This document shows, one piece after another, positions 1-44,602 of a DNA stretch of 44,602 nt. The notes below the pieces were generated by a model. The model saw only the letters and a list, made by a program, of their open reading frames with translations, was not told the origin of the DNA and made no database searches. Made by a program: the position numbers and the translations under genes. This DNA comes from an uncultured Spirochaetaceae bacterium (lineage in GTDB: Bacteria; Spirochaetota; Spirochaetia; SZUA-6; DRHE01), in assembly GCA_964389305.1 (NCBI GenBank), contig CAYMEK010000018.1, forward strand, positions 22,203-66,804. Direction: 5' to 3'. Numbering within the stretch: the first letter of the stretch is position 1; each line of letters starts with the position of its first letter.

Positions 1-218
1 CGGTCCTTTCGTACGTGTTTATCTACAAGGTAGTTCTTTCCCAGGGCAGGGTCAACAAAAGGAGACGAGGCGCCCCCGGCCTGCCCGTAGCACGAACCTG
101 CCCTGCAGCGTATGCCTGCCCTGCACAGGGCAGCTGCTCACGGCGCAGACTTGTCGCGGCGTCTGCCGGCTACCGCTATACCTGTCCGCTTTCGTCAGGA
201 AATAGTCACCCATGATCC

Positions 219-247
219 TTGACAGATGAGCGAAGTGGGCGTATCCT
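219..247 (+). promoter_or_regulatory. Putative sigma-70 promoter for the hox operon: TTGACA (219-224), 17-nt spacer, TATCCT (242-247)
   Basis: The hexamers and spacing are visible directly in the sequence, about 100 nt upstream of the hoxF ATG. A strong GAGGAGG RBS precedes the ATG at 347. Confidence 0.35.
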
Positions 248-346
248 GGCAGCAGTAGCAGTGAAGAAATTCACGATATAGCTCCAGCAAATAAATCACC
301 ATAACGTGACTAGAAGAGCTATTTTCCTGGTGAGGAGGCAGCAGGC

Positions 347-2131
347 ATGTCTAAAGCAAATACTGCGTTGATCTCAAAAGTTGTCAAGGAGTACGGAAAA
401 GATCCGCACCGCTTGATGGATATCGTGCGGGATATTCACGCGCAGGAAGGCTATCTATCCGACGACGCAGTGGACGGCATCGCCAAGGCCCTGGGCATTC
501 ACAGAGTGCAGGTCCAGGACATGGTGAGCTTCTATTCCTTCTTCGACCGCGAGCAGGCGGGCAAGTGCACCATCCGCCTCAGCAACTGTGTTGTGGACCG
601 GATGCATGGTATGGAGGAAGTGGCGAAAGCCTTCGAGAAGGAGCTGGGCATCCCGGTCGGCCAGACTACGGAGGACGGGATGATTAGCCTGAGGTACACT
701 TCCTGTACCGGAATGTGCGACCAGGCTCCGGCCGCCCTGGTCAACGGGATAGTGATAACCGGGCTCAAGCCGGATGATGTACCGGCCATCGTGGCGGCGA
801 TCAGGAAAGAAGGGGGCAGGGTCAGCAAGGGCGAGCTTTTCCCCAACGCCGACGTAGAGCCGAACCTGCGCCAGGCAGGGCCGGTGGTGATGGCACCTTT
901 CGAGAACGGAACCGCCATTCGCCAGGCCTTGAATATGAAGCCGGAGGAGGTGATCGAGGAGATCAACAAAAGCCGGCTGCGCGGGCGCGGCGGCGCAGGG
1001 TTTCCCACCGGTATGAAGTGGAGCTTCTGCCGCAAGGCCAAGGGCACCCACTACATCATCTGCAATGCGGATGAAGGGGAACCGGGCACCTTCAAAGACC
1101 GGCTGATCCTGACCGAGCAGGCCGACCTGCTGTTCGAGGGCATGACCATCGCCGGTTATGCGCTCGGCGCGGGAGAAGGCCTTCTGTATCTGCGCGCCGA
1201 GTACAGCTATCTCTGGCCCCACCTGGAACAGGTGCTGGCCCGCCGCCGCCGCCACGGCCTGCTGGGCGAGAACATCGCCGGCCGGGAGGATTTTGACTTC
1301 GATATCCGCATTCAGCTCGGCGCCGGCGCCTACGTCTGCGGCGAGGAATCGTCGCTGATCGAGAGCCTGGAAGGCAAGAGGGGCGCTCCCCGCGACCGGC
1401 CGCCCTATCCCGTTCAGAAGGGCTACCTGGACCAGCCGACCTCGGTCAACAACGTGGAGACACTCTGCTGCGCCGCCCGGGTACTGGAAAAGGGCGGTGA
1501 GTGGTTCGCCCGCTACGGGACCCAGGAATCGACCGGCACCAAGCTGCTGAGCGTTTCCGGCGACTGCTCCCGGCCCGGCGTTTATGAAGTCGAGTACGGA
1601 ATCACGGTCGGCCAACTGCTGAAGCTGGTGGGCGGCGAAGGCGCCCAAGCGGTGCAGGTAGGCGGACCCTCGGGGCACTGTCTGGCCCCCAAAGACCACG
1701 GCCGTAAAATCAGCTTCGAAGATATTCCCACCGGGGGATCGGTGATCGTCTTCGGGCCCAAGAGGGACCTGCTCGAGCAGGTTCTGGCGTTTACCGAGTT
1801 CTTCGTGGAGGAGTCCTGCGGCTGGTGCGTTCCCTGCCGGGTCGGCACCACGCTGCTCAAGATGAAAATGGAGAAAATCCTCGAGGGAAAGGGAACGGCC
1901 TCCGATCTGGAAGAGCTGCGGAAGCTCGGTAACACCGTGAAGACGATGAGCCGCTGCGGACTGGGACAGACGGCGGCCAACCCGATTCTGACCACCCTGC
2001 AGAACTTCCCCGCCCTGTACAAGCAGCGCATCACCGACCGGGCCTTCATCCCGTATTTCGATGTAGAGGGCGCTTTCAGCGAGTACTGTGCGGCGACGGG
2101 CAGAAAGTTCGTGGATGTAGAGGAGGTATGA
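347..2131 (+). CDS. hoxF: NAD(P)-reducing [NiFe]-hydrogenase diaphorase subunit HoxF, with a NuoE-like 2Fe-2S N-terminal domain fused to a NuoF-like FMN/NAD/4Fe-4S domain
   Basis: 594-aa ORF. It carries the C-x3-C motif CTGMCDQAPAALVNG (NuoE-type), the NuoF glycine-rich motif GRGGAGFPTGMKW, and the C-terminal cysteine cluster ESCGWCVPCR. It sits in an operon with hoxU, hoxY and hoxH. Confidence 0.9.
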   Translation: MSKANTALISKVVKEYGKDPHRLMDIVRDIHAQEGYLSDDAVDGIAKALGIHRVQVQDMVSFYSFFDREQAGKCTIRLSNCVVDRMHGMEEVAKAFEKELGIPVGQTTEDGMISLRYTSCTGMCDQAPAALVNGIVITGLKPDDVPAIVAAIRKEGGRVSKGELFPNADVEPNLRQAGPVVMAPFENGTAIRQALNMKPEEVIEEINKSRLRGRGGAGFPTGMKWSFCRKAKGTHYIICNADEGEPGTFKDRLILTEQADLLFEGMTIAGYALGAGEGLLYLRAEYSYLWPHLEQVLARRRRHGLLGENIAGREDFDFDIRIQLGAGAYVCGEESSLIESLEGKRGAPRDRPPYPVQKGYLDQPTSVNNVETLCCAARVLEKGGEWFARYGTQESTGTKLLSVSGDCSRPGVYEVEYGITVGQLLKLVGGEGAQAVQVGGPSGHCLAPKDHGRKISFEDIPTGGSVIVFGPKRDLLEQVLAFTEFFVEESCGWCVPCRVGTTLLKMKMEKILEGKGTASDLEELRKLGNTVKTMSRCGLGQTAANPILTTLQNFPALYKQRITDRAFIPYFDVEGAFSEYCAATGRKFVDVEEV

Positions 2132-2841
2132 GGATGGCAGACAAAGTGAGAATTATCATCGACGGGCAGTCCGTCCAGGCCGCTGCGGGTCAAACGGTCC
2201 TCGAAGCGGCCAGCGAGGCCGGGATCTACATTCCACACCTATGCTTCCACGAGGAGTTGACCCCGGGCGGGCACTGCCGGGTGTGTACGGTAAAGGTAAA
2301 CGGCAAACCGATCAACGCCTGCACCATGGTGGTGGCCGAGGGTATGGTCGTCGAGAACAACACCGAAGAGCTGAACGAGATGCGCAAGAACATCATAGAG
2401 ATGCTGTTCGTGGAGGGAAACCACATCTGCCCGGCCTGCGAAAAGAGCGGCAACTGCGAGCTGCAAGCCCTGGCCTATCGCTTTCAGATGATGGTCCCCG
2501 GTTATCCGTACCTGTTTCCGAAGAAGGAGTTGGACGGCAGCCACCCCAACTTCTTCATAGACCGAAACCGCTGCGTGCTCTGCGGACGCTGCGTCCGCTC
2601 GTCCATGGAGGTCGACGGCAAACGGGTATTCGGATTCGAAGGCAGAGGGATCAACAAGCGCCTGATCGTAGACGCCCGTCACGGACTATCCGAAACCGAC
2701 CTGAAGGCGGCGGACAAGGCGGCCAGCTACTGCCCTACGGGCAGCTTGATGGTCAAGCGGGTGGGCTGGAAAATGCCCATAGGCACCCGTAAGTTCGACA
2801 AACAGCCGATCGGCGCCGACATAGAAGGAAAGAGAGGTTGA
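2128..2841 (+). CDS. hoxU: Hydrogenase diaphorase iron-sulfur subunit HoxU (NuoG N-terminal-like, 2Fe-2S plus 4Fe-4S)
   Basis: 237-aa ORF overlapping the hoxF stop. It has the cysteine clusters CRVCTV, CPACEKSGNCELQ and CVLCGRCVR, typical of the NuoG/HoxU N-terminal ferredoxin domain. Confidence 0.85.
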   Translation: MRMADKVRIIIDGQSVQAAAGQTVLEAASEAGIYIPHLCFHEELTPGGHCRVCTVKVNGKPINACTMVVAEGMVVENNTEELNEMRKNIIEMLFVEGNHICPACEKSGNCELQALAYRFQMMVPGYPYLFPKKELDGSHPNFFIDRNRCVLCGRCVRSSMEVDGKRVFGFEGRGINKRLIVDARHGLSETDLKAADKAASYCPTGSLMVKRVGWKMPIGTRKFDKQPIGADIEGKRG

Positions 2842-3389
2842 TCATGGCCAAGGTAAAGGTAGCAACGACGGCACTGACCTCCTGCTTCGGATGTCATATG
2901 TCGATTCTCGATATCGACGAGCGCCTGCTCGATCTGATCGAGCTAGTGGAGTTTGACAAGTCCCCCATCGACGACAAAAAGCAATTTACCGGCCCTGTGG
3001 ACGTGGGCATCATTGAGGGAGGGGTCTCCAACGACGAGAACCTGGAAGTGGCCCGGGAGTTCAGAAAGCACTGCCAGATACTGATATCCATCGGGGAATG
3101 CGCCATCGAGGGAAATATCCCCGCGTACCGCAACATGGTGCCGCTGAAGGAATGCCTGGAAGAGGCCTACCTCAACGGACCAACGGTGGTGAACCCTGCG
3201 GGGAAGATCCCCGACGACCCGGACATCCCCATTCTGATGAACAAGGTCTATCCGGTCCATGAAGTGGTCAAGGTGGACTACTTCATGCCGGGTTGTCCGC
3301 CCCCGGCAGACCAGATCTGGGCGATCCTATCGGCCCTGCTGACAGGCAAGCCGATCGAGCTGCCCTACGAGTACCTGAAGAAGGATTAA
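2838..3389 (+). CDS. hoxY: Group 3 [NiFe]-hydrogenase small (delta) subunit HoxY
   Basis: 183 aa. Its N-terminal TSCFGCHMS cysteine motif and short length match group-3 small subunits. It overlaps the hoxU stop, which suggests translational coupling. Confidence 0.85.
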   Translation: MIMAKVKVATTALTSCFGCHMSILDIDERLLDLIELVEFDKSPIDDKKQFTGPVDVGIIEGGVSNDENLEVAREFRKHCQILISIGECAIEGNIPAYRNMVPLKECLEEAYLNGPTVVNPAGKIPDDPDIPILMNKVYPVHEVVKVDYFMPGCPPPADQIWAILSALLTGKPIELPYEYLKKD

Positions 3390-3405
3390 AGGGAGAGAGC
3401 AAGCG

Positions 3406-4854
3406 ATGAGCACTGCGCTTAAAGATAAGACAAGAAAAATCGTCATCAGCCCGGTGACGCGGGTGGAGGGGCACGGTAAGGTCACCATCCGCCTGGACGA
3501 GAAAGGCAAGGTCGATTACGCCCGTTTTCACATCGTGGAGTTCCGGGGCTTCGAGCGCTTTGCCCAGGGGCGCTTCTATTGGGAGATGCCGGTGTTGATC
3601 CAGCGCCTGTGCGGGATCTGCCCGGTCAGTCATCACCTCTGCGCGGCCAAGGCTACCGACGTGATCGTCGGCGCAGACAAGATCCCGGTCACGGCGGAGA
3701 AGATGCGCCGGTTGATGCACTTCGGCCAGACCCTTCAGTCCCACGCCCTGCACTTCTTCCACCTCTGTTCACCGGATTTTCTCTTCGGTTTCGATGCCGA
3801 TCCGGCCGTTCGAAACGTGATCGGGGTGGCCCAGAAGCACCCCGACCTGGCCAAGATGGCCATACTGATGCGCAAATACGGACAGGAGGTGATCAAGGCC
3901 ACGGCCGGCAAGAAGATCCACGGTACCGGGGCCATTCCGGGAGGGATCAATAAGAACCTGTCGATCGAGGAGCGGGACTTCTTGAGAAAGGACGTCGACC
4001 AGATAGTCCAGTGGTCTGTTGATGGATTGAACCTGTTCAAGAAGATCTTCCACGACGATGCCAAGTACCTGTCCGGCTTCGCCGCCTTCGACTCCAATCA
4101 CCTCAGTCTGGTGAGGGCCGACGGCTGCCTGGACATCTACGACGGGCTTTTGAGGGCCAAGGCGGCGGACGGCAAGATCATCTTCGACGGTGTGGCGCCC
4201 AAGGATTACCTGGAGTACATCCGTGAAGAGGTGAGGCCCTGGAGTTATATGAAGTTCCCCTTCATAAAGAGCCTGGGTATGGAGAAGGGCTGGTACCGAG
4301 TGGGACCTTTGGCCCGGATCAACAACTGCGATTTTATCGACAGCCCGCTGGCCGAGAAGGAGCGGCAGGAATTCATGGGCTTGAGCGGAGGCAAGCCGAA
4401 CAACTCCAGCCTGGCTTACCACTGGGCCCGTTTGATCGAGACGCTGTATTGCGCCGAGAAGATCAAGGAGATGCTCGACGACAAGGATCTTCAGGGCAGC
4501 GACCTGGTGACCGAAGGCCGTCATCGCAGCGAGGGCATCGCCATTCTCGAAGCGCCGCGGGGAACGCTGTTCCATCACTACCGGGTGAACGACACCGATC
4601 AGATCGTCATGGCCAACCTGATCGTGTCTACTACGAACAACAACGAGCCGATGAACCAGGCCGTACAGTGGGTGGCCAGGAACGAGCTGGAAGGAAAGGA
4701 GATCACGGAGGGGCTGCTCAATCACGTGGAGGTGGCCATCCGGGCCTACGATCCCTGCCTGAGCTGCGCGACCCATGCGGTGGGCCGGATGCCCCTGGCC
4801 GTACGCCTCGAAGGTCCCGATGGGATCGTGATCGACGAACGGGTAAAGGACTAG
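3406..4854 (+). CDS. hoxH: [NiFe]-hydrogenase large subunit HoxH
   Basis: 482 aa. It has the N-terminal RVEGHG and RLCGICPVSH (CxxC) motifs. The C-terminus is DPCLSCATH (the DPCxxCxxH Ni-ligand motif) followed by an extension that the maturation endopeptidase would cleave. Confidence 0.9.
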   Translation: MSTALKDKTRKIVISPVTRVEGHGKVTIRLDEKGKVDYARFHIVEFRGFERFAQGRFYWEMPVLIQRLCGICPVSHHLCAAKATDVIVGADKIPVTAEKMRRLMHFGQTLQSHALHFFHLCSPDFLFGFDADPAVRNVIGVAQKHPDLAKMAILMRKYGQEVIKATAGKKIHGTGAIPGGINKNLSIEERDFLRKDVDQIVQWSVDGLNLFKKIFHDDAKYLSGFAAFDSNHLSLVRADGCLDIYDGLLRAKAADGKIIFDGVAPKDYLEYIREEVRPWSYMKFPFIKSLGMEKGWYRVGPLARINNCDFIDSPLAEKERQEFMGLSGGKPNNSSLAYHWARLIETLYCAEKIKEMLDDKDLQGSDLVTEGRHRSEGIAILEAPRGTLFHHYRVNDTDQIVMANLIVSTTNNNEPMNQAVQWVARNELEGKEITEGLLNHVEVAIRAYDPCLSCATHAVGRMPLAVRLEGPDGIVIDERVKD

Positions 4855-4969
4855 ACGAACGGAAAGCGGTCGCGGTGCGGGGGAGGCCGGGACAGGCGGG
4901 CAGCAGCCGCAGGTCCTGGTTCTGGGCTATGGCAACCCCGGACGCCGGGATGACGGCCTTGGGCCTGCC

Positions 4970-5737
4970 GTGGTCACCGAGCTGGAGAAGCTCGAATTAG
5001 CCGGGTTGGCCTTGGATGCAGACTATCAGCTCGCAATCGAGCATGCGGCCGACCTGGCTCAGGCAGACCGGGTGGTATTCGTAGACGCGGCGTTGAAAGG
5101 GCCCGAACCCTTCCAGGTAAGGCGGCTGGAGCCCGCGGCGGCCGTCGAGTTCACGACCCACGAGGTCAGGCCGGAAGCTGTACTGGCCATCTGCGAGCAA
5201 ACCTACGGGCGCAAACCCGAGGCGGTGCTGATAGGCATACGAGGCTACTCCTTCGAGTTCGGCGAGGAGCTCACGGAGAAGGCCCGGGAGAACAAGAGCA
5301 AGGCTTTAGAGCTACTATTACTACTTATCGATCAGTGGAGAGGGAAAATTATGGCAGGTGAAACCGGAAAAACGGTCCTCATCATCGACGACGACCCGGA
5401 TATCCGGGCGGCTACGCGCATCGTTCTGGAGTCGGCCGGCTTCGTCGTGGGGGAAGCTTCTACGGGAGAGGAGGGTCTGAAAACGGCCCGAAAGATCAAC
5501 CCGGATGTGATCCTCCTGGACCTGATGATGGAAACAGTGGATGCCGGGAGCAAGGTCTCGACCCAGCTCAAGGAGGCCGGGTTTACCGCCCCCATTTTCC
5601 TGCTTAGTTCCGTGGGGGATGCGGTGCGGTATAATATCGATGCAAAAGAGCTCGGACTGGCCGGTATCTTTCAGAAGCCCATCGACCACAAGACGCTCCT
5701 GTCTACCTTGAGGGCGGAGCTGGGGATCAAGGATTAA
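4970..5737 (+). CDS. hoxW: Hydrogenase maturation endopeptidase (HoxW/HycI/HybD family) reading in frame into a CheY-like receiver (REC) domain. The true start lies upstream of the GTG at 4970, at or before about 4910, with no canonical start codon. The REC domain may have its own start at ATG 5351.
   Basis: The same frame upstream of 4970 encodes QVLVLGYGNPGRRDDGLGPAVV. This carries the essential GNxxxDDGxG motif, and VFVDA and THEV supply the other Ni-binding residues. From ATG 5351 (RBS GGAGAGGG) the sequence encodes a complete receiver: IIDDDPD, LLDLMM and KP. There is no stop codon between the two parts. Confidence 0.6.
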   Translation: MVTELEKLELAGLALDADYQLAIEHAADLAQADRVVFVDAALKGPEPFQVRRLEPAAAVEFTTHEVRPEAVLAICEQTYGRKPEAVLIGIRGYSFEFGEELTEKARENKSKALELLLLLIDQWRGKIMAGETGKTVLIIDDDPDIRAATRIVLESAGFVVGEASTGEEGLKTARKINPDVILLDLMMETVDAGSKVSTQLKEAGFTAPIFLLSSVGDAVRYNIDAKELGLAGIFQKPIDHKTLLSTLRAELGIKD

Positions 5738-5784
5738 CGGCGGGTCTGATAGAGCAGCGCTGCCCCGGGTGCTCAAAGCCGCAA

Positions 5785-5814
5785 CGGCAACAGCCTGTTT
5801 CTTTCTGGTTGCCG
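5785..5814. terminator. Possible bidirectional hairpin between convergent genes (CGGCAAC ... GTTGCCG, with a T-rich loop)
   Basis: A 7-bp inverted repeat lies in the 188-nt gap between the end of hoxW-REC (5737) and the end of the minus-strand gene (5926). The evidence is weak because the loop is large. Confidence 0.2.
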
Positions 5815-5925
5815 CGGGCCGCTGGGTCTGTCTTTCCCGGTCCGGCGCAGTTGAACCGGCAAACGTCCTGCTCGTCTCTCTGAGCTGCGGCCTGCCGGCG
5901 GCGGGCATCGCCGTTACAGCGCCCT

Positions 5926-6336
5926 CTAGTCGAGCTTGGACAGGAGCCGCTCCTCGATTTCTTTGATCCGCCTGTTGATCAGGTTGATCTGGAACTCGAT
6001 AGAATTGAGGACCCAGAACTGAAAGTGATCGACCTTGCTCTGGCGGTAGATCATCCAGATTATCTTTAGAGAGACGAGCAGCAGAGCCAGCTCCATGGAG
6101 AGAAAGCGGGGCAGGGCCGGAACGGCGAACCCGAAAATCTCCCGCAGCACGTCGAAAACGAACAAGCCTACTACCACCACCAGAAAAGCGACATTGATCA
6201 GGCGATCCTGGCGCTTGGACGTGCTCCCGCCGATCTGGCCGATGACCCTGCGTATTCGTTCCTTCTCTGTCTTGTAGTGCTCCAACTCCTGGCGTAAGAT
6301 CTCAGCTTCGTCCATGGCCTTCAGGGTAGACTTCAT
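5926..6336 (-). CDS. Hypothetical small membrane protein (N-terminal coiled-coil segment and two predicted transmembrane helices)
   Basis: 136-aa ORF with coding-like composition. Two hydrophobic stretches are present: INVAFLVVVVGLFVF and LALLLVSLKIIWMIY. The charged heptad-like termini contain no motif I recognise. Confidence 0.45.
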   Translation of the reverse strand: MKSTLKAMDEAEILRQELEHYKTEKERIRRVIGQIGGSTSKRQDRLINVAFLVVVVGLFVFDVLREIFGFAVPALPRFLSMELALLLVSLKIIWMIYRQSKVDHFQFWVLNSIEFQINLINRRIKEIEERLLSKLD

Positions 6337-6457
6337 TCTGCCCTGGCGTCAAGGTTGAGGATTCGCGGCCGAAGCCGGGCAGATGCATTCAGAGGCCCGG
6401 AATTGACTTGATTCGAAGGCTCAAATTCTGTTTATTCTCTGTAACGGAGGCTTAGGA

Positions 6458-9379
6458 ATGCTGGCGAAAATCCGAGTGAAACTTCAACGTCTGCTCGGGC
6501 TGCTCCCGGCGGGCTTTTTCATAGTTGTTCTGGCTGCGCTTCTGAGCGTTTGCGGCTGCGCCGGCCAGGCTGCCGCCGCCGCCGAGCCTGCGCCGGTTCG
6601 GGACCTGGCGGCCGTGACCGCGGAGGTGCCGCCCGATCTGGCGCCAGGGGCGGTTCTTCCGGTCGATCCCGAAGTGCGGCTGGGAAGGCTGGACAACGGA
6701 TTGACCTACTACGTACGGGCCAACCGCAAGCCGGAAAATCGGGCCGAGCTGAGGCTGGTGGTAAACGCCGGCAGTATTCTGGAGGACGAGGACCAGCTCG
6801 GACTGGCCCACTTTGTCGAGCACATGGCCTTCAACGGCACCGAGCATTTCGAGAAGCAGGAAATCGTGGACTACCTGGAATCGATCGGCATGCCTTTCGG
6901 GCCGGAGGTGAACGCCTACACGACCTACGATGAAACCGTGTACCTGCTGCAGGTCCCCACCGAGGACCCCGAGGTCATGGAAACGGCCGTACAGATCCTG
7001 GAGGACTGGGCCCACCTGATCAGCTTCGATCCCGAGGAGGTGAACAAGGAGCGGCCGGTGATCGTAGAGGAGTGGAGGCTGGGCCGGGGAGCCGAAGCGC
7101 GCCTGAGGGACCGGCAGCACCCGGTGCTGTTCAAGGATTCCCGCTATGCCGAAAGGCGGCCGATAGGGGAGATGAGAATCGTCGAGAACGCCGGCCTCCT
7201 GTCCCTGCGCCGCTTCTACCGCGACTGGTACCGTCCCGATCTGATGGCCGTGATCGCGGTGGGTGATTTTGACGCCGGGTGGATGGAAGAGCTGCTGCGG
7301 CGGAGCTTCGGCAGGCTTCAGGCGCCCGAATCTCCACGGGAACGGAGCGTGTACCCGGTGCCGGCCCAGACGAAGACCCTGTACGCCCCGGCAACGGACC
7401 CGGAAGCCACTTCGACCAGGGTAAGCCTGTACGTGAAGAGCGAGCCGCAAGTGCTGGAAACGGTGGCGGATTACCGCCGCGAGCTGGTGCAGTTCATGTA
7501 CAACGGGATGCTGAACGAACGCTTGCAGGAGCTGGCCAGGAAGGCCGACGCTTCCTTCGTGACGGCTGGCTCGCTTACCCGCAGGCTCATCCGTCCCCTG
7601 GAGGCGTACATACTTGCCGCCCGGGTGCGGGAGGCGCGCATCGTCGAATCCCTGGAGGTACTGCTGACCGAAACCGAACGGGTCAGGCGCTACGGCTTCA
7701 CCGCCTCGGAGCTCGCTCGAGTAAAGGAGAGCGTCCTGACCTGGATCGAGCGGATATACCGGGAGCGGGACAACCTCGAATCCGAGGAGCTGGCCGGCGG
7801 CTTCACCTCCCATTTCCTGGAACAGGAGCCGATACCGTCGGTGGAGTACGAATACCGGCTGATCCGGGAGTACCTGCCTCGCATCACCCTGGAGGAAGTC
7901 AATGCCCTGGCGCAGGAGATTCTCGGCCAAGACAACCGGGTAGTGCTGGTGAGCGCCCCGGAGAGCGAGGCCGCCGCCGTCCCCGAGCGGGCCGAAGTCC
8001 TGGCTCTGTTCGATGAGGTAGCCTCCAGGGAGCTCAGTCCCTATGAAGACACGGTGCTCGAGGGCCCGCTGTTTACCGCCGCCCTCGACCGGGCCGAACT
8101 GGACAGCGAAACCGAGATCGCCGAGCTTGGCCTGCACGAGCTGAAACTCTCGAACGGAGTCCGGGTGGTGCTCAAGCCCACCGACTTCAAGAAGGAGCAG
8201 ATCCTGTTCGCCGCCTTCAGTCCCGGCGGCCATTCCCGCGTGTCCGAGGAGCAGTACGTGGCCGCCGTGACCGCCTGTCCCATCGTAACCGAGAGCGGAG
8301 TCGATGGCTTCGACTCTATCCAGCTGCAGAAGATGCTGGCCGGAAAAACCGTTTCGGTAGATCCCTGGATCGGCGAGCTGTACGAAGGAATGCGGGGCAG
8401 CGCGCGTCCCGAGGACCTGGAGACGCTGTTTCAACTTATCTACCTGTACTTCACCGAACCCCGGCGGGACCTGGAGGGCTATCAGGCCTACAAGCAGCGC
8501 CTCCAGACCATGGTGGCGAACCGGGCCTCCTCCCCCGAAGCCGTTTTCTGGGACACGGTGCAGACGGCTGTCTCCGGGGGGCATTTTCGGAGACGCCCCT
8601 GGACCCCAGCAGTGCTGGAGGAAATGGACCTGGATGTCTCACTGGCGGTATACCGGGAGCGCTTCGCCGATGCCGGGGATTTCACCTTCGTTTTTACGGG
8701 TACCTTCACTCTGCAGCAGATACGCCCGCTCGCCGTCGCCTACCTGGGCTCCCTGCCCGCTAGCGGCCGGTTGGAATCATGGCGTGACTTAGGCATCGAT
8801 CCGCCTCGGGGAATCGTGGAGCGGGAAGTGCGCAAAGGGATCGAGAACCGCAGCCGGGTCGAGATCGTGTTCAGCGGCGGTACGGAGTGGTCGCTTGAAA
8901 GACGGCTCGAGCTGGAAGCCCTGAAGCAGGTTCTGGGCATCGCGCTGAGGGAAAACGTCCGGGAGGAAGCGGGAGGCTCCTATGACATCGGGGTGGCTGC
9001 CGAGCTGAACCGCTATCCGGACGAGGAATATTTCGTCTATGTGGGCTTCGGCTGCGCTCCCGAGCAGGTGGAGTCCCTTACCGCGCTGGTGTTCGAGCAG
9101 GTGGCCGACCTGCGCAGGCGGGGACCGCCCGGAGAGGACGTGGCCAAGGTCAGGGAGATCCTGCGGCGTGAGCACGAGCAGAACCTCCGGGAGAACGAGT
9201 ACTGGCTGGGGGTGCTGCAGCTCGCCTACCTCAACGATCTCGATCCCCGGGTCCTTTTGGACTTCGACCGGAGGCTTCAGAACGTCACGACCGACCGCCT
9301 GCGCAGCCTGGCCGTGGAGACCCTCCGGCCGGACAGCTACCTGCGGGTGGTGCTCTATCCCGAGGATTATTCCGGCTAG
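6458..9379 (+). CDS. Secreted, possibly lipoprotein, M16-family zinc metallopeptidase (pitrilysin/insulinase-like, two-halves architecture)
   Basis: 973 aa. It has an N-terminal signal peptide with cysteines (LLSVCGCAG). The inverted zincin motif HFVEHMAFNGTEHFE (HxxEH ... E) is present, and the length is consistent with tandem M16 and M16_C halves. Confidence 0.9.
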   Translation: MLAKIRVKLQRLLGLLPAGFFIVVLAALLSVCGCAGQAAAAAEPAPVRDLAAVTAEVPPDLAPGAVLPVDPEVRLGRLDNGLTYYVRANRKPENRAELRLVVNAGSILEDEDQLGLAHFVEHMAFNGTEHFEKQEIVDYLESIGMPFGPEVNAYTTYDETVYLLQVPTEDPEVMETAVQILEDWAHLISFDPEEVNKERPVIVEEWRLGRGAEARLRDRQHPVLFKDSRYAERRPIGEMRIVENAGLLSLRRFYRDWYRPDLMAVIAVGDFDAGWMEELLRRSFGRLQAPESPRERSVYPVPAQTKTLYAPATDPEATSTRVSLYVKSEPQVLETVADYRRELVQFMYNGMLNERLQELARKADASFVTAGSLTRRLIRPLEAYILAARVREARIVESLEVLLTETERVRRYGFTASELARVKESVLTWIERIYRERDNLESEELAGGFTSHFLEQEPIPSVEYEYRLIREYLPRITLEEVNALAQEILGQDNRVVLVSAPESEAAAVPERAEVLALFDEVASRELSPYEDTVLEGPLFTAALDRAELDSETEIAELGLHELKLSNGVRVVLKPTDFKKEQILFAAFSPGGHSRVSEEQYVAAVTACPIVTESGVDGFDSIQLQKMLAGKTVSVDPWIGELYEGMRGSARPEDLETLFQLIYLYFTEPRRDLEGYQAYKQRLQTMVANRASSPEAVFWDTVQTAVSGGHFRRRPWTPAVLEEMDLDVSLAVYRERFADAGDFTFVFTGTFTLQQIRPLAVAYLGSLPASGRLESWRDLGIDPPRGIVEREVRKGIENRSRVEIVFSGGTEWSLERRLELEALKQVLGIALRENVREEAGGSYDIGVAAELNRYPDEEYFVYVGFGCAPEQVESLTALVFEQVADLRRRGPPGEDVAKVREILRREHEQNLRENEYWLGVLQLAYLNDLDPRVLLDFDRRLQNVTTDRLRSLAVETLRPDSYLRVVLYPEDYSG

Positions 9380-9394
9380 GCGCAAGAGAGACGC

Positions 9395-10558
9395 ATGGTT
9401 GTGCTAAAACCGGAGCGGGTGGAAGCGATCCGGGCCCGGCGCCATCCCTGGATCTACAGCGCAGCGGTATTGGAGGCCGGCGAGGAAGCGCAGAACGGCG
9501 AGCTGGTTCCGGTGGGCGGCCGCCGGGGAGAGATCTTGGGCTGGGGTTTCTACTCCTCCGGCAGCCTGATCGCCGTGAGGATGCTGAGCTTCGGCGGCGG
9601 GCCTCCGGAGGCGGACTGGTTGGAAAGGAGGCTGGCGGCGGCTTTGGAGCTGCGCCGCGGCTTGGATATTCAGGCCAGTGGATATCGGCTGGTCAACGCC
9701 GAAGGCGACCGGCTGCCCGGGCTGATCGTGGACGTGTACGACCGCACGGTGGTGGTGCGCCCGCTGATCCGCGGGGCGGAAAAGCTGCTCGATCGACTCC
9801 TATCCGCGCTGCTGGACCTGCTTCCCGGCTGCGCCGTGTACCTAAAGAGAGAGGAGCGGGCCAGCCGGATCGAAGGCCTGACCGTGAAAAACGGCTATCT
9901 GGCCGGCAGCGGCGGGGGCAGGGAGGTCGTCGCGGAGCAGGGCACCCGCTTAGTCGTCGACATCGAGAGAGGCCAGAAAACAGGCTTTTATCTAGATCAG
10001 AGGGACAACAGACTGCTGGTCCGCCGGCTGGCGGCGGGGCGTTCCCTGCTCGACTTGTTCGCCTACACCGGCGCGTTCTCCCTGCAGGCCGCCGCCGGGG
10101 GGGCGGACAGGGTAGTAGCGGTGGAGAGCTCCCGGCCGGCCGGGGATGTCTTTCACGAGTCCCTGGCCTTGAACCCACTGCTCCCGCCGGAGCGCCTGAG
10201 CTGGATCGAGGAGGATGTCTTCGCCTTTCTCGAGCGCTGCGACCGCTTCGAGCTGATCGTAGTGGACCCGCCTCCCTTCGCCCGCAGGAAGTCGGAGCTC
10301 CCCGGAGCCCTGAGAGGATACACGCGTCTGAACCGGCTGGCCATGGACAGGGTCGAGTCCGGCGGTCTGCTGCTGAGTTTCTGCTGTTCGGGAGCGGTGT
10401 CGAGAAGCGACTTCCTCACGGTCCTGCGGGAGGCTTCCCGGCAGGCAGACAGGGAGGTTCAGCTTCTGCAAGAGCTGCATGCCGCGCCCGATCATCCGGT
10501 CGCTGCCGTCCATCCGGAGGGGGAGTACCTGCGAGGCTGGCTGCTGCGGCTCTCGTAG
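9395..10558 (+). CDS. rlmI: 23S rRNA (cytosine-C5) methyltransferase RlmI (PUA domain plus class I SAM methyltransferase)
   Basis: It is collinear with E. coli RlmI/YccW, whose sequence I recalled from memory. Matching blocks include RRHPWIYS, SGYRLVNAEGDRLPGLIVDVY, KTGFYLDQRDNR, LLDLFAYTGAFSL, VVAVESS, ELIVVDPPPFAR and the C-terminal DHPVAAVHPEGEYLRGW. Confidence 0.85.
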   Translation: MVVLKPERVEAIRARRHPWIYSAAVLEAGEEAQNGELVPVGGRRGEILGWGFYSSGSLIAVRMLSFGGGPPEADWLERRLAAALELRRGLDIQASGYRLVNAEGDRLPGLIVDVYDRTVVVRPLIRGAEKLLDRLLSALLDLLPGCAVYLKREERASRIEGLTVKNGYLAGSGGGREVVAEQGTRLVVDIERGQKTGFYLDQRDNRLLVRRLAAGRSLLDLFAYTGAFSLQAAAGGADRVVAVESSRPAGDVFHESLALNPLLPPERLSWIEEDVFAFLERCDRFELIVVDPPPFARRKSELPGALRGYTRLNRLAMDRVESGGLLLSFCCSGAVSRSDFLTVLREASRQADREVQLLQELHAAPDHPVAAVHPEGEYLRGWLLRLS

Positions 10559-10676
10559 CCGGGCACCGTGCTGCAGAGCAGCCGGGCGGTGTGCCTGGAG
10601 CGGCCGGGAAGAGCCGGAGGCGTTGCCGGCCGCCGTTCAAGCTGCCACAGGCCAGGGTGCGGGTAATTCCAAAGGC

Positions 10677-10718
10677 GAAGAAAAAAAGGGCTGTTCCGGA
10701 TTCCTATCCGGAACAGCC
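10677..10718 (-). terminator. Rho-independent terminator for hsp20: a 12-bp perfect stem (GGCTGTTCCGGA / TCCGGAACAGCC) with a 6-nt loop, followed by a U-run on the minus-strand transcript
   Basis: A perfect inverted repeat lies at 10689-10700 / 10707-10718. It is flanked at 10677-10688 by gaagaaaaaaag, which reads as a T-run in the minus orientation. It sits just downstream of the hsp20 stop at 10761. Confidence 0.65.
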
Positions 10719-10760
10719 TTCGCATGCTGTCGCTTGAACCAAGATCGTTCTTTAAGTCTC

Positions 10761-11183
10761 TTAGTTGCTCTTTACGTCGATCTTGCGAGGCTTGGCCTCG
10801 GGCTTCTTCGGGATGCTTACAACCAGCAACCCGTTCTTGAACTCGGCCCCGATCTTGTCGCGCTCGGAGTCACTCGGGAGCACGAAGGTCCGTGCGAACT
10901 CCAGCTTCCGTCTCTCGCGAATCAGGTATCCGTCGCCCTTGTCTTCCTTTTTCTCGTCTTTCCTGGAGGAGAGGGTTAGAATGTTATCCTCCACCTTCAG
11001 CTCGATGTCCTGGTCGCTGAGTCCCGGCAGCTCTACCTCCATCCGATACCCGTCGTCCTGTTCCCGAACATCCACGGCGGGACAGTTCGTATTCCAGGCC
11101 GGAGTATCTTCGAAGAAGCTGTCCAGAAGCCCGTTCCAGTCGAACAGCCCGCTGGGTTTTGTGTATCGAACAAGTCCTCTCAT
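10761..11183 (-). CDS. Small heat-shock protein, Hsp20/alpha-crystallin family
   Basis: 140 aa. The alpha-crystallin domain signature is present: AVDVREQDDGYRMEVELPGL ... FARTFVLP ... AEFKNGLLVVSIPK. Confidence 0.9.
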   Translation of the reverse strand: MRGLVRYTKPSGLFDWNGLLDSFFEDTPAWNTNCPAVDVREQDDGYRMEVELPGLSDQDIELKVEDNILTLSSRKDEKKEDKGDGYLIRERRKLEFARTFVLPSDSERDKIGAEFKNGLLVVSIPKKPEAKPRKIDVKSN

Positions 11184-11220
11184 CGTGAACCTCCTCGTTC
11201 TATTGATGTCAATGAGAATA

Positions 11221-11238
11221 TTGCATATTCCATGCCAA
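11221..11238 (-). promoter_or_regulatory. Sigma-54 (RpoN) -24/-12 promoter-like element upstream of hsp20: TGGCATG-gaat-ATGCA on the minus strand
   Basis: It matches TGGCACG-N4-TTGCW with the GG and GC dinucleotides at exactly the consensus spacing. It lies about 37 nt upstream of the hsp20 ATG (RBS GAGGAGG). An AT-rich tract that could bend DNA (IHF-like) follows further upstream at 11250-11290. Confidence 0.4.
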
Positions 11239-11395
11239 ACTTAAGAATCTATTTAATTATATATAATATAAGTATTTAATTAAAACACCCCTGCTGCGGA
11301 CAGAGCTGCGGTAATGCCCGAGCGAGTCATTTTAACACATTGGGTCATATATGCCGGCGAATCGAGTCAAAATGATACAAATAATCGCGGAAGAA

Positions 11396-11890
11396 CTACG
11401 GGAACAGGGACTTGATGGCTTGAATCGCCTCTGAGGGGCTTTGCACCTCACGAACGAACAGGCCGCGGCCCCTGTTTTGTTCAGGGTCGAGCCGCCAGGA
11501 CTGCAGGCCGATCACGGGAATCCCGGCGGCATTGGCCAGGGCGATCTCGGACAGGGTTCCGTAGGCCCCGGATACAGCCACCGCCGCCTGGCTGCTCTTG
11601 ACCACCAGCACGTTGCGGGCCTCTCCCATTCCGGTAACCACGGAATAGCTCAGGTAAGGATTGGCTTCGGCCCTGGTGTTGCCGGGCAAGATACCGAGAG
11701 TTACGCCTCCCTTGGAGCGCGCGCCACGGCAGGCCTGTTCCATTACTCCGCCCAGGCCGCCGCAGACCAGGGTCCAGCCCTCCGCGGCGATCAGCCCGCC
11801 CAACTCGTAGGCCAGAGAAGCGGCCGCCCGATCGCAGCGGCCGGACCCGATCACCCCGACATACAATGCGCCTGCCGCCTCTCCAGGCAT
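11396..11890 (-). CDS. TIGR00725-family (LOG/SLOG-like Rossmann fold) protein
   Basis: 164 aa. The pattern is VIGSG ... LVCGGLGGVMEQA ... GILP ... VVTGMGEARN ... AVAVSGAYGTLSEIALA, which matches the LOG-like PGGxGTxxE core. Confidence 0.7.
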   Translation of the reverse strand: MPGEAAGALYVGVIGSGRCDRAAASLAYELGGLIAAEGWTLVCGGLGGVMEQACRGARSKGGVTLGILPGNTRAEANPYLSYSVVTGMGEARNVLVVKSSQAAVAVSGAYGTLSEIALANAAGIPVIGLQSWRLDPEQNRGRGLFVREVQSPSEAIQAIKSLFP

Positions 11891-11902
11891 TGCGCACCTC
11901 CC

Positions 11903-12964
11903 TCAGCCGGGACCCCGGCCGAGACCTTCGGCCACCAGGTCTCCGACCTCGGCGGTCGAGAAGCCCATCCGGCCGGCGTTCATGCTCTTCAGCCTCGAGA
12001 TGGTTTTGACCACCGAGCGCTCGACCGCTTCGGCCGCCAGCGCTTCACCCAGAGCCTGGAGCATCATGTGCCCGGCCAGGATGGCGGCGATGGGATTGAT
12101 AATGCCTTTACCCGCATATTTGGGCGCCGAGCCGCCGATAGGCTCGAACATCGATACCCCGTCCGGGTTGATGTTCGCTCCGGCGGCCACACCCATGCCG
12201 CCCTGGATCATGGCCCCGAGATCCGTGATGATGTCCCCGAACATATTGGTGGTAACGATGACGTCGAACCATTCCGGGTTCTTGACCATCCACATGGTAG
12301 TCGCGTCTACGTGGGCGTAGTCAGCCTGGATATCGGGATACTCTCTGCCCACCTCGGTAAACACCCTCATCCACAGGTCATGCGCGTACGTCAACACGTT
12401 GGTCTTGGCGCAGAGAGTAAGCTTCTTGCTGCGGCCGTGCTTGCGCGTGTACTCGAAGGCGTAGCGGATGCAGCGCTCCACCCCCCTGCGGGTATTGATC
12501 ATCTCCTGGACAGCCACTTCGTCGGCGGTGCCCTTCCTCAGAAAGCCGCCTATTCCGGCGTACAGGCCCTCGGTATTTTCCCGCACCACCACGAAGTCGA
12601 TGTCTTCGGGGCGCTTGCCGGCCAGGGGGGTCTCTACGTTCGGATACAGCTTGACCGGACGGAGGTTGATGTACTGGTCCAGGCCGAAACGCAAGGCGAG
12701 CAGGACCCCCTGCTCCAGGATCCCCGGTTTTACCTCCGGGTGCCCGATCGCCCCCATATAGATGGCGTCGTACTTGCGCAACTCCTCGAGGGCGTTCGGG
12801 GGCAGCGCCTCCCCGGTTTTCAGGTAGCGCTCGCCGCCATAGTCCAGCTCCGTGAACTCGAAGCGGATATCGAAGAGCTTACCAGCCGCGCTGAGAACTT
12901 TCAGTCCCTCTCGAACGACCTCCGGCCCGGTGCCGTCTCCTGGGATCACAGCTATTCTATACAT
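11903..12964 (-). CDS. Tartrate dehydrogenase/decarboxylase- or 3-isopropylmalate dehydrogenase-like enzyme (isocitrate/isopropylmalate dehydrogenase superfamily)
   Basis: 353 aa. The N-terminus is MYRIAVIPGDGTGPEV. Further blocks VVRENTEGLYAG, TNMFGDIITDLGA and EPIGGSAPKYAGKGIINPIA are collinear with TtuC/LeuB-type enzymes, recalled from memory. Confidence 0.85.
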   Translation of the reverse strand: MYRIAVIPGDGTGPEVVREGLKVLSAAGKLFDIRFEFTELDYGGERYLKTGEALPPNALEELRKYDAIYMGAIGHPEVKPGILEQGVLLALRFGLDQYINLRPVKLYPNVETPLAGKRPEDIDFVVVRENTEGLYAGIGGFLRKGTADEVAVQEMINTRRGVERCIRYAFEYTRKHGRSKKLTLCAKTNVLTYAHDLWMRVFTEVGREYPDIQADYAHVDATTMWMVKNPEWFDVIVTTNMFGDIITDLGAMIQGGMGVAAGANINPDGVSMFEPIGGSAPKYAGKGIINPIAAILAGHMMLQALGEALAAEAVERSVVKTISRLKSMNAGRMGFSTAEVGDLVAEGLGRGPG

Positions 12965-12999
12965 GGTCCCAGCAGATTAGCCGGCCAGGCCTCCTCCTG

Positions 13000-13764
13000 T
13001 CAAGAAAAGGGAAGAGATGGCGGCGGCCGGCGGCTTTCACGCCCGCCCGGCTGCAGCCAGGCGGCGGTGCCGGGTCGCAGCCAGGCCCGGCTGCGCCTGA
13101 CGTTGTACCTCCTGACCAGCCTGTGAAGCGCCTGCGGTGAGCGCTGCAGACACGCGGAGGTCCAACGGGAGTAGCGGTCGAGCAGCTCGCTGGCAGGAAG
13201 CACGACCAGGCGTGGAGCCGCGAAAAAAGACCATCTTCCCGGATACAGGGCGAACGCCGCCTGGATAATGTCGTTCGACAGAACCCGCTTCAGGTAGCCG
13301 AAGCACCTCCGCCCGGGCAGCTTCTCCTGTAGAAACGTAAAACCGATACGCCGTTTGCCGCGCTGCACGACCAGCTCGACCTGGCCGACCCCGTAGCCGC
13401 CAAAGTACCAGGTGCTGCCGGGCGGGTTGCGGCTGGACTCTTTCCTGCAGACGGCCCGCAGCAGGTTCGATTCTGCCGCCGGCGAGCCCGACAGGGCGTT
13501 TAGGTACAGCTTCGGCGTCTTTCTTGCCCGTAACGCACCGGCGGCCGGCAGGGGAGGAAGAAGCCAGAGCAGGCCGGCCTCTTCCAGCTCGGCGATCCGG
13601 CTGCGCACGACCCGGCCGGAGACGGCGAGACGCTTGCCGACAGCCGCGACGCTCAACGGCCGTCCGTGCCACTCGGCCAGCGCCGCCAGGGTGGTTTCAA
13701 TATGGTCGCTTCTCAAGGTCGGGCCTCCGATTCGAATCGTTCCCGGAGGAGGGGTACCGCTCAT
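13000..13764 (-). pseudogene. Remnant of a DUF4143-family AAA+ ATPase (COG1373). Only the C-terminal winged-HTH plus PD-(D/E)xK-like part is present, and the N-terminal ATPase domain is missing.
   Basis: The sequence shows LSVAAVGKRLAVSGRVVRSRIAELEEAGLLWLLPP (HTH), then KTPKLYLNALS and YFGGYGVGQVELVV (equivalent to YFWRTxxGxEVDFV). These are collinear with the C-terminal half of the family, as I recall it. No Walker A/B is present. The 5' side is intergenic and the C-terminal tail is Arg-rich and unconserved. Confidence 0.4.
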
Positions 13765-13970
13765 GGTTGCGTTCCTGACGGCTTCAGACGCTCATTGTTA
13801 AAAACGCCAAAACCGGCGCTTTCGCTTCAGATTTTCCGGAGGTTATACCTATCGTCTCAAAGCGTAGCAGGGCACAATCCTACGCAGAATGAGGTCACAA
13901 ATAACCACCAATATCAGAGGATGGTCTGCGGGTAGACCGGATTCTTCTCCGTTTCCTCGTTCCAGGCGAG

Positions 13971-14013
13971 GACGGGCCGTGTCTTGACATGCGCCCGTCC
14001 GTTCTGTTGAATA
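13971..14013 (+). promoter_or_regulatory. Weak sigma-70-like promoter (TTGACA 13985-13990, N16, TTGAAT) embedded in a 7-bp inverted repeat (GACGGGC ... GCCCGTC) upstream of the YidC-LtaS-like gene
   Basis: The inverted repeat at 13971-13977 / 13993-13999 brackets the -35 hexamer. The -10 match is poor, so confidence is low. Confidence 0.25.
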
Positions 14014-14068
14014 CTTAGGACAAAATCCAGGTAGCCGTTGCTATCGACTATCTCGCACAGGACATCAC

Positions 14069-16972
14069 ATGAAGGTTCTATACACCGTATTCATCAAGCC
14101 GATAGAGTTATTCCTCGTTCTTGTTTTCGAGAACCTCGTGAATGCTGGCGCAGGTTATGGCCCGGCGCTTTTACTGTTGAGCCTCGTAGTTACGATCGTT
14201 ACGGCTCCCCTGTACTACCTCGCTGAAAAGTGGAGGTCTCAGGAAGAGGCCGTCCAGAGGCGGATGGCGAAGGATGTCGCGAGCATAAGGGCTCACTACA
14301 ACGGGCAAAAGCGGTTTTATCTTCTCAGGAACGCCCATCGCCTTTACGGGTACGGGCCGATCTCCCCCCTGCGCGCTTCCATGGGCCTCATTATCCAGAT
14401 CCCGTTCTTTCTCGCCCCCTACCTGTATCTATCGCGCTATACCGGATATGCCGGAACATCTTTTTTGTTCCTGAAAGACCTTGCGCGTCCGGACGGCCTG
14501 CTCTGGGGGGCCAACCTCCTGCCCTTCGTCATGACCGTGGTCAATGTGGCCGCTTCCCTGCTCTATGCGCGCGGCAGGTCGGCCAGGGGAACCCTTCAAC
14601 TCCTGGCCCTTGCGGGCTTTTTTCTTGTGGTCCTCTACGACAGGCCGTCCGGCCTGCTCCTGTACTGGACCATGAACAACCTCCTCTCGATCCCGAAAAA
14701 CGCGGTCCTGGCAAGAATGCTGCCGTCCCCGCGGGGGGCCGCCGAGGAGGTCGGGGATTCGGGGGCGCAAGAGTCGGTTTGGAACCTGATACGGAAATAC
14801 CTGGAACCCGCCAAGGGACCCCTGCTCGTCTTTCTGCTCTTCGGTATCCAGGTCTACTGGCAGCTGTATTTCGACCGCAGCTTCAAATACGCCATCGCGG
14901 CCACGGCGGCAGCCGGTCTTATCCTGTCGTGCGTCCTTGTCCTGCGCCGCATCCGTCGCGGACCGCCGCCCTCGAAAGCGGCCTTGATCGCCCTGGCGGC
15001 GCAGTGGGCCCTTTTCGGTTTCGCGGCGTACCTGCTTGTATTCGCCCGTATTCAAAACGCGTATATCTCCAATACGAACATCAAGCTGCTGACGGTGTTG
15101 ATTCAGGATGTGATCATAGGCACTTCCCTTATGGGTCTCCTGGCGCGGAGAGCGGCGCCGGAGAAGGAAGTCGAGATCCTTCACCGCACGAGGCTCTTTA
15201 TTTTTGCTTTCGCCTTCCTTCTGTTGTATCTGTTCGTCATATCGCCCGCCCTGATCTATTTCTCTTCTCCTCGAGACATCGGTATGGGTTTGGGGGAGCT
15301 GCTCCTGCGCAACTCTTTGGCGGCGGTGCTGCTCTTTGTACCAGGCCTCGCCGTTTTCCGCCTGGCGGGCGTCCGCGGGCGTCCGCGGGCGGTCTGGGTC
15401 GTCGTGGCCGTCATCCTGGTCGTCCTTGTCTTCAACTACATCATCCCCGGAGACTACGGGACCCTGGACGAGCTGCACCTGGAAAAGGACTATCTGCTCG
15501 AGAGTCCGCGGATCCCGGCGATCCTTCTGGATCTGGTCGTGATTGCCGCATCCTGCGCGGTGGCCTGGGTCATCGTGAGGAAGCGGGCAGCCATTGTCGT
15601 GCCATGCCTCGTGGCGTTCACGGCCGCCTTCACCGTTCAGACCGCCGTCGCCTCTTTCAGGACGGAGTGGAAGGTTGAAGACGCCGCACCGTCTCATCAG
15701 GAGGCCAGCCTGCCTGCGGAAAGTAGGGACGTCCACAGGTTCTCAACGAGCAAGGCAAACATCATCTTCGTGATCGCGGATATGTTCAACGGCAACTACA
15801 TCGGCAAGCTGGTGCGGGAAAACCCGGAATACCGCGATGCCCTGGACGGCTTTACCTGGTACCCGAATACGCTTTCGATCTCCTCCACCACGGTGACCTC
15901 CATGCCGGCGATGCTGGCGGGGCCCGCGTACTTTCCGCAAGCCATGAATCGGATGCCAGGAAAGGGGCGCGAAAAGTACGAAGGGGCGGTGCGCGAGTTC
16001 TTTGAAGCGATGCTCGCGAGCGGGCTGGACGTATCGACGGTGGACCTGACGTACACGGATCCGACCGCGCTTTTCGGGCGGCACAGCGGGCGGCTGCGGA
16101 CGAGCTCGTCCAGCGCCTATGTGGGTTACTGGAAAAAGCGCACCGGCTACGACGCAGGCGAGGAGGTGGATTCGGGAAAGAACAGGCTCCTCGTGATGGT
16201 GGCGTTGTTCCAGTCCGCTCCCGTCATGGTGAAGACCGCGATTTACGACGCGGGAAGCTGGCTTATTTTCAGAAAGTCCTACCAGATCCGCAAGATGGCC
16301 AGAAACGCCGTAAAGACCTATGCCTACCTGGACCTGCTTCCCGAGCTGTCTTCCACGGCGGACACGGCGGGCACGTTCAAGCTCATCGACACGCAATTCA
16401 CGCACGAACCTTTCGGCGTGAACCGCCAAGGCTCCATCATCAGGGACGAGTTCCCCGATCCGGAGTCCGGGACCAGGAGTTTCGTGGACGGGCGCGGCGC
16501 CTACAATACGGCGAAGAAGATGGTCGATTTTCTGCTCGACTGGACCGATTGGATGAAGGCAAACGGCGTCTATGACAACACGTTCATCGTCGTGGCGTCG
16601 GACCACGGCAACAACGCGCAGGACAGCGGCTTGTCCCTTCCTCCCGGCCTGGATAATCCGCTCAATCGGTGGGAGATCTCCAAAGCGTACCCCCTGCTCT
16701 TGATCAAGAGGTTCGGGGCCTCGGGGCAGCTCCGGGTGGACGAGAGGTTCCTCAGCAACGCCGACACGGCCCGGATTATCCACGCCGCTGCGGGGGTGAA
16801 AGGCGCCCTGGGTTCGGATCCGACCGTGGGAACGCCGGAAACCGGCAGGACGCTCACCTACAGCAGATACTACGGTAAATGGGACGATTTCATGAAAAAC
16901 GATCGGGCTACATTGAGCACCTATACCGTGAAGGATGACCTGCGCGTAAGCGGCAATTGGAGCAAGGAGTGA
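14069..16972 (+). CDS. Multidomain membrane protein: an N-terminal YidC/Oxa1-family insertase domain, a polytopic transmembrane region, and a C-terminal LtaS/EptA/MdoB-like sulfatase-family (alkaline phosphatase superfamily) phosphotransferase ectodomain
   Basis: 967 aa. Residues 1-215 match the three YidC core blocks of B. subtilis SpoIIIJ, recalled from memory: GYGPALLLLSLVVTIVTAPL, GYGPISPLRASMGLIIQIPFFLAPY and PSGLLLYWTMNNLLSIP. Seven or more further transmembrane helices follow. From about residue 545 the sequence carries sulfatase-fold motifs: NIIFVIADMFNG, NTLSISSTTVTSMPAMLAG (the nucleophile region) and FIVVASDHGNNA. Confidence 0.8.
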   Translation: MKVLYTVFIKPIELFLVLVFENLVNAGAGYGPALLLLSLVVTIVTAPLYYLAEKWRSQEEAVQRRMAKDVASIRAHYNGQKRFYLLRNAHRLYGYGPISPLRASMGLIIQIPFFLAPYLYLSRYTGYAGTSFLFLKDLARPDGLLWGANLLPFVMTVVNVAASLLYARGRSARGTLQLLALAGFFLVVLYDRPSGLLLYWTMNNLLSIPKNAVLARMLPSPRGAAEEVGDSGAQESVWNLIRKYLEPAKGPLLVFLLFGIQVYWQLYFDRSFKYAIAATAAAGLILSCVLVLRRIRRGPPPSKAALIALAAQWALFGFAAYLLVFARIQNAYISNTNIKLLTVLIQDVIIGTSLMGLLARRAAPEKEVEILHRTRLFIFAFAFLLLYLFVISPALIYFSSPRDIGMGLGELLLRNSLAAVLLFVPGLAVFRLAGVRGRPRAVWVVVAVILVVLVFNYIIPGDYGTLDELHLEKDYLLESPRIPAILLDLVVIAASCAVAWVIVRKRAAIVVPCLVAFTAAFTVQTAVASFRTEWKVEDAAPSHQEASLPAESRDVHRFSTSKANIIFVIADMFNGNYIGKLVRENPEYRDALDGFTWYPNTLSISSTTVTSMPAMLAGPAYFPQAMNRMPGKGREKYEGAVREFFEAMLASGLDVSTVDLTYTDPTALFGRHSGRLRTSSSSAYVGYWKKRTGYDAGEEVDSGKNRLLVMVALFQSAPVMVKTAIYDAGSWLIFRKSYQIRKMARNAVKTYAYLDLLPELSSTADTAGTFKLIDTQFTHEPFGVNRQGSIIRDEFPDPESGTRSFVDGRGAYNTAKKMVDFLLDWTDWMKANGVYDNTFIVVASDHGNNAQDSGLSLPPGLDNPLNRWEISKAYPLLLIKRFGASGQLRVDERFLSNADTARIIHAAAGVKGALGSDPTVGTPETGRTLTYSRYYGKWDDFMKNDRATLSTYTVKDDLRVSGNWSKE
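15365..15394 (+). repeat. Tandem 10-bp direct repeat (GGGCGTCCGC, two perfect copies plus a partial third) inside the YidC-LtaS-like CDS
   Basis: The sequence is ggcgggcgtccgcgggcgtccgcgggcggtc, which encodes AGVRGRPRAV. The unit length is not a multiple of 3. Confidence 0.6.
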
Positions 16973-17120
16973 GCCTGGGACTTCGGTAGGCGGGGGTCCT
17001 TCCTATCCCGGGGCCATTGCGGGCGGAGCCGCGGTCTGCTATACTGGCATCTAAATCGACGGGGGGAGGGGAACGATAGCCCTTAACGATTCAACGGGGC
17101 CGGCCGTAGACGCAGCAGAT

Positions 17121-19118
17121 ATGGAGGCAGCAGATACGAATGCGGCAGATGCGGCCGAAGACACGCCGGTGCAGCCTCAAAACCGCAAGTACCTGGGCTC
17201 CAAGTACCGCCTGCTGGATTTTATCACCGAAACCATCCTGACCCGCACCGGAGGAATCGAGGTATTCGTCGATCCGTTCGCCGGCACCGGCGTGGTCGCC
17301 GCCGGGTTCCGGCGGTACGCCGTCAAGATCATTGCCAACGATCTGCTGTACTCCAATTACGTGGCCAACCGGGCCTTCCTGACCTCCACTCCGGCGGAGG
17401 TGGACCTGGACAGGGTGGGCGATCTGCTGGAGGAGCTGAACGCCTTGAGCCCGGTTCGAGGCTACGTTTTCGCCAGCTACGGCGGCAGCTACTTCACGCC
17501 CGAAAACGCCGCCAAGATCGATGCGGTGCGGGAGGCCATCGCCTCGTACCGGCGGGCCGGGCGCTGCAGCGAGCAGGAAGGCTACCTGCTGCTCACCAGC
17601 CTGCTGCTGGCGGCGGACAAGGCGGCCAACACGGTCGGGCAGTACGACGCTTTTCTCAAGCACCTAGACGCTCGCTCCGACGGCCGCCCGGAGGGCCCGG
17701 ATCAGGAGCGCTGCGGCAGGCACCTGGTCGACGGCAATGTGCGAAAGCCCCTGCACCTCAGGCTTCCGGCCGTGGAGCTGGAGGGAAACGGCGGAAACGA
17801 AGTCTACAACGAGGACGCCAACCAGCTTCTCCGGAGGCTTGCGGCGGACGTTTTGTACCTCGATCCTCCCTACAACAGCCGGCAGTATATCGACTGCTAC
17901 CATGTGCTGGAGAATATCATGCGCTGGGACAAGCCGAAGCTGTACGGCAAGACTCGCAAGTTCAGGCGGGAGCAGCTCAAGAGCCGCTACTCCCGCAAGA
18001 ACCAGGCCGCCGGGGCCCTGGCAGAGCTGGTCCAGGCGGCCCGGGCGCGGCACATATACTTGAGCTACAACAGCGAAGGTCTCATCAGCGACGCCGAGAT
18101 CGAGGAAATCCTGGCCAGCAGGGGCCCGGTGGAGGTGTTGGAGAAGCCGTACCCGGTTTTCGGAAACGGAGCGGGCAGCTCCCGCAAGCGTGTGATCAGC
18201 GAGCGGATCTTTTACTGCCGGGTGAGCCGGCCGGGCGCCTTCTCGGGCAGGAAGATCGAGCTGTTCACCGCGGGCGGGCAGAGCCGGGGCTACTATTCAC
18301 CCCGGAATCGTCTGAACGATCTGACCGGCAAGGAATGGGTCTACTGGAGCAAGAGCGTAATCAACAAGCCGTATCCCCCGAATCTGCAGCACAGGCTGCG
18401 CTCACGCCACGGCGGACAGAAACCTCCCGACCTGTGCGGGGACCTGATCGAGGTTTTCACCAAACGGGGCCAGCGGGTTCTCGATCCCTTCGCCGGCGTC
18501 GGGGGGACCCTCCTGGGAGCGAGCTTGAGAGGAAGGAAAGCGGTCGGTATCGAGCTCAACCCGCAGTGGGTCGAGATCTACCGCCGGGTATGCGCTCTGG
18601 AGAAAATCCCCGAGCAGACGATGATCTGCGGGGACAGCCGCAGCGAGCTTGTTCGGCTCGCCGAGCAGGAAGCCGAACGGGACAGGGCCTTCGATCTCAT
18701 CCTGACGGATGTCCCCTACTGGCGGATGGATCGGGCCCGGCGCAGCCGGGGAAAGTTCAAGCGGGTGGGAGAGCCTCAGCGAGAGCGCCGTCTGTCCAAG
18801 CTGGCGGCCTTCAACGACGGCAGCTATCAAAGCAAGGAGCAGTGGCTCGGGCAGCTGCAGGAAGTGTTTCAGGCTTCGATCCGCCTCCTCAAGCCCAAAG
18901 GCTACCTGGTCGTATTCATCGGCGATATGTACCACTCCGGCCGCTACCATTTCCTCAGCGCAGACCTGTCCGCCGCGCTATCTGCTCTCGGGCTGACCCT
19001 CAAGGGTAATCTCATCTGGTACGATGTCAGCAAGTCCCTGCACGTGTACGGATACCAGTACGAGTATATTCCCTCCCTGATTCACCAGAGCATCCTGGTA
19101 TTTCGCAAAGAGCAATAA
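17121..19118 (+). CDS. Fused double DNA methyltransferase: an N-terminal D12-class (Dam-like, alpha group) N6-adenine methyltransferase domain plus a C-terminal gamma-type N6A/N4C methyltransferase domain (PF01555-like)
   Basis: 665 aa. Domain 1 has KYLGSKYRLLDFI, motif I DPFAGTGVV and motif IV LYLDPPYNS. Domain 2 has motif X HGGQKPPDL, motif I VLDPFAGVGGT, an atypical motif IV LILTDVPYW, and LLKPKGYLVVFIGD. No restriction endonuclease gene is adjacent. Confidence 0.85.
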   Translation: MEAADTNAADAAEDTPVQPQNRKYLGSKYRLLDFITETILTRTGGIEVFVDPFAGTGVVAAGFRRYAVKIIANDLLYSNYVANRAFLTSTPAEVDLDRVGDLLEELNALSPVRGYVFASYGGSYFTPENAAKIDAVREAIASYRRAGRCSEQEGYLLLTSLLLAADKAANTVGQYDAFLKHLDARSDGRPEGPDQERCGRHLVDGNVRKPLHLRLPAVELEGNGGNEVYNEDANQLLRRLAADVLYLDPPYNSRQYIDCYHVLENIMRWDKPKLYGKTRKFRREQLKSRYSRKNQAAGALAELVQAARARHIYLSYNSEGLISDAEIEEILASRGPVEVLEKPYPVFGNGAGSSRKRVISERIFYCRVSRPGAFSGRKIELFTAGGQSRGYYSPRNRLNDLTGKEWVYWSKSVINKPYPPNLQHRLRSRHGGQKPPDLCGDLIEVFTKRGQRVLDPFAGVGGTLLGASLRGRKAVGIELNPQWVEIYRRVCALEKIPEQTMICGDSRSELVRLAEQEAERDRAFDLILTDVPYWRMDRARRSRGKFKRVGEPQRERRLSKLAAFNDGSYQSKEQWLGQLQEVFQASIRLLKPKGYLVVFIGDMYHSGRYHFLSADLSAALSALGLTLKGNLIWYDVSKSLHVYGYQYEYIPSLIHQSILVFRKEQ

Positions 19119-19139
19119 AGCGCTACAATAGGGATACAT

Positions 19140-20489
19140 ATGGCAGGGGTATTCAAGACTTACGATATTCGGGGTATATACGGAAAGGATATCGATACCG
19201 CCCTGGCCTACAGGATAGGCAGGGCCTTCGCTCGCTTCTTGAGAAAGGACTCCTATCTGCTAGGCTACGACGCCCGTACTCATTCGGAGGAGCTGTACCA
19301 GGCGCTGGGTCACGGCCTGGTGGCGGAAGGAAAAACCGTGCGGGGCATCGGCATGGTTTCCACACCGCAGCTACACTACTACCAGATGAGCGACGGTTAC
19401 GAAGGGGGGGTCATGGTAACGGCTTCCCACAATCCGCCGGAGTATCATGGATTCAAGCTCTACGGAAGCGAAGGAGGTTCGATCAGCTACGACAAGGGCC
19501 TGCGCGACATCGAGCAGATCGTATCCGACCTGGAGGAGGAACCGGCGCTTCCGGGAGGATCGTTCGAAGAGGTCGATCGCATCGAGGAGTACGTCGATTT
19601 CATCAGCGCTCCGCTGAAAGGCCGGAAGATCGGTTTGAAAGTAGTCATCGACGTGGGCAACGGCTCCGCCGGGCGTGTTTTTCGCAGCCTGAGTGAGAGA
19701 CTGGGTCTGGATGCCCATATTCTGAACGAGCAGCCGGACGGCTCGTTCCTCAACCGCGATCCCAATCCACTCAAAGCGGAGAGCAGGCTTCATGCGGCCG
19801 CCAAGGTGCTCGAGCTCGGGGCCGAGATCGGCGCTCTTCTGGATGGAGACGGGGACAGGGTCGTCTTTCTGGACGAGCACGGCGAGAGCGTCGAAAACTA
19901 CTACGTCGCGGCCCTGATTGCCGAACAGCTCCTGGCCGAGCACCCCGGCGCGGCCGTCGTTTACGACTTGATCTCCTCTCGGGCTCTTCCCGAGCGCATC
20001 GAAGAGCTGGGAGGAAAGCCGGTGGTCTCGAGGGTGGGTTATACGTTTATCTACGACGCCATGGTCGAAAGCCGGGCGGTCTTCGGGGCCGAAACCTCAG
20101 GACACGGTTATTTCAAGGTCACCGACAGCTACTACACGGAATCCGCCGCCTACGGCCTGGCTGTGCTTATAAAGCTGCTGCAAAGCCGGGAGATGCCCCT
20201 TTCCGAGCTGCTGGCTCCACTGCGCCGGCGCTATGCGCAGTCGGGGGAGATCAACATCGAGGTCTCCGACAAGGACAGAGTGATGGAGGCGGTGGAGCGT
20301 CATTTCACCGGGACGGGAGCCAGGGTCAGCAAGCTCGATGGGCTGAGCGTAGAGTTCGGCGAGTACTGGTTCAATGTACGTCCGAGCAACACCGAGCCGT
20401 TGATTCGTTTGCGCCTGGAGGCGGTCAACCGGGAAACCGCGGAGAGCAAAAGCCGAGAGATAGCCGCGCTCCTGCGAGGGTTCGCCTGA
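19140..20489 (+). CDS. Phosphomannomutase/phosphoglucomutase (alpha-D-phosphohexomutase family)
   Basis: 449 aa. The active-site loop is GVMVTASHNPPEYHGFKL. The N-terminus KTYDIRGIYGKDI and the GDGDR metal-binding loop are present. Confidence 0.9.
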   Translation: MAGVFKTYDIRGIYGKDIDTALAYRIGRAFARFLRKDSYLLGYDARTHSEELYQALGHGLVAEGKTVRGIGMVSTPQLHYYQMSDGYEGGVMVTASHNPPEYHGFKLYGSEGGSISYDKGLRDIEQIVSDLEEEPALPGGSFEEVDRIEEYVDFISAPLKGRKIGLKVVIDVGNGSAGRVFRSLSERLGLDAHILNEQPDGSFLNRDPNPLKAESRLHAAAKVLELGAEIGALLDGDGDRVVFLDEHGESVENYYVAALIAEQLLAEHPGAAVVYDLISSRALPERIEELGGKPVVSRVGYTFIYDAMVESRAVFGAETSGHGYFKVTDSYYTESAAYGLAVLIKLLQSREMPLSELLAPLRRRYAQSGEINIEVSDKDRVMEAVERHFTGTGARVSKLDGLSVEFGEYWFNVRPSNTEPLIRLRLEAVNRETAESKSREIAALLRGFA

Positions 20490-20499
20490 GCGTCAGCCC

Positions 20500-22458
20500 A
20501 TGAGTGAGAAGGATAGCGGTTCGCTTCCCGACATCCCGGCGAATCGAGGCGGCTGCGGCGAGAGCTCCGGCATAGAGATAGACGGGTTGTTCACTGCTTC
20601 CCTGGAGGCGACGGCCGACGGCATTCTGGTAGTGGACAACCACGGGCGGTTAGTTCTGTCCAATAGCCGTTTCGCCGAGATGTGGCGAGTCCCCGAGGAG
20701 TTGATCCGGGAGAGGGACGATCTGAAGATCCGCGAGTTCGTCATGAATCAGCTGGTCGATCCCCCCGCCTATATAGAGAAAATTCGCGTTCTTTACGGAA
20801 GGAAGGACGAAGAGATCGATGAGCTGGTGTTCAAAGACGGCAGGATCTTCGAACGATTTTCTGCTCCTCTGGTCATCGGGGGGCGGATCGCCGGCCGGGT
20901 ATGGAGCTTCCGGGATATAACCGCCTACAGGGACGCCCAGAGGCGCCTGGAGCACAGCGAAGAGAAATACAGGGACCTGGTGGAGAACGCCAACAGCATC
21001 ATTCTGCGCTGGGACATCAACGGTATCATCACCTTTATCAATGAGTACGGACAGCGGCTGCTGGGCTTCAGCAGCGAGGAAATTGTGGGCCGGTCCGTAC
21101 TCGGAACAATCGTGGCGGACAGGGAATCGACCGGCCGGGACCTGGTATCCATGATCGAGGGGATCAAGGACAGGCCGGAGGAGTTTATCTACAACGAAAA
21201 CGAGAACGTCACCAAAGATGGACGGTCCGTATGGATTTCCTGGTCGAACAAGCCGATCTACAACGAGGCCGGCCGGCTGGTGGGGATCTTGAGCATCGGC
21301 AACGATATTACCGAGCGCAAGAAACTGGAGCAGCAGCTTTTCCAGGCTCAAAAAATGGAGGCGGTGGGTCAGCTCGCCGGGGGGATCGCCCACGACTTCA
21401 ACAATATGCTGATGGTGATAAACGGCTACTGCGAGCTGCTTCTCGATGAGCTTCAGGGAGACAGCGCTGTACGAAGGGAAGTGGAGCAGATAAAGGCCAC
21501 TTCCTCCCAGGCTGCGGCCCTCACGAGGCAGCTTCTGGCCTTCGGCCGCCGGCAGGTTGCCCAACCGAAGCTGATCAATCTCAACAGTCTTTTACAGAAC
21601 ATCCAGAATATGATCCGCAGGCTGATCGGGGACAGCAGGGAGCTGGAGATCGACAGCGCATCGGAGCCTCTTTATATTTATGCCGATCCGATCCAGGTGG
21701 AGCAGGTAGTTCTGAATCTGGCCGCCAATGCCCGGGATGCGATGCCCGGCGGGGGCAGGCTGATTATCGAGACCCGGGCGGCCGACGTGGGTGAGCTGAG
21801 AAGCGACGAGCTGTACATGGTCAATCCGGGCGGTTACGTGCTCTGCTCGGTACGTGACACCGGTATCGGCATGTCCAAGGAAACACTGGCGCATATCTTC
21901 GAGCCCTTTTTCACTACCAAGGAACCGGCCAAGGGAACCGGCCTGGGCCTTTCCACGGTATATGGAATCGTAAAGCAGAACGAGGGCTACGTTTTCGCCC
22001 ACAGCGAACCGGGCAGGGGAAGCGCCTTCACGGTTTATTTCCCCCGCATCGGTGAGGAGGAGCTGATCGGCAGCGAAGAAGCCCAGGTATCCGAGGCGAG
22101 GCTGCGAGGCAGGGAAAGAATCCTCCTGGTGGAAAGCGAAGCCAAGGTTCGCCGCTATACCAAAAGGGTGTTGCAGAAATATGGATATACGGTGACCGCG
22201 GCAAGCAGCGCCGCCGACGCCCTGGCTTTGTGGAAGATCCTGCACAGCAAGATCGACCTGCTGTGTACTACGGTCACGCTTTCCGACCGGCCGGGGACCG
22301 GACTAGCTGAGAATATCAGGAACATGCGGCCGGGGTTGCCGGTATTGTTGATAGGCGAGAGTGAGGACTGGGAGCCGGCCGCTCGGCTGGAATTGATCTC
22401 CAAGCCCTTCACCAGCCAGATCCTGCTGCGAAAGATTCGTAAACTCCTCGACGGTTGA
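20500..22458 (+). CDS. PAS-domain hybrid sensor histidine kinase with a degenerate C-terminal receiver
   Basis: 652 aa. It has two PAS-like segments, the HisKA H-box IAHDFNNMLMVINGY, and the HATPase_c G-boxes (DTGIGM, GTGLGLS). In the C-terminal REC-like domain, ESE replaces the acidic pair and T replaces the phospho-acceptor Asp (IDLLCTTVTLSD). Confidence 0.85.
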   Translation: MSEKDSGSLPDIPANRGGCGESSGIEIDGLFTASLEATADGILVVDNHGRLVLSNSRFAEMWRVPEELIRERDDLKIREFVMNQLVDPPAYIEKIRVLYGRKDEEIDELVFKDGRIFERFSAPLVIGGRIAGRVWSFRDITAYRDAQRRLEHSEEKYRDLVENANSIILRWDINGIITFINEYGQRLLGFSSEEIVGRSVLGTIVADRESTGRDLVSMIEGIKDRPEEFIYNENENVTKDGRSVWISWSNKPIYNEAGRLVGILSIGNDITERKKLEQQLFQAQKMEAVGQLAGGIAHDFNNMLMVINGYCELLLDELQGDSAVRREVEQIKATSSQAAALTRQLLAFGRRQVAQPKLINLNSLLQNIQNMIRRLIGDSRELEIDSASEPLYIYADPIQVEQVVLNLAANARDAMPGGGRLIIETRAADVGELRSDELYMVNPGGYVLCSVRDTGIGMSKETLAHIFEPFFTTKEPAKGTGLGLSTVYGIVKQNEGYVFAHSEPGRGSAFTVYFPRIGEEELIGSEEAQVSEARLRGRERILLVESEAKVRRYTKRVLQKYGYTVTAASSAADALALWKILHSKIDLLCTTVTLSDRPGTGLAENIRNMRPGLPVLLIGESEDWEPAARLELISKPFTSQILLRKIRKLLDG

Positions 22459-22488
22459 CAAGCGAGTGGTCAGTCCGTACGGTAAGGC

Positions 22489-23046
22489 ATGCGTATCCGC
22501 TACAACGCTCCGGTAATACTCACCTTCACTCTGCTGGCCACAGCCGTTCTGGTCATCAATCAGGTGGACGGCGGCTTCACGGCCCGCTATTTCGTCGCCT
22601 ATCCCGGCTTCCATGGCCGGCCGATCGATTTCCTGCGCCTGTTCTCCCACGTCCTGGGACACAGGGATTGGATACATCTGATGAGCAATTTCAGCTTCAT
22701 TCTGCTCATCGGTCCGGTACTGGAGGAAAAATACCGCTCCGGGCCTCTGTTCCTGATGATGGTGGTCACCGCCCTGGTTACGGGCGTACTGAACCTCGTT
22801 TTTTTCTCTACCGGATTGATGGGAGCCAGCGGGATTGTTTTCATGCTCATTCTGTTGAGTTCCTTCACCAACATCCGAACCGGGGAGATTCCGCTGACCT
22901 TTATTCTGATCGTGGTGCTGTTCCTGGCCAAGGAGTTCATCGACGCCCTGTCGCAGGACAATGTCTCCCAGTTTGCCCACGTTATCGGGGGGATTTGCGG
23001 AAGTCTGTTTGGGTTTTTTCTTACCAGGACGGGACGCAGCGCCTGA
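22489..23046 (+). CDS. Rhomboid-family intramembrane serine protease
   Basis: 185 aa with six transmembrane helices. The catalytic GASGIVF (GxSG) motif and the downstream FAHVIGGICG histidine are present. Confidence 0.8.
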   Translation: MRIRYNAPVILTFTLLATAVLVINQVDGGFTARYFVAYPGFHGRPIDFLRLFSHVLGHRDWIHLMSNFSFILLIGPVLEEKYRSGPLFLMMVVTALVTGVLNLVFFSTGLMGASGIVFMLILLSSFTNIRTGEIPLTFILIVVLFLAKEFIDALSQDNVSQFAHVIGGICGSLFGFFLTRTGRSA

Positions 23047-23095
23047 GCCGCCCCCGGATTGAACGGGCATCTTAATTTTGATACCTTAGCAACAG

Positions 23096-24181
23096 ATGCA
23101 CGAGAGCGCTATATTCGAGAAACTGGACAGGATGCAGCGACGCTATCAGGAGCTGCAGGAACAGGTTTCGGACCCGGAAGTGCTCAAGGATCAGAAGCGC
23201 TACCGCGAGCTGATGCAGGAACTGGCCGGGCTGGAGAACATAGTGGAGGAGTATTTCAGCCATCAGAAGCTGAACGCCGAGATCAAGGGTACCGAGGAGC
23301 TGATCGAGGAAGGCGGAGAGGGGGAGCTTATCAGCCTGGCCCGGGAGGAGCTGAAAGGCTTGAAGGAGAAGCGCGAACAGAGCCTCCACAAGCTGAAGAT
23401 GCTGCTGGTGCCCAAAGATCCCCTGGATCTCAAAAACATCATCATGGAGGTGCGGGCCGGCACCGGCGGAGAGGAAGCGGCGTTGTTTGCCGCCGACCTT
23501 TTCCGCATGTATTCGCGGTATGCCGAGTCCAGGCGATGGAATATCGAGATCCTCAGCTCCCACCAGACCGAAATCGGCGGCTTCAAGGAGGTAATTTTCT
23601 CCATCACCGGTAAGAGCGTGTACGAGAGTCTGCGCTACGAGAGCGGGGTACACCGGGTGCAGCGGGTGCCGGTTACGGAGGCGGGGGGACGCATCCACAC
23701 CTCCGCAGTAACCGTAGCGGTGCTGCCGGAAGCGGAGCCCACGGAGATAGCCATCCACCCGGAAGATTTACGAGTCGATGTTTATCGCTCTTCGGGCCCG
23801 GGGGGACAGAGTGTGAACACCACGGATTCGGCGGTACGGATCACGCACCTGCCGACCGGTATGGTGGTTACCTGCCAGGATGAGAAGTCCCAGCATAAGA
23901 ACAAAGCCAAGGCGCTGCGGGTGCTGCGGGCCAGGTTGTTCGAGAAGGAGGAGGAGAAGAAGCACGCCGAGCGGGCCGCCGCCCGCAGGGTACAGGTCGG
24001 CTCTGGAGACCGTTCGGAACGTATCCGCACCTACAACTTCCCGCAGAACCGCTTGACCGATCATCGCATCAACCTCACCCTCTACCGCCTCGAGGAGGTG
24101 ATGCTGGGCGACCTGGATCCGATCATCGAGGCGCTCAAGCTCAGCGCCCGGGAGGAATATCTCAAGAAGCTGGCAGTATGA
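23096..24181 (+). CDS. prfA: Peptide chain release factor 1
   Basis: 361 aa. The GGQ motif ([24 protein letters not shown]) and the RF1-specific PVT tripeptide ([17 protein letters not shown]) are both present. Confidence 0.95.
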
Positions 24182-25083
24182 ACATAGCCGCCGCTCTCCA
24201 GCAGGGGAAAAGCCGTCTGTTCTACGCTGAGGTGGAAACGCCGCTTCTGGACGCCACGCTGCTGCTCTCCGAGGCGCTGGGAAAGAGCAAAGAGCTGCTG
24301 CTCGCCTCCCTTCCCGATCCGGTGGCCGAAGAGGGCCTGCAGCGTTTCCACAGCTTCCTGCAGATGCGCTGTTCGGGGCTGCCGGTCTCCTACATCCGCC
24401 GCAAGAAGGAGTTCTACAGCCTGGAGTTCTACGTGGACGAGCGGGTGATGGTACCCCGTCCGGAAACCGAGCTGCTGGTGGAGGAGGCGCTGGCCATCCT
24501 GAAGGCGGATCCCGGGCTGAAGCGGGTACACGACGCCTGTACGGGAAGCGGCTGTGTGGCCGTGGCGTTGAAAAGCTCTCTGCCCGAGCTCGAGGTTTCC
24601 GCCTCGGATTTCCTGCCGGAAGCCCTGGAGGTGGCCGCAATCAATATCCGGCGGCTGCTGCAACCGCCTGATCGAGGCCGCTTCGCCCGGCGGTTGCGGC
24701 GCCGAACTCCCGTCAGGCTGCACCGTTCGGACCTGCTGTCCCGGGTTCCCGAGCGGTATGACCTGATCACGGCCAATCCCCCGTACCTTAGCGACCTGGA
24801 GGCGGAGAATATGAGGAAAGCGGGCTGGCCAGAGCCGCAGATCGCCCTCCGTGGGGGCGCCGACGGCACGGATCTGCTGCGGCGCCTGATTCGCCAGGCC
24901 CCCCGGAAGCTGAGCTCATCGGGCTACCTTCTTCTGGAAGCGGCGGCAGGGCAGATGAAGGGGCTAGCCGGTGAGCTGGCCGCCCAGGGATTCGAAGAGA
25001 TCGTCGTCGCGCCGGATCTGGCCGGGCGCGACAGGTTGATCAGGGGAAGGTTGGGTTCCTATGGCGGAGACCGGCGTGCGTAG
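24178..25083 (+). CDS. prmC: Release factor glutamine N5-methyltransferase PrmC/HemK
   Basis: 301 aa. The start overlaps the prfA stop by 4 nt. Motifs are [12 protein letters not shown] (SAM binding) and LITANPPYL (NPPY). Confidence 0.9.
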
Positions 25084-27112
25084 CCTGATCCAGGATTTCT
25101 CGCGCAAGCTGGAGCGCTATACCGAAGAAGAGCGCAGGAAGATTTTCTCGGCCCTGCGCTGGGGTGAAGGGCTGCACCACAATCAGAAGAGGGCCAGCGG
25201 GGAGCCCTTCATCATACACCCCTTGCGGGTGGCGGAGATTCTGGTCGACGCTCACCTGGACTTCCAGACCGTAATCGCAGCACTTCTGCACGACGCTCTG
25301 GAAGACACCGGCCTGTCCTCCCGGGAGCTGCGCAAGGAGTACGGACGCGAGGTGGAAGCCCTGGTCCAGGGGGTCACCAAGATTTCGGTGATCCGGGGCC
25401 GCAGCAAAACCACCCAGGCTGCGGCCTCGATCCGCAAGATGCTGTTCGCCATGGTCAAGGACATCCGGGTGATAATGATCAAGCTGGCGGACAAGCTGCA
25501 CAACATGCGCACCCTGGAGTATCTTGCTCCCGGCAGCCAGAAGCGCATCGCCGCCGAGTGTTTGGAGATCTACGCTCCTCTGGCCGGGCGGCTGGGCATG
25601 TCGCGGATCAAGAACGAGCTGGAAGACCTGGCCTTGAAGGTGCTCCATCCCCGAGCCTACGAGCAGATCGATCACTTCGTGCAGGAGAGGCAAGAAGATC
25701 TCCAGGAGTTCCTGAGCTCCATGGAGCAGAGCATCCGCCTGGAAGCCGAGAAGGCCGGGATACCGGTCGAGATGGAAAGCCGGGTCAAGCACTACTACTC
25801 GATGTACCGTAAGATCAAGAAAACCGGCAGGATCATCGACGAGATATACGACCTGGCGGGGATGCGTATCCTCTGCAACACCCCAGGGCAGTGCTACGAG
25901 CTTCTGGGCATCCTGCACAGTCTCTGGAAGCCGATCGAGGGACGCTTCAAGGACTACATCGCCATGCCCAAGTCCAACCTCTATCAGAGCCTGCACACCA
26001 CGGTGATGGGTCCCGCGGGCAAGATGCTGGAGGTGCAGATCCGCACCCACCAGATGCACCGGACCGCCGAGGAGGGCATTGCGGCTCACTGGCTGTACAA
26101 GCGGGAGCTGGCGGGGGAGAGCTTCAAGCCCGAGCAGCTTACCATCATCAACATGCTGAAAAGCTGGGACTCCTCCAGCGTCGCTTCACCGGATTTTCTC
26201 GAAGAAATCAAGCGGGAGCTGCTCAAGGATTCGATCTACGTTTTTACGCCCCGGGGAGACATCATCGAGCTGCCCCGGGGCGCCACCGCTCTAGATTTCG
26301 CCTACCATATCCACACCGAGATCGGCAACCATTGCCAGGCGGCCAAGGCCGACGGCAACCTGGTGAGGCTGAACGAGGAGCTGCGAAACACCCAGGTCAT
26401 CGAGATCGTTACCGCCCCTTCCGCCCACCCGCACCTGAACTGGCTGCGCTTCGTGCGTACCTCCCGGGCGCGTTCCAAGATCAGGCACTGGCTCCTGCAG
26501 AACGAGCCCAACCTGATCATCGACCGCAACATCGTGGCCAAGAAGAAAGCCTCCGGCTCCGCCGGGGAGCGGGATACCGGGGCCGGCCGGGAGGCTCCGG
26601 TGCAGGGCAAGCCGGGTCGGCGCTGGCGGGGACGGCTGGAGAGCGAGACTCAGGTTCGAGATTCGACAAAGGTGGGTATCCGTATCGGGGAGGAGCGTAA
26701 CCTGATGATCCACCTGGCCGGCTGCTGCCGGCCCGCTTCCGGTGATCCGATCGTAGGCTACGTTTCCCGCGGCCGGGGCATCATCGTGCACCGGGCCTCC
26801 TGTCCAAACCTGGCCTATATAAAGGATTTCGCCGAACGGAATCTGGAAGTAGAATGGGAGACGGTCAGCTCCAAAGCCACCCGGCGCTTCGAGGTCACCG
26901 CCCGCCAGACCACCAATCTCTTCTCCGAGGTCGAGGGGGCGATCAAGAAGTTCCACGGCCACCTGATCGAAGGCAAGCTGGAGGAAAACGCGCCTGAGAC
27001 GCTGCAGGGCTTCTTCACCGTGGAATTGGACAACGGCAAAGACTTCGATCGGGTATTGAAGAGCCTGCGTACCATCCCTTCGGTGCAGCAGATACGTCCG
27101 GTAAGCGGCTGA
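25061..27112 (+). CDS. rel: Bifunctional (p)ppGpp synthetase/hydrolase Rel (RelA/SpoT homolog)
   Basis: 683 aa. It has the HD hydrolase motif (HPLRVAEIL ... LLHDALEDT), the synthetase region (YQSLHTTV), a TGS domain (IYVFTPRGDIIELPRGATALDFAYHIHTEIG), and a C-terminal ACT-like domain after a low-complexity linker. Confidence 0.9.
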   Translation: MAETGVRSLIQDFSRKLERYTEEERRKIFSALRWGEGLHHNQKRASGEPFIIHPLRVAEILVDAHLDFQTVIAALLHDALEDTGLSSRELRKEYGREVEALVQGVTKISVIRGRSKTTQAAASIRKMLFAMVKDIRVIMIKLADKLHNMRTLEYLAPGSQKRIAAECLEIYAPLAGRLGMSRIKNELEDLALKVLHPRAYEQIDHFVQERQEDLQEFLSSMEQSIRLEAEKAGIPVEMESRVKHYYSMYRKIKKTGRIIDEIYDLAGMRILCNTPGQCYELLGILHSLWKPIEGRFKDYIAMPKSNLYQSLHTTVMGPAGKMLEVQIRTHQMHRTAEEGIAAHWLYKRELAGESFKPEQLTIINMLKSWDSSSVASPDFLEEIKRELLKDSIYVFTPRGDIIELPRGATALDFAYHIHTEIGNHCQAAKADGNLVRLNEELRNTQVIEIVTAPSAHPHLNWLRFVRTSRARSKIRHWLLQNEPNLIIDRNIVAKKKASGSAGERDTGAGREAPVQGKPGRRWRGRLESETQVRDSTKVGIRIGEERNLMIHLAGCCRPASGDPIVGYVSRGRGIIVHRASCPNLAYIKDFAERNLEVEWETVSSKATRRFEVTARQTTNLFSEVEGAIKKFHGHLIEGKLEENAPETLQGFFTVELDNGKDFDRVLKSLRTIPSVQQIRPVSG

Positions 27113-27123
27113 ACCTGCTTTTC

Positions 27124-27145
27124 CCGGCCGCCTCCCGGCGGCCGG
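27124..27145 (+). terminator. GC-rich hairpin (CCGGCCGCC-tccc-GGCGGCCGG) 12 nt after the rel stop; possible terminator lacking a U-tract
   Basis: A perfect 9-bp stem with a 4-nt loop. No T-run follows it, which lowers confidence. Confidence 0.3.
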
Positions 27146-27367
27146 AAGCCTGGAAAATGTCAGAAATTCGGATCTCAATGTGATATCTATTATATTGATT
27201 GGTTAAATTTTCCGACAGCAGGTGCTTGGCGCGCCTGTCGGGAAAAACCATTCATCTGCCGACTAGGTATGATAGAGAGCCGGTCGGCATAGGGAGGGAG
27301 GGCCGCCCAGCAAAAAGTTTTCCGGTACGATTCTTGAGAAGATGATGGGAGAGGGAGAGGTGGTGCT

Positions 27368-30300
27368 ATGAACGGAAACCGGAAACATACCTCCATTATC
27401 ATACTGCTGGCGAGCATTTCAGTCGTTTTTTTCACCTGTAAGAATCCATTCACCCGGGTCGGTCTGGGCGACGAGGTAGACCTGGATGTTCCCGATCTTT
27501 CGATCGACAGCCACGAGAACGGGGACTTCGTGAGCTTCGTAGACGGGGATTTCGAGATCTACGGCCGGTACGCAGACGATATCGAGGTGGCCAGCGTCAC
27601 GATCTCCTTCGACGGGGGGGACAGCTTCGCCAGCACCGAGCTGGACAGCAAGAACAGGAAGTGGAGCTTCCTGGTCCGCCAGGCCGACGGCTACACAGAC
27701 GGAGAAAAAGAGCTGATCATCCAGGCCACCGATACTTCGGACAAGGTCATCGAGAAGCGCCTGTTCCTTTTCTTCGACACCGCGCCGCCGCTGGTGCTGG
27801 TTACGGTGCCCTACGAATACGAGTACGCGCCCCCCCTGCAGAAAAACACCTTCAATGGTGAGTTCAGCCTGAAAGGCGAGGCGGCCGACAGCTTCGGCAT
27901 CAAGCGGGTCACTGTTGATGTGTACGACTCACCCATGGGCGCGAGCGACCCCCTTCAATCCTACACCGCGGCCGGCACCGCTAGCTGGACCGCCTTGATC
28001 GACAGCACGGACCTGACCATAGGCAGCGCAGAGTTCGTTTTCCTGGTCACCGCGGAGGACAACGCCGGGAATAGCAATACCTATGTCTACAACTACAAGG
28101 ACGTGTGCGAAGCCAACGACCCCGACCCCATCACGGTGGAGCAGCTATACGATATCGAACAGGGGACGGACCTGGGCCTGGGGATCACGCCGGCGAGCCT
28201 GCCGGGCTACAGGAAATATCACGATCCGGGTGAGAATCCGAAATTTACGCTGCAGATCGATCAGGCCGAGGACCTGCCCCAGTTCGTGGTAAGCAATCCC
28301 GACGAAAGCTCGCCTCCGGATCAGAACATCCTGGGAGCCAGCGCCAACGGCATCGGACTGGTGGAGGACGACGACGGGGTGAGCGTGTCCAGCATCGAGA
28401 TCTGCATCGACGGCGGCGGCTGGGTCTCGCCGACCCAGACGGTTCCGGCAAGCGGCAGCGCCCTCTCGGTACGCTGGCAGCATGATCTGTCCGGGCTTTC
28501 CGAAGGACTGCATACCATACAGGTTCAGGCTCAGGATGTAGGCACTAAATCGAATAGCAGTGCGGAGGTCGGCTTTTTCGTGGACCTCGGGGCTCCCTCG
28601 GTGGAGATCACCTCGCCTGCTCAGGGAAGCTACCACAACGGGGATATCCTGGTTCAGGGCACCGCCTCGGACACCCAGGGGGTAACCAGCGTGAAGGTCA
28701 GCACCGACGGGGGTGCGGACTATTACGACGCCACCGATACCGGGGGAGGCTTCAGCACCTGGCAGTACAGCGCAGCCGTTCCCGGAGACGGGCTCACCGA
28801 CGGCAGCCGGACCATCAAGGTTATGGCCCAGGACGGCTCCGCCAAGATCGCCTATACCAATCTGCAGGTGATCATAGACACCCAGGATCCGTCGGTTTCC
28901 TTCCTCACTCCGGCCAACTCCAGCACGGTCAACGGCGAGGTGCTGCTCCGGGGAACCGCCGCGGACAACACCCAGATCAGCAAAGTCGAGCTGAAGGTGG
29001 GCAAGAACGATCCCTGGATCGAGATGAGCGGCACCTACAACTGGGAGTATGCCATCGACAGCGTGAGCTACGCCAATGCCACCCACGCGGATGAGACCCC
29101 GCCGGGAAGCGATGTCTGGCGGCTGAACATCCGGGCCAGGGCGACCGATACGGCGGGCAACGTCACCGAGCTTACCAATTACAACCTGTTCATCGACAAC
29201 GACCTGGACAAGCCCACGGTCAACGTCATCTCGCCGCTGGACGGGCAGAACCTGGGCGGATCGGTCCTGGTCAGCGGTACGGCCTTCGACGACGATGCGG
29301 TGCACCACGTGGAGATGAAGCTGGACCTTAATCATGACGGAGACTTCCTGGATCAGATCGACCTCAACGGCGACTTCGATACCCTGGACGATTTCGAAGA
29401 CGAGCAGCAGTGGTACACGGTCAGCGGCACCACCACCTGGACTCAAAACCTAAACACCGCCGGCGAGCTGTATCAGACCGAGCCGGGGCACGACGGGCAG
29501 GTTACTATCCGGGTACGGGCCGTGGACACCAAGGATGGCCTCACTCCCGGTCTGGCCGGCAACTACCAGGAGCTTACCATACACTTCGACGACACCATCC
29601 CGCGGCTGGAGAACGTAAGCCATTCCTCCGGCGACTATGTCAAGGGGATCTTCAACCTGACTGCGGACGTGCTCGATGATATCCGCGTGGACGAAATCTA
29701 CATCAGCTATGACGGCGGAGTGAACTACGACGACGTGCTGAACGACCCGACCTACGCCGGGACGTTCGTCCAGAACGATATCAACGATTACGATATCGAT
29801 ATACCCATCAACACCATCGCCACCTCCAGCGGTATCCTGTACCTGCGGCTGAAGGTCGTGGACAACGCCAACTACCAGAAGCTGGAGTACATCAACCTGA
29901 ACGTGGACAACGTGTATCCGGAGGGGATCTATACCGGCGACAGCCTGGATATTTATGGAAGCGGCCTCCACTCCCGGGTTCAGGGCACGGCCACGGACGC
30001 GGAGAGCGTCAGCGGCATCGAGCAAATCCAGGTCTACTTCGTACGGGGTGCGAGCGTGTATAATCCCCAGACAGGCGGGACAATCGGAGTGGGAAGCACC
30101 GATTTCGGCGACGGTAACGGCAGCGTGGCCTACACGGTCAATCCGAGCTACAAGATCATCATCGACAATCGCTACGAGCTGGGCAACGACTCGGGCGGAA
30201 ACGGCGACGGGGACGGCTACGACGAGTCCCTGACCCTGGCCGGATCTACTTACAACTGGTGGGCGGAATTCGATTCCACCCACATCCCCGACGGAACCAT

Positions 30301-32704
30301 CGATATCCACTACGTGGTGTTCGACAACGCCGGCAACGGGCACCACTACCTGCAGCCCGGCTTCATCAAGAACCACAAGCCTGTGATCGACAGCCTGGTG
30401 GTGGGAAGCGACGTGGACATGAGCGGCTCCGTGGAAGCCGATGAGCAGTTTTCCTACGACGGGGTGTTCTCGGCCCGCAACCGCCTGTACATCCAGATCA
30501 ACGCCAGCGACAACGATCCTCCGGGATTGAGTTATGCTGTGTATCATGATCCGGGCGGGGCCAATACGCTGGTCTCCACCGACGCCAGCGAGGAGATCGA
30601 CATCTCGGGGTACGGCGACGGAGCCACCGATTTTCTCTGCCGGGTGACCGACAGCGACGGAATCGTGGTGGATGCCACTATTGATGTAAGTGTCGAGAAC
30701 CTGGACACGGTGGACCCGGCTATCTCTATATACGCTCTGACCCAAGACGATGTGGTGGCCGGACACCTCGAGCAAGACGGCGACAGCCTCCACGACGGGA
30801 CGGATGCGGACGTGAGCGGGACAATTACCTTAACCGGCAGCAGCAGCGACAATCAACGGATTCAGTCGATCACCGTTACTATCGATGATTTCGATGCCGG
30901 TTCCGGTACGGGAATCGAACGCACCGTGGCTTCCTGGTCAGGCACCGTCGATGAGCTGGTTTCCTCCGATCCGGCTCATTTCGTAATCGACTCCCAGAGC
31001 CTGGATGAGGCCGACGGGCATCAAGTTAGCTGGAGCTATACCTGGAATACGGCCGCTATTACCGGTTCGGCAAGGAACAACATCGATATCCTTTTCAAGG
31101 CGAGTGATTTTGGTCCTAATACCGCTACCGATACCATGACCGTGGATGTGGTGCCCTATATCTCGGGAATTGTGAGAACCTTCAATACCCAACGATCTAA
31201 GTACGGGAAATTTCAGGTTCAAGAGGGCGAGACCGGGATAACGATAAACGGCTACAATCTGGCGGAGACGGGCACCAATTGGGCCAGGGTCTATAATTCG
31301 GCCGGCAGCGCCTACGACGATGTGATCGTCACCGCTTCCGGCTCACCCTACACCAGCTTCACCATTTCCCTGGCCGGTGTCACGCATTCGGGCTGGCTGA
31401 GACTGGCGGTGAATGGCGTAGAGGCGATAAACAACAGTAATGACAATACCCTGGAGGCCAACAAAGAGGATGACGGCAGCGGCTTGGCCAACACCAGATG
31501 GACCGATGACAGGTACCTGCGGGTCTGGGCGGTGGGAAATATGTTCAATCAGAGCGGAGACCCCCAACACCCGAGCATGAGCGTCGATTCGAATGGAACG
31601 CTGTACGGCTCCTGGACCAACAGCGCGACCTCAAGGGCCTACTATGCAACAACCGCAGCGAGAACCACGTTCTTCGAGAAATACGATCCGCCGGAATATA
31701 CCGACATATATATAGATTCAAATAATAATCTCAACATCGCCTACCTGGCCAACTATTTCAACGGAGCCAATAGCTGGGGGTTTTTGAGCCTGTGGAACGA
31801 GGAGGCGCCGAATCAAAACAGCTACGACAACTATGACGCCTATCTATTCGAGTGGCTCGGAGCCGACGACATGCTGTTTCAATTCCAGAGGCCACGGGTA
31901 GTTAGAAGCGAAGACAACCTACATCTGGCGTATTACGACTTGAACGAGAAGACGTTGAAATACGCCTATGTGGAAAACGCTGACCAGACTACGAGAAACC
32001 ACAGCGACTGGAACGGCTCAGGCGTCCACGCCCATCTGAACCTGGATGGAGGGGAAGCCCAGCCTGCCGGCAACGGGCAATCGGGACCTTTGACTGCCTT
32101 GGCCGGGGAGTATATGGCCATCGATATCGATGAGAACGGATGTCCGGTGATCATGTACTACGACATTTCCCATCAGACCTTGAAACTAGCCTATTCGGGT
32201 TCCGCGATCCCCACCGCCTATGGGAACTGGACGATCCAGACGGTATTCAAAGCCGATGACCCCAACAGGAGCTTTGTGGGTAAATACATAACCATGAAAA
32301 TAGACTCCGGCGGTAATATCCATGCGGCCTGCAGCAGAACATCAACTGGGAGTCTGATATATCTGTACGCCCCTGACGCCGACGGAGCCGATTACAGCTT
32401 CGATTATAGCGTGGAAGTCGATACCGAAGGCGCAGTAGGCACCTGGGCGGATATTACCCTGAATGGAACCACTCCCTACATTTCTTATCTGAACAATTCC
32501 ATGATAGGAACATTCGACGGGTTGAAGATGGCCTACTACGACGGGAGTCTAGGCGAATGGGAACACGAAATCGTGCCCATTATTACCGGGATCACCGAGA
32601 ACCGAACCAACGTGGAGTACAGGAAGGGCGCCGTGAATTGGCTGATTGCCATCGGATATGCCAGTAGCAACTTTGATATTGTATATCTGAAGCCTGAAGA
32701 ATAG
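27368..32704 (+). CDS. Giant acidic secreted/surface protein (probable lipoprotein) with about 8 or more tandem Big_7-like Ig domains, EF-hand/dockerin-like Ca-binding loops, and a C-terminal beta-propeller-like repeat region
   Basis: 1778 aa. It has a signal peptide ending FFTC. The GTA[SA]D..G[VI]..V.V motif recurs in VQGTASDTQGVTSVKVSTDGG, LRGTAADNTQISKVELKV, VSGTAFDDDAVHHVEMKL and VQGTATDAESVSGIEQIQV. The loops DLNHDGDFLD and DLNGDFDT are present. A C-terminal (A/M)YYD-x5-LK-x-AY repeat recurs roughly every 55-60 aa. Confidence 0.85.
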   Translation: MNGNRKHTSIIILLASISVVFFTCKNPFTRVGLGDEVDLDVPDLSIDSHENGDFVSFVDGDFEIYGRYADDIEVASVTISFDGGDSFASTELDSKNRKWSFLVRQADGYTDGEKELIIQATDTSDKVIEKRLFLFFDTAPPLVLVTVPYEYEYAPPLQKNTFNGEFSLKGEAADSFGIKRVTVDVYDSPMGASDPLQSYTAAGTASWTALIDSTDLTIGSAEFVFLVTAEDNAGNSNTYVYNYKDVCEANDPDPITVEQLYDIEQGTDLGLGITPASLPGYRKYHDPGENPKFTLQIDQAEDLPQFVVSNPDESSPPDQNILGASANGIGLVEDDDGVSVSSIEICIDGGGWVSPTQTVPASGSALSVRWQHDLSGLSEGLHTIQVQAQDVGTKSNSSAEVGFFVDLGAPSVEITSPAQGSYHNGDILVQGTASDTQGVTSVKVSTDGGADYYDATDTGGGFSTWQYSAAVPGDGLTDGSRTIKVMAQDGSAKIAYTNLQVIIDTQDPSVSFLTPANSSTVNGEVLLRGTAADNTQISKVELKVGKNDPWIEMSGTYNWEYAIDSVSYANATHADETPPGSDVWRLNIRARATDTAGNVTELTNYNLFIDNDLDKPTVNVISPLDGQNLGGSVLVSGTAFDDDAVHHVEMKLDLNHDGDFLDQIDLNGDFDTLDDFEDEQQWYTVSGTTTWTQNLNTAGELYQTEPGHDGQVTIRVRAVDTKDGLTPGLAGNYQELTIHFDDTIPRLENVSHSSGDYVKGIFNLTADVLDDIRVDEIYISYDGGVNYDDVLNDPTYAGTFVQNDINDYDIDIPINTIATSSGILYLRLKVVDNANYQKLEYINLNVDNVYPEGIYTGDSLDIYGSGLHSRVQGTATDAESVSGIEQIQVYFVRGASVYNPQTGGTIGVGSTDFGDGNGSVAYTVNPSYKIIIDNRYELGNDSGGNGDGDGYDESLTLAGSTYNWWAEFDSTHIPDGTIDIHYVVFDNAGNGHHYLQPGFIKNHKPVIDSLVVGSDVDMSGSVEADEQFSYDGVFSARNRLYIQINASDNDPPGLSYAVYHDPGGANTLVSTDASEEIDISGYGDGATDFLCRVTDSDGIVVDATIDVSVENLDTVDPAISIYALTQDDVVAGHLEQDGDSLHDGTDADVSGTITLTGSSSDNQRIQSITVTIDDFDAGSGTGIERTVASWSGTVDELVSSDPAHFVIDSQSLDEADGHQVSWSYTWNTAAITGSARNNIDILFKASDFGPNTATDTMTVDVVPYISGIVRTFNTQRSKYGKFQVQEGETGITINGYNLAETGTNWARVYNSAGSAYDDVIVTASGSPYTSFTISLAGVTHSGWLRLAVNGVEAINNSNDNTLEANKEDDGSGLANTRWTDDRYLRVWAVGNMFNQSGDPQHPSMSVDSNGTLYGSWTNSATSRAYYATTAARTTFFEKYDPPEYTDIYIDSNNNLNIAYLANYFNGANSWGFLSLWNEEAPNQNSYDNYDAYLFEWLGADDMLFQFQRPRVVRSEDNLHLAYYDLNEKTLKYAYVENADQTTRNHSDWNGSGVHAHLNLDGGEAQPAGNGQSGPLTALAGEYMAIDIDENGCPVIMYYDISHQTLKLAYSGSAIPTAYGNWTIQTVFKADDPNRSFVGKYITMKIDSGGNIHAACSRTSTGSLIYLYAPDADGADYSFDYSVEVDTEGAVGTWADITLNGTTPYISYLNNSMIGTFDGLKMAYYDGSLGEWEHEIVPIITGITENRTNVEYRKGAVNWLIAIGYASSNFDIVYLKPEE

Positions 32705-32720
32705 ATGAGTAGGAGAGAGG

Positions 32721-35700
32721 ATGAAACGACCAGCCCCGCTGTTCATAGTCTTGTTCCTCCTGGGCGCACGCTTCGCCCTGTTCGGATTAGGCGATCCGGA
32801 GGCGGGGGATTTCCAGGAAGTCAACGGGTTGGAGAACTGGGACCACCGGATCGATCTGTCAGGCTACCAGGAGGGCAAGTATAACCTGATCATCCGCGGC
32901 AGCGATGCCGCCGGGAACCTGGCCTATGAGGGCCCCTACAACATCTTTGTCGACCCGGCTTCGGATCTGCCGGTGGTACGTATCGCCAATCCGGCAGAAG
33001 GAATGCGGGTGGGAGGCAGCCTGAACGTGGTGGGCGCCTGCGTCGATGACGACGGAGTTCGTCAGGTGCAGGTATGCATCGACGACGGAGAGCCCCGGAC
33101 CGCCGAGGGAGGCGAGTTTTGGTCGCTGCGTTTCGATCTGGAGGGCTTCGACGACGGGCAGCACAGCGTGAGCGCCTGGGGCGTGGATATCAACGGCAAC
33201 AGCGGCGAGAGCCAATCGGTTGGCTTTTATCTGGACAGGCGCTCGCCGGTCATCCGGATCAGCTCCCATGCCAGCGGCGCGCTGGTATCCGGTAAGGTGA
33301 CCCTCGAGGGTCTGGTTACCGATCGGAACGGGGTCAGCAGCCTGGAAGTCAGCTCCGATGGCGGGGACACTTACCTGCCTCTGAAGCTGTCCCGCGACAA
33401 GGAAAAGCAGCACTGCGGGTTTTCGCACAGCATCGACACGGAAGCGCTGGCCGACGGCCCGCAGGTCTTCTGGTTCCGGGCTATCGACGAGACCGGCTCG
33501 GTCTCTCAGACCGCTTTCCTGATGTTTGTCAACAATGAGCAACCGTATCTCGAGCTTCTATATCCTCCGGATGAGTCGGAGGTGAGCGGCCGGGTGGTGG
33601 TGAGCGGCCGCGCCTACGACCGGATCGGTCTGAGGTCGCTCGGCTTCGACCTGGATGGAGGCGAGGGAGGAGAGGTCGAGCTGGTACCCGGGAATCCCTT
33701 TTGGACCCGGGAGCTCGATCTGTCCGGAAGAAAAGCGGGAGCCGTCCAGGTTGTCTTTACCCTGGAGAACCTGACCGGCAACCGCAGCTCCATGAAGCTG
33801 CGGTTGAAAATAGATCCGGACTCGGATAGGCCGCGGCTTCAGCTCGCCACTCCGACAGAGGGCTCGCTTCACTCCGGCCCGCCGGTGGCCAGCGGCTTCG
33901 TGAGGGACGAGGACGGGGTGCAGAGCGTGGAATATGCGGTAGATGGCTCCGGCTTCGAATCGGCGGCGGCCGGAGAGGCCTTTCGTTTCACCCTCGACGC
34001 ACTGGAGCCGGGCCGGCACACCCTCAGCATGCGGGCCGTGGACCTGCACGGGACCGCCGGTGAAACCGAAGAGGTTGACTTTATCGTCACCGGCCCCCCG
34101 CCGCGGATCGAGATCACTGAGGTCGAGGGAGGGGAAACGCCTGAGCTTTTCCAGCCGGGGTACCTCATCGGCTCCGGACAAAAGGCGAGGCTCGGTGGAC
34201 AGATCCTTTTTTCGGGCGATGCGGTCAAGGCGGAGTACAGCTTCGGGGCTCAGGAGCACAGGAACCTGGCGCTGCGCAAGGGTGGGGAGTCCGGGAAGAG
34301 GTACTTCGAGCTGGCCGTTCCGGGCGAGCTTCCTCCCGGCCGGGTGGACCTGTCGATCCGGGCGACCGACGCCTTCGATCAGGTCGCTGAATACCGAAGC
34401 TTCTTTTTCGCCGAAAAGGTCGAATCAGCAGACCGTATCATCTTCCAGGATGCTCGCCTGCGGGAGGACGGCAGCATTGTCTTCTCCGATGAGACCCCGC
34501 TTTACGGCTACGCCGGCAGCGGGCCGCTCCGTTCGCTGGCTCTCGATCCGCCCACGGAGCTGGTTCAGATAAGGGCCGAAGGGGCCCTGGTGCTCATCGA
34601 GCCTGCGGGCGCCGGGATCAGCGAGCCCACGGTGGTGAGGGCCACGACTGCGGGGGGAAGATCCGTAAGCTCCCTGCCGCTGCGATTTGTCACAGACAGG
34701 CAGCCGCCGGCATTGGAGATCGAGCAGCCCCTGGTGGGATTGTGGACCGCGGACACGCTCCTGCTCGAAGGGACCGCCACCGATGCCAGCGGAATCCGGA
34801 GAATCGAATATTCCCTGGACCGCGGCGATACCTTCCTGCCTGTAGAGCGCGGCGACAGTGAGAATAGCGCCAGGTTCTCGAAAAGTGTTTCGCTGGCCGC
34901 TTTGAGCGACGGACCGTTCCTGCTGCTGGTGCGGGCCGTGGACCGGGCGGACAACCAGGCGCTGCAGTCGATACCCGTCTACAAAGACACGGTAGCACCG
35001 TTGCCGGTGCTCCTCGCACCCGGGGCGCAGGACGAGCTTAACGGCCTGATCTCCCTGGTGGGCCGTGTAGAGGAGGAGGGAAGGGTGCAGCGTATCGAGT
35101 TCAGCGATGACGGGGAAAGCTTCCGGGAGATCGGAGAAGGGCGCCATTTCGTCTTCGACCTGAACCTCTCCGCCTACGAAACGCTGCCGGAGAGCTTCAC
35201 CCTGCGGGCGGTGGACGCCGCCGGCAACCAGGGAATCCTCACCCCCTCCTTGGATGTGAACCGCGAAGTGGACAAGCCGGTGGTCCAGATCCAGATACCC
35301 GCCCAGGGAGAGCTGATAAAGAACGACTTCACCATCTCCGGGATGGTCTTTGACGACGATCAGGTGGCCGGCATTTCCTACCGCCTGGACGAAGGAGAGT
35401 TCCGCAGCCTGCAGCCTGCCCACCAGTTCAGCATCCCCGTCGCGATCGAGGACATTACGGACAACGAACACCGTGTCGAAGTGATTGCGGAGGACAGCGG
35501 CGGAGTGAAGAGCGACCTCGCGGTCACAACCTTCATGGTCTCGACCTCGGAACCGGAGTCCTTGCTGCTCAGTCCCGGAGTCGAGGAGCAGGTACGAGGG
35601 GTGATCGATCTCAGGGGTGAGAGCCGCGACCCGAACGGCATCGAGGAGGTCTTCGTTTCCCTGGATAACGGGCACAGCTTTCAGGAAATGCAGGGAGCCG

Positions 35701-37484
35701 AGCAGTGGAGCTACCGGCTGGACAGCAGCCTGCTGGCCGACGGGACGCATGCCGTTTTGATCAAGGCGGTAGACTGCACGGGAACCGAGGGTCTCTACAC
35801 CACCACGATAAACGTGGACAACCAGGCTCCGCAGATTATCCTGGATACTCCCTCCGACGGCCAGCTGTTTACCCGCAGCCTGAAAATGGACGGCCGGGCC
35901 GCCGACAACATCGCTTTGGTTTCCCTCACGGCCAGGCTGATTCCAGCCTCCACCGGGGAGGCGCCGGATTTAGGAGAAAGGCGGGATTCCAGTGAAGGAC
36001 GGGATTCCGATGCGGAGCAGACATCCGGCGAAGTGCCATCCCCCGGCGGCCAAAATCCGGGGCTTACTGCCCCTCCCGACAGGCGGGAGTTTGCCCTGTC
36101 CACCGAGGGGCTGATCGGGAGCGAGCTGGACATCGCCTCGCTTCCCGCCGGCTGGTACAACCTGAGCCTCGAGGCCGTTGATGCGGCCGGAAACGTGAGC
36201 CATGTTTCCCGCAATATCCGGATCGAAGAGCCAGCGGCCGTCGAGAGGATCGAGCTGATGTTCCCGGCCGACGGCGCTGAGATGAGCGGCTTTTTCGACA
36301 TCAGCGGACGGGTTGTCTCCGAAGCCCGGCCCGAAAGCGTCGTGGTACTGATCGACGGAGCGGCGCTCGACACCGTGCCGGTGAACGAGAGGGGGTACTT
36401 CTGCCTGGCGGCGGGTCCCGAGCGCATCACCGTGGGTACCCATACGGTACAGGCGCAGGAACAGAGCAGCGGAGAGCCCCGCCTGCGCTCCGAGGAGCGC
36501 AGGGTCCGCTATCTACGCACCGGACCGTGGGTGACCATAACCAGCTTCGAGAACGGAGATTTCGTGAGCGGACGTCCCCTGCTCGCCGGCGAGGCGGGCT
36601 ACTTGCCCGACCCGGTCGAGCAGGACGGGGAGGGAGCCAAAGGAAAACGAGGCCGTCAGCCGGAGGAGCAAAAGGTACAGAGGGTGGAGGTGAGCTTCGA
36701 CAACGGAAACACCTTCCACAAGGCCGATGGCAAGGAATCCTGGCGTCTGCGCCTGGAAACCCAGGAGCTGGCCAACGGCCCGCTGCGTGTCCTGGTCGTG
36801 GCAACCTTCGGGAACGGCGAGAGCGCGATTGCCAAAACGCAGCTGCAGGTGGACACCCGGCCTCCTGAGATAACCCTGCTCAGTCCCGAGGAGGGCAGGC
36901 GCTTCAACGACCAGCTCGAGCTTCTCGGAACCGCCAGCGACGAGGCCGGTCTGGAGCGTATCGAGATAAGCCTGAGAGAGGGCGACAAGAGACGCTACGG
37001 AGTGCCTAAGTTCATTCAAGGTCTGTACCTGGACGTTCACGCCATGGGCGCAACCTACGCGGATGTCGGGCTGGGGTTGAGCTTCTTCGATGACAACGTC
37101 AAGCTACAGGTTCAGGCCGGATTCTCCCCTCCCGGGCGCTTCTCCGGGCTGGTGATGGGCGCCAAGCTGCTGGCCAATATCGCCACGGTTCCGTTCAGCT
37201 ACTTCTTCGGGCCTTCCTGGGAATTCTTCTCCATGTCCCTGGCCTTGGGAGCCAACTTTTCCTACTTCACCATGTCCGAAGACCGGGTCGCCTTTACCAA
37301 AGACGGTCTGGTTCTGGCCGCGGTGGTCGGCCAGCTCGAGTTTGCCCGCTTTCGGGTCCCCGACTGGCGGTTGTTTCATACCTACTCGCTGTACTCCGAA
37401 GTTCAGCTGTGGTTCATATCTTCGGATGTGGAGGCCGGTCTGGCCGGCCGTCTCAGCTTCGGCCTCAGGATAGGACTTCTGTAA
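32721..37484 (+). CDS. Second giant secreted surface protein with about 12 or more Big_7-like Ig repeats and a C-terminal beta-rich, amphipathic possible membrane-anchor domain
   Basis: 1587 aa. It has a signal peptide (MKRPAPLFIVLFLLGARFALFG) and an RBS 8 nt after the stop of the first giant gene. Recurrent Ig motifs include LEGLVTDRNGVSSLEVSSDGGDTY, LEGTATDASGIRRIEYSLDRGDTF and LRGESRDPNGIEEVFVSLDNGHSF. The last roughly 150 aa have alternating aromatic/hydrophobic residues and end ...RLSFGLRIGLL. Confidence 0.85.
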   Translation: MKRPAPLFIVLFLLGARFALFGLGDPEAGDFQEVNGLENWDHRIDLSGYQEGKYNLIIRGSDAAGNLAYEGPYNIFVDPASDLPVVRIANPAEGMRVGGSLNVVGACVDDDGVRQVQVCIDDGEPRTAEGGEFWSLRFDLEGFDDGQHSVSAWGVDINGNSGESQSVGFYLDRRSPVIRISSHASGALVSGKVTLEGLVTDRNGVSSLEVSSDGGDTYLPLKLSRDKEKQHCGFSHSIDTEALADGPQVFWFRAIDETGSVSQTAFLMFVNNEQPYLELLYPPDESEVSGRVVVSGRAYDRIGLRSLGFDLDGGEGGEVELVPGNPFWTRELDLSGRKAGAVQVVFTLENLTGNRSSMKLRLKIDPDSDRPRLQLATPTEGSLHSGPPVASGFVRDEDGVQSVEYAVDGSGFESAAAGEAFRFTLDALEPGRHTLSMRAVDLHGTAGETEEVDFIVTGPPPRIEITEVEGGETPELFQPGYLIGSGQKARLGGQILFSGDAVKAEYSFGAQEHRNLALRKGGESGKRYFELAVPGELPPGRVDLSIRATDAFDQVAEYRSFFFAEKVESADRIIFQDARLREDGSIVFSDETPLYGYAGSGPLRSLALDPPTELVQIRAEGALVLIEPAGAGISEPTVVRATTAGGRSVSSLPLRFVTDRQPPALEIEQPLVGLWTADTLLLEGTATDASGIRRIEYSLDRGDTFLPVERGDSENSARFSKSVSLAALSDGPFLLLVRAVDRADNQALQSIPVYKDTVAPLPVLLAPGAQDELNGLISLVGRVEEEGRVQRIEFSDDGESFREIGEGRHFVFDLNLSAYETLPESFTLRAVDAAGNQGILTPSLDVNREVDKPVVQIQIPAQGELIKNDFTISGMVFDDDQVAGISYRLDEGEFRSLQPAHQFSIPVAIEDITDNEHRVEVIAEDSGGVKSDLAVTTFMVSTSEPESLLLSPGVEEQVRGVIDLRGESRDPNGIEEVFVSLDNGHSFQEMQGAEQWSYRLDSSLLADGTHAVLIKAVDCTGTEGLYTTTINVDNQAPQIILDTPSDGQLFTRSLKMDGRAADNIALVSLTARLIPASTGEAPDLGERRDSSEGRDSDAEQTSGEVPSPGGQNPGLTAPPDRREFALSTEGLIGSELDIASLPAGWYNLSLEAVDAAGNVSHVSRNIRIEEPAAVERIELMFPADGAEMSGFFDISGRVVSEARPESVVVLIDGAALDTVPVNERGYFCLAAGPERITVGTHTVQAQEQSSGEPRLRSEERRVRYLRTGPWVTITSFENGDFVSGRPLLAGEAGYLPDPVEQDGEGAKGKRGRQPEEQKVQRVEVSFDNGNTFHKADGKESWRLRLETQELANGPLRVLVVATFGNGESAIAKTQLQVDTRPPEITLLSPEEGRRFNDQLELLGTASDEAGLERIEISLREGDKRRYGVPKFIQGLYLDVHAMGATYADVGLGLSFFDDNVKLQVQAGFSPPGRFSGLVMGAKLLANIATVPFSYFFGPSWEFFSMSLALGANFSYFTMSEDRVAFTKDGLVLAAVVGQLEFARFRVPDWRLFHTYSLYSEVQLWFISSDVEAGLAGRLSFGLRIGLL

Positions 37485-37500
37485 TAAAACGCCCCACCCC

Positions 37501-37529
37501 TTGTCAAAGTTGAACTATTGTACTATATT
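37501..37529 (+). promoter_or_regulatory. Sigma-70-like promoter of the ytrA-like operon (TTGTCA, N17, TATATT)
   Basis: The hexamers and 17-nt spacing are visible in the sequence about 35 nt upstream of the GntR start. The -10 overlaps the first operator half-site. Confidence 0.45.
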
Positions 37530-37556
37530 ATTATTGTATTAAAACATTAGTACAAT
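37517..37556. promoter_or_regulatory. Candidate GntR/YtrA operator: a perfect 9-bp inverted repeat ATTGTACTA (37517-37525) and TAGTACAAT (37548-37556), plus a third near-copy ATTGTATTA (37533-37541)
   Basis: This is an exact reverse-complement pair containing the GT-N-AC core typical of GntR-family operators. The centres are about 31 bp apart (three helical turns), and the repeat overlaps the -10 of the putative promoter. Confidence 0.45.
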
Positions 37557-37565
37557 ATAGGTGGT

Positions 37566-37958
37566 ATGGTGGAAACGGCTTTGACCTTTTCCCTCGATGC
37601 AACCAACGGGGTGCCTTTCTACAAGCAGATAATTCTGCAGGTCGAGATGGCTATAGCCGACGGCCGGCTGAAGACCGGAGATCAGCTTCCCACCGTTCGC
37701 AGCCTGGCCGTAGACCTGCGGGTCAATCCCAACACGGTGGCCCGGGCTTACAGCGAGCTGGAGATCCGGGGGATCGTCAATACCCAGCAGGGGACCGGCA
37801 CCTTCATCAGCGACCAGAAGGTGCAGATCTCCGAGGTGGAGCGGGAGAAGATCCTGGCCGAGATTACCCGCTCCTTCGTCAGCCATGCTTCCTCCTACGG
37901 ATTCACGCTGGCGGAAATCAGCTCGTATCTCGACGAGCTAAACAGGGGAGGTACCTGA
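37566..37958 (+). CDS. GntR-family transcriptional regulator, YtrA subfamily (short C-terminal domain)
   Basis: 130 aa. The N-terminal GntR wHTH reads LPTVRSLAVDLRVNPNTVARAYSELEIRGIVNTQQGTGTFI. The roughly 50-aa C-terminal tail is typical of YtrA-type regulators that control adjacent ABC transporters. Confidence 0.85.
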   Translation: MVETALTFSLDATNGVPFYKQIILQVEMAIADGRLKTGDQLPTVRSLAVDLRVNPNTVARAYSELEIRGIVNTQQGTGTFISDQKVQISEVEREKILAEITRSFVSHASSYGFTLAEISSYLDELNRGGT

Positions 37959-37963
37959 AAGCC

Positions 37964-39070
37964 ATGTACCGAGTCAAAGCCTTTGACAGGATACGCAACC
38001 TGCAGCAGGCCGTGCTGCCCCGGGACTTCCGTCTCAACCCCCTGACCCTGCTGATCCTGGCGCTGTTTCTGGCCGCCGGGGTGGTCTGGCAGCTCGCCTC
38101 CGCAGCGGCGGTGCCGCCGCTGGAGCTGGTCTACATAACCGCGCAGGTGATCGTCGGCGGCGCGCTGCTGATGCTGCTTCCCTCCTGGGCCCTGGTGCTG
38201 GTGCTGGTAGCGGGCCTGGGGATCGGCATGTTCGCCCGCTACGGCGCAGGCCTGACGCCCTTGACCGTCATGATCGGCCTGGGATATTTACTGGCCCCCT
38301 GCTTCCAGATCGCCCACCACTGGGAGAAGGTGGTGATCCTGCGCCTGGGCAGGTTCCACCGCTTGCGGGGCCCCGGGGTGTTCCTGGTCCTTCCCTTCCT
38401 CGACCGGGTGACCCGCTTCGTGGATACCCGCATTCGGGCCACCGACTTCAGCGCCGAGAAGACCATCACCATGGACACCGTGCCGGTGCACGTAGACGCC
38501 CTGGCTTTCTGGATGATCTGGGACGCCACCAAGGCCATCCTCGAGGTGGAGAATTTCCTCGAGGCGGTGGTCCTGTCCGCCCAGACGGCACTGCGCGATG
38601 CCATCGGCCGGCACGAGCTGGCCGACCTGCTCGCCGAGCGGGAGCGGATCGGCAGGGAGATCCAGCAGGCCCTGGATCGCAAGACCAACCCCTGGGGGAT
38701 CACGATCCTTTCGATCGAGTTCACCGATATCATAATTCCCAAGGAGCTGGAGGACGCCATGAGCAAGCGGGCCCAGGCCGAGAGGGAGCGCCAGTCCCGT
38801 GTTATCCTGGGCACGGCGGAGATCGAGATCTCGGACAAGTTCGTGGAGGCGGCCAAACGCTACCGGGATGACCCCACGGCCCTGCACCTCCGGGGCATGA
38901 ACATGATCTACGAGGGCATCAAGCAGCGGGGAACGATCGTGCTGCTGCCCTCCGGCAGCCTGGCTTCCATGTCTCTGGGGTCGCTGCTCGATGATCTGGC
39001 CCGGGGAAAGACGCCCGGCGGGCCGCCGGCCCCCCCGCCTGAAGGAGAAAAACATGATCAAGATCGATAA
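37964..39070 (+). CDS. SPFH/band-7 (stomatin/prohibitin-like) membrane protein
   Basis: 368 aa with N-terminal transmembrane helices. The SPFH core reads WEKVVILRLGRFHRLRGPGVFLVLPFLDRV ... TITMDTVPVHVDALAFWMI, followed by a coiled-coil and a Pro-rich tail. Confidence 0.85.
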   Translation: MYRVKAFDRIRNLQQAVLPRDFRLNPLTLLILALFLAAGVVWQLASAAAVPPLELVYITAQVIVGGALLMLLPSWALVLVLVAGLGIGMFARYGAGLTPLTVMIGLGYLLAPCFQIAHHWEKVVILRLGRFHRLRGPGVFLVLPFLDRVTRFVDTRIRATDFSAEKTITMDTVPVHVDALAFWMIWDATKAILEVENFLEAVVLSAQTALRDAIGRHELADLLAERERIGREIQQALDRKTNPWGITILSIEFTDIIIPKELEDAMSKRAQAERERQSRVILGTAEIEISDKFVEAAKRYRDDPTALHLRGMNMIYEGIKQRGTIVLLPSGSLASMSLGSLLDDLARGKTPGGPPAPPPEGEKHDQDR

Positions 39071-39737
39071 GGTCGGCAAGGAATACCGCAGCGATCATAC
39101 TGTGGTGCACGCCCTGCGGGGCGTCAGCCTGGAGATAGGCAGCGGCGAGTTTCTCTCCGTAGCCGGTCCCTCCGGATCGGGTAAAACGACCCTGCTCAAC
39201 CTGATCGGCTGCCTGGACAAGCCCTCGGAAGGGGAAATCTACATCCAGGGGGAGCCGATCTCGGGAATGAGCAAGAAAGAGCTGGCACAGCTGCGGCGGC
39301 ACAAGTTCGGCTTCGTGTTCCAGACCTTCAACCTGATCCCGGTGCTTTCGGCTTTCGAGAACGTCTCCTTCGCCCTGTCCCTGCTGGGCGTGGAGGGAGA
39401 GGATCTAAAGCGCCGGACCGCCATGATGCTGGAAGAGGTGGGCTTGAAGGGCCTGGAAGCACGGCGGCCGGGCGAGCTTTCCGGCGGCCAGCAGCAGCGG
39501 GTGGCCGTTGCCCGGGCCTTGATCAAGGAGCCGCAGCTCGTGCTGGCCGACGAGCCCACGGCCAACCTGGACTCCGAGACCGGCCGCGAGATCCTGGACC
39601 TGATGGTGGAGCTGAACAGCAGACACGGGACCACCTTCGTCTTTTCCACCCACGATCCAATGGTGATGGAGTACGCCCGCCGCCTGGTGCGGCTGCACGA
39701 CGGGCGGATCACCGGCGACGAGAGGAGGAAGCGATGA
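39054..39737 (+). CDS. ABC transporter ATP-binding protein, LolD/MacB-type
   Basis: It has Walker A GPSGSGKTT, signature LSGGQQQRVAVARAL, Walker B LVLADEPT, and the H-loop. I chose the start at ATG 39054 (RBS GAAGGAG) rather than the 38991 ORF-track start, which overlaps the SPFH gene. Confidence 0.9.
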   Translation: MIKIDKVGKEYRSDHTVVHALRGVSLEIGSGEFLSVAGPSGSGKTTLLNLIGCLDKPSEGEIYIQGEPISGMSKKELAQLRRHKFGFVFQTFNLIPVLSAFENVSFALSLLGVEGEDLKRRTAMMLEEVGLKGLEARRPGELSGGQQQRVAVARALIKEPQLVLADEPTANLDSETGREILDLMVELNSRHGTTFVFSTHDPMVMEYARRLVRLHDGRITGDERRKR

Positions 39738-40966
39738 AGTTCCTGCTGACCCTGGCCTGGAAGAACCTCTCCCGCTACCGTCGCCGCACCCTGATCACGG
39801 CCGTGGCCCTGGCCGTAGGGTTAGCCCTGTTCATCTTCATGGACGGCTGGCTGCAGGGGGCCGAAAGAGAGTCGGAGCGCAATATCATCTGGTACGAATC
39901 CGGTTCAGCCAAAGTCATGACCGTCGAATACCTGCAGAACCTCGACAGCATGCCCCTGAAGCAGGCCATCGAAGATCCTCGGGCCGTGGAGCAGGCCCTG
40001 GAAGGCGCCGGGGTCACGACCACGCGGCGAACAGTTTTTGCCGGGGAGATCTTCTACGGTGAGGGATCGATGTACGTTAAAGTCATCGCCGTCGACCCGC
40101 GGACCGACGAAAAGATCTATCGCCTGTCCGAGACACTGTCACGGGGAAGATATCTTGAGCCGGGGGAGCAGGGGGTCGTTCTGGGTGAGTGGCTGGCCCA
40201 GGACCTGGGAGTCGAGGTGGGAGAGGTGATCGCCTTACGCACTCGGACCCGCTACGGCGCCTATCAAACCCTGGATCTGCTCGTGGTCGGAGTGTTGAAC
40301 AGTCCCAATCCGGTGATCAACAAGGGAACGGCCTACATCCCCCTGTCCCTGGCCGGCGAGGCGCTGGAAATGGAGGGGGCGGTGACGGAGATCACCCTGT
40401 ACTTCCCCGAATGGCAGGACCCCGAGGCCAAGGTGCAGAGCCTGCGGGATCGTTTGGCCGCCTTTCCGGGAGTCACGGTTCAGAGCTGGAAGGATCTGGC
40501 CCGGGATTTCCTGATGATCGCCCAGGCCAAGAGCGCCGGCAGCAGCATCCTCCTCGTCCTGGTGTTCATCATCGCCGCAGTGGGCATCTCCAACACCATG
40601 CTCATGGCCGTGTACGAGCGGGTGCGGGAGATCGGCATGATGCGCGCCATGGGCATGAAGGACCTCTCCATCCGGCTGACCTTTCTCTTCGAGGCAGGTG
40701 GGATCGGGCTGATCGGGGCTCTCGCCGGAGTGGTTTTGGGAGTGGCCCTCAACTGGTACATGGTTGCCCGGGGGATCGACTTCAGCGCGATCATGGGACA
40801 TATGGACATCGGCTACCGCGTGCACAGCGTGTTCCGCTCGGCCTGGCACCCCCAGGCCATCGCAGGCGGGTTCGTTTTCGGAGTGATCGCGGCCATGCTG
40901 GTCTCCATCATCCCTTCCTCCCGGGCGCTGAAGATGGAGATCACCGACGCCTTGAGGTACGAATAG
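39734..40966 (+). CDS. ABC transporter permease, FtsX/MacB/LolC-E family (four transmembrane helices with a large periplasmic loop)
   Basis: 410 aa. The N-terminus WKNLSRYRRRTLITAVALAVGLALFIF and three C-terminal transmembrane helices give the typical FtsX topology. It overlaps the ATPase stop. Confidence 0.85.
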   Translation: MKFLLTLAWKNLSRYRRRTLITAVALAVGLALFIFMDGWLQGAERESERNIIWYESGSAKVMTVEYLQNLDSMPLKQAIEDPRAVEQALEGAGVTTTRRTVFAGEIFYGEGSMYVKVIAVDPRTDEKIYRLSETLSRGRYLEPGEQGVVLGEWLAQDLGVEVGEVIALRTRTRYGAYQTLDLLVVGVLNSPNPVINKGTAYIPLSLAGEALEMEGAVTEITLYFPEWQDPEAKVQSLRDRLAAFPGVTVQSWKDLARDFLMIAQAKSAGSSILLVLVFIIAAVGISNTMLMAVYERVREIGMMRAMGMKDLSIRLTFLFEAGGIGLIGALAGVVLGVALNWYMVARGIDFSAIMGHMDIGYRVHSVFRSAWHPQAIAGGFVFGVIAAMLVSIIPSSRALKMEITDALRYE

Positions 40967-40981
40967 TGGAGAGAGAGTGAC

Positions 40982-42214
40982 ATGAAATTGGCCAGGATTG
41001 CCTTCAGGAATATCCGCCGCAACCGGCGCCGCAGCCTGCTTTCGGGGGCGGCCATCGCCATCGCCACCATGGCCATCACCTTTTTGTTTGCCTACATTGC
41101 CGGATTTCTGGGCAACTACCAGTCCAACATCGTCCGCTATATGACCGGCCACGTGCGCATCCGCCATGCGGAGTACGACGAGTACGAGCAGCTCAATCCG
41201 CTGCACCTCAGCGTGGCCGGCTACGAAGAGGTGGTGCGGAGGATGGAGGCGGAACCGGAAGTGCAGGCGGCCGTGCCCCGCACCCGCTTCGCCACGGCCA
41301 TATACCACAATGACCGCACCATCGGCGGCCTGGGTTTGGGCGTGGATTTCCAGAGGGAAAGCGCCGTCATGAAAATCCAGGACTCCCTGCAGCAGGGCCG
41401 TCTGCCGGAAGCCGGGAGCAAGGAGATGCTCCTGTCCGCCGGCCTGGCCGAAGAGCTGGGTTTGGGAACGGGTGAAAAGCTGACCTTGCTCAGCAAGAAC
41501 AAGTACATGGGCATGTCCGGCATGACCTTTACGGTAAGCGGCATCGTGCTCTTTCCGGTGTCGGGGTTCAACGAGAGATTTTTCCTTCTTCCCATCGATA
41601 CGGCCAGCCGCTTCCTCAAGATGGACCAGGAGGCCACCGAGGTCCTGGTGCTGCTGGACAATCCCGACAAGGTCGAAGAGTTCGCTGGGAAGGCGCAGGG
41701 GATTCTCGCCGCCATGGGCCGAAAGTCCCTGTCCGCCCGGGCCTGGACCAAGATCGATTTCGTCTATGGCCTGATCGAGTATGCCCAGACCATCTATGAC
41801 ATTTTCGCCCTGGTCTTCTTCCTGCTGGCCTCCACGGTCATCATCAACACCACCATGATGGTGATCTTCGAGCGCATGCGGGAGATCGGCACGGTGGCGG
41901 CCATGGGCATGACCCCCCAGGAGATCGTGCGCCTGTTCTTCCTGGAGGCTTTCTTCATCGGCGCCATGGCCGCCTTTATCGGGGTCGTGCTGGGTATCGC
42001 CATCGCCTTGCCCCTGTCCAGGACCGGCATCGATCTGAGCGGGGCCATGGAGGGGGTGGACTTCGAGATCAGCCCGGTGATCTATCCGCGCTTGAGCGTC
42101 CGCTCGACCATCTTCGTGTTCCTCTACTCCACGGGGATCGCCAGCCTGGCTTCCTTCATCCCCTCCCGGCGTGCCGCCCGCATAGAGCCGGTGGAGGCGC
42201 TGCGGGCGGTGTAG
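40982..42214 (+). CDS. Second FtsX-family ABC permease (heterodimer partner, LolC/LolE-like arrangement)
   Basis: 410 aa. The N-terminus is FRNIRRNRRRSLLSGAAIAIATMAITFLFAYI. It has the same architecture as the upstream paralog. Confidence 0.85.
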   Translation: MKLARIAFRNIRRNRRRSLLSGAAIAIATMAITFLFAYIAGFLGNYQSNIVRYMTGHVRIRHAEYDEYEQLNPLHLSVAGYEEVVRRMEAEPEVQAAVPRTRFATAIYHNDRTIGGLGLGVDFQRESAVMKIQDSLQQGRLPEAGSKEMLLSAGLAEELGLGTGEKLTLLSKNKYMGMSGMTFTVSGIVLFPVSGFNERFFLLPIDTASRFLKMDQEATEVLVLLDNPDKVEEFAGKAQGILAAMGRKSLSARAWTKIDFVYGLIEYAQTIYDIFALVFFLLASTVIINTTMMVIFERMREIGTVAAMGMTPQEIVRLFFLEAFFIGAMAAFIGVVLGIAIALPLSRTGIDLSGAMEGVDFEISPVIYPRLSVRSTIFVFLYSTGIASLASFIPSRRAARIEPVEALRAV

Positions 42215-42237
42215 GCGAGCGAGAAAGGAGATATGGT

Positions 42238-42975
42238 ATGCAACGAGTGATTCTGTTGATATTGGCTTTGGGGTCGGTCGCGGCTGCGGGCGTTTCGGCC
42301 ATGACGGCCGAGGAGATCATCGCCAACGTGGAGCGAAACGAGGTCAACGAGCGGCAGCGAGTCGAGGGATCGATGACCATCCGCGACCGCTTCGGCTCCC
42401 GGGTGAAGACCTTCATCAGCTACGCTTCAGGAACGGACCGGATGCTGCTGGAGTTCACCAACCCGGAGGAAAGGGGACAGAAGATCCTGCGCCTGGAAGA
42501 CGAGATCTATCTGTACTTCCCGGAGGCCGAGGAAATCATCCACCTGCAGGGCTCGGCCCTCAAGGAATCGGTGATGGGCTCGGATTTCTCCTATGAGGAC
42601 CTGACCGGGGAGGGAGATCTGCTGGATCTCTACGACGTCAGCCTGCTCGGCGAACAGATTATCGAGGGACGCAGGAACTATCACCTCCGGCTGACAGCCA
42701 AGAAGCGGGGCGTTGCCTATCCCAAACAGGAAATTTGGGTGGATGCGGAGACCTGGGTGCTGAGCAGGGCCGACGCCTACTCTCTGTCCGGACGGCTGCT
42801 CAAAGAGATGGAGTTCGGGGATGTGCGAAAGGTAGCGGACAAGTACGTGCCCCACGCCATCGTCATACGCGATGCCATGAAGAAGAGCTCCTCCACGGAG
42901 ATGCGCATCGAGGAGATCGATCTGCGGTCGAGCCTTCCGCCGAACATCTTCAGCCTGGAGGAGCTGTCATGGTGA
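42238..42975 (+). CDS. Periplasmic LolA-like (outer-membrane lipoprotein-sorting / DUF-type LolA_like) protein
   Basis: 245 aa with a signal peptide (LILALGSVAAAGVSA). It is mixed beta-rich and has the size and position typical of LolA-like proteins encoded next to MacB/Lol-type ABC systems. The assignment rests on context and composition, not on a strict motif. Confidence 0.55.
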   Translation: MQRVILLILALGSVAAAGVSAMTAEEIIANVERNEVNERQRVEGSMTIRDRFGSRVKTFISYASGTDRMLLEFTNPEERGQKILRLEDEIYLYFPEAEEIIHLQGSALKESVMGSDFSYEDLTGEGDLLDLYDVSLLGEQIIEGRRNYHLRLTAKKRGVAYPKQEIWVDAETWVLSRADAYSLSGRLLKEMEFGDVRKVADKYVPHAIVIRDAMKKSSSTEMRIEEIDLRSSLPPNIFSLEELSW

Positions 42976-44147
42976 GACCCCGGGGCCGCGCGCAAGGCGA
43001 GCGCGGGGTTGGGCCGGCGGCGGCCGCCCCGGCGCTGGCGCTTTTCCTGCTGGCGGCGGCCGGGCTGTCCGCAGAGGTCTCCTCCTCGGTGAGCATCACC
43101 GGCTACGGCTCGGTGCTGCGCGCCGGGGATCGGGCGGTCCTCGCCGGCACCCTGGAGAGCAGCCTGGAGCTGCAATCCCGAGGCAATCCGAACGTCAAGG
43201 GCTACTTCCAGCTCGAAACCCTGCTGGCCGGCGGATTTCTGGTCCTGGATGTGCCCCGGGCCTATGTCAAGGTACGCTTTCCCTGGTTCCGGACAATGCT
43301 GGGCAAGAATCGGGTATCCTGGGGGGAAGGCTTCGTGTTCAACGCCGGGGACGTGGTGTTCGGGGCCACGGAGGCGATCGCCGGAGATCTTACGGCCGAG
43401 ACCCTGCGGGACGAGACGGCCTGGCTGGCGGAGGTATACCTGCCCCTGGGGCCTTTTTCCTTTCTCGAAGGGGTGATTTTCCCCTACGATCTCCAGGCCG
43501 GCGCCCTGGTGACCGGCTTCGGCGGCGCCGGGAGCGAGGAGTTCGGCGAATCCGCCGCCCTCCTGAGCCCGGTGCGCTTCCAGGAGCTGGCCGGAGGCAT
43601 CCGGGGCGCCTTCAAGCCGGGAGCCACCACCGTGGAGGCGGGCTTCTTTTCCTCCGGGAGGGAGGGGGAGCATCGCCCGTACCTCAGCCTGCACGGGCAC
43701 CTGCTCGTCGACTGGAACCTTTCCGCCTCGCTGGCCATTCCCATCGTGGAGCCCGAGTGGCGGGAGTGGGATGACTGGCTGGCCCTCTCGGCCGGGCTGT
43801 TTCGCCTGATCGGCCTGCCTCTGGATCGCAGCCTTTCGGTTCGCCTGGAGGCGGGGATTCGGCCCGGCCTGAGCTGGCGGGAATCCCCGGGCGGTTCGGC
43901 CTACGGCATCTACCTCTTTCCCGAGCTGGTCTTCACCCCTTCGAATACCCTCTCCCTGCAGCTCCGCTGCCTCTTCTCCCCGGTGGACCTGTCGGCCCTC
44001 ACCGCGGCCAGTGTGAGCTGGAACGTCTACCAGGGGCTCACCGTGCTCGGCCACTTGTCCTTCATGGCCGGGGATAAGGACGACCTGTACGCCTGGAACC
44101 GGGACTTCGCGGTAGCCTGTTCGCTGGGTCTGGAGTTCATCTACTAG
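42969..44147 (+). CDS. Predicted outer-membrane beta-barrel protein (hypothetical)
   Basis: I chose the start at ATG 42969, which overlaps the upstream stop, rather than the longer 42735 ORF. It has a signal peptide with AAAAPALALFLLAAAG. Amphipathic beta-strands alternate throughout, and the C-terminus ...SLGLEFIY ends in an aromatic residue (the OMP C-terminal signature). Confidence 0.55.
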   Translation: MVRPRGRAQGERGVGPAAAAPALALFLLAAAGLSAEVSSSVSITGYGSVLRAGDRAVLAGTLESSLELQSRGNPNVKGYFQLETLLAGGFLVLDVPRAYVKVRFPWFRTMLGKNRVSWGEGFVFNAGDVVFGATEAIAGDLTAETLRDETAWLAEVYLPLGPFSFLEGVIFPYDLQAGALVTGFGGAGSEEFGESAALLSPVRFQELAGGIRGAFKPGATTVEAGFFSSGREGEHRPYLSLHGHLLVDWNLSASLAIPIVEPEWREWDDWLALSAGLFRLIGLPLDRSLSVRLEAGIRPGLSWRESPGGSAYGIYLFPELVFTPSNTLSLQLRCLFSPVDLSALTAASVSWNVYQGLTVLGHLSFMAGDKDDLYAWNRDFAVACSLGLEFIY

Positions 44148-44362
44148 GCGCCGGATATCCAGGCATCGCAGAGTTCGAGCATACTCTGCCTCTCTTCCGC
44201 CTGGAGCTTGTCCAGATGGAAGTAGCTGATGGGGCTTTTCCCCCACTTTTTCCTCAGGCTGTAACGTCTCCTATAAGAAAAAAAGCCCAGAACTTTTGTT
44301 GTTCTGGGCAGTAATTTCACCTAGGAATACGGTGTCTGACGATCTCCGATTCCGACTGAACG

Positions 44363-44602
44363 TTAAAAACGGTAGCCTATATAGGCGTAAATACTGGCCG
44401 GCATCCAGCCGCTGGAGGTGACATCCTTCATTTTATCGGAGGCCGTCCCCGGTGGCTGGGCACTCATATCGACAGTTACCTCGTCTTTTACGATAGTTAA
44501 AAAGTAATCCATACGTACGACGCCGCCCACGTAAAGCTTCGGTTGGATAAAGTAGAGCACGCCTCCGAAGGCTCCGATGTCCAGGTACCCCTGATTGAAC
44601 TG
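44363..44602 (-). CDS. Partial CDS (3' end only; the gene starts beyond the window): probable outer-membrane beta-barrel protein
   Basis: The open frame continues to the window edge. The C-terminus ...ASIYAYIGYRF has the terminal Phe and alternating aromatics of the OMP signature. Confidence 0.35.
   Translation of the reverse strand, partial: QFNQGYLDIGAFGGVLYFIQPKLYVGGVVRMDYFLTIVKDEVTVDMSAQPPGTASDKMKDVTSSGWMPASIYAYIGYRF

Follow-up and report, generated by a model that had tools for sequence, protein, structure and literature searches.

A membrane protein joining a YidC-type fold to an LtaS/EptA-like phosphotransferase domain in an uncultured Spirochaetaceae bacterium

The YidC/Oxa1/Alb3 insertases, exemplified by YidC2 of B. 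halodurans (3WO6/3WO7) and YidC of E. coli (3WVF), carry a positively charged groove residue that has been called strictly conserved across all YidC homologues (PMC8920935), and their cytoplasmic hairpin is a site at which partners and substrates are bound (PMC8920935, introduction). In a 44,602-nucleotide stretch of DNA from an uncultured Spirochaetaceae bacterium (hereafter, the window), we analyzed a gene encoding one membrane protein in which a YidC-type fold is joined to an LtaS/EptA-like surface phosphotransferase domain. Compared with the insertases, the family to which it belongs replaces the groove Arg/Lys with Thr, Asn, or Ser, continues covalently into nine transmembrane (TM) helices and an enzyme domain, and is usually encoded next to TagF-like genes rather than rnpA/rpmH-type housekeeping genes. 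It also lacks the basic C-terminal tail, and the window protein scores 64.4 bits against the NCBIfam model yidC_oxa1_cterm (TIGR03592), under the cutoff of 84.3.

For the enzyme domain, the closest known systems include the lipoteichoic acid synthase/primase LtaS/LtaP and the glycerol-phosphate transferase GacH, although the window protein has no homologue of the five-TM N-terminal membrane domain of LtaS/EptA-type phosphotransferases. The overall logic is shared with the phosphoethanolamine transferases EptA/EptC/MCR-1 and with PbgA (YejM), which resemble the C-terminal domain in structure (similarity 20.6 for EptC and PbgA, 19.1 for EptA and MCR-1); a CobD-like/LicC-like neighbor suggests, as a further parallel, that the cargo of the family may be an amino-alcohol phosphate. 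However, their TM domains are not homologous to those of the family, the sequences are only marginally similar (MCR-1, E=2e-3 with a profile), and the family's donor is presumably other than bulk PE. S1 formylglycine sulfatases and phosphonate monoester hydrolases differ in that the family has no C/S-x-P-x-R motif and places a Thr at the nucleophile position, which rules out a formylglycine sulfatase, and in that the window domain is membrane-tethered behind 14 TM helices. A similar proposed division of labor, with a loader in the cytoplasm, a flippase of small size, and a polytopic transferase acting outside, is found in GtrB/GtrA/GtrC and CsbB/GtcA/YfhO (PMC7389260), whose components are likewise encoded together and variably fused. 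By analogy, the family would differ from these in all of its folds (GT-B-like TagF, YidC fold, AP superfamily) and in a cargo that would be a phospho-alcohol instead of a sugar.

Domains and conserved residues of the fusion protein

The product is ordered as a YidC-like domain, a nine-TM domain, and a periplasmic alkaline-phosphatase (AP)-superfamily domain, with 5+9 TM helices predicted.

14069..16972, plus strand: fusion open reading frame, complete, 967 aa and a stop codon

A sequence-only reading of this DNA had proposed YidC and LtaS/EptA-like domains in this order, and both identities were borne out by a PF02096 match and an AP-superfamily fold; its boundaries (residues ~20-215 and ~545-900) lie close to the non-overlapping 30-214 and 545-967 found here. 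Besides a prior suspicion, the existence of split versions in other lineages might suggest that adjacent yidC-like and sulfatase-like genes were joined here by a sequencing or assembly error. Yet no break interrupts the reading frame, thousands of independent sequences, finished genomes among them, share this 850-1,000-aa architecture, and every close homologue has the linker and nine-TM domain in co-linear arrangement. The probability of a frameshift or assembly artefact is therefore negligible, the idea being refuted for practical purposes, and the covalent fusion is real.

14069..14152, plus strand: N-terminal helix, residues 2-25, ending in a G-x-Y-G motif (model DSSP)
14156..14710, plus strand: YidC/Oxa1 five-TM core with cytoplasmic coiled-coil hairpin, residues 30-214

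The N-terminal helix is the counterpart of the amphipathic helix ahead of YidC's first core TM; profile alignments to 3wo6 and 4utq begin at profile positions 7 and 19, and neither a signal peptide nor an additional TM was seen ahead of it by model DSSP and profile alignment. PF02096 (60KD_IMP) matched residues 30-214 with 65.7 bits against a gathering score of 35, covering profile positions 1-161 of 163, and the model shows the five-TM core fold with its cytoplasmic helical hairpin (CH1/CH2). This is the best-conserved portion of the protein, exceeding the catalytic domain, and all YidC equivalog models score it far under their own cutoffs.

14192..14194, plus strand: Thr42 codon, at the YidC groove arginine position (Ec R366 / Bh R72; profile alignments)
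14666..14668, plus strand: W200 codon, invariant (profile alignments and column counts; functional context in PMC8920935)
14720..14809, plus strand: acidic cytoplasmic linker, residues 218-247, low in both model confidence and conservation (pLDDT 51-68; conservation 0.19)

The conserved groove Arg that the earlier reading had suggested looking for is not there. Column 42 is Thr in the window protein and was occupied by 41 T, 28 N, and 8 S in 79 family sequences and by 43 T, 42 N, 38 S, and 1 C in 124 family ORFs, with Arg or Lys absent from 79/79 and 124/124. Polarity of the groove is nonetheless retained (T/N/S42, T201, N203, N204), and invariance peaks in the TM helices and groove (Q110, P112, D142, P152, M155, N159, Y199, W200, N203, N204); the hairpin residues A52, E53, W55, E59, G79, R82, R91, and Y95 are also highly conserved. 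In E. coli YidC, R366 is dispensable when an aromatic or hydrophilic residue stands at position 517 (PMC8920935), so an insertase can survive the loss of this Arg. The equivalent of residue 517 is Trp in the window protein and invariant in the family. Following the YidC-like domain, no basic ribosome-binding tail is present, the linker being acidic and disordered.

14810..15661, plus strand: nine-TM domain, residues 248-531, with loops obeying the positive-inside rule

In the topology prediction, the R/K-rich loops 293-305, 359-369, 433-440, and 504-507 fall on the cytoplasmic side. Among solved structures, the nine-TM domain has no recognizable relative.

15701..16969, plus strand: extracytoplasmic AP-superfamily (sulfatase-fold) domain, residues 545-967
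15779..15781, plus strand: Asp571, putative metal ligand closing the first beta-strand (D in 78/79)
15890..15892, plus strand: Thr608, putative catalytic nucleophile at a helix N-terminus (T in 76, S in 3 of 79; DSSP)
16403..16405, plus strand: His779, at the phosphate-binding His position of LtaS/GacH-type enzymes (H in 78/79)
16601..16606, plus strand: Asp845-His846, D-H metal-ligand pair (SDHG), invariant in 79/79

The C-terminal part is a soluble domain with the alpha/beta fold of the AP superfamily, and the predicted topology places it outside the cytoplasm. PF00884 (Sulfatase) scored 22.3 bits in the window protein against a gathering score of 25, over residues 813-909 only; a precomputed match exists in many homologues, and two relatives (loci L073 and L040) reached 30.2 and 29.6 bits. 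H779, D845, and H846 align solidly with known sites: the LtaS alignment starts at the profile position of His779, for which GacH H650 is the analogue, and Asp845-His846 falls on the SDHG/DHG motif found in sulfatases and PMH. The alignment is weak for D571, paired with the leading Asp of the 'TDD' motif in sulfatases, and for T608, paired with the formylglycine Ser of 7p24. In the model, all five positions fit strand and helix ends. The nucleophile region reads T-T-V-T-S-M-P, with a family consensus of T-x-x-S/G-x-P/A. Sequence profiles gave nothing significant between the first half of the domain and LtaS/EptA (best relevant match, E=0.24), and its structural neighbors include sulfatases as much as transferases.

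Family distribution and gene neighborhood

At E<=1e-30, 4,809 representatives of 50%-identity clusters match the protein, and at least 550 relatives are found in GTDB species genomes. They come from Spirochaetota, Bacteroidales, Clostridia, Desulfovibrionaceae, and others, including oral and gut Treponema, Brachyspira, Bacteroides, and Lachnospiraceae. The architecture, seemingly undescribed according to the earlier reading, is thus catalogued and common, and what is missing is a functional description: all named members are annotated YidC/Oxa1 (NCBI name, 'YidC/Oxa1 family membrane protein insertase'). A full-text search found no paper describing the fusion, though most subscription-journal papers lie outside its coverage and absence is not proof. 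The family is very large and uncharacterized, and databases simply call its members "YidC."

In 60 of 82 related loci, a gene for a TagF-like (PF04464), teichoic-acid-type phosphotransferase adjoins the fusion gene on the same strand, as detected with a home-made HMM built from 5 seeds on ORFs taken stop-to-stop, and the two genes are translationally coupled in relatives' loci. Split and alternative fusions exist among YidC-like, TagF, and TM-sulfatase parts, and the YidC-like domain is still linked to TagF when it forms a separate gene (stand-alone proteins at L073:1437-2126 and L052:5949-6635). Several fusion paralogues may accompany a single TagF gene, and tandem arrays carry one copy of the YidC-like domain per paralogue; T. 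denticola has such an array (L001, CP051634.1). Minimal three- or four-gene modules (L005, L006) are without glycosyltransferases, and other family loci carry glycosyltransferase and nucleotide-sugar genes. In some loci, one gene product combines a LicC-like cytidylyltransferase with a CobD-like Ser/Thr-phosphate decarboxylase. A link to CMP-AEP phosphonate tailoring, by way of a neighbor resembling Tde1415 (PntC-AEPT), was ruled out; the nucleotidyltransferase half of that neighbor alone resembles 6PD1, and its PLP half is CobD-like (6oux, 1lc5), not AEPT.

The whole 44.6-kb window is free of TagF-like ORFs, and none lies beside the 97% orthologue or the 75% and 61% relatives. The orphan subclade that includes the window gene retains the entire YidC-like domain without an adjacent TagF.

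19140..20489, plus strand: phosphoglucomutase/phosphomannomutase (PGM/PMM) gene

This is the only window neighbor that recurs in relatives' glycopolymer-type loci (L002), and a locus of that kind may have left it behind. The surroundings had been taken for an accessory segment, a view that found no support: GC content (0.585-0.605) is inside the window range, the flanks are housekeeping genes (Iso_dh, Hsp20, PGM/PMM, prfA, prmC, relA/spoT), and gene order is kept in the 97% relative. A double methyltransferase without a nuclease partner, noted in the same reading, is real; the gene 'remnant' noted there has only sub-threshold wHTH/DUF4143 matches.

A possible phospho-alcohol relay and rival roles for the YidC-like domain

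We tentatively propose, as the leading model and one that could well be correct, that the protein is a 14-TM inner-membrane phosphotransferase with a YidC-fold translocation module, working with a TagF-like loader. A phospho-alcohol would be loaded on a lipid inside the cell, flipped, and transferred outside. In most members, the donor would be made on the cytoplasmic side by the translationally coupled TagF-like CDP-alcohol phosphotransferase, which in some loci may be fed by the LicC-like/CobD-like fusion protein; this pairing suggests CDP-ethanolamine or CDP-aminopropanol. The YidC-fold domain, its groove kept and its Arg exchanged for Thr/Asn/Ser, would hand the lipid-linked anionic head group to the C-terminal domain by moving it to the outer leaflet, a step for which the nine-TM domain could serve equally well. 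On that side, a phosphotransferase of the LtaS/EptA/OpgB type, metal-dependent and with a Thr nucleophile, would take the head group from the outer-leaflet lipid donor and pass it to an envelope acceptor, e.g., a glycolipid, LOS, or a cell-wall glycopolymer; we infer transferase rather than hydrolase chemistry here. Such a system would parallel decoration by GtrB/GtrA/GtrC or CsbB/GtcA/YfhO, with phospho-alcohols replacing sugars. A groove serving a lipid-linked phosphotransferase substrate had been raised from the sequence, and we infer such a role from the TagF-like linkage and the split and alternative fusions, with which it is compatible. Because no TagF-like gene adjoins the window copy or its closest relatives, a common phospholipid may be their donor, or its synthesis may be encoded at another locus, and the module logic is transferred to them from members of <=50% identity. 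The more specific claim, that the YidC-fold domain is not an insertase but a scramblase/flippase of lipid-linked phospho-alcohols, and thus the first lipid-substrate member of the Oxa1 superfamily, in an unrecognized three-component envelope-decoration system of thousands of species, is a possibility that we regard with some doubt.

The domain might instead have no lipid role and act as a specialized but genuine YidC-type insertase or a chaperone, working in cis or as a private paralogue, that inserts and folds its own nine-TM domain and exports the periplasmic domain, or assembles a TagF-transferase complex. Such a self-insertion module was put forward in the earlier reading and would accord with a PF02096 match spanning the whole profile, a fold kept with its CH1/CH2 hairpin, a groove still polar, and the invariant Trp at a position where an aromatic residue lets E. 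coli YidC function without R366. However, S. mutans YidC2, which also has Trp there, requires its groove Arg, and a charge described as strictly conserved in all homologues is absent from every family sequence examined. LtaS, EptA, GacH, and similar polytopic enzymes manage without a private insertase, and no ribosome-binding tail follows the domain. An insertase is also hard to reconcile with conservation above that of the catalytic domain, with the genetic tie to TagF even as a separate gene, and with the copy kept for each paralogue of a tandem array; we consider it unlikely.

It is quite improbable that the domain is a docking scaffold whose hairpin recruits the soluble TagF-like enzyme while the nine-TM domain or another protein translocates the lipid. 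The conserved hairpin residues, the partner binding known for canonical YidC hairpins, and translational coupling all suit a scaffold, but the strongest invariance is in the TM helices and groove, not the hairpin alone, and the orphan subclade keeps the full domain with no TagF adjacent. Very improbable, in our view, is a synthase or exporter whose product would be a teichoic-acid-like polymer instead of a one-unit decoration, whether the C-terminal domain polymerizes a poly(alcohol-phosphate) as LtaS does or the protein exports and ligates a polymer built by TagF. Polymerase is the classical activity of TagF-family partners (Pfam PF04464 description), the structural neighbors include LtaS and LtaP, T. 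denticola, whose LOS is an unusual glycolipid, has no LPS pathway (PMC3285142), and some loci hold glycosyltransferase and nucleotide-sugar genes. Against this, the minimal modules do without glycosyltransferases, a YidC-type groove, closed to the periplasm in established YidC structures (PMC8920935, introduction), seems unfit for long polymers, and multiple paralogues per TagF gene better suit a diversity of acceptors than polymer synthesis.

Significance for annotation and envelope biology

Thousands of genes labeled "YidC insertase" are almost certainly envelope-modifying enzymes. The label rests on the first 22% of the sequence, in gut, oral, and environmental bacteria, and the mislabeling bears on genome annotation and on counts of YidC paralogues. 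The family also violates a feature that the YidC literature calls strictly conserved, the groove arginine. Oxa1-type insertases have recently been reported to have lipid-scrambling activity, and the family constitutes a natural experiment on it. T. denticola and Brachyspira, pathogens amenable to genetics, have members of the family, as does the commensal B. uniformis, so the hypothesis is directly testable. Surface phospho-alcohols such as pEtN and GroP are charge modifications that govern cationic-peptide resistance and host recognition; if the relay is true, it would be a new route by which diderm and monoderm bacteria place such groups on their surface.

Reality and distribution of the fusion

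Translation of 14069..16972 (+) yielded an ATG-initiated frame of 967 codons with zero internal stops, just as the sequence-only reading had given it, and every motif quoted there was found in the translation. The expected YidC-type domain was confirmed in Pfam, where PF02096 matched residues 30-214 (profile positions 1-161 of 163; 65.7 bits, gathering score 35), whereas PF00884 (Sulfatase) scored 22.3 bits vs. a cutoff of 25, over residues 813-909 only. NCBIfam returned YidC models alone, none reaching its cutoff (yidC_oxa1_cterm, 64.4 vs. 84.3). Among 5.8 billion proteins, a word-indexed search recovered 102 relatives of 850-990 aa sharing the co-linear architecture, at identities from 97% to ~20% and including those of cultured Treponema denticola and T. 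putidum. When 1.84 billion cluster representatives were searched exhaustively with HMMER, 4,809 matched at E<=1e-30, and a genome scan found at least 550 relatives in GTDB species genomes. The last set includes Spirochaetota (Treponema, Brachyspira, Sphaerochaeta, Leptospirales), Bacteroidales (Draconibacterium, B. uniformis, Odoribacter, Rikenellaceae), Clostridia and Erysipelotrichia (Lachnospiraceae, Oscillospiraceae, Bulleidia), as well as Desulfovibrionaceae, Sutterella, Verrucomicrobia, and Neptunomonas. This recurrence in practice excludes a frameshift or an error of assembly; the covalent fusion is virtually certain to be real, and the chance that it is not genuine is negligible. All named members are labelled 'YidC/Oxa1 family membrane protein insertase' or 'preprotein translocase YidC'. 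Full-text literature searching, with incomplete coverage of papers, found no description of the architecture; thus, the earlier view of it as unusual holds in that it is apparently undescribed, but not as to rarity, considering how widespread it is among cluster representatives and GTDB genomes.

Domains of the fusion protein

In an AlphaFold2 model of the window protein (pLDDT 89.3, pTM 0.75; 79-sequence family alignment), four parts were separable. A linker at residues 218-247 is acidic, with low conservation and low model confidence, and R/K-rich loops (293-305, 359-369, 433-440, and 504-507) alternate with R/K-poor ones. Since the YidC core ends in the cytoplasm and nine more crossings follow, the C-domain is predicted to lie outside the membrane. 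Conservation is highest in the N-domain (0.56), followed by the C-domain (0.39) and the mid-TM domain (0.28), and invariant N-domain residues in TM helices include Q110, P112, D142, P152, M155, N159, Y199, W200, N203, and N204. However, the groove Arg anticipated by the sequence-only reading was missing. In profile alignments, B. halodurans R72 and E. coli R366 both align with Thr42, a column that is T in 41, N in 28, and S in 8 of 79 sequences and, in 124 further genome-locus ORFs, T in 43, N in 42, S in 38, and C in 1. Arg is found in neither set, and no R or K occupies the groove-facing stretch of this helix. Stand-alone YidC-like proteins from two loci with split or alternative architectures (L073 and L052) likewise lack the Arg. 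The groove's positive charge has been described as 'strictly conserved' in 'all homologs' (PMC8920935). The window protein belongs to the YidC/Oxa1 superfamily by fold and Pfam, although it lacks the hallmark residue and falls below NCBI's curated cutoff.

In the C-domain, D571 and H779 are each kept in 78 of 79 aligned members and D845 and H846 in all 79, while column 608 is Thr in 76 and Ser in 3; the model places the conserved catalytic residues at strand and helix ends, as the superfamily predicts. Profile searches aligned H779 and the SDHG motif to sulfatases, PMH, LtaS, and MCR-1 and, weakly (E=0.24), placed T608 on a sulfatase's formylglycine Ser. A formylglycine-sulfatase identity was rejected, since the C/S-x-P-x-R motif is absent at T608 and Thr occupies the nucleophile's place. 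The ligand logic is the same as in LtaS (E255/T300/D475/H476) and GacH (E488/T530/D711/H712 plus H650), which, together with the conserved residues, suggests an active Thr-nucleophile phosphotransferase or phosphodiesterase; that the domain is an extracytoplasmic enzyme of one of these kinds is highly probable. In this it would differ from PbgA, which is not known to have catalytic activity. The LtaS, EptA, GacH, and OpgB-type polytopic phosphotransferases are closest in working mode, although the membrane domain places the window protein in none of these families and its catalytic domain is clearly nearest to none.

Gene neighbourhoods

In T. denticola (L001, CP051634.1), at least four paralogues are interleaved with two PF04464 genes (TagF-type CDP-glycerol glycerophosphotransferase), whose stop codons overlap the start codon of the next gene; glycosyltransferase and nucleotide-sugar genes follow. 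A Spirochaetes MAG has the order PGM/PMM, ManC, UDP-Glc dehydrogenase, TagF-like, fusion, and NTP-transferase/aminotransferase-fold protein, and Desulfovibrio and an unrelated MAG have a compact [NTP-transferase + PLP enzyme] - TagF-like - fusion module. We scanned 82 loci with a family gene, using home-made HMMs from neighbour genes and stop-to-stop ORFs; in 60, a TagF-like ORF lay no more than 300 nt from a family ORF and on its strand. Among the other 22, 13 were short of flank and 8 lacked such an ORF although both flanks reached at least 1.5 kb. The largest array holds five paralogues (L038), and the nine-TM domain is where paralogues of one array diverge most (34-280 bits with the mid-TM HMM), which suggests diversified acceptor or donor specificity.

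Tandem arrays and alternative architectures
L001 1-10844, L038 8695-22771, L013 3-16054: tandem arrays of 4-5 paralogues, in some cases alongside just one or two TagF-like genes
L073 (Leptospirales) 1437-5256: three genes, YidC-like (230 aa), TagF-like (430 aa), and TM + Sulfatase (597 aa), by Pfam
L052 (Clostridiales) 5949-9753: YidC-like (229 aa), then one 1,046-aa TagF-like-TM-Sulfatase protein, by Pfam

The three modules travel together and are fused in varied combinations, classical evidence for a shared pathway or complex. Partnership of the family with TagF-like enzymes, in envelope chemistry of a phospho-alcohol or teichoic-acid-like kind, is likely. The N-terminal part of the accessory PLP enzyme resembles LicC/PntC (6pd1, 1jyk) and the C-terminal part resembles CobD, a Thr/Ser-phosphate decarboxylase (6oux, E=4e-41 to 8e-52; TIGR01140, 181 bits, under cutoff). 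By homology the enzyme points to a CDP-amino-alcohol; the phosphonate CMP-AEP pathway of Tde1415 was rejected, since the C-terminal half is CobD-like. In the Desulfovibrio module (L005), an NAD-dependent glycerol-3-phosphate-dehydrogenase-like gene (2350-3408; N-terminal domain only, weak match) sits between the cytidylyltransferase/decarboxylase and TagF-like genes, and hints that the cargo alcohol differs among lineages.

The whole 44.6-kb window has no TagF-like ORF. The 97% orthologue shares the window's neighbours (Iso_dh, SLOG, Hsp20, fused D12 + N6_N4 DNA methyltransferase, PGM/PMM, PAS histidine kinase, and prfA), and the 75% and 61% relatives lie in other neighbourhoods, again without TagF. 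A 50% relative (L009) has TagF directly upstream. By these neighbourhoods the window's subclade forms an 'orphan' branch of the family. The window protein is probably functional, as all its catalytic and groove residues are intact. GC near the gene (0.585-0.605) is ordinary for the window and does not support an accessory segment. Other ORFs in the window are as follows.

4970-5737 (+): HycI-type hydrogenase maturation protease domain fused to a response-regulator receiver domain, an unusual pairing, just downstream of a 347-4854 cluster (NuoE/NuoF-like, Fe-S, NiFe-hydrogenase large subunit)
11396-11890 (-): SLOG cluster-4 (LDcluster4, LOG-like) protein adjoining an isocitrate/isopropylmalate dehydrogenase gene, a pair also near the 61% relative (L088)
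13000-13764 (-): 254-aa ORF
14230-15678 (+), 14429-15736 (-), 15743-16783 (-): overlapping alternative-frame or antisense ORFs of 346-482 aa, whose Arg/Pro/Gly-rich translations are usual for high-GC DNA and give no evidence for extra genes
17121-19118 (+): 665-aa D12-class N6-adenine DNA methyltransferase joined to an N6_N4 methylase (PF02086 + PF01555), also in the 97% relative's contig (L004)
27368-32704 and 32721-37484 (+): adjacent giant ORFs (1,778 and 1,587 aa) rich in Big_7 and Big_13 Ig-like repeats, presumably surface adhesins or S-layer-like proteins
38991-42975 (+): consecutive genes for an ABC ATPase, a pair of MacB/FtsX-type permeases (both with MacB_PCD), and a LolA-like protein, forming a Lol-like cluster for export of lipoproteins or lipids in a seemingly spirochaete-type genome

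The double methyltransferase indeed has no nuclease gene beside it, and could be an orphan or type-IIG-like remnant. The supposed gene remnant at 13000-13764 matched no Pfam family above threshold, only winged-HTH and DUF4143 weakly; the latter (16 bits, profile 13-83 of 160) is consistent with a remnant of a DUF4143-type ATPase, but the ORF is intact in L004.

A possible envelope relay

We propose a three-part relay, with the module logic for the window gene carried over from relatives of 50% identity or less. On the cytoplasmic face, the TagF-like enzyme would charge a membrane lipid with a phospho-alcohol taken from a CDP-activated precursor; the polar but uncharged groove of YidC type, perhaps together with the nine-TM domain, would carry the anionic head group across to the outer leaflet; and the Thr-nucleophile AP-superfamily domain would pass the phospho-alcohol to an envelope acceptor. 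As a whole this is our best explanation, at a little under even chances. The GtrB/GtrA/GtrC and CsbB/GtcA/YfhO systems (PMC7389260) would be its analogues.

Several points favour a lipid-handling role for the YidC-like domain: phospholipid scrambling has been seen in vitro with E. coli YidC, Oxa1, and Get1 (bioRxiv 10.1101/2023.09.01.555937), compact modules lack a separate flippase gene, a TagF domain on the cytoplasmic side and an AP domain outside share one chain in L052, and the groove Arg is lost; dropping a fixed positive charge might, we infer, ease passage of a phosphodiester head group. That the domain is itself a lipid translocator is nevertheless a tentative reading. Across the family, an invariant Trp occupies the position that matches E. 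coli Y517 and S. mutans W234; E. coli YidC survives loss of the Arg if residue 517 is aromatic or hydrophilic, whereas S. mutans YidC2, with Trp at the matching position, requires it (PMC8920935), and since the two behave oppositely, insertase competence is not decidable from sequence. A private insertase or chaperone serving the large polytopic enzyme itself is unlikely, a docking scaffold holding the TagF-like enzyme is improbable, and a polymer synthase or exporter is less probable still. The stand-alone YidC-like proteins of L052 and L073 would be the easiest constructs for biochemistry. The family is widespread, mis-annotated, and uncharacterised, and there is a substantial minority possibility that its YidC-fold domain acts as a flippase for a lipid-linked substrate, which would be a categorically new role.

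What the first reader, a model, noticed from the sequence alone, without database searches (positions are those of the whole stretch)
27368..37484. Tandem pair of giant (1778 and 1587 aa) acidic Ig-repeat surface proteins, co-transcribed, with distinct C-terminal modules
Two adjacent genes, 16 nt apart with a strong RBS, each encode a secreted protein built mostly from repeated roughly 100-aa Ig-like units. The units carry a recurring G-T-A-x-D-x-x-G-V-x-x-V-E-V-S-x-D-G-G ... W signature, which resembles Big_7-type domains.

The first has a lipoprotein-like signal (…FFTC). The second has a classic Sec signal. Their C-termini are different and non-Ig (see separate findings below).

This size, acidity and repeat architecture suggest an S-layer or adhesin pair, or a cell-surface scaffold. 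The gene cluster that immediately follows (SPFH, a Lol/MacB-like ABC system, a LolA-like protein and outer-membrane proteins) may serve in their export or anchoring.
Basis: partly seen in the sequence, partly recalled or inferred. Interest (0 to 1): 0.6.

Follow-up and report, generated by a model that had tools for sequence, protein, structure and literature searches.

The report
Spirochaete outer-membrane Ig-array protein pair
Two adjacent giant genes of an uncultured spirochaete encode long chains of Ig-like domains, one held by a lipid anchor and tipped with a lectin-like propeller, the other held by a small outer-membrane barrel and carrying one Ig domain split between its two ends; the family is uncharacterised, and the transporter genes downstream are not conserved neighbours of it.

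Summary
There are two ORFs of 1778 and 1587 aa, 16 nt apart, both acidic and both built from diverged Big_7 Ig-like units.

- **p1** is a lipoprotein with an invariant lipobox Cys. It has 10 Big_7 units, an IPT-like sandwich and a seven-bladed, lectin-like propeller. The propeller "head" evolves discordantly from the stalk and has low GC3.
- **The barrel family** has 248 clusters at 50% identity. The barrel always sits at the C-terminus of 1200–2600-aa Ig arrays, and every named member is from Spirochaetota.
- **New finding:** p2 proteins begin with the second half of a Big_7 unit and end the array, next to the barrel, with the first half. Fused, the halves score as one complete domain. This implies closure of the array or head-to-tail linkage.
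- **Topology:** the barrel places the array at its periplasmic end, so surface display is not established.
- **Downstream cluster:** GntR–SPFH–ABC–LolA-like follows p2 only in the closest relatives, and there a penicillin amidase gene separates them.

The parts
27368..32704 (+). p1 gene: 1778-aa acidic lipoprotein with a Big_7 array and a propeller head
   Evidence: ORF; translation; Big_7 at 127.5 bits; pI 4.09
27368..27439 (+). p1 lipoprotein signal peptide, aa 1-24, ending in the lipobox VFFTC (Cys24)
   Evidence: Sequence. In all orthologues read, the Cys is invariant and is followed by a conserved x-N-P-[FL]-T-x-[IV]-G-L-G-D motif
27476..31153 (+). p1 stalk: 10 diverged Big_7 Ig-like units (aa 37-1262)
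   Evidence: Own-repeat HMM map; Pfam Big_7; repeat profile matches solved Ig-like domains
31154..31510 (+). p1 IPT-like beta-sandwich and linker (aa 1263-1381)
   Evidence: AlphaFold model mdae7f67ebbe5, strands 2-91. No Pfam or PDB sequence match
31511..32701 (+). p1 head: seven-bladed beta-propeller (aa 1382-1778)
32705..32720 (+). 16-nt intergenic spacer with the RBS GGAGAGAGG
   Evidence: Sequence. No terminator-like site on the + strand here. The same 16-nt spacing occurs in L007
32721..37484 (+). p2 gene: 1587-aa acidic Big_7 array protein with a C-terminal outer-membrane barrel
   Evidence: ORF; translation; Big_7 at 197.1 bits; pI 4.55
32721..32786 (+). p2 Sec-type signal peptide (about aa 1-22, no Cys)
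   Evidence: Sequence. Equivalent signals occur in family members. The cleavage site is inferred
32793..32960 (+). p2 N-half: the second half of a Big_7 unit (aa 25-80), at the mature N-terminus
   Evidence: Aligns to HMM positions 45-95. It aligns to positions 49-98 of an HMM built from p1 units only. Present in 96 of 108 full-length family members. Better conserved than the array average
32961..36848 (+). p2 array: 12 full Big_7 units plus one divergent beta-rich stretch (aa 568-657)
36849..36998 (+). p2 C-half: the first half of a Big_7 unit (aa 1377-1426), running straight into barrel strand 1
   Evidence: Aligns to HMM positions 1-50. It aligns to positions 1-46 of the p1-only HMM, and fused with the N-half it gives one domain over positions 1-98 at 51 bits. 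Present in 92 of 108 family members. pLDDT is only about 70 when modelled without a partner
36999..37481 (+). p2 eight-stranded outer-membrane beta-barrel anchor (aa 1427-1587)
37501..37529 (+). Boundary marker: sigma-70-like promoter (TTGTCA-17-TATATT, 10 of 12) ahead of the GntR gene. It marks the start of the separate downstream unit
   Evidence: GntR at 37566-37958

Best explanation
This is a two-gene envelope module found recurrently in class Spirochaetia. It encodes two long, acidic chains of Big_7 Ig-like domains attached to the outer membrane in two different ways.

**p1 (shown unless marked).** p1 is exported by Sec and lipidated at Cys24 (inferred from the invariant lipobox). It carries a stalk of 10 Ig units that ends in an IPT-like sandwich and a seven-bladed propeller. 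The propeller's closest single-domain structural matches are bacterial PLL-type lectins. I read it as a ligand- or glycan-binding head (inferred). The head is exchanged by recombination independently of the stalk.

**p2 (shown unless marked).** p2 is exported by Sec. It would be inserted by BAM through a C-terminal eight-stranded OmpA/NspA-like barrel (inferred), which serves purely as a membrane anchor.

**Split domain.** The p2 array is bounded by the two complementary halves of one Big_7 domain. Strands D-G lie at the mature N-terminus. Strands A-C lie immediately before barrel strand 1. I infer that the halves assemble into one composite domain at the mouth of the barrel. That would either close the roughly 13-domain array into a loop or link neighbouring molecules head to tail.

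**Which face of the membrane.** The array joins the barrel at the N-terminus of strand 1. The connections of fixed length lie on that side and the two strongly length-variable ones lie on the opposite side. Canonical outer-membrane-protein topology therefore places the p2 array on the periplasmic face. I rate that at about 55%, against about 40% for surface display by an undescribed route.

**Function and neighbours.** The pair most likely forms an outer-membrane-attached fibrous scaffold or binding apparatus (inferred). It is a transcription unit of its own and does not depend on the GntR-SPFH-ABC-LolA-like cluster downstream.
For: **Architecture.**

**Lipoprotein.** Cys24 is invariant and followed by a conserved motif in the orthologues of L007, L009, L010, L018, L028, L034, L035, L037, L040 and L044. 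The same holds for the downstream lipoproteins of more than 3300 aa whose N-termini were read in L053 and L061, and the Cys...GLG[DE] motif is also found in L019, L050, L051 and L059.

**Head exchange.**
- In L010 the stalk units are 44-79% identical but the IPT and propeller only 30% and 25%.
- In L035 and L040 the stalks are 32-66% identical but the IPT and propeller 71-75% and 53%.
- Head GC3 is 64-71%, against 75-87% in the rest of the gene and its neighbours.

**Barrel.**
- Eight strands with pLDDT above 90.
- 93 of 109 members end in Phe.
- 248 clusters at 50% identity, always at the extreme C-terminus of arrays of 1200-2600 aa.
- All 80 listed genome loci are Spirochaetota.

**Split domain.**
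- N-half aligns to HMM positions 45-95 and C-half to 1-50.
- 96 and 92 of 108 family members carry them.
- With an HMM built from p1 units only, the fused halves give a single 1-98 match at 51 bits. Genuine p2 units give 45 and 40 bits.
- The N-half exceeds p2's overall identity in all nine orthologue comparisons, and the C-half in eight, with one tie. The barrel is the best-conserved segment in every comparison.

**Topology.**
- S2-S3 is always 4 residues and S4-S5 is 11-12.
- S3-S4 ranges over 6-27 and S5-S6 over 8-23.
- There is no spare segment between the C-half and strand 1.

**Pairing.** Of 43 doubly informative loci, 17 have a second Big_7 giant directly upstream and 13 directly downstream. 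The p1-then-p2 order also occurs in the metagenome loci L001 and L005.

**Independence from the ABC cluster.**
Against: - No experiment exists and no family member is characterised. Public names are only 'hypothetical', 'Ig-like domain-containing' or 'neuraminidase'.
Leftover half units could in principle be relics of out-of-phase repeat duplication.
- Big_7, Big_13 and Ca-tandemer-like domains, strong acidity, a lectin-like polymorphic head, and the analogy with the surface lipoprotein LigB all favour an extracellular location. That conflicts with the periplasmic orientation deduced for p2.
- Two of the four putative external loops (S1-S2, S7-S8) are as constant in length as the turns.
- Pairing is not obligatory. 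13 of 43 loci lack a partner, L011 has p2 directly after relA without p1, and L002 has a p1-like gene alone.
Confidence: 0.5

Rival explanations
1. This is a surface-exposed adhesin or fibril pair. Both Ig arrays project outward from the cell. p1 is a surface lipoprotein like Leptospira LigB. The p2 passenger is exported across the outer membrane by an autotransporter-like or other undescribed route and stays anchored by its barrel.
For: - Domain types typical of extracellular adhesins: Big_7, Big_13, Big_3_3 and a Ca_tandemer match. The repeat profile matches SiiE, Lap and Bap.
- Strong acidity.
- A polymorphic, recombining lectin-like head, as expected for a protein that meets variable external ligands.
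- LigA and LigB are surface-exposed Ig-array lipoproteins of spirochaetes (PMC12183334).
- The number of units varies from 7 to 18 across the family.
Against: - The barrel has 8 strands, not the 12 of type Va or Ve systems.
- No linker helix or spare segment exists to cross the membrane between the C-half and strand 1.
- With an even strand number and a C-terminal beta-signal, the array joins at the periplasmic end.
- The connections of fixed length (S2-S3, S4-S5) lie on the array side, and the two highly variable ones lie opposite.
- No secretion partner is conserved next to the genes.
Confidence: 0.35
2. This is a periplasmic tether or spacer between the outer membrane and the cell wall. The p2 array, and possibly p1, lies under the outer membrane, and the propeller binds peptidoglycan or another periplasmic glycan. 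Together they hold or space the outer membrane over the flagella-containing periplasm. This is a specific version of the periplasmic-face reading.
For: - The topology argument.
- OmpA is reported as the only known outer-membrane tethering system in Spirochaetes (bioRxiv 10.1101/2021.05.31.446380), which leaves room for others.
- The arrays are long enough to span a wide periplasm (inference from 10-14 Ig units).
Against: - No peptidoglycan-binding domain (OmpA_C, LysM, SLH, SPOR) was detected.
- A head that is swapped between close relatives and has foreign GC3 fits poorly with an invariant ligand such as peptidoglycan.
- The module is absent from many spirochaete loci and is not universal.
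- From general knowledge, rigid tethers would hinder rotation of the cell cylinder relative to the outer membrane.
Confidence: 0.12
3. This is an S-layer. The two proteins self-assemble into a paracrystalline surface lattice.
For: Large, acidic, repeat-rich envelope proteins. Head-to-tail linkage through the split domain could in principle build a lattice.
Against: - No SLH or other S-layer anchoring domain, and no S-layer family match.
- The proteins are anchored individually, by a lipid and by a barrel.
- Patchy distribution and variable unit number.
- No expression evidence is available.
Confidence: 0.05
4. The downstream GntR-SPFH-ABC (MacB/Lol-like)-LolA-like-OMP cluster is the dedicated export or anchoring machinery for the two giant proteins.
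For: The cluster is adjacent in the window, 81 nt after p2. It also lies downstream in L007, L008 and L010. p1 is a lipoprotein, and Lol-type systems handle lipoproteins (general knowledge).
Against: - It is absent downstream of p2 homologues in L011, L012 and all other loci with at least 5 kb of flank, and in the five metagenome loci.
- In the closest relatives it is separated from p2 by a penicillin amidase gene.
- It has its own GntR regulator and a promoter-like site.
- Both giant proteins carry ordinary Sec-type signals.
Confidence: 0.04

Closest known systems
Leptospira LigA/LigB (leptospiral immunoglobulin-like lipoproteins)
   Same: These are spirochaete lipoproteins with 12-13 tandem Ig-like domains of about 90 aa that bind Ca2+. 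LigB adds a large non-Ig C-terminal extension (PMC12183334). p1 has the same overall plan: lipobox, 10 Ig units and a non-repeat C-terminus.
   Different: Lig proteins use Big_2 domains. p1 and p2 match Big_7, and no Big_2 match was returned. The LigB extension is described as largely disordered, whereas p1 ends in a confidently folded IPT plus seven-bladed propeller. Lig genes are not paired with a barrel-anchored Ig array.
OmpA / OprF N-domain / NspA / OmpX / OmpW eight-stranded outer-membrane barrels
Type V secretion: classical autotransporters (Va) and intimin/invasin inverse autotransporters (Ve)
   Same: A single polypeptide combines an outer-membrane barrel with a long passenger. Intimin and invasin passengers are Ig-like arrays.
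   Different: Types Va and Ve use 12-stranded barrels with a linker running through the pore. In Ve the barrel is N-terminal. p2 has an 8-stranded C-terminal barrel with no linker segment and no autotransporter or intimin-barrel Pfam match.
Bacterial seven-bladed propeller lectins of the PLL family (PLL, BP39L, CV39L)
   Different: Sequence identity is 9-11%, so this is fold-level similarity only. The lectins are small soluble proteins, not heads of lipoprotein stalks. Sugar binding by p1 is untested.
'Velcro' closure of beta-propellers, and donor-strand complementation in chaperone-usher pili
   Same: In both, an incomplete beta-sandwich or blade is completed by strands supplied from the other end of the chain, or from another subunit. 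This is what I infer for the p2 N-half and C-half.
   Different: In p2 the split is roughly 3+4 strands of an Ig domain, at the two ends of a linear array of about 13 domains next to a membrane barrel. I found no description of such an arrangement. It has not been demonstrated structurally.

Membership tests
Pfam Big_7 (PF17957) bacterial Ig-like domain arrays | Significant match to the Big_7 profile above its gathering score | tested here: met
   p1 scores 127.5 bits and p2 197.1 bits against a cut-off of 24.1, with 4 and 6 stretches reported. A more sensitive profile built from the proteins' own units finds 10 and about 14 units.
Pfam Big_7 (PF17957) bacterial Ig-like domain arrays | Ig-like beta-sandwich fold of the units | tested here: inconclusive
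   No unit was modelled directly because the prediction cap went on the C-terminal modules. Homology supports the fold: a profile of 13 units matches solved Ig-like/E-set domains at E 5e-7 to 2.5e-3.
Bacterial lipoproteins (SPase II substrates) | N-terminal signal peptide ending in a lipobox with an invariant Cys | tested here: met
   p1 reads ...SVVFFTC24. The Cys is conserved in all orthologues read, although positions -1 to -3 vary (T, D, N, A, S, G). Lipidation itself cannot be tested here.
Leptospira Lig proteins | Tandem Big_2 (PF02368) domains | tested here: not met
   No Big_2 match at E <= 0.1. The matches are Big_7, Big_13, Big_3_3 and Big_3_2.
Eight-stranded outer-membrane beta-barrels (OmpA/OmpX/OmpW/NspA-like) | Closed antiparallel barrel of 8 strands with a C-terminal beta-signal | tested here: met
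Eight-stranded outer-membrane beta-barrels (OmpA/OmpX/OmpW/NspA-like) | Sequence membership in a curated barrel family (OmpA_membrane, OMP_b-brl, OmpW and similar) | tested here: not met
   The last 160 residues give no Pfam or NCBIfam match at E <= 0.1 and no PDB sequence match at E <= 1.
Classical autotransporters (type Va) | C-terminal 12-stranded barrel with an alpha-helical linker in the pore | tested here: not met
Inverse autotransporters (type Ve, intimin/invasin) | N-terminal 12-stranded barrel followed by a C-terminal Ig passenger | tested here: not met
   The barrel is at the C-terminus and the N-terminus is a signal peptide followed by a half Ig unit.
T1SS RTX giant adhesins (LapA/SiiE type) | No N-terminal Sec signal, a C-terminal RTX/T1SS signal, and an adjacent ABC-MFP-TolC exporter | tested here: not met
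   Both proteins have N-terminal signals. No RTX match. The neighbouring ABC system is of the MacB_PCD/FtsX plus LolA_like type and is not syntenic in other genomes.
S-layer proteins | An S-layer anchoring or lattice domain (SLH and similar) and self-assembly into a lattice | not testable with these tools
   No SLH or S-layer family match. Lattice formation and abundance need microscopy or proteomics.

The most novel reading that the evidence does not exclude
The p2 family is a previously undescribed class of outer-membrane protein. An eight-stranded barrel anchors a giant Ig array on the periplasmic face of the spirochaete outer membrane. The array is closed into a ring, or polymerised head to tail into a sub-membrane mesh, when two halves of a split Ig domain at its two ends complement each other. 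Its frequent partner, p1, would supply an exchangeable lectin-like head.
Probability: 0.3. Interest if true: 0.75.

Novelty: new variant of a known kind. Interest (0 to 1): 0.55.

Why it matters
Giant Ig-repeat envelope proteins are common, and finding another would be routine. Three things here are not routine.

1. **The anchor.** It is an unannotated eight-stranded barrel family, found so far only in Spirochaetota and always fused to a giant array (248 clusters).
2. **The topology problem.** That anchor puts the array on the "wrong" side for an adhesin. Either spirochaetes carry very long Ig chains under their outer membrane, or they display them by a route not covered by the known type V systems.
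3. **The split domain.** The family-wide split Ig domain predicts a closure or polymerisation mechanism that can be tested directly by modelling and by deleting the N-half.

The spirochaete outer membrane, and how it is organised over the flagella-containing periplasm, is poorly understood. A conserved, abundant-looking module of this kind in free-living and gut spirochaetes is a concrete handle on that question.

The recombining propeller head is also a clean example of cassette exchange on a conserved stalk.

Tried and rejected
- **Exact look-up of p2** in the assembly collection: not on record.
- **phmmer of both C-terminal modules and of long stretches of both arrays against PDB:** no hits. 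Only a profile of the units gave hits.
- **Pfam on the last 600 aa of seven p1-like orthologues:** nothing. I first took the low tblastn scores to mean a different C-terminal fold. End-to-end BLASTP showed instead that these are the same propeller, strongly diverged or exchanged.
An HMM approach replaced it.
- **Foldseek against afdb50** for the propeller was unavailable.
- **Rfam scan of the whole window:** no RNA family. No tRNA was found either.
- **Literature searches** for Big_7 in spirochaetes, for Ig-like arrays with C-terminal barrels in Treponema, and for eight-stranded barrels with Ig-like domains found no description of this architecture.
- **Hop-type interrupted barrel** (one strand at the N-terminus) was considered and rejected. 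The C-terminal module alone forms a closed 8-strand barrel, and the N-terminus matches an Ig half unit, not a membrane strand.
- **The 'neuraminidase' label** on some fragments was rejected. The DGG...W motif of the units resembles Asp-boxes, as shown by partial profile hits to sortilin. The p1 propeller has seven blades and no sialidase match.
Full report
**1.

The window carries two same-strand ORFs at 27368..32704 (1778 aa, p1) and 32721..37484 (1587 aa, p2). They are separated by 16 nt that contain GGAGAGAGG. No terminator-like site lies between them on the + strand.

Both products are acidic along their whole length, with pI 4.09 and 4.55. Pfam Big_7 is far above threshold in both: 127.5 and 197.1 bits against a cut-off of 24.1. 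A profile iterated on the proteins' own repeats finds 10 units in p1 (aa 37-1262) and about 14 in p2 (aa 25-1426).

They are only about 21% identical to each other, within and between the proteins, and there is no repetition at the DNA level. The arrays are therefore old.

A profile of 13 units matches solved Ig-like/E-set domains, including pieces of the giant adhesins SiiE, Lap and Bap. Partial matches to the Asp-box region of sortilin explain why some public fragments of this family are labelled 'neuraminidase'.

**2. Genomic setting**

The window is chromosomal, at 61% GC. Upstream lie prfA, prmC and relA/spoT. Downstream lie GntR, an SPFH protein, an ABC ATPase, two MacB_PCD/FtsX permeases, a LolA_like protein and a probable outer-membrane protein ending in ...LEFIY.

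The closest relatives in a one-genome-per-species collection are uncultured Spirochaetaceae MAGs, with about 80% identity over the p2 C-terminus.

**3. p1**

The signal peptide ends in VFFTC24. The Cys is invariant in every orthologue whose N-terminus I could read, and it is followed by a conserved x-N-P-[FL]-T-x-[IV]-G-L-G-D stretch. The residues just before the Cys vary. p1 is therefore a lipoprotein.

The last 516 residues have no Pfam, NCBIfam or PDB sequence match. They have only 30 homologues at E <= 1e-3 in 5.8 billion sequences, and those with a listed source are metagenomic.

The head evolves apart from the stalk.

| Orthologue | Stalk identity | IPT / propeller identity |
|---|---|---|
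| L010 | 44-79% | 30% / 25% |
| L035, L040 | 32-66% | 71-75% / 53% |

In the window, the last stalk unit, the IPT domain and the propeller have GC3 of 64-71%. The rest of the gene and its neighbours have 75-87%. Together these point to cassette-like exchange of the 3' end.

**4. p2**

p2 has a Sec-type signal without Cys. Its last 160 residues also match no curated family. They do have 86 close homologues, and the few that carry a source name are from Spirochaetota.

An exhaustive phmmer of the barrel against 1.84 billion representatives finds 248 clusters. In every listed case the barrel occupies the extreme C-terminus, and complete proteins are 1200-2600 aa. There is no stand-alone form. Of 109 members, 93 end in Phe and 16 in Leu, the latter including the window's clade.

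This is a membrane anchor of a kind not previously catalogued in fusion with Ig arrays. I found no paper describing it.

**5.

The first detected unit of p2 (aa 29-79) aligns only to the second half of the unit profile, positions 45-95. The last unit (aa 1377-1426) aligns only to the first half, positions 1-50, and runs directly into barrel strand 1.

To avoid circularity I built a profile from seven p1 units only.

| Query | Profile positions matched | Score (bits) |
|---|---|---|
| p2 C-half | 1-46 | 27 |
| p2 N-half | 49-98 | 20.6 |
| C-half + N-half, concatenated | 1-98, one domain | 51 |
| Genuine p2 unit (aa 79-174) | 3-93 | 45 |
| Genuine p2 unit (aa 940-1035) | 3-99 | 40 |

The break falls exactly at the DGG turn.

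The arrangement is a family trait. Among 108 full-length representatives, 96 start with the half unit within 60 residues of the N-terminus, and 92 end the array with the complementary half. The exceptions are mostly truncated gene calls or visible half units that the profile missed. The N-half exceeds p2's overall identity in all nine orthologue comparisons, and the C-half in eight, with one tie. The barrel is the best-conserved segment in every comparison. Modelled alone, the C-half is only moderately confident, at pLDDT about 70.

I infer that the two halves assemble into one domain at the barrel. They could do so within one molecule, closing the array into a loop, or between molecules, linking them head to tail.

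**6. Which side of the membrane?**

Barrels inserted by BAM have both termini in the periplasm when the strand number is even. In p2 nothing separates the C-half from strand 1.

The connection lengths across 109 members are as follows.

| Connection | Side | Length range (residues) |
|---|---|---|
| S2-S3 | terminal side | always 4 |
| S4-S5 | terminal side | 11-12 |
| S6-S7 | terminal side | 5-16, mostly 8 |
| S3-S4 | opposite side | 6-27 |
| S5-S6 | opposite side | 8-23 |
| S1-S2 | opposite side | 5-10, mostly 5 |
| S7-S8 | opposite side | 6 |

The two strongly variable connections lie on the side opposite the termini. This is the usual pattern of external loops and periplasmic turns, although S1-S2 and S7-S8 are also short and constant.

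On this reasoning the p2 array hangs from the periplasmic face. Against it stand several points:
- the domain types are typical of extracellular proteins;
- both proteins are strongly acidic;
- the p1 head is polymorphic;
- the Lig lipoproteins are a surface-exposed analogue.

I rate the periplasmic face at about 55% and surface display by an undescribed route at about 40%. A role as an outer-membrane-to-wall tether is conceivable. OmpA is the only tether system reported for Spirochaetes. No peptidoglycan-binding domain is present, however, and a swapped head argues against an invariant ligand.

**7. The pair is recurrent; the link to the ABC cluster is not**

In 80 genome loci found with the barrel, the barrel-bearing gene always carries an Ig array, of 3-16 detected units where the ORF is long enough to score.

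Of 43 loci informative on both sides, 17 have a second Big_7 giant directly upstream. In these, as in the window, it is a lipoprotein with the Cys...GLGD motif wherever the N-terminus is present. Another 13 have one directly downstream, often a lipoprotein of more than 3300 aa. The remaining 13 have none. The p1-then-p2 order also appears in the metagenome loci L001 and L005.

Either gene can occur alone. L011 has p2 directly after relA, and L002 has a p1-like gene only.

By contrast, GntR-SPFH-ABC-FtsX-FtsX-LolA_like follows p2 only in L007, L008 and L010. In L007 and L010 an 826-aa penicillin amidase gene (PF01804, E 4e-225 in L007) lies in between, and L008 shows the same extra spacing. The cluster is missing downstream in L011, L012 and all other loci with sufficient flank.

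In the window a promoter-like site (10 of 12 matches) precedes GntR.

**8. Verdict**

The proteins belong to the known kind 'giant bacterial Ig-repeat envelope proteins'. They represent an uncharacterised spirochaete variant with three distinctive features:
- an unannotated eight-stranded barrel anchor;
- a family-wide split Ig domain bracketing the array;
- a recombining lectin-like propeller on the lipoprotein partner.

Function (scaffold or binding apparatus) and orientation remain inferences.

Noticed in passing
L007 10657-13137 (also L009 and L010, same position): In the closest relatives an 826-aa penicillin amidase family gene (PF01804, E 4e-225) sits between p2 and the GntR gene. It is absent from the window, where only 81 nt separate them. 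This is a recent insertion or deletion at this junction.
   Followed up: partly
window 30770-32701: The last stalk unit, IPT domain and propeller of p1 have markedly lower GC3 (64-71%) than the rest of the gene and its neighbours (75-87%). The 2-kb GC profile dips to 53.5% here. This fits recent acquisition of the head by recombination.
   Followed up: yes
L003 8373-11403: L003 is a long-read metagenome contig from a relative that shares the window's M16 peptidase / PUA methyltransferase / isocitrate dehydrogenase / D12 methylase / PGM synteny. It carries a partial, frameshifted p1-like copy (from about aa 656, head truncated) between the methyltransferase and the dehydrogenase. That is a different chromosomal site from the window's, and there is no p2. 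It may be a paralogue, a pseudogene or an assembly artefact.
   Followed up: partly
L067 3555-4172 and 7931-8425; also L068, L071: In L067 two barrel matches lie 4.4 kb apart, so two barrel-bearing Big_7 giants sit in tandem. L068 and L071 also carry a second 10-unit Big_7 giant of about 1400 aa next to the barrel gene, but I did not check it for a barrel.
   Followed up: no
L011 3905-10624: In Spirochaetes bacterium RBG_16_67_19 (75% barrel identity) relA is followed directly by the p2 homologue, with no p1 gene between them. Part of the region is masked as N.
   Followed up: no
window 42975-44147: The last gene of the downstream cluster encodes a protein with a signal peptide that ends in ...SLGLEFIY, a typical outer-membrane beta-signal. 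It has no Pfam match. The listed TTG start at 42735 overlaps the LolA_like gene, so the true start is probably later.
   Followed up: partly
window 17121-19118 and 14069-16972: One 665-aa ORF fuses a D12-class N6-adenine methyltransferase with an N6_N4 methylase domain. A 967-aa ORF combines a YidC/60KD_IMP domain with a weak sulfatase-like C-terminus. Both fusions are unusual.
   Followed up: no
window 27113-27367: The 255-nt intergenic region upstream of p1 holds a GC-rich hairpin right after the relA stop (CCGGCCGCC...GGCGGCCGG, about 27125-27146) and a second inverted repeat around 27213-27240. Rfam finds no known RNA here.
   Followed up: partly
p2 aa 568-657 (window 34422-34691): A beta-rich stretch of about 90 aa in the middle of the p2 array does not match the Big_7 unit profile. 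It is among the least conserved segments between orthologues (4-52% identity).
   Followed up: no
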